Shown here piece by piece: positions 1 through 21,026 of a stretch of DNA of 21,026 bases. Both the position numbers and the translations under genes were made by a program. The stretch comes from Myxococcota bacterium (GTDB taxonomy: Bacteria > Myxococcota_A > Bradymonadia > UBA7976 > UBA1532), in contig JAYZEG010000012.1 in assembly GCA_036337435.1 (NCBI GenBank), positions 1 through 21,026 on the forward strand. Reading direction: 5' to 3'. The notes below the pieces were generated by a model. It was given only the letters and a program-made list of their open reading frames with translations. It did not search any database and was not told the DNA's origin. The first letter of the stretch is position 1; each line of letters begins with the position of its first letter.

Positions 1-2
1 AA

Positions 3-3000
3 AAACAGGGGGCTAAGGCCCAGGCGGAAGCGAGAACAGCCGAAGCAACAGCACGCGCCGCTGAGGCGAAAGCACTTCGGGCTGCAGAAGTCGCTCGAGA
101 ACAGGCTGAGCGTGCCGCAAGTAAAGCCAGCGACGCTGAGATAAGAGCACTCAAGCTAGCACAAGAGGCGAAGGCGGCTCAGGAGAAAGCGAGTCAAAGC
201 GAAATCGCTGCACGCCAACAAGCGACGAAGAAAGCCGCAGAGCTACTCACACGAGCAGAAGCAGCCGAAACCATGGCTGTTGCGGCCCGTGCAGAGGCAA
301 AGGCGGCCGAACAGGCCGCCGATGCGAGAGCGAACGCAGCTCAAGCGCAGACCGCAGCAGCGGACGCACGAGCAGCCGCAGCAGAGGACCAAGCTCAGCA
401 ATCCAAGGCCAGAGCTGACCAGCTCTCCGTTGCCGCAGAGAAAGCTGCCGCAGCGGCAGAAGTCACTCAGTCTCAATTGACCAAAGCTCGACAAGCACTT
501 GCGGCTGCTGAAAAAAGAATCGCAACGGCTGAGGCGAAAGTCCGGAGTGCTGAGACAGCAACCGTAAGTGCACAACAGCAGCGTGAAGAAATTCGAGAGG
601 AGCTCAAACGTGCGCGTGCCCAGGTTCGAGACCTAAGCCGCTCGACAAACGACCGGATTAAGCAAGCGGAGACGCGAGCAAAGGCTGCCGAAGCACGACT
701 CAAGGCCGCTGAGGGGCAGGCACAGGACGCCATTGCACGCGCGGAAGCTCGAGCGCGACAGGCGGAAGTCAGTGCCCTCAAAGCAGCGGAATCATCACGA
801 GTTCGCGCTCAAAATGCAGAGAGCAGAGCGCAAAAAGCAGAGGCTGAAGCGGGACGGCTAGCTCGAGCCGCAGAGAAAGCCAATCAACGAGCGAGTAAAC
901 TGCGTAAAAATACGAAGGCTCTCGAAACTGCATCTCGAGCACAGGCTGCGGCCGAAGCCGCCCAGGCAACTGCGGAAGCGGCTCGCCAGCAGGCCAATGC
1001 TGCAACGCAGGCCGCCCAAGCCAAGATGGCTGCTGCGGAAGCTCGCGCCCAAGAAGCCATCGCTCGCGCCCAAGCCGCAGAAGCTGCGCTACAGGCATCC
1101 AAAGATGAGAGTAGTCAACGAGCGGCCGAAGCCGAACGCCTTGCCCAACGGGCCACTGCAGCTGAAGAAAGGGCGGACCAAGCCCAAGCAAATTTCGAAA
1201 GTGTGAGCACCAAGCTTGACCAAGCTCGAGTCCGGATACAAACAGCAGAAAGAGCGACGGTGCAAGCGCGTAAACAGCTCACAACAGCCCAAGTCGACTT
1301 GAAAAAAGCAAAGACCAACGCAGACAAAGCGAAGGCCCGAGCGCAGGTTGCGGAGATGCAGATTACGGTTGCACAGCGAGAATTGGAAACAGCAGCCGAG
1401 CGGGCACGGGCGGCAGAACAACGGGCTTCAGCGGCGCAAACAAGCGCAGACAATGCGCAACGTACTGCAGATACTCTTCGAAGCAGTGCCACCACCAAGG
1501 CCGAGAGAAATGCGGCCGTGCAAGCAGAGGCAGAGGCTCGTATTGCAGCTGCTGAGGCACGGACGCGAGCACTCGAAGCCGAACGCGCTCGGTTAGCACA
1601 GCAGTTAGGCAACCTGAAAACAGCGCGCGCAAAGGCGGAAGCAGAAAATACGCAGCTGGCGTCTGAGCGCGAGCAGCTCGACAGTATGCTGGCCAAAGCA
1701 AGAGCGGATAACGATTCCACACGAGCGAAATTGCTTCAGGCCGAACGGGAAGCCAAACTTGCAGAATCGAGGGCAAACGCTGCAGACATTGCACGCATCG
1801 AATCCGAGCAAGCCAGCTCGACGCTGGCACAAAACATCAAATCTCTTCAAGGACGAATCGCGGTCGCCGAACGGGCAAACAACGCCGATGAAGCAAACGC
1901 CCTGAAGACAAAACTCCGGCGCGCGGAGAGTCAAGTTGCGACTTTGCAGGGACAGCTGTCGGAAAAGCAAACCGCTCTCTTGGACGCTGAGCAGAAAGCA
2001 CGACGGAGCCGGGCAGAGCTTGAGCAGGTACGGGGACAAATGGCTGCCGTAACAGCACCGGAACCAATTTCACAGCCAAAGGCCAGCTCGCAACCGGAGC
2101 CCGTCACAATCGAGGAGCCTGTCGCGACCGTGCTGCCACCTCCACAGATGCGAACGCGCATCACCGACGTACAATTTAATAACCGTAAAGAGGCGTGTGA
2201 GATTACGATTTCATTCAAAGGTGATCCTGTCTATTCATTGAAAACTGAGGGCACCAAAACCCGAATCTTGGAATTCGCTGACGCATTGATCGATCCGGCC
2301 CTTGAGCGAAGTCTCGACACCAGTGAATTTGCTGCAGCCATCCAATTGGTCAGCAGTTTCCAAGCACCCGCGCCTGGAGACCGGGTGCGCATCGTCGTTA
2401 CCCTTGACACCAATGCGAAAGCAGAACTCGTACGGTCTGATAACACGCTACGATGGGTTTTCGAAAACCCTGTTCGAACCCTCGATACAATCGCCAATTT
2501 ACCACCGGCCCCATCCTGGAATCCGCCTGCAGCGGAGGTTCAGTACGATCGACCCAAAGCTGCGGTATTCACCGGCATGAGCCAAGCGATCGAGACCCGA
2601 TCGCTCGGTAAACCACGTCCCGCCCGCCGAAAGCGATATACGGGGCGAAAGATCAACATCGATATCAAAGACGGTGATATCCACAATATTCTCCGGCTGC
2701 TCGCCAAAGAAGGAAATGTCAACATCGTGACGAGTGATGAAGTGAAAGGCACCATCACCATGCACCTAAAATTGGTCCCCTGGGACCAAGCCCTCGAAAT
2801 CATTCTTCGGACAAAAGGTCTGGATATGGTTCGAGAGGGTGACATCATTCGAGTTGCGCCGGTTGAATCCATCGCAAAAGAGCGAGAATCCGAACTCAAA
2901 AAGCAGGAAGTGCAAGAAAAGCTGAAGCCCCTTGAGGTGAAGCTAATCACGGTCAACCATGCAACGGCCAGCGACCTGATGCCAAGAATCAAGAGCGTTC

Positions 3001-3929
3001 TATCGAAACGCGGCTCTTCAGAGTTTGATCAGCGAACAAATACGGTGATTTTGAAGGACGTCGATGACCATCTGGATGCGGCTGAAGATTTGATTCGTCG
3101 TCTCGACACCCAAACACCACAAGTCCTCATCGAGACCCGAATCGTCGAAGTAAACGAGGTCAACGTTCAACAGTTGGGTATTCAATGGGGTATTGATTCG
3201 ACCTGGAGCGCAGCAACAGGCAATCCAACAGGCCTTCGGTTTCCAAGTTCCATCGGCATTTCCGGTGGCGCTGATGATCAACAAGGGGGCACCGAGGGTG
3301 TCTCATCCAACCCGAACTTCGTCGTCAATTTGCCGGCGTCTGCTGGTCTTGGTTCTGGTGGTGCCTTGGGTATGACCTTCGGAAGCATCGACAGTACCTT
3401 CAATCTCAACGTGAGACTGACGGCACTTGAAAACCGGGGCTCGGTGAAGATCGTGAGCAGTCCGAAAATCACAACTTTGGACAATAAGAAAGCGCGAATT
3501 AGTCAGGGTGTTAGCATTCCAATTAGTCAGATCTCGGCCGCCGGGATTCAGACCGTGTTCTTCGATGCAGTGCTGAGTCTAGAAGCCACACCGCACGTCA
3601 CTCAGGACGGGAACATTTACCTTAAACTCAACGCGCAGAACAATACACCGGACTTCCAGAACGTGGGTGCTCGAGGGGACCCCACGATTCTTAAGAAAGA
3701 AGCGCAGACCGAATTACTTCTGAAGGACGGCGACACAACCGTGATCGGTGGCATCTACACAAGTAACGCTGGTTTTAATCGCTCAGAGGTGCCGTTTTTG
3801 GCTCGAATTCCGATCATTGGTGTCATGTTTCGCAATCATCAAGAGAGTGATCGTCGGAGTGAACTGTTGATCTTTGTGACACCTCGGATCGTGAATAGAG
3901 CAGCGTCAACCGTCAAAACGGCTCAGTGA
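3..3929 (+). CDS. pilQ: Type IV pilus secretin PilQ with long coiled-coil region (5'-partial)
   Basis: The frame of ORF 273..3929 is open back to base 3, so the true start lies upstream of the window. Domain order: Ala/Gln/Glu/Arg/Lys helical region to ~2040; Pro-rich linker; AMIN-like domain (RITDVQF...RIVVTLD); N0 (YTGRKINIDIKDGDIHNILRLLA, VPWDQAL); N3 (DQRTNTVILKD); secretin domain (QVLIETRIVE, SSPKITTLDNKKARISQG, VPFLARIPIIG, ELLIFVTPRIV). Lies upstream of aroK-aroB, a conserved pilQ context. Confidence 0.95.
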   Translation, partial: KQGAKAQAEARTAEATARAAEAKALRAAEVAREQAERAASKASDAEIRALKLAQEAKAAQEKASQSEIAARQQATKKAAELLTRAEAAETMAVAARAEAKAAEQAADARANAAQAQTAAADARAAAAEDQAQQSKARADQLSVAAEKAAAAAEVTQSQLTKARQALAAAEKRIATAEAKVRSAETATVSAQQQREEIREELKRARAQVRDLSRSTNDRIKQAETRAKAAEARLKAAEGQAQDAIARAEARARQAEVSALKAAESSRVRAQNAESRAQKAEAEAGRLARAAEKANQRASKLRKNTKALETASRAQAAAEAAQATAEAARQQANAATQAAQAKMAAAEARAQEAIARAQAAEAALQASKDESSQRAAEAERLAQRATAAEERADQAQANFESVSTKLDQARVRIQTAERATVQARKQLTTAQVDLKKAKTNADKAKARAQVAEMQITVAQRELETAAERARAAEQRASAAQTSADNAQRTADTLRSSATTKAERNAAVQAEAEARIAAAEARTRALEAERARLAQQLGNLKTARAKAEAENTQLASEREQLDSMLAKARADNDSTRAKLLQAEREAKLAESRANAADIARIESEQASSTLAQNIKSLQGRIAVAERANNADEANALKTKLRRAESQVATLQGQLSEKQTALLDAEQKARRSRAELEQVRGQMAAVTAPEPISQPKASSQPEPVTIEEPVATVLPPPQMRTRITDVQFNNRKEACEITISFKGDPVYSLKTEGTKTRILEFADALIDPALERSLDTSEFAAAIQLVSSFQAPAPGDRVRIVVTLDTNAKAELVRSDNTLRWVFENPVRTLDTIANLPPAPSWNPPAAEVQYDRPKAAVFTGMSQAIETRSLGKPRPARRKRYTGRKINIDIKDGDIHNILRLLAKEGNVNIVTSDEVKGTITMHLKLVPWDQALEIILRTKGLDMVREGDIIRVAPVESIAKERESELKKQEVQEKLKPLEVKLITVNHATASDLMPRIKSVLSKRGSSEFDQRTNTVILKDVDDHLDAAEDLIRRLDTQTPQVLIETRIVEVNEVNVQQLGIQWGIDSTWSAATGNPTGLRFPSSIGISGGADDQQGGTEGVSSNPNFVVNLPASAGLGSGGALGMTFGSIDSTFNLNVRLTALENRGSVKIVSSPKITTLDNKKARISQGVSIPISQISAAGIQTVFFDAVLSLEATPHVTQDGNIYLKLNAQNNTPDFQNVGARGDPTILKKEAQTELLLKDGDTTVIGGIYTSNAGFNRSEVPFLARIPIIGVMFRNHQESDRRSELLIFVTPRIVNRAASTVKTAQ

Positions 3930-4465
3930 TCGAGGTCAGTGACCAACGACCGATCTTCCTATGGGGAATGATGGGTACTGGAAAATCAAGCGTCGGCCGC
4001 ATTCTCGCTGAACGTTTGGGACGACAATTTATTGACCTCGACGAGGCGATCGCGACTCGCGAAAACAGTGATATTGAAGCCCTTTTTATTCAGCGTGGAG
4101 AAAGTGTGTTTCGACAGCTAGAGAAAGAAGCCTTCACCCAGCAATTGCAGGATGGCAAGAACAAGGTCATCGCCTTGGGTGGTGGCACCCTACTCGACGA
4201 TAAACTCCGTGAGGAAGCACGCAAAACAGGGCCTGTGATCTGTCTCGGTGCGAGTATCGACACACTCCTTGCTCGGCTCGAAGGCTCCTCTGGGCGTCCG
4301 CTGCTCGACAAAAACAATCTGCGCTTGTCATTGGTGGAACTTCAAACCGTTCGCTCGGCAAGCTATGCAGATTCGGATGCACACATCGATACGGATCAGC
4401 AGAGTATTGAGGCTGTGGTGGCCGGATTGTGTGACATGCTTGTGGGTGCGGAGGGAAGTCAATGA
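3926..4465 (+). CDS. aroK: Shikimate kinase
   Basis: Walker A GMMGTGKSSVG, FIDLD, GESVFRQLE, ALGGG and RPLL motifs. GTG start overlaps the pilQ stop (GTGA). Confidence 0.95.
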   Translation: MIEVSDQRPIFLWGMMGTGKSSVGRILAERLGRQFIDLDEAIATRENSDIEALFIQRGESVFRQLEKEAFTQQLQDGKNKVIALGGGTLLDDKLREEARKTGPVICLGASIDTLLARLEGSSGRPLLDKNNLRLSLVELQTVRSASYADSDAHIDTDQQSIEAVVAGLCDMLVGAEGSQ

Positions 4466-5565
4466 AGATCGCTGTGGAGCTCGGGTCTCGACGGTATCCG
4501 ATCTATTTTCGATCCGGTGGACACCACGAGTTGGTTGAAAGAACGATTGCTGATGCCGCAAGCGGTCGTGTGATCATCGTCTCTGATAAAAATGTCGCAC
4601 CACTGTACGCAACGGAATTCACAAAATCTCTGACCGAGACCGGTTTGAATGCGAAGCTGGTCACTATTCCCGTCGGCGAACATACGAAGACCCTCGACAC
4701 AGTCAAACAGGTTTACGAAACGGCAGTCTCTCATGGTGTAGACAGGCAAACCCACATCGTCGCTTATGGCGGTGGTGTCGTTGGCGATATAGCCGGCTTT
4801 GTTGCCTCGACGCTCTTGCGTGGCCTACCTTTTGCTCAAATTCCGACCACAGTGCTCGCCCAAGTGGACAGCAGCGTTGGTGGGAAGGTCGGTGTAAACT
4901 TTGCCGGTGCAAAGAATATGATCGGATCGTTCTACCAACCCAAATGGGTATTCATTGACACAAAACATTTGGATACACTGCCCGTACAGCACCGACGTTC
5001 TGGTTTGGCTGAGGCGGTGAAACATGGTTTCTTAGGGGGCGAAAAGCTGCTCACACAGGTCACTGATAAAATCGGCCCGATTCTGATGGGCGATGGACAA
5101 GCCCTGTTTGATATCTTGCCAGACGTTGTCCGTTTGAAAGCAGAGATCGTACGGGAAGATGAGCTGGAAGTCGGACGTCGCGTGGTTTTGAATTTGGGCC
5201 ACACGCTGGGCCATGCATTTGAGACCGACGTTACAAATGGTTCGCTCAATCACGGAGATGCTGTCGCACTCGGCCTCGGTTTTTGCTTGGCAATGAGTAC
5301 AGAGCAACTTGGTTTGTCCGAGCGCGAACGGGCATTAGGTGACGCAGCTCTGGCGGCTCTGGGTGGCCCGACGAACTGGTCAGAACGCATTAATGACGGG
5401 GTATTTGAGCGGGTTTTACTCGATAAAAAGAACAGGGGCGACACGGTCCGCATTATTGGATTGAGAAAACTAGCGGAACCGGTCGTACTGGACTACAAAC
5501 AGAAAGAGTTTAGAGACATAGTTTGTCGACTGGCAGAAGCCGATCGAGAAAGGAAGTTACGATGA
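4462..5565 (+). CDS. aroB: 3-dehydroquinate synthase
   Basis: GGGVVGDIAGF, PTTVLAQVDSSVGGKVG, KNMIGSFYQP, LNLGHTLGHA and HGDAV motifs. ATGA overlap with aroK. Confidence 0.96.
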   Translation: MKIAVELGSRRYPIYFRSGGHHELVERTIADAASGRVIIVSDKNVAPLYATEFTKSLTETGLNAKLVTIPVGEHTKTLDTVKQVYETAVSHGVDRQTHIVAYGGGVVGDIAGFVASTLLRGLPFAQIPTTVLAQVDSSVGGKVGVNFAGAKNMIGSFYQPKWVFIDTKHLDTLPVQHRRSGLAEAVKHGFLGGEKLLTQVTDKIGPILMGDGQALFDILPDVVRLKAEIVREDELEVGRRVVLNLGHTLGHAFETDVTNGSLNHGDAVALGLGFCLAMSTEQLGLSERERALGDAALAALGGPTNWSERINDGVFERVLLDKKNRGDTVRIIGLRKLAEPVVLDYKQKEFRDIVCRLAEADRERKLR

Positions 5566-6407
5566 AATCGCAATATACACACGAATCAGGTCGACTGTGT
5601 TTCCTCATTGTGTTGTCACTGGTCATGGGCGTGCTGATGGGCTGCCAAGATCGTGAGGTTTCCATGAGCATCGTAAGCGTAAAGCCATTCGACATAGAAA
5701 CCTGTGAAGTGATCGAGGACGATAATGTCTTTCAAGTAAGCGGAGTCGTCGACTTGGCTATGCGCCAGACTTACCGAGCGAATCTATTGCTTGAAAACAA
5801 CCTTGTCGACGTCCCGAATGCGAAAGGCTTGCGGCCCGCTGACACACGCGTGAGTCTCAATGCAATCGCACTGAGTTCAGCCGTAATCGAATACTCGACC
5901 TTAGACCAACTGTCGACTGGGATACCCTCCCGTCGCATTGTTCCGCTGAGTGGAACGATCCCGGAAGAAACCGCACTCACTTTGGCTAACTTTGAGCTCT
6001 TCTCGCAGGATGTTTTGCAACAAGTCCGAAACGCTGAAGAATTTTTCTCCGTCAACAATGGCGAAGTCGTTCCATCGAGAACAGCGGTCACGATTCTCGC
6101 CCGCGTCCGCATCAAAGGCAGAACATTGGACGGCCGAGACGCAGAATCTAACGAGTTTCTCTTTCCAGTCGAAGTCTGCAATGGATGTCGCGTCATCTAT
6201 CCATCCGAAATGATTGTTCAACGAGGCGGTCAACTCGCCTGCCCTGCCCCGATGGTCAATGCCGAAGAAGACAACTCGACGGCGACTAACGAGCTTTGCG
6301 AGGCCTTACTGGGCAGTGATGAGTCGTTTGTAGATTGCCAAACCTGTCAGGGCCTCGCCGTTGATTCATTCGCACGTCAACTGTGTCAACCGCCGCGGAT
6401 CCCATAA
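5562..6407 (+). CDS. Putative Cys-rich lipoprotein of unknown function
   Basis: Preferred ATG at 5562 overlaps the aroB stop and has AGGAAG upstream. Hydrophobic signal ends in the lipobox LMGC. Eight further Cys, including CNGC and CQTC. Confidence 0.75.
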   Translation: MKSQYTHESGRLCFLIVLSLVMGVLMGCQDREVSMSIVSVKPFDIETCEVIEDDNVFQVSGVVDLAMRQTYRANLLLENNLVDVPNAKGLRPADTRVSLNAIALSSAVIEYSTLDQLSTGIPSRRIVPLSGTIPEETALTLANFELFSQDVLQQVRNAEEFFSVNNGEVVPSRTAVTILARVRIKGRTLDGRDAESNEFLFPVEVCNGCRVIYPSEMIVQRGGQLACPAPMVNAEEDNSTATNELCEALLGSDESFVDCQTCQGLAVDSFARQLCQPPRIP

Positions 6408-6479
6408 ACGCCCCGCTGGGGCCAATACCCAAGACTAATTCAAAGACCAGGAAAGACTGTTCCGGAGTTTGATGCCTGT

Positions 6480-6836
6480 ATGCAGATGGAGGAACATTTA
6501 AATCGTCTGGTCGACCATATCGATGGGGCTCTTGGCGCAGCTTTACTCAATGCAGACGGTGTCGTCGTTCACGCTGTGGAACCAGGAAAAAATCTGCGTC
6601 TGACACACGGGTTATCTGAGTTTGGCCTCGTCGCGAAGCAATTGACCTCTCTGGATGAACTGTCGGATCTTGGCGAACCGCTCTCATTTAAATTCGATAG
6701 CTCCGATAGAACGCTTTTGCTCAGGCCTCTGGGCCCCAAATACTTTGTGGCCCTATGGATTAAAGCGACCCATGATGCGCTTCGCGCACAATTTCAACTG
6801 CGCATTGTCAGCGCGGACCTGATGGCACTAGTTTGA
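6480..6836 (+). CDS. Roadblock/LC7 domain protein, MglC-like
   Basis: HLNRLVDHIDGALGAALLNADG...LRPLGPKYFVALW...FQLRI fits the roadblock fold and resembles M. xanthus MglC as I recall it. Same position between pilQ and efp. Confidence 0.8.
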   Translation: MQMEEHLNRLVDHIDGALGAALLNADGVVVHAVEPGKNLRLTHGLSEFGLVAKQLTSLDELSDLGEPLSFKFDSSDRTLLLRPLGPKYFVALWIKATHDALRAQFQLRIVSADLMALV

Positions 6837-6846
6837 GGAAAATACG

Positions 6847-7281
6847 ATGAAGTTTCTCATTGTAAACGGTCCAAATCTAAATCTGCTCGGCTCCCGGGAA
6901 CCAGAGGTCTATGGCTCTGAAAGCCTAGATGAAATCATGAACAAAACCGCCGCGTTTGCGACTGACAACGGGGTGGAGATTGACTCCGTTCAAAGTCATC
7001 ATGAGGGTGTTCTGATCGAGGCCATTCAAAAGGCCGCGGGGCGCTTTGATGGTCTAATTATCAACCCGGCCGGATACGGACATTCAAGCGTCGCCATCAG
7101 AGACGCCCTCATCGCTGTTGGACTGCCTGCAGTTGAGGTACACTTGTCAAATCTCGCCCAGCGAGAAGAATTTAGGCATAGGACGTTGACAGCTGACGTC
7201 TGTGTAGGTCAGATATGTGGCTTTGGGGGTCATGGCTACCCGTTGGCCATTATGGCCTTGAAGAAACACATCGCCGGTTAG
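6847..7281 (+). CDS. aroQ: Type II 3-dehydroquinate dehydratase
   Basis: NGPNLNLLGSREPEVYG, IINPAG, VAIRDA, EVHLSN and REEFRH motifs. GAGGA RBS. Confidence 0.97.
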   Translation: MKFLIVNGPNLNLLGSREPEVYGSESLDEIMNKTAAFATDNGVEIDSVQSHHEGVLIEAIQKAAGRFDGLIINPAGYGHSSVAIRDALIAVGLPAVEVHLSNLAQREEFRHRTLTADVCVGQICGFGGHGYPLAIMALKKHIAG

Positions 7282-7289
7282 GAAAAAGC

Positions 7290-7850
7290 ATGTATCAAAC
7301 AAACGAATTCAGAAAAAACCTAAAAATCGAATACGAGGGGAGCCTCTGGTCCATTGTTGATTGCCAATTTGTTAAGCCGGGGAAAGGCGTTGCCTTCGTT
7401 AAGACGAAACTCAAGAACCTGATTGACGGTCGCGGAATCCAGGTCAATTTTCGTTCCGGAGAAAAGGTCGGCAAACCAGATGTAAACGATGTAAAAATGC
7501 AGGTTCTCTATAATGATGGGTCAGCTTGGCACTTCATGGACAACAAAACCTACGATCAGATCGAAGTCCGAGCTGAAGAGCTCGGTGATACAGCAAATTA
7601 TCTGAAGGAAGAGCTTGAAGTGAGCGTTTTGCTGTACAACGGACGCCCGATTGATGTGGAACTGCCCAACTTCATTGAAGCCAAGATCATCGAATGCGAG
7701 CCGGGTGTACGTGGCGACACGGTTCAAGGTGGCAGTAAGCCGGCGACCATTGAAACAGGTGCAATTGTTCAGGTTCCATTTTTTGTTGAGGAAGGCGAAG
7801 TCATCAAGGTTGACACGCGCACAGGCGAGTATTCGTCACGCGTCAAGTAA
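7290..7850 (+). CDS. efp: Elongation factor P
   Basis: The start is ATG 7290 (AGGA upstream), not 7215. FVKPGKGVAFVKTKLKN, FMDNKTYDQ, PGVRGDT, KPATIETG and IKVDTRTGEY motifs. Confidence 0.97.
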   Translation: MYQTNEFRKNLKIEYEGSLWSIVDCQFVKPGKGVAFVKTKLKNLIDGRGIQVNFRSGEKVGKPDVNDVKMQVLYNDGSAWHFMDNKTYDQIEVRAEELGDTANYLKEELEVSVLLYNGRPIDVELPNFIEAKIIECEPGVRGDTVQGGSKPATIETGAIVQVPFFVEEGEVIKVDTRTGEYSSRVK

Positions 7851-7883
7851 ACCCTACTTGTGGGCTCCACCTTTGCACAGCCC

Positions 7884-7913
7884 TTGACCAAAGCCGTAGC
7901 AGAGTCGTAGAAT
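7884..7913 (+). promoter_or_regulatory. Putative sigma70 promoter for the TPR gene
   Basis: TTGACC (7884-7889), 18-nt spacer, TAGAAT (7908-7913), in the efp-TPR intergenic gap. Confidence 0.6.
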
Positions 7914-7968
7914 TTCATTAGGCCGTATCAGAGATGTTGTCACAGAATTGAGTTAGGACGGGTCTATC

Positions 7969-9993
7969 GTGGCTCTCGACAAGAACAAAGCCATCGCCTC
8001 GGCGCAAAAATACCTCCAACGAGGACAGATCGATAAGGCGATCAAAGAATATGAGAGTATCGTTGACGCTGACCCAGGCGACGTACGGGTCTGGTTGAAA
8101 ATCGGTGATCTACACAGCCGAAACGGTAAAGTGGCCCTCGCGGTCAACACGTACAAGAAAGTCGCAGAAACCTACAGAGGCAAGGGATTTTTTCTCAAAG
8201 CTGTCGCCGTATACAAAAAGGTGCTGGATGTCGATCCGACCCTGACCGAGGTGTATCGTACGCTCGGCGACGTTTATATAAAGCTTAATTTGCCGTCTGA
8301 AGCATTGGCCCAATATCGACTCGTGGTCGGCAGTTATGAACGGGACGGCCGTTCAGCCGATGCAATGATTTTGCTCGAACACATGGTTGAACTGGTGCCG
8401 GAAGATGAGTCTAACCATCTTCGCTTGGCCGAGGCACATGCTAAAAACTGTAATGACCAACCTGCCATCGAACACTTTGAATTTGTCCTGGGTCGAATGC
8501 GTTCCCAAAACCGGCACGCTGAGTTCATCAAGGTTGCTGAGCGACTGCTCTATTTGTATCCCGAACAGATTGCGAGCGGTCGACACCTTGCACAGGCTTA
8601 CTTGGCCACATCAAATTCAAAGCGTGCTCTGGCTTGGCTCCAGAGACTTTTTAAACTGGATCCCACAGACACTCGAACTCTCGCATTGCTCGCGGAAACG
8701 TTTCGAGAAATTGGCCGTAATGAAAAAGCAGCTGCGGTTTATCGAGAGTTAGTCCGAATCTATTCACAAAATGGAGAGACCAATAAGCAGCAACAAGCAT
8801 TGCAACGCCTTGTGGATGTGGCACCCAACGACAGCGCGGCCCGTGATGCCCTTGCACATATCTCCAGCGAAAACGAGGGATATACGGCAGGGCAATCGAG
8901 CATATTAGGTACAGACGCAAATTTTGAACCGGTCTTGTCTACGGAGGAGCGGGTTAATTTATGCTTGGCCGACGTTGACCTTCTCTTGAAGTATCAGCTA
9001 CCGGACCATGCACGCCAGCGCATTGATGTGGCGATTGGACTCGATTCGAAGAACCCCGCTGTTTATTTGAAATTAAAAGATCTCTGTCTACTGCGAAACG
9101 AGAGTGATGCGGCTGCTGAGGCTTTGGTGAAAGCCGCTCAACTGTCCAGTGAGGCAGACTCGAGCCGAGCCGAATCATATCTACGTGAGGCACTCAGCCT
9201 CGCTCCTGAGCATGCTCTGGCGTCTGAGCTACTCTCTGGCATCGGGCAGGTAGGAGGCCCCTCAGCTGACTTAGACAACTCCGAACTGACAAGTTCAGCC
9301 GCTCCGCCGATGGACGCTGCAGAGCCCTCGGAGGACTTGTCGATGGATTTCGATATTGACCTGAACCTGGATGACCTCAGCCTAGATGACTTTTCAGACC
9401 TATCGGACGACTCCAGTGAATTCGAACTGTCTCTGGATGGCTTCGAGCTTGAAGAATTGGGCTTCGAAGTACAAAGCGACGGGCTCGCAGAAGCCCCCGA
9501 TGACGATGAATTTGCGGATCTTCTGGCCGATGATGGAGCTGAAGACATGCTCCTAGATGACTCGTCGATGCATGGGCCCAATGCGGGTGCAATCATAACA
9601 CCACCGATGCCTAATGAGAGGACGACCGACGATGGGCCCAAATCCTCACAGACCTTGATTCCAAATTATGAACCCGATGTCTTATCGGAAACAGCCACCC
9701 AAACGGCTGATTTTGGCGACGGATTTGGTGATGGTCTACTGGATATAACGATGGACCATGCGATACCGGATATCGATCTCAAACAGGATGATGCAACATC
9801 AGAGCATGATGTACTCGACCTAAGCGAGTTTGACGACCTTGATGACATCAACCAGGCCGCGCTCGATGTACTGGCTGACTCTGATTTGAGTGGTGATTTC
9901 GGTGATCTATTGGTCGACACCCCAAACACCGAACTGCCAACTGCTCAACCGATTAGAACAGGTGATGTACCCAAGTCTGGCGACGATCATTAG
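7969..9993 (+). CDS. TPR-repeat protein, SgmX-like, with long acidic C-terminal tail
   Basis: Tandem TPR patterns over the first ~425 aa (KAIKEYESIVDADPGD, KAVAVYKKVLDVDPT, LFKLDPTD). N-terminus DKNKAIASAQK resembles M. xanthus SgmX as recalled, and the gene lies downstream of pilQ/mglC/efp. The last ~245 aa are D/E/L/S-rich. GTG start with AGGA upstream. Confidence 0.8.
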   Translation: MALDKNKAIASAQKYLQRGQIDKAIKEYESIVDADPGDVRVWLKIGDLHSRNGKVALAVNTYKKVAETYRGKGFFLKAVAVYKKVLDVDPTLTEVYRTLGDVYIKLNLPSEALAQYRLVVGSYERDGRSADAMILLEHMVELVPEDESNHLRLAEAHAKNCNDQPAIEHFEFVLGRMRSQNRHAEFIKVAERLLYLYPEQIASGRHLAQAYLATSNSKRALAWLQRLFKLDPTDTRTLALLAETFREIGRNEKAAAVYRELVRIYSQNGETNKQQQALQRLVDVAPNDSAARDALAHISSENEGYTAGQSSILGTDANFEPVLSTEERVNLCLADVDLLLKYQLPDHARQRIDVAIGLDSKNPAVYLKLKDLCLLRNESDAAAEALVKAAQLSSEADSSRAESYLREALSLAPEHALASELLSGIGQVGGPSADLDNSELTSSAAPPMDAAEPSEDLSMDFDIDLNLDDLSLDDFSDLSDDSSEFELSLDGFELEELGFEVQSDGLAEAPDDDEFADLLADDGAEDMLLDDSSMHGPNAGAIITPPMPNERTTDDGPKSSQTLIPNYEPDVLSETATQTADFGDGFGDGLLDITMDHAIPDIDLKQDDATSEHDVLDLSEFDDLDDINQAALDVLADSDLSGDFGDLLVDTPNTELPTAQPIRTGDVPKSGDDH

Positions 9994-10011
9994 ACGTGTT
10001 CATGAGTGGAT

Positions 10012-10040
10012 TTGACATCCCTGCCCGGAGACGATAAATC
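10012..10040 (+). promoter_or_regulatory. Putative promoter of tRNA-Gly
   Basis: Perfect TTGACA (10012-10017), 17-nt spacer, imperfect -10 TAAATC, 10 nt before the tRNA. Confidence 0.5.
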
Positions 10041-10050
10041 GACAAGTGAT

Positions 10051-10122
<72 letters not shown>

Positions 10123-10124
10123 CA

Positions 10125-10156
10125 ATAAGCCGCCGTTATGGCGGCTTATCTATTTG
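10125..10156 (+). terminator. Intrinsic terminator hairpin after the tRNA
   Basis: ATAAGCCGCC-GTTAT-GGCGGCTTAT, a perfect 10-bp stem, followed by CTATTT. Confidence 0.75.
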
Positions 10157-10355
10157 ATCCCCGCCCAGGTCTATCCTCTTATGAAACGACCGGACTACCA
10201 GATAAAAGACCGGCGAGAATCATAATTCCAATCCATGCGACAATTAATGCTGACGAAGTAACTCTGCCCATCGGATACACCTTTAGCGGGTCGATGTATC
10301 CCATGACGCCTCATCATCGCGTCATCTCACAGAGTAGAGTGATAAAACCATCTAA

Positions 10356-10793
10356 CTAGCCTGTATAAATGGCACTATTCTTATCATTTTCCCGAACCTC
10401 GAGGGAGACGAGCCAGACCCGATCCTGGGTCACATTTTTGACCCAGCTGTCTAGCCAGTTGAAGACGAATTCAGCCGTCCCTTCCATTCCAACATCCGCA
10501 AAAGTGACAAGCTTACAAGCTCCTTTTTCTGCGAGCTGCCGAAACTCGGGCAGTAAAGGGTCATCGTCATCAAGTAGAAGTGTGTGGTCAAAGTGGTCAT
10601 CGAGCCATGCCTTGACTGGCTTCAAAGCACCAAAGTCCATTACAAAGCCGTTCTCGGTTCGCTGTTCACACGCAAACCAAGCGATGAACTCTCGGCTGTA
10701 GCCGTGAATGTGCGCGCAATGACCATCATGACGCCAACGTCGGTGTGAACACGGATAGTTTCGAAACGTCTTCGAGGAACGAAAAGTAGCCAA
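10356..10793 (-). CDS. queD: 6-carboxytetrahydropterin synthase (QueD/PTPS family), H-G-Y variant
   Basis: SHR...CAHIHGY, GFVMDFGALK, FDHTLL, GMEGTAE and VRENDKNSA motifs. Adjacent to queC and queE. TTG start. Confidence 0.88.
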   Translation of the reverse strand: MATFRSSKTFRNYPCSHRRWRHDGHCAHIHGYSREFIAWFACEQRTENGFVMDFGALKPVKAWLDDHFDHTLLLDDDDPLLPEFRQLAEKGACKLVTFADVGMEGTAEFVFNWLDSWVKNVTQDRVWLVSLEVRENDKNSAIYTG

Positions 10794-10837
10794 TTAAACA
10801 ATCCCATTCGCTGCGTAAAGCATTTGATGTACCCAGT

Positions 10838-10878
10838 GTTGACTAAACAGTCAACTCGATGTTGACAACTGGGACAAA
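10838..10878. promoter_or_regulatory. Candidate operator and overlapping divergent promoters of queD and queC
   Basis: Perfect palindrome GTTGACT-AAAC-AGTCAAC (10838-10855) and a degenerate copy GTTGACA-ACTG-GGACAAA (10861-10878). Half-sites contain TTGACT on both strands and TTGACA (10862-10867). Confidence 0.6.
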
Positions 10879-10924
10879 AATAATCAGTATTCCCTCCGCA
10901 AAAGCGTCTAAAAGGAACAGTGGC

Positions 10925-11614
10925 ATGCCGAAAGCTTTGATTTTGTCGAGTGGTGGACTTGATTCGACCACTTGTTTAGCGATGGCCATCGACCAGGGGT
11001 ATGACCCGATTACCCTGACCTTTGATTATGGCCAGCGCCATCGAATCGAATTGGCAGCAGCCAAAGACGTCGCAGACTACTATGGTGTAAAACAGCACTT
11101 TATTGCCGATGTGGGCCTGTTTCGTGACATAGGTCAATCAGCACTGACCGATGATATCGATGTCCCAAAAAATTTAAGCGTAGATGACCTCGCTGACGAC
11201 ATACCCGTAACCTATGTTCCGGCTCGTAATTTGGTTTTCCTGTCGATGGCAACCGGTGTCGCAGAAACACAGGGGGCCAGCGACATTTTTATCGGGGTCA
11301 ATGCCCTCGACTACAGTGGGTATCCCGATTGCCGGCCGGAATTTATAACCGCTTTTAGCGCAGCAGCGAATCTCGCAACGAAATCAGGTACGAATGGGAT
11401 TTCGGTTAAGATACAAACACCGCTCATTAACCTGACCAAGGCCGAGATTATTAAATCAGGTCATGCATTAGGTGCGCCTTACCACCTCACTCATAGTTGC
11501 TATGCGCCCACGACCGATAATCTGTCATGTGGTCAGTGTGATTCGTGTCTTCTCCGTCTCAAGGGATTTGCCGACGCATCCCTAACGGACCCCATTTCAT
11601 ACGCTGGCGTTTGA
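10925..11614 (+). CDS. queC: 7-cyano-7-deazaguanine synthase
   Basis: Preferred start ATG 10925 (AGGAA upstream). SGGLDS, FDYGQRH, TYVPARN, GYPDCRPEF and the Zn site SCY...CGQCDSC. Confidence 0.97.
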   Translation: MPKALILSSGGLDSTTCLAMAIDQGYDPITLTFDYGQRHRIELAAAKDVADYYGVKQHFIADVGLFRDIGQSALTDDIDVPKNLSVDDLADDIPVTYVPARNLVFLSMATGVAETQGASDIFIGVNALDYSGYPDCRPEFITAFSAAANLATKSGTNGISVKIQTPLINLTKAEIIKSGHALGAPYHLTHSCYAPTTDNLSCGQCDSCLLRLKGFADASLTDPISYAGV

Positions 11615-11615
11615 C

Positions 11616-12260
11616 ATGGGTTACAAAGTAAAAGAGCTGTTCTACACCCTACAGGGCGAAGGCGCACAGGCGGGTCGAGCCGCTATATTTTGTCGTTTTA
11701 CGGGGTGCAATCTCTGGACAGGTCGCGAAGCGGACCGCGCAATGGCAGTCTGCAAATTTTGTGATACAGATTTTTTGGGTACGGACGGTGTTGGGGGCGG
11801 GCGGTTTAAGTCGAGTTCCATGCTTGCAGCTCAAATAGAGTTCGAGTGGACGAACAACACGAAGCCCGGTACCGGGAAACCCTTTGTTGTCTTCACTGGC
11901 GGAGAACCCGCTCTTCAACTTGATGAAGAGCTCATCCAAGAATGCCAAAGACGCGGTTTCGAGGTTGCCATCGAAACCAATGGCACGCTTCCAATTCCCT
12001 CCTCCATTGATTGGATTTGTGTCAGTCCAAAGGCGGCTGAACCATTGGCGATCACCACTGGCCATGAACTAAAACTGGTATACCCACAAGTGGAAATCGA
12101 GCCAAGCCAATTTGAAAATCTCGATTTCGACCACTTTTATATCCAGCCCATGGATGGGCCAAATGCAAAGGAGAATACGGTTAACGCCGTCGCATTTTGT
12201 CAACGGAACCCGACCTGGAAGCTCTCCATTCAAATGCATAAGCTCGTAGGAATTCCATGA
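11616..12260 (+). CDS. queE: 7-carboxy-7-deazaguanine synthase (radical SAM, CX14CX2C type)
   Basis: ELFYTLQGEG, C-NLWTGREADRAMAV-C-KF-C-DTDF, TGGEPALQ, IETNGT, VSPK, and C-terminal QMHK. Confidence 0.96.
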   Translation: MGYKVKELFYTLQGEGAQAGRAAIFCRFTGCNLWTGREADRAMAVCKFCDTDFLGTDGVGGGRFKSSSMLAAQIEFEWTNNTKPGTGKPFVVFTGGEPALQLDEELIQECQRRGFEVAIETNGTLPIPSSIDWICVSPKAAEPLAITTGHELKLVYPQVEIEPSQFENLDFDHFYIQPMDGPNAKENTVNAVAFCQRNPTWKLSIQMHKLVGIP

Positions 12261-13399
12261 AACACGATAGAATTGAATCGGCCGTGTCGTTACCAGACCA
12301 TGCCAGCGAATATGATGGACGCCAACTCCCCATCGATCGGGTTGGAATCCGAGGACTTAAATACCCCATCACAGTTCTCGACAAAGACCATAAGACGCAA
12401 CACACCGTCGCAGAGCTTGGCTTGTTCGTAGGACTACCTGCCCAGTTTAAGGGCACACACATGAGCCGTTTTATCGAGGTTCTGAACACGGTTAGGGGTG
12501 AGTTAACTATTCGCAATCTGCCTATGGTTTTAAGCCAAATACAGGAGCGCCTCAATTCAGAGGATGCCTTCCTGGAAGCAAGTTTTCCGTACTTTATTGA
12601 GAAGGAGGCTCCAGTCAGTAAGGCGAAGTCTCTGATGGAGTATTCATGCTACTTCTCGGCATCGGCACGGGGTGCACGGACGTCATTTAAGCTGGGTGTG
12701 AGAGTGCCTGTCAAAAGTCTTTGTCCGTGTTCAAAGGCCATCAGCGAACGCGGTGCCCATAATCAGAGAAGCATCGTTGACGTACAAGTCGCGTCAAGCG
12801 GATTTGTCTGGATCGAGGATGTGGTCCATGCCGTGGAGTCCTGTGCGTCATCACCTGTCTACGCGCTTCTAAAAAGGTCCGATGAGAAATTTGTGACCGA
12901 GGAGGCATATGACAATCCAAAGTTTGTCGAAGATTTGGTACGGGACGTTGTCATTTCGATTCGCTCACTCGACTCAATCACATATGTGAAGGTCAGTGCT
13001 GAAAACTTTGAATCTATCCACAACCATGAAGCATATGCGGAAATTGAATGGTCTGCTGGTGACAATCAGCTTGAACCTGATGCCTCGCAAATCATGTCAA
13101 AAACGAAACAATCTCCGTTTTCTTTCGGGCGTTGGCTGAAGCAACAGCGCAAAGAGCGACATTTGAGCCAATCTGACCTCGCACTCCATCTCGGCGTAAC
13201 CGCTTCGTTTCTGTCGAGGATCGAGAGTGATGAAAGACAGCCATCTGCAGAGCATTTAGAGCTGATGGCCACACTACTTGGGTTGCCGGCAGAGACCATG
13301 ATGCTGAGAGCTGGTGTGGTTCCCGATCATATTCTGCAGCGCGTACAAGCCCACCCTGAACGATTGAAACAACTCTATTGGGGAAATTCCATCTCGTAA
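12257..13399 (+). CDS. folE2: GTP cyclohydrolase IB (FolE2) fused to a C-terminal XRE/Cro-C1 HTH domain
   Basis: aa 1-265: IDRVGI, KGTHMSRF, SLCPCSKAIS, GAHNQRS, KRSDEKFVTE, NPKFVEDLVR, ESIHNHEA. aa ~288-365: FGRWLKQQRKERHLSQSDLALHLGVTASFLSRIESDERQPS...LATLLG-like HTH. One continuous frame. Confidence 0.93.
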   Translation: MKHDRIESAVSLPDHASEYDGRQLPIDRVGIRGLKYPITVLDKDHKTQHTVAELGLFVGLPAQFKGTHMSRFIEVLNTVRGELTIRNLPMVLSQIQERLNSEDAFLEASFPYFIEKEAPVSKAKSLMEYSCYFSASARGARTSFKLGVRVPVKSLCPCSKAISERGAHNQRSIVDVQVASSGFVWIEDVVHAVESCASSPVYALLKRSDEKFVTEEAYDNPKFVEDLVRDVVISIRSLDSITYVKVSAENFESIHNHEAYAEIEWSAGDNQLEPDASQIMSKTKQSPFSFGRWLKQQRKERHLSQSDLALHLGVTASFLSRIESDERQPSAEHLELMATLLGLPAETMMLRAGVVPDHILQRVQAHPERLKQLYWGNSIS

Positions 13400-13518
13400 G
13401 ACCAATAGCGACAACATGTTTCCATGACAATTAGCTGACAGCCATCCATTGGCATTTTGACGTTCTCATGTGAGCGAAAGGGGTCCTACCATGCGCTTTT
13501 GAGGCTGCACAGACCGAT

Positions 13519-13534
13519 TGGCATAGCACTTGCT
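13519..13534 (+). promoter_or_regulatory. Sigma54 (-24/-12) promoter
   Basis: TGGCAT-AGCAC-TTGCT with exact GG-N10-GC spacing. Intergenic, 52 nt before ATG 13587. Confidence 0.8.
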
Positions 13535-13586
13535 GACTCATGACGACCAGGGACCGAAAAAGTCCGATTGAGAACCTGGAGTCGAT

Positions 13587-14510
13587 ATGAGACGTCACAG
13601 TATGAGAACCGCCGAGTCGCTACCTCCTGCGCTGCCGCCATTACTGCAGATGTGTAGAGAGGCACGATCGATCAATGAGCTACTCGAAACGATTCAACGA
13701 CCACTTTTCGACACATTGAATGTCGAGGCAATCAGCCTAGCAATCGTTGGGGAACCGACCATTTACGTGACCTCGATCAAACCCTTGTCGACGACATTCA
13801 AAGCGCAGATCATGGGCCATAAGACTCGATGTCTGCCAAGCTTGTCGAGCGATCAAAACACCAACCAATCAAGTCAGAATATTCAGCAGCTTGGTGTTGT
13901 GATTAACCCTAAACCAATGGGGGATTTTGTCCGTATCGCTTGGACCGGAGCCTTAGAGAGCCAAGGTCATCTGCTGGCTGTCGTGACATTCTACAGTGAT
14001 GAAGCGCGAACATTATCGGATAAACAAGTCAATCTTTTGAGGCAAATTCGTGCCTGTATGGCCGATGTCCTACTTAGGGTCGGCCAAACTGGAAATGACG
14101 CACTTGACGAGCATAAAACCGAAGAATCATCAGCTGACCTTATGCTCATCAAGCTGGTCGATGATAGCCGAGTCATTGACCCGGCTGACCGCATGACACA
14201 AGAGTGGGTTCGCGCGGTATTGGTCCGAATGCTAACAGAGCAAATTGGACCGCAAGTCCAAACATGGACCATGGGTCCAAACATGATCGCGGTGCTAACC
14301 GATGACCTTTCGGGTGGACAGCGGCCACTTTGGATCGAACGGCTAGCGACGTTGGAGTCCCTTATCAATCAACGCCTGGGCCTCGAATTTAGATTTAAAG
14401 CGAACTTTGCAGATCCCATCGATCACGTCCAGACCATCGAGTCGCCTGGGATTCTCATTCCAAAGCCGCCAAAAACGTCGGTTGTGGAACGAGATGCGAA
14501 GGCCATCTGA
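13587..14510 (+). CDS. Hypothetical protein; possible GAF-like N-terminal and degenerate GGDEF-like C-terminal domains
   Basis: GGAG RBS. ALESQGHLLAVVTFYSDEARTLSDKQVNLLRQI resembles a GAF C-terminus. ADLMLIKL...TWTMGPNMIAVL follows GGDEF-like spacing but has no catalytic motif. Domain calls are tentative. Confidence 0.6.
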   Translation: MRRHSMRTAESLPPALPPLLQMCREARSINELLETIQRPLFDTLNVEAISLAIVGEPTIYVTSIKPLSTTFKAQIMGHKTRCLPSLSSDQNTNQSSQNIQQLGVVINPKPMGDFVRIAWTGALESQGHLLAVVTFYSDEARTLSDKQVNLLRQIRACMADVLLRVGQTGNDALDEHKTEESSADLMLIKLVDDSRVIDPADRMTQEWVRAVLVRMLTEQIGPQVQTWTMGPNMIAVLTDDLSGGQRPLWIERLATLESLINQRLGLEFRFKANFADPIDHVQTIESPGILIPKPPKTSVVERDAKAI

Positions 14511-14576
14511 CCGCTAGTTTCTACACTCCTTTTATCGGGCTATTTCCCCCACTCCCCCGCTGTGCAAGCCCGGTAC

Positions 14577-14609
14577 TGCGCCACCATTTATTGGGGGCGC
14601 ACCTTTTTT
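14577..14609 (+). terminator. Intrinsic terminator
   Basis: TGCGCC-A-CCA...TGG-G-GGCGCA stem followed by CCTTTTTT. Confidence 0.6.
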
Positions 14610-14724
14610 CTGTGCTGAAAATAAGTCATCTATTGTGAATTCAGAGCAAGAACCCATTGAATCTGGAACAGGCGCACGTTTATCGTGGTTACGTAAAGCA
14701 ACCGTCAAGAGGTTAGGGAAAGCG

Positions 14725-16002
14725 TTGGAACTTCTCACGAATATTGTTGCGGGCATTTTGGGCGGGCTCATCTTGAACATCATGCCCTGTGTCTTGCCGG
14801 TGCTTGCTTTCAAGGTACAAGGCTGGGTTATGCAAAGCAGCGTGAGTGCCTCGGCTCGCAGGAAAGATGCACTCGCATTTACAGCCGGCGCTGTTCTGAC
14901 GTTCATTGGATTTGCAGCATTGGTCATCTCAATCCGCGCCGCCGGAGAACCGCTGGGTTGGGGCATTCAGATGCAAAGTTCTGGATTTGTCGCCTTTCTG
15001 GTGGCCCTCTTATTTGCCTTCGGGCTCAATGCGGTTGGTGTTTTTGAAATCTCTTTCTCTATGGGCGCAGGTCAGTCTGGTCATGGTCTTTGGGGCTCTT
15101 TCAGTCATGGCGCGCTGATTACGTTAGTCTCTACACCGTGCTCAGCCCCGATTCTAGGGGGTGCCACGGCTGCCGCCCTTGCCAAAGACGCAACCTGGTA
15201 TGAGACCGTGGTTCTATTCTCGAGTATTGGACTGGGCTTGTCTTTGCCGGTCTTAGCCGTCGGTTTTATCCCGGGCGCGATCAAGGTTTTTCCGAAACCC
15301 GGTAATTGGATGAACACATTTAAGCTCTTAGTCGGTTTCACTCTTTTCGGTGCAGCCGTGTTCTATTACGGCACTTTGCAGGAGCAATTGACGACGATAT
15401 CAGCCAACGATTTTCTTTGGTTCTTGTTGGCTCTATCCATTTCATTGTGGTGGTTTGAACAAGTACGAACAAGCCAGACTCAGGGTTTTAAACGTTTCGC
15501 GAATTTACTTTTGGTTCCACTCCTCATCGGTTCGAGCGCCTATGCATTCCTGAGCCTCGAAGAACGCAGTTCATCGCCCATTATAGAATCCGAACCCTCC
15601 GTGACAGACGTCAGTGACCCTGCACAGATCACGTGGCAGTTGTACACCGAGGCGAAGCATGAACAAGCACGAAAGCGACAACAGCCCATTCTTGTCGACT
15701 TCACCGCATCGTGGTGTGTTAACTGTAAGGCCTTTAAGAAGACTCACCTTGAGGTTGATGACGTCAAGCGCGTCTTGGCTAAAACTGGAATTCAGCCGCT
15801 TACAGTCGATCTCACCAAAGATGATTCCCTTTGGAAACTTCTTGATAAGCTCGGGCGAAACGGCATTCCGGTCTACGTGATCTACATGCCGGACGGCTCT
15901 TTTGATCTCTTTCCAGAAGGGCCTCCCTTGGATCTAATCGCTCGCCTCGAAGCCGCCGGAAAAAAGTTCCCAAAAGCAAAGTTCAAGGGGCTTAAAAATT
16001 AA
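14725..16002 (+). CDS. DsbD-family thiol:disulfide interchange protein (TM domain + thioredoxin, no N-terminal alpha domain)
   Basis: GGLILNIMPCVLPVL, STPCSAP, PKPGNWM, multiple TM helices, and C-terminal VDFTASWCVNCK and GIPVYV. TTG 14725 with AGGGA upstream is preferred over GTG 14635. Confidence 0.88.
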   Translation: MELLTNIVAGILGGLILNIMPCVLPVLAFKVQGWVMQSSVSASARRKDALAFTAGAVLTFIGFAALVISIRAAGEPLGWGIQMQSSGFVAFLVALLFAFGLNAVGVFEISFSMGAGQSGHGLWGSFSHGALITLVSTPCSAPILGGATAAALAKDATWYETVVLFSSIGLGLSLPVLAVGFIPGAIKVFPKPGNWMNTFKLLVGFTLFGAAVFYYGTLQEQLTTISANDFLWFLLALSISLWWFEQVRTSQTQGFKRFANLLLVPLLIGSSAYAFLSLEERSSSPIIESEPSVTDVSDPAQITWQLYTEAKHEQARKRQQPILVDFTASWCVNCKAFKKTHLEVDDVKRVLAKTGIQPLTVDLTKDDSLWKLLDKLGRNGIPVYVIYMPDGSFDLFPEGPPLDLIARLEAAGKKFPKAKFKGLKN

Positions 16003-16090
16003 TCACGTCCGCGTCGACGATAGCCGGCCCCCCTTCTTTGTATGAGCGGCCCAGCATAATCACAGCCCAACCCGTCGAAAAGCAGGTATC

Positions 16091-16126
16091 AAAATGGTCT
16101 CTGTACATGCATTAGAGACCGTTTTT
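16091..16126. terminator. Probable bidirectional terminator between convergent genes
   Basis: AAAATGGTCTCT-N11-AGAGACCGTTTTT: a stem with one G-U pair, flanked by A and T runs. Confidence 0.65.
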
Positions 16127-16163
16127 GGTTGTAAAAAAAAGCATCCGCTCAAAAACGGGCGTT

Positions 16164-16260
16164 AAAATCGACCAAAAATGGTGAATCAATCACCAAAACC
16201 ACCAATAATGATCATCTAAAAATCGACCGAAATTGGTCACATTTTGTTCAAAACCACCAA
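16164..16260. repeat. Imperfect tandem repeat with 55-bp period
   Basis: AAAATCGACC at 16164 and 16219; CAAAACCACCAA at 16194 and 16249. Confidence 0.75.
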
Positions 16261-16262
16261 AA

Positions 16263-17738
16263 TCAGTCTAAATCGGTCGATAATAGACTCGGTGGAAGAC
16301 CGTATTGCTTCCACTTTCGTGCGGCAGTCTGCCTCGGGATGCCAAGCAGCCGTGCTACATCCTGCAATCGGGCATGTCCGGGGTGGCGTGCTTTTGCAGC
16401 CCGCTCAGCAGCCAGCCGAAAATAGGTCGCCTCAACCTGAGACATGACCCTGGGCAACGCGTCATCGGTCAATGGGAGTGAGTCGAGAGCTGAATCAAAG
16501 TTGAGCAGCCAAGATGATTCACGGGACGACGGCTCATGCAAACGCTGACCCCGACGCAAGAAGCGTTGGCATTGGTCTTCAATGGCGGTCAGGTCAAGCG
16601 GACCCGAGACCTGGACGTTAATCAGCGAACGTATGAGGGCTTCCAATTCTCTAATGTTGCCCGACCAATCATAATCCTGGAAGGATAACCAGGCGCATCG
16701 GGCGATGCGGTCTACTCTCACGCTGTCTGCGATCCAACCCATGAATGATTTCTGCTCGTCACCGAGCACATCAGCTGGCACACCATCTGGTCTAAATGCA
16801 TCTTGTCGAGAACTGTATTGATGTAACGACACCGAAGGTAGACCGCAATATCCACGCGCGACATTTTGGTAAACAAGGCCAAATATCCTAAGCCACTGAT
16901 CAAGGTTGTCCACCAGTGCGCTCAGGTTCGGTATCTCAATGAGCCCATCGCGACATAGATTTTCGAACAGCGCTCTCACAACAGATGTCTGTTCATGTGT
17001 CTCACGTTCGAATTCGCCTTGTACACCGGTAATTAGATGTAGGTTACTCGGCTGGTTCTGTTGGGTCATGTAACCCGAGGTCTCAGTGTTCAACGCGGCT
17101 AAGAAGCGAGGTAGCAGATTATCCGGCATTTGGAGTGCTTCATCTAGGAACAGGACCGATGCATTGCAGTCGGACAAACAACCAGCAACTTGCTCGGTGG
17201 TACCATGCCTCCGTCCCCCGAATATATCGGTGGCGATCTCATCATGTCCGGTGGACAATCGAACCGAACGACTGACGCCTTTCGGATCGCCCATCTGGTT
17301 CGCTCGCACGAGGCACTCAACTGTGAGCTGTCGAATGCGATCACCAATGCCTGCTCGACCAGAACCACCATGACCCATCAGCATGATCCGCCGTCGTGTC
17401 GAACGTGGACGATACAATTCAATTCGGAGATTCTGGCCGAACACTGCATTACACACGTCCGCCGTAAGACCTGTCCCGTAGATTTTCTCCCAGTAGGTTT
17501 GGTGCGTGAATGCCACAAATCTGGCCAATCCATCAAAGACCGAGTTCCACCTTTCCGATAAACCGGCTGGAATAGCGTATTGACGAACGAGACTGTCGCC
17601 ATAGCGACTCAATTCGCTCTCGATCAAATCATGTTCTTCCGATAAGAAACGTGGCTCTCCTGCCAATGGTCGGATGAGACCTTCACGGCGTAAATGGGAT
17701 ACGATTTGACTTGGTTTCGTTGATTTATAGTCGCTCAT
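16263..17738 (-). CDS. Degenerate sigma54-activator-like AAA+ protein with Fis-type HTH
   Basis: Walker A-like IMLMGHGGSGR, Walker B VLFLDEA, sensor II YDWSGNIRELEALI, C-terminal LQDVARLLGIPRQTAARKWKQYGL. No GAFTGA motif. Confidence 0.85.
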   Translation of the reverse strand: MSDYKSTKPSQIVSHLRREGLIRPLAGEPRFLSEEHDLIESELSRYGDSLVRQYAIPAGLSERWNSVFDGLARFVAFTHQTYWEKIYGTGLTADVCNAVFGQNLRIELYRPRSTRRRIMLMGHGGSGRAGIGDRIRQLTVECLVRANQMGDPKGVSRSVRLSTGHDEIATDIFGGRRHGTTEQVAGCLSDCNASVLFLDEALQMPDNLLPRFLAALNTETSGYMTQQNQPSNLHLITGVQGEFERETHEQTSVVRALFENLCRDGLIEIPNLSALVDNLDQWLRIFGLVYQNVARGYCGLPSVSLHQYSSRQDAFRPDGVPADVLGDEQKSFMGWIADSVRVDRIARCAWLSFQDYDWSGNIRELEALIRSLINVQVSGPLDLTAIEDQCQRFLRRGQRLHEPSSRESSWLLNFDSALDSLPLTDDALPRVMSQVEATYFRLAAERAAKARHPGHARLQDVARLLGIPRQTAARKWKQYGLPPSLLSTDLD

Positions 17739-17748
17739 TATTGAGCGA
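17731..17748. promoter_or_regulatory. Palindrome overlapping the start codon of the AAA+/HTH gene (candidate autoregulatory site)
   Basis: TCGCTCA-TTAT-TGAGCGA with perfect 7-bp arms. Confidence 0.55.
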
Positions 17749-17948
17749 TTAGACTAAACACGAGCCATAATTCAAGTGGTTTTGATTTTTGAACATCTGA
17801 AATACACCGACAAGGTGCACTTAATTTGCTAATTTAGTGCTCCAAAGCTTGCCCGGTTTGCATCATTGGTGTAGAGGGCGGTGCTACGGGAGCGACGGTA
17901 ACGTCGGCCATCCACGTGTTACAGTCTTCGGTTTGAGGAGTGCTGACT

Positions 17949-18854
17949 ATGGCCTTTGAGTCTATCGCGGTCGACCGCAATTTACGTGAAGCCTTCAGCG
18001 AGCTTGCGAAACATCTGGCCCGCGAGGGCGAAGTTCCACTGGGTGATGATGTTTTTTTTCGGCATGGCTCGGTGAGCGTGAGTGCAATGGGCGCTGCTGG
18101 ATTTACTGTTGAACGAGACTTTGCTGGGTTCAATTGGCGATTTTCAGTGAGACTCCAAGACCTCGAAAAATTGATCAATGGATTGACTCGAGAATGGCCA
18201 ATGGAACGAATGGGGAAAAGCGAAGTGAAACAAACCGATCTATCAAATGATGCAATCACAAAAATTCTGGGAAGCTTGGGATTCGAGGATGAAACTAAGG
18301 CCAATGTCGGTACGCATGAGTCTCCAAAAAAGGGTGAACCAGTAAAACGCGGTCACCGACCACTCACTGGACTCGAGGATGAGAGTGAAGGAAAGGTCGA
18401 CTTTGGATCTGTATCCGAGTCTGACTTGGATGCGTTTTTGGACGCGTACAGCACAGCAACTGAGGCACCAAAACCTAAGAAAACTGTCGATGAAAAGCCG
18501 GCGGATCCACTCGAAGCTATCGTGGCCAGTCTGATAGCGGGAGATGGGGCTGGTCTGGATGCCCTTGGTGACCTCGGTGACCTAGAGGATGAACTCGACG
18601 ATGACTACGTGGACGAAATGGCCATTCAATCTGCACAGTCATTCATCGATTTGCTCATCAAGAATGAGAAATTAGAGCTGGTCCCAAACGAAGATTCCAA
18701 GCAGCTCGCCAGCCGATTGGCACCCATGCTTGATGTGGATATGCGAGCCAGTAAAAAGGCAGGCATCATCATGGACTGGTTTCTCGACCAAGATGAGGTG
18801 GAGGATGTCTACCTCTCCGATGAAGAAATGATTTCTCTCGTACGGCAATGGTAG
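17949..18854 (+). CDS. Acidic hypothetical protein
   Basis: GAGGAG RBS 8 nt before ATG 17949. Long open frame with a D/E-rich linker and a helical acidic C-terminal segment. No recognised motif. Confidence 0.75.
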   Translation: MAFESIAVDRNLREAFSELAKHLAREGEVPLGDDVFFRHGSVSVSAMGAAGFTVERDFAGFNWRFSVRLQDLEKLINGLTREWPMERMGKSEVKQTDLSNDAITKILGSLGFEDETKANVGTHESPKKGEPVKRGHRPLTGLEDESEGKVDFGSVSESDLDAFLDAYSTATEAPKPKKTVDEKPADPLEAIVASLIAGDGAGLDALGDLGDLEDELDDDYVDEMAIQSAQSFIDLLIKNEKLELVPNEDSKQLASRLAPMLDVDMRASKKAGIIMDWFLDQDEVEDVYLSDEEMISLVRQW

Positions 18855-18880
18855 CCCGTCAAAATCGACCTACGATAGGG

Positions 18881-19308
18881 ACTAAACGCACAACTTAAAA
18901 GCACACCAAGGCGCGTTTAGTGGCCGGATAAGCCAGAACAGTTTCGCACGATAATCCTCTTTTTTTCTCAAGTTTCTCTGATTATCGTCGATGGAGTTTA
19001 TGTAAGACGAAACCAGGAGCCCAGGAGGCACAAGGGGATTCAGGTAAACGTCGAGCGAGGTGACCACCTAGGCTGGTGGCCCAGGAATCAGGTCGATGTT
19101 GTGCACACATCTCACGCCACGAACTGTGTGCACAACATCGAAATTTACGATCGCGTAATGACCTCTATTGCCTCAAAACGCTCCTGGAGTCGTTCTACCG
19201 ACCCTAGGAATCCGATTGACGGTCCTGCTGTTCAACAAACGACGTCTGTCCACGCGGACAGGTCCCGAACGTCCTTCCCAAAACGTAAAGCAGCAGGCCA
19301 TCAATCGG
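18881..19308. ncRNA. Candidate structured non-coding RNA of unknown family (minus strand weakly favoured)
   Basis: Dense nested and serial inverted repeats in a 626-bp gap with no credible ORF; see findings. Confidence 0.45.
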
Positions 19309-19374
19309 GCGACGCTCTAATCCAGTGCAATGTCTGCAACTTATGCCCCTGAAATTTCGCCTTGAATTGTCGGT

Positions 19375-19404
19375 TTGACTTGCGTCGTTTCTTACGTCTA
19401 TGGT
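19375..19404 (+). promoter_or_regulatory. Putative sigma70 promoter of the Cys-rich lipoprotein gene
   Basis: TTGACT-N18-TATGGT, 76 nt before ATG 19481. Confidence 0.45.
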
Positions 19405-19480
19405 TGAGTTTGAAGCTGTTGCAGCCGCAAACGATTTCAGCGGCGACGATTCGCATTGACCAACGGGAGTGATGACTTAA

Positions 19481-21025
19481 ATGACGCGACTCAAAAAACT
19501 GTTTTTTGTTTTCTTTACGGCTTTTGCGCTGGCTGCCTGTGGCGGTGACAGCGACGGCGGGAATGCAGCACTCGGGGAAGCCTGTGATTCCGGTGGTGAC
19601 TGCGCAAGTAGCCTCTGCGCTCAGATTGGTGAGACCAAAATATGCGTTGAGCCATGCACTGAGGGCATGTGCGAGGCTGGCTTTCGCTGTACCAGCAATG
19701 TTTGCATCCCGAGCGCTGGTGGAGCCGGTGGAGCCGGTGGGGCCGGTGGTGCTGGCGGAGCTGGCGGAGCCGGTGGTGCTGGCGGTACTGGCGGTGGCGC
19801 TGGCAATACTGGCGGTGGCGCTGGCGGTACCGGCGGTGGTGACGGCGGCACCGGCGGAGGTGCTGGTGGTGCAGGTGGCGGAGCTGGCGGAGCAGGTGGC
19901 GGTGCTGGTGGTGCAGGCGGAGGCGGCGGTGATGTCGACCCAGGCGTCGCAGAATGTCAGGATTTAAATCGCTGCTTGTCAGACTGCAATGACCAAGCTT
20001 GCCAAGAGCAATGTCTCGCAAATGCAACACCAGAAGGTCAAGCACGATTTCGGGCCATCTTAACTTGCATTGACCGTGAACAATGCCGTGACCTCGAAGG
20101 AAACGCCGACCTTGATTGCGTGAATGAACGTTGTGTTCCGGAATTGGAAGCCTGCGGATTTAGTACGCCTCCAGCACCGGAAGGTGAAGGAACGTGCGGT
20201 GAGCTCTTACGTTGCTTCAACGGATGTCCAGACGGGGCTGCACGCCAAGACTGTCTTAATGCCTGTATCGTTGCGTCAGACCAAAACGCAGTGGACCTCT
20301 ACAACTCGGCGGTCGAGTGTGTACAAGAGAACTGCCCTGATTTTGAGGCCGACTGCCAGCAACAATTTTGCTCCACGGAAATTGACGCATGCCTGGAGGA
20401 TGGTGTTGTCTTCGGTGACGGTGCATGTGGCCCAGCAGTGGACTGTGTCTTTAACTGCCCTGCGATGGATGCGGCGTGCCAAAATGCATGCATCGATGCC
20501 ACAGATCGCGAGGCTCGAGGCTTATTGGGCGACGTCTTTTCGTGCGTAAACGAAGAGCAATGTGCAGACGGACCCGCCTGCGAGATCGCTTGCCCCGAAG
20601 AATTCTCCGCCTGCCGTGAAGACGAGGCGGGTGGTGCCGGTGGCGAAGGCGGAGCTGGCGCTGAAGGCGGTGCCGGTGGCGAAGGCGGAGCTGGTGCTGA
20701 AGGCGGTGCCGGTGGCGAAGGCGGAGCTGGAGCTGAAGGCGGTGCCGGTGGCGAAGGCGGAGCTGGTGCTGAAGGCGGTGCTGGCGGTGCTGGTGGCGCC
20801 GGTGGGGCTGGAGCTGAAGGCGGTGCTGGTGGCGCCGGTGGGGCTGGAGCTGAAGGCGGTGCTGGCGGAGCCGGTGGTGCTGGCGGAGCCGGTGGTGCTG
20901 GCGGAGCCGGTGGGGCTGGCGGAGCCGGTGGGGCTGGAGCTGAAGGCGGTGCGGGCGGAGCCGGTGGTGCTGGCGGAGCCGGTGGGGCTGGCGGAGATGG
21001 CGCAAATGGCGAGGGCGAGCCAGGC
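19481..21025 (+). CDS. Cys-rich repeat lipoprotein with Gly/Ala linkers (3'-partial; absent from the ORF track)
   Basis: Translated by hand. MTRLKKLFFVFFTAFALAAC gives the lipobox LAAC. Then an 8-Cys module (CDSGGDCASSLC...CTSNVC), a GGA-repeat linker, three 10-Cys repeats and a second G/A/E linker. No stop before the window end. Confidence 0.9.
   Translation, partial: MTRLKKLFFVFFTAFALAACGGDSDGGNAALGEACDSGGDCASSLCAQIGETKICVEPCTEGMCEAGFRCTSNVCIPSAGGAGGAGGAGGAGGAGGAGGAGGTGGGAGNTGGGAGGTGGGDGGTGGGAGGAGGGAGGAGGGAGGAGGGGGDVDPGVAECQDLNRCLSDCNDQACQEQCLANATPEGQARFRAILTCIDREQCRDLEGNADLDCVNERCVPELEACGFSTPPAPEGEGTCGELLRCFNGCPDGAARQDCLNACIVASDQNAVDLYNSAVECVQENCPDFEADCQQQFCSTEIDACLEDGVVFGDGACGPAVDCVFNCPAMDAACQNACIDATDREARGLLGDVFSCVNEEQCADGPACEIACPEEFSACREDEAGGAGGEGGAGAEGGAGGEGGAGAEGGAGGEGGAGAEGGAGGEGGAGAEGGAGGAGGAGGAGAEGGAGGAGGAGAEGGAGGAGGAGGAGGAGGAGGAGGAGGAGAEGGAGGAGGAGGAGGAGGDGANGEGEPG
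20633..20776 (+). repeat. Coding 36-bp tandem repeat x4 (GAGGEGGAGAEG)
   Basis: GGTGCCGGTGGCGAAGGCGGAGCTGGNGCTGAAGGC at 20633, 20669, 20705 and 20741. Continues as degenerate 9/18-bp GGA-coding repeats to the window end. Confidence 0.9.
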
Positions 21026-21026
21026 A

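Follow-up and report, generated by a model that had tools for sequence, protein, structure and literature searches.

Gene organization of the que locus

The window analysed here, namely the whole stretch of 21,026 nucleotides from a contig of a Myxococcota bacterium, harbors a queD-like gene that is divergent from an operon of queC, queE and folE2, and the folE2 product carries a helix-turn-helix (HTH) domain at its C-terminus. The genes and the segments of the fused gene are given below.

10356..10793, minus strand: queD-like 6-carboxytetrahydropterin synthase gene (PTPS family), start TTG 10793, divergent from the operon
10925..11614, plus strand: queC, 7-cyano-7-deazaguanine synthase
11616..12260, plus strand: queE, 7-carboxy-7-deazaguanine synthase of the Cx14CxxC type
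12257..13399, plus strand: folE2-HTH fusion gene, a single open reading frame of 380 aa with zero internal stops
12290..13054, plus strand: FolE2/GTP cyclohydrolase IB catalytic domain, residues 12-266
13055..13123, plus strand: variable and disordered linker, residues 267-289, containing Met280
13124..13309, plus strand: five-helix XRE/Cro-C1 HTH, residues 290-351, with the recognition helix at 316-323
13310..13399, plus strand: LRAGVVP motif and two C-terminal helices, residues 352-380, a predicted dimerization element

The queD-like gene, which occupies the same divergent position in three of three same-genus relatives, was matched by PF01242 (E 5e-23) and by TIGR03367 QueD (E 3e-11, under the cut-off of that model). 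QueC was recognized by PF06508 (E 7e-76) and TIGR00364 (214 bits vs a cut-off of 150), and QueE by TIGR04508 (338 bits vs 240), while queE and folE2 overlap by 4 nt (ATGA). The gene order queD (minus strand), queC, queE and folE2 put forward in the preliminary description was thus confirmed, with one correction to the start of queC. Translation of queC probably begins at ATG 10925 rather than at the listed ATG 10859, which falls between the two candidate operators discussed below, because AAGGAA at 10912-10917 precedes ATG 10925 and the queC alignment begins only at residue 23 in two of the three same-genus relatives. Moreover, no preQ1-I, -II or -III riboswitch was found in the window at the Rfam gathering score, where the sole match was tRNA-Gly(CCC) at 10051-10123, and the interval 10300-11100 was empty even at E<=1, in agreement with the earlier remark that none was seen.

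Architecture and distribution of the fusion

An intact FolE2 continuing in frame into an XRE HTH had been recognized from the reading frame, and this architecture was borne out by the ORF (stop codon 13397-13399), by profile searches and by structure prediction. Pfam GCHY-1 (PF02649) covers residues 12-261 (E 1e-88, 297.6 bits vs a cut-off of 25), the NCBIfam FolE2 equivalog NF010200 scores 272.1 bits vs 215, and HTH_3 (PF01381) lies on residues 294-345 (E 1e-13, 51.1 bits vs 23). The AlphaFold model of the 380-aa protein reached a mean pLDDT of 90.8.

The same architecture is present in all of the best 120 database relatives (54-99% identity) and in 31 of the 401 genomes sampled from this phylum. 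In a FolE2 tree of 101 rows, all 35 fused rows share one side of a branch with SH-aLRT 100 together with two unfused rows, and the fused FolE2 is a separate, well-supported clade. Profile scans with the fused alignment gave 79 unfused loci and one fused locus among the matches listed for metagenome contigs, and three fused of 79 for genome contigs; the unfused loci from these scans served as operator controls.

An assembly error or a frameshift could in principle have joined two genes here, as the contigs from four public runs (two DNA and two RNA libraries) span the window piecewise and none of them bridges 12975-13177, although such a gap speaks neither for nor against the fusion. Against this, a 99%-identical fused protein sits on a separate contig, there are 119 further fused clusters, the 31 genomes display the fused form, and the reading frame analysed here has neither a stop nor a frame change. 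A separate HTH gene after folE2 is absent in the relatives, and two separate genes divided by a stop near 13052-13093, which had been named as the finding that would speak against a fusion, were not encountered. The probability of an artefact is therefore practically negligible, being refuted by the conservation of the fused architecture.

Literature searches outside subscription journals returned no description of a FolE2-HTH protein, which is consistent with the earlier statement that no such fusion was known to have been described, even though well over 100 proteins of this kind are present in public databases under the plain label FolE2.

The linker and the origin of the HTH tail

The linker of about 23 aa contains the sole internal low-confidence stretch of the AlphaFold model (residues 272-282, pLDDT <50), and in the 120 fused relatives it comprises 18-35 aa (median 24) without sequence conservation. 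The internal Met, residue 280 (ATG 13094-13096), is located where the preliminary description placed it, and its suggested role as the relic start of a once-separate regulator was not borne out. The corresponding column varies across the 120 fused relatives, being mostly P (38), R (15) and A (14), and it is V in an 86%-identical relative.

The formerly separate regulator gene itself fared no better, since neither adjoining nor stand-alone homologues of the tail were found. The neighborhoods of 28 unfused folE2 genes from the phylum contained no homologue of the HTH tail beside folE2 (E<=0.01), on which ground a split-gene origin was rejected. Likewise, no genuine stand-alone homologue occurs among the best 150 representatives of a tail-alignment profile search, and the small, seemingly stand-alone matches are pieces of fused genes. 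This search of 1.84 billion representatives gave 136,154 matches at E<=0.001, a number swamped by multi-HTH repeat proteins that does not serve as a family count. A word-based search with tail residues 266-380 gave only three close relatives; exact words are too rarely shared between tails for this number to reflect the distribution.

The enzyme half

The catalytic domain retains C156, C158, H168, R207, E210, E252 and H255, which confirmed the earlier claim of intact FolE2 family motifs and completes the full catalytic residue set. According to PMC11573665, the metal ligands of the Burkholderia pseudomallei GCYH-IB are Cys154, His166 and Glu208, and its catalytic residues are Cys156, Arg205, Glu250 and His253; these correspond to C156, H168 and E210, and to C158, R207, E252 and H255, respectively. 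The catalytic residues are retained in 119-120 of the 120 fused relatives, while in one relative (P0232) every catalytic segment is gone and the HTH tail is kept. Residues 12-266 matched the set of solved FolE2 proteins with E 1e-64 to 1e-79 at about 48-51% identity, and the predicted fold superposed on 8g8v, 8g6c, 3d2o and 2r5r with TM 0.91-0.93 and rmsd 2.0-2.5 A. As modelled, the enzyme half is a bimodular T-fold monomer like those in solved GCYH-IB structures, and judged by its sequence it is probably a working GTP cyclohydrolase IB that produces dihydroneopterin triphosphate. A canonical FolE is also encoded elsewhere in the genome (contig C24). In the solved structures FolE2 is a homotetramer, as stated in PMC5699537 and PMC11573665.

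The HTH might in principle tether the enzyme to DNA and feed a Dpd-like 7-deazaguanine DNA modification instead of controlling transcription, and DndB-like and TGT-like genes do come after the fused operon at the locus of one relative (L216). Nevertheless, most fused loci lack such neighbors, no Dpd-like gene was found in the window, and the genome carries a tRNA-queuosine set, that is, one TGT match adjoining queA (contig C56) plus queF (contig C1). FolE2, in addition, acts on free GTP, four steps ahead of any DNA-acting enzyme (PMC5699537). Such a tether is very improbable.

The HTH tail and its predicted dimer

The HTH helices of the AlphaFold model span residues 290-300, 305-312, 316-323, 331-341 and 345-351, and two additional C-terminal helices follow at 357-365 and 367-378; the tail modelled separately gave a pLDDT of 94.5. 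A Foldseek search with the tail retrieved SinR, C.BclI, C.AhdI, DdrO, ImmR and P22 c2 (rmsd 1.3-2.3 A over about 60 residues). F290, R298, Q305 and E323 are invariant in the 120 fused relatives, in which R351, A352, G353 and P356 are conserved at 90-100%.

The homodimer model of the tail obtained an ipSAE of 0.66 (pLDDT 85), compared with 0.00 in the best control, and its runs share at least 89% of contacts, with a predicted interface formed by residues 346-374 and 287-290. In a benchmark of this score, 20 of 30 proteins whose solved structures are pairs attained that mark, compared with one of 23 solved as single chains, though the model may pass partly via resemblance to solved XRE dimers. 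The C-terminal tail is accordingly described here as a predicted dimerization element.

Candidate operators and promoters

The preliminary description had pointed to the interval 10794-10924 as the region that the protein would bind, and tandem palindromes were indeed found there, which recur at fused-gene promoters in other lineages. The pair of palindromes in the queD/queC intergenic region is new here.

10839..10854, no strand: candidate operator O1, TTGACTAAACAGTCAA, a perfect TTG[AC]C-N6-G[GT]CAA, overlapping the proposed queD -35 and spacer
10862..10877, no strand: candidate operator O2, TTGACAACTGGGACAA, a 9/10 match whose left half is TTGACA, the -35-like hexamer of the queC promoter
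10826..10854, minus strand: proposed queD promoter, -35 TTGACT (10854..10849), 17-nt spacer, -10 TACATC (10831..10826), read by eye
10862..10890, plus strand: proposed queC-queE-folE2 promoter, -35 TTGACA (10862-10867), 17-nt spacer, -10 CAGTAT (10885-10890), a weak candidate

Both palindromes are 16 bp long with a start-to-start distance of 23 bp, a pairing that occurs at 11 fused-gene promoters, and the proposed -35-like hexamers of the two divergent promoters lie within O1 and O2, respectively. The positions and spacing of the queD promoter hexamers are conserved in three genus relatives, and at the queC -10 position the genus relatives read CAGTAT, CAATAT and CAGGAT. The proposed -10 hexamers agree with the consensus at three of six positions, and a consensus scan for sigma-70-type promoters found none in 10300-13700. 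One RNA-library contig extends over 10865-11127 and thus begins upstream of the transcription start that the proposed queC promoter predicts, with which it is at odds, although it may be DNA carry-over.

In the 4.38-Mb genome, O1 and O2 form the only tandem pair that scores 10+9 at a spacing of 22-24 or 33-35 bp, while 48 perfect single sites are scattered across it. None of these 48 lies near queF (C1), queA-tgt (C56) or folE (C24), and a wider regulon in this genome was rejected on that basis.

The operator count covered 32 fused loci with 322,716 nt, of which promoter windows make up 2.7%. All ten perfect motif matches lay inside promoter windows, as did 31 of 69 matches scoring >=9 (3.59 per kb vs 0.12 per kb outside) and 11 of 12 tandem pairs spaced by 23 bp; by the same degenerate template, eight of the 32 loci have no site >=9 across the whole locus. 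These counts overstate independence, given the relatedness of the fused loci and given that the template was first spotted by eye in the very windows counted. In the control of 163 unfused folE2 loci (1.33 Mb), the 154 promoter windows contained one perfect site and one pair, with sites >=9 at 0.24 per kb. A non-circular test employed the pattern TTGAC-N6-GTCAA, derived from this window alone, which occurred at >=8/10 in 21 of 28 fused promoter windows outside the genus vs 18 of 174 unfused windows. The motif is thus specifically associated with fused genes. Moreover, many fused genes stand alone and nevertheless have the sites in the promoter that drives them, an indication that the function common to the family is autoregulation.

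Part of the motif signal is a promoter signal, since the TTGAC/TTGCC left half resembles a -35 box, but the unfused folE2 controls, which show no enrichment, argue against this accounting for all of it. The palindromes might nonetheless be back-to-back -35 boxes or the sites of another regulator, with the fused HTH binding elsewhere or serving protein-protein contacts: TTGACA is the sigma-70 -35 consensus, and the scattered perfect single sites would fit with this. Such a reading is unlikely, as the right half-site at a fixed N6 distance and the 23-bp tandem layout are foreign to promoters, the palindrome features are unenriched in the 154-174 unfused folE2 promoter windows, the motif accompanies the fused gene through unrelated neighborhoods, and the HTH residues are strongly conserved. 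The identity of residue 318 in the recognition helix varies with the base at position 4 of the operator half-site: GACAA accompanies H-type helices, GTCAA the F-type and GGCAA most of the L/V-types. This suggestive pattern is confounded by shared descent, has exceptions (L230, L235 and L236) and carries no weight in the present argument.

Proposed mechanism of autoregulation

We propose that FolE2-HTH is a bifunctional enzyme-repressor that shuts off its own operon and queD via O1 and O2, a reading to which a probability of roughly 0.6 can be assigned. The enzyme half would feed the neighboring QueD-QueE-QueC pathway to preQ0 with dihydroneopterin triphosphate, and the HTH domains would pair via the conserved LRAGVVP motif and the C-terminal helices. 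An enzyme tetramer would present two HTH dimers, because the FolE2 enzyme is a tetramer, and the two dimers would bind O1 (10839-10854) and O2 (10862-10877). Their occupancy would repress queD and queC-queE-folE2 jointly, because O1 and O2 each lie over a -35-like hexamer, one per divergent promoter, and the resulting negative autoregulation of preQ0 synthesis would replace the usual preQ1 riboswitch. Four HTHs for two operators make a coherent picture, given that FolE2 is a homotetramer and the tail is predicted to dimerize. What we infer in this model is that the HTH binds O1 and O2, that binding represses, how a tetramer would fit onto two operators, and where the promoter hexamers lie.

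Alternatively, the protein bound at O1 and O2 could activate the que promoters, or regulate them in both directions under the control of a ligand. Activators typically bind where O1 lies, just ahead of the proposed queC -35, and poor -10 hexamers are usual in activator-dependent promoters. On the other hand, O2 overlays TTGACA and 10 nt of the spacer, O1 overlays the proposed queD -35, and the nearest structural relatives (SinR, the C-proteins, DdrO, ImmR and P22 c2) are mainly repressors, so that activation appears rather improbable.

As a tentative extension of the enzyme-repressor reading, FolE2-HTH may possibly be a ligand-sensing trigger enzyme, as the preliminary description suggested with GTP, metal or product status as the signal. 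In this reading the purine/pterin-binding T-fold active site would read GTP or preQ0/preQ1, both of the latter being guanine look-alikes, and would signal through the tetramer to the two HTH dimers. If true, it would be the first protein, rather than riboswitch, sensor of queuosine-precursor status, and the relative P0232 would be an enzyme-derived pure sensor-regulator.

Comparison with known systems and significance

To our knowledge, the solved and described FolE2 proteins are all single-domain. FolE2-HTH shares the fold, metal ligands and catalytic residues with those of Nitrosomonas europaea (2R5R), B. pseudomallei (8G6C/8G8V) and Neisseria gonorrhoeae (3D2O), to which the fusion adds 114 residues of linker, HTH and dimerization tail. 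More than 100 database proteins whose sole label is "GTP cyclohydrolase I FolE2" probably act as regulators too, and the catalytically dead P0232 shows a route from an enzyme to a pure regulator.

The trigger enzymes BirA, PutA, NadR and RbkR, whose DNA binding is known to be ligand-controlled, likewise unite a pathway enzyme with a DNA-binding domain in a single polypeptide. FolE2-HTH resembles them in having an intact enzyme, an HTH and candidate operators, of putative occupancy, at genes of the same pathway, and differs from them in its T-fold GCYH-IB, its XRE HTH and its preQ0/queuosine pathway; a T-fold enzyme would thereby join the short list of enzymes doubling as transcription factors. 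In the archaeal RbkR (PMC5397151), the enzyme joined to the HTH is a riboflavin kinase.

The restriction-modification controller (C) proteins C.BclI (2B5A), C.AhdI (1Y7Y) and C.EcoT38IS (2EF8) rank among the top matches of the fused HTH in sequence and structure. C-protein dimers use two adjacent palindromic operators that overlap the -35 box and control their own promoter, an operator layout that FolE2-HTH would share. In contrast to the C-proteins, which are free-standing, about 80 aa long and found in R-M operons, the HTH here is the tail of an enzyme with extra dimerization helices, and no R-M genes were found in the window. FolE2-HTH would thus be similar to a C-protein in its mode of action without belonging to that family. 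Its tetramer and tandem operators would provide a clean model of how the oligomeric state of an enzyme is converted into operator cooperativity.

Finally, preQ1 riboswitches are the usual control of queCDEF, and the synthesis of queuosine/7-deazaguanine precursors is a textbook case of riboswitch control. FolE2-HTH concerns the same genes and presumably follows the same feedback logic on preQ0/preQ1 supply, whereas the riboswitch is RNA-based and the candidate control at this locus consists of a protein and its operators, with a riboswitch undetected. If true, a conserved protein-based control residing within the first enzyme of the pathway would constitute a second, independent solution beside riboswitches.

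Architecture of the fused protein

The reading frame at 12257..13399 (plus strand) runs uninterrupted over 380 codons, in which Pfam places GCHY-1 (FolE2) at residues 12-261 (E 1e-88) and HTH_3 at residues 294-345 (E 1e-13), and the FolE2 equivalog model of NCBIfam gives 272 bits (cut-off 215). Sequence identity between the enzyme half and the solved GTP cyclohydrolases IB 2R5R, 8G6C and 3D2O is 48-51%, and in an AlphaFold model built on an alignment of 120 relatives (mean pLDDT 90.8) this half superposes on solved structures of this kind with TM 0.91-0.93. According to the excerpts of PMC11573665, Cys154, His166 and Glu208 are the metal ligands of the B. pseudomallei enzyme, and Cys156, Arg205, Glu250 and His253 are its catalytic residues. 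The respective counterparts C156, H168, E210, C158, R207, E252 and H255 are all present in the fused protein, and these seven are retained in 119-120 of the 120 fused relatives. Past residue 266 begins a linker, modelled as disordered (pLDDT <50 at 272-282) and variable in sequence and in length (18-35 aa) among relatives. It leads into a five-helix XRE domain (helices 290-351), the conserved LRAGVVP motif and two further C-terminal helices (357-378). By every test run, the enzyme half belongs to the GCYH-IB family, and the tail belongs to the XRE family. The domain matches, the model, the residues and the linker-HTH layout thus bear out the preliminary description, which had read the ORF as a complete FolE2 continuing through a linker into an XRE domain and a short helical tail.

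Spread and origin of the fusion

The fusion is real. The 120 top-ranking relatives in the database, clustered at 90% identity, are 361-404 aa long and 54-99% identical, and every one carries PF02649 together with PF01381, PF13560 or both. One, at 99% identity, comes from a separate contig; their database label is only "GTP cyclohydrolase I FolE2", and the named records of close relatives are Bradymonadia and Myxococcales MAGs. Three further genomes among the near relatives possess the fused gene. FolE2 was detected at E<=1e-30 in 69 of 401 sampled genomes of the phylum, and the match extends through the HTH tail in 31 of these 69, with two copies in one genome.

The internal Met280 (ATG 13094) had been taken for the relic start of a once separate regulator, a proposal that finds no support, Met280 not being conserved. 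In no relative is folE2 followed by a separate HTH gene, none of the 28 unfused folE2 genes of the phylum adjoins a tail homologue at E<=0.01, and the seemingly free-standing tail-like proteins of the representative library turned out to be pieces of fused genes. A maximum-likelihood tree restricted to the FolE2 domain was computed from 101 rows, of which 35 are fused; among the unfused ones, 28 belong to the phylum and 38, taken as every second locus of L029-L104, to other phyla. In this tree, all 35 fused rows and two unfused ones (L017 of genome G009 and L024 of genome G019) are set apart from the rest by a branch with SH-aLRT 100, and the fused/unfused label changes three times. This sequence tree, its root not being established, fits a single origin of the fusion with later loss of the tail.

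In L021 (G036) and in G039, the unfused FolE2 lies at residues 172-421 of a 436-aa open frame, the upstream 170 codons of which overlap a queE-like ORF and may be open frame only. Protein P0232 of the representative library, a fused relative of 317 aa and 35% identity, has lost the CPC...H ligands through a 17-aa deletion, its KR-DE segment is deleted as well, and its THMSRF and ENFESIHNH motifs are replaced, with the LRAGVVP motif and HTH tail intact; judged by its sequence, it looks like a pseudo-enzyme regulator.

Gene neighbourhood and pathway

The fused gene is preceded on its strand by queC and by queE (Cx14CxxC type, 338 bits), whose stop shares 4 nt with the folE2 start; a queD-like PTPS gene is transcribed divergently. 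The remaining genes of the window are of the housekeeping kind, including a DsbD-like protein, and no DNA-modification-related gene was found among them.

Features of the window around the que genes
273-7850: block opening with a PilQ-type secretin of 1218 aa (AMIN, STN, Secretin_N and Secretin domains), then aroK, aroB, two ORFs without family, aroQ, and efp, whose ORF start overlaps the aroQ end
7969-9993: TPR-protein gene
10051-10123: tRNA-Gly(CCC), between the TPR-protein gene and queD
10356-10793, minus strand: queD-like PTPS gene
12257-13399, plus strand: fused gene
13587-14510: 307-aa ORF directly downstream of the fused gene, without Pfam or NCBIfam match
16263-17738, minus strand: 491-aa ORF with an AAA lid and a weak Sigma54_activat match that stays under the cut-off (E 1e-3); it may encode a degenerate enhancer-binding protein

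The tRNA is the sole RNA gene found by Rfam in the window, and this search likewise detected no riboswitch, in line with the first reading of the sequence, in which no preQ1 riboswitch had been seen. Elsewhere in the genome (87% complete) are a canonical FolE, queF and one TGT adjoining queA. The preQ0 from the operon most likely feeds tRNA queuosine, and the fused protein is most likely a second GTP cyclohydrolase I dedicated to the que operon. Of the 31 sampled genomes of the phylum that carry the fused gene, 24 also show a PF01227 (FolE) match.

Other fused genes reside in different surroundings. The second fused locus of genome G262 (L216:2854-6184) has, behind queC-queE-folE2::HTH, genes for a DndB-like protein (PF14072, E 5e-15) and for a protein weakly matching TGT (27.3 bits, cut-off 26.3), a Dpd-like DNA-modification context; the other fused copy of this genome stands alone. 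In L217, L223, L224 and L242, the fused gene is divergent from a FabH-like (ACP_syn_III_C) gene, with AMP-binding or alpha/beta-hydrolase genes beyond it, phage-baseplate/sheath-like genes downstream in two of the four, and no que genes nearby.

A candidate operator pair and its motif

The queD-queC intergenic region is conserved in the genus and contains two candidate operators, scored against the palindrome TTG[AC]C-N6-G[GT]CAA.

Candidate operators between queD and queC
10839-10854: O1, TTGACTAAACAGTCAA, 10/10
10862-10877: O2, TTGACAACTGGGACAA, 9/10

Their starts are 23 bp apart. Perfect single sites number 48 across the 4.38-Mb genome, which is the background level; a tandem pair scoring 10+9, with six spacings tried, occurs there only as O1+O2. 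The longest queC ORF begins at ATG 10859, between the two sites; the true start is probably ATG 10925, downstream of AAGGAA (10912-10917), and in two of three genus relatives the queC alignment starts only at residue 23.

Thirty-five fused loci were gathered from genomes of the phylum, from which L005, L228 and L233 were left out because the contig ends there or offers <200 nt upstream. The remaining 32 amount to 322,716 nt, of which 8,640 nt are promoter windows, each reaching from -200 to +70 relative to the start of the unit's first gene (queC, queE or folE2 itself). These windows hold all 10 perfect matches, 31 of the 69 matches scoring >=9 (a density of 3.59 per kb, with 0.12 per kb in the remaining sequence), and 11 of the 12 tandem pairs in which both sites score >=8 at a distance of 23 bp, namely at the locus studied here and at L013, L014, L025, L219, L221, L229, L232, L234, L236 and L238. 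In the unfused control set (163 folE2 loci, 1.33 Mb), 154 equivalent windows gave one perfect site, one pair and 10 sites >=9 (0.24 per kb). Because the degenerate template had first been spotted by eye in the same windows, the test was repeated with the pattern of our own window alone, TTGAC-N6-GTCAA at >=8 of 10, on those 28 fused loci that come from other genera. This pattern matched in 21 of 28 fused windows, at a density of 3.84 per kb (0.32 per kb outside), and in 18 of the 174 unfused windows, at 0.38 per kb. Since the fused loci are kin, these counts are not independent trials, and eight of the 32 fused loci lack a site scoring >=9.

The fused gene and the motif occur together in que operons, beside a divergent PTPS gene, beside divergent FabH-like genes and with no related neighbour. 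The simplest reading of these sequence comparisons is that the fused HTH binds the palindrome, with autoregulation as the common function. In G009, queC abuts the upstream gene and a motif scoring >=9 is absent nearby, which fits a joint loss of tail and operator. Across the 32 fused loci, residue 318 of the recognition helix is H with the right half-site GACAA, F with GTCAA, and L or V mostly with GGCAA; protein and DNA may co-vary here, but these groups largely coincide with clades, and exceptions exist.

Proposed mechanism of repression

Two copies of the tail alone (283-380) were submitted to dimer prediction with an alignment. The predicted homodimer interface comprises residues 346-374 and 287-290, with a score of 0.66 (0.00 for the best of three controls), a partner pLDDT of 85 and a contact agreement between runs of >=89%; among proteins of solved structure, 20 of 30 pairs and one of 23 single chains attained this mark. 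Dimerisation of the tail is supported as a prediction, and the model may lean on resemblance to solved XRE dimers. Since FolE2 is a homotetramer with active sites between subunits, according to the excerpts of PMC5699537 and PMC11573665, dimerising tails would yield two HTH dimers per tetramer, held on flexible linkers of ~23 residues, an arrangement that would naturally match a pair of palindromes spaced by 23 bp.

The left half of O2 contains the hexamer TTGACA, with CAGTAT 17 nt farther on, and the right half of O1 reads TTGACT on the other strand, with TACATC 17 nt farther on; these positions are retained in the genus. The hexamers point weakly to promoters: the proposed -10 hexamers agree with the consensus at only three of six positions, and a consensus promoter scan of the que region reported none. 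Were they promoters, O1 and O2 would each cover one -35 box and part of the spacer, and their occupation would jointly repress queD and queC-queE-folE2. One RNA-library contig spans 10865-11127 and thus begins 5' of the predicted start, with DNA carry-over possible; a start near 10865 would still put both operators over the core promoter.

Comparison with known systems

Full-text literature searches found no description of a FolE2-HTH protein. The fusion is real and conserved, apparently undescribed so far, and is best read as a variant of the known bifunctional enzyme-repressors. O1 and O2 are well supported as a candidate operator pair, and the mechanism suggested by the sequence is testable, with relevance to queuosine, 7-deazaguanines, folate/pterin enzymes and metabolic regulation. 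The nearest structures of the tail are SinR, C.BclI, C.EcoT38IS, C.AhdI, DdrO, ImmR and P22 c2, of which C.BclI, C.EcoT38IS and C.AhdI are restriction-modification controller proteins. C-proteins bind as dimers to a pair of adjacent operators that overlie their own -35. The fused protein would follow a similar logic, with proposed dimers and paired operators at its own -35, but it is not a C-protein. It likewise resembles enzyme-regulator fusions, among them BirA, PutA, NadR and the archaeal RbkR (PMC5397151), without being any of these enzymes.
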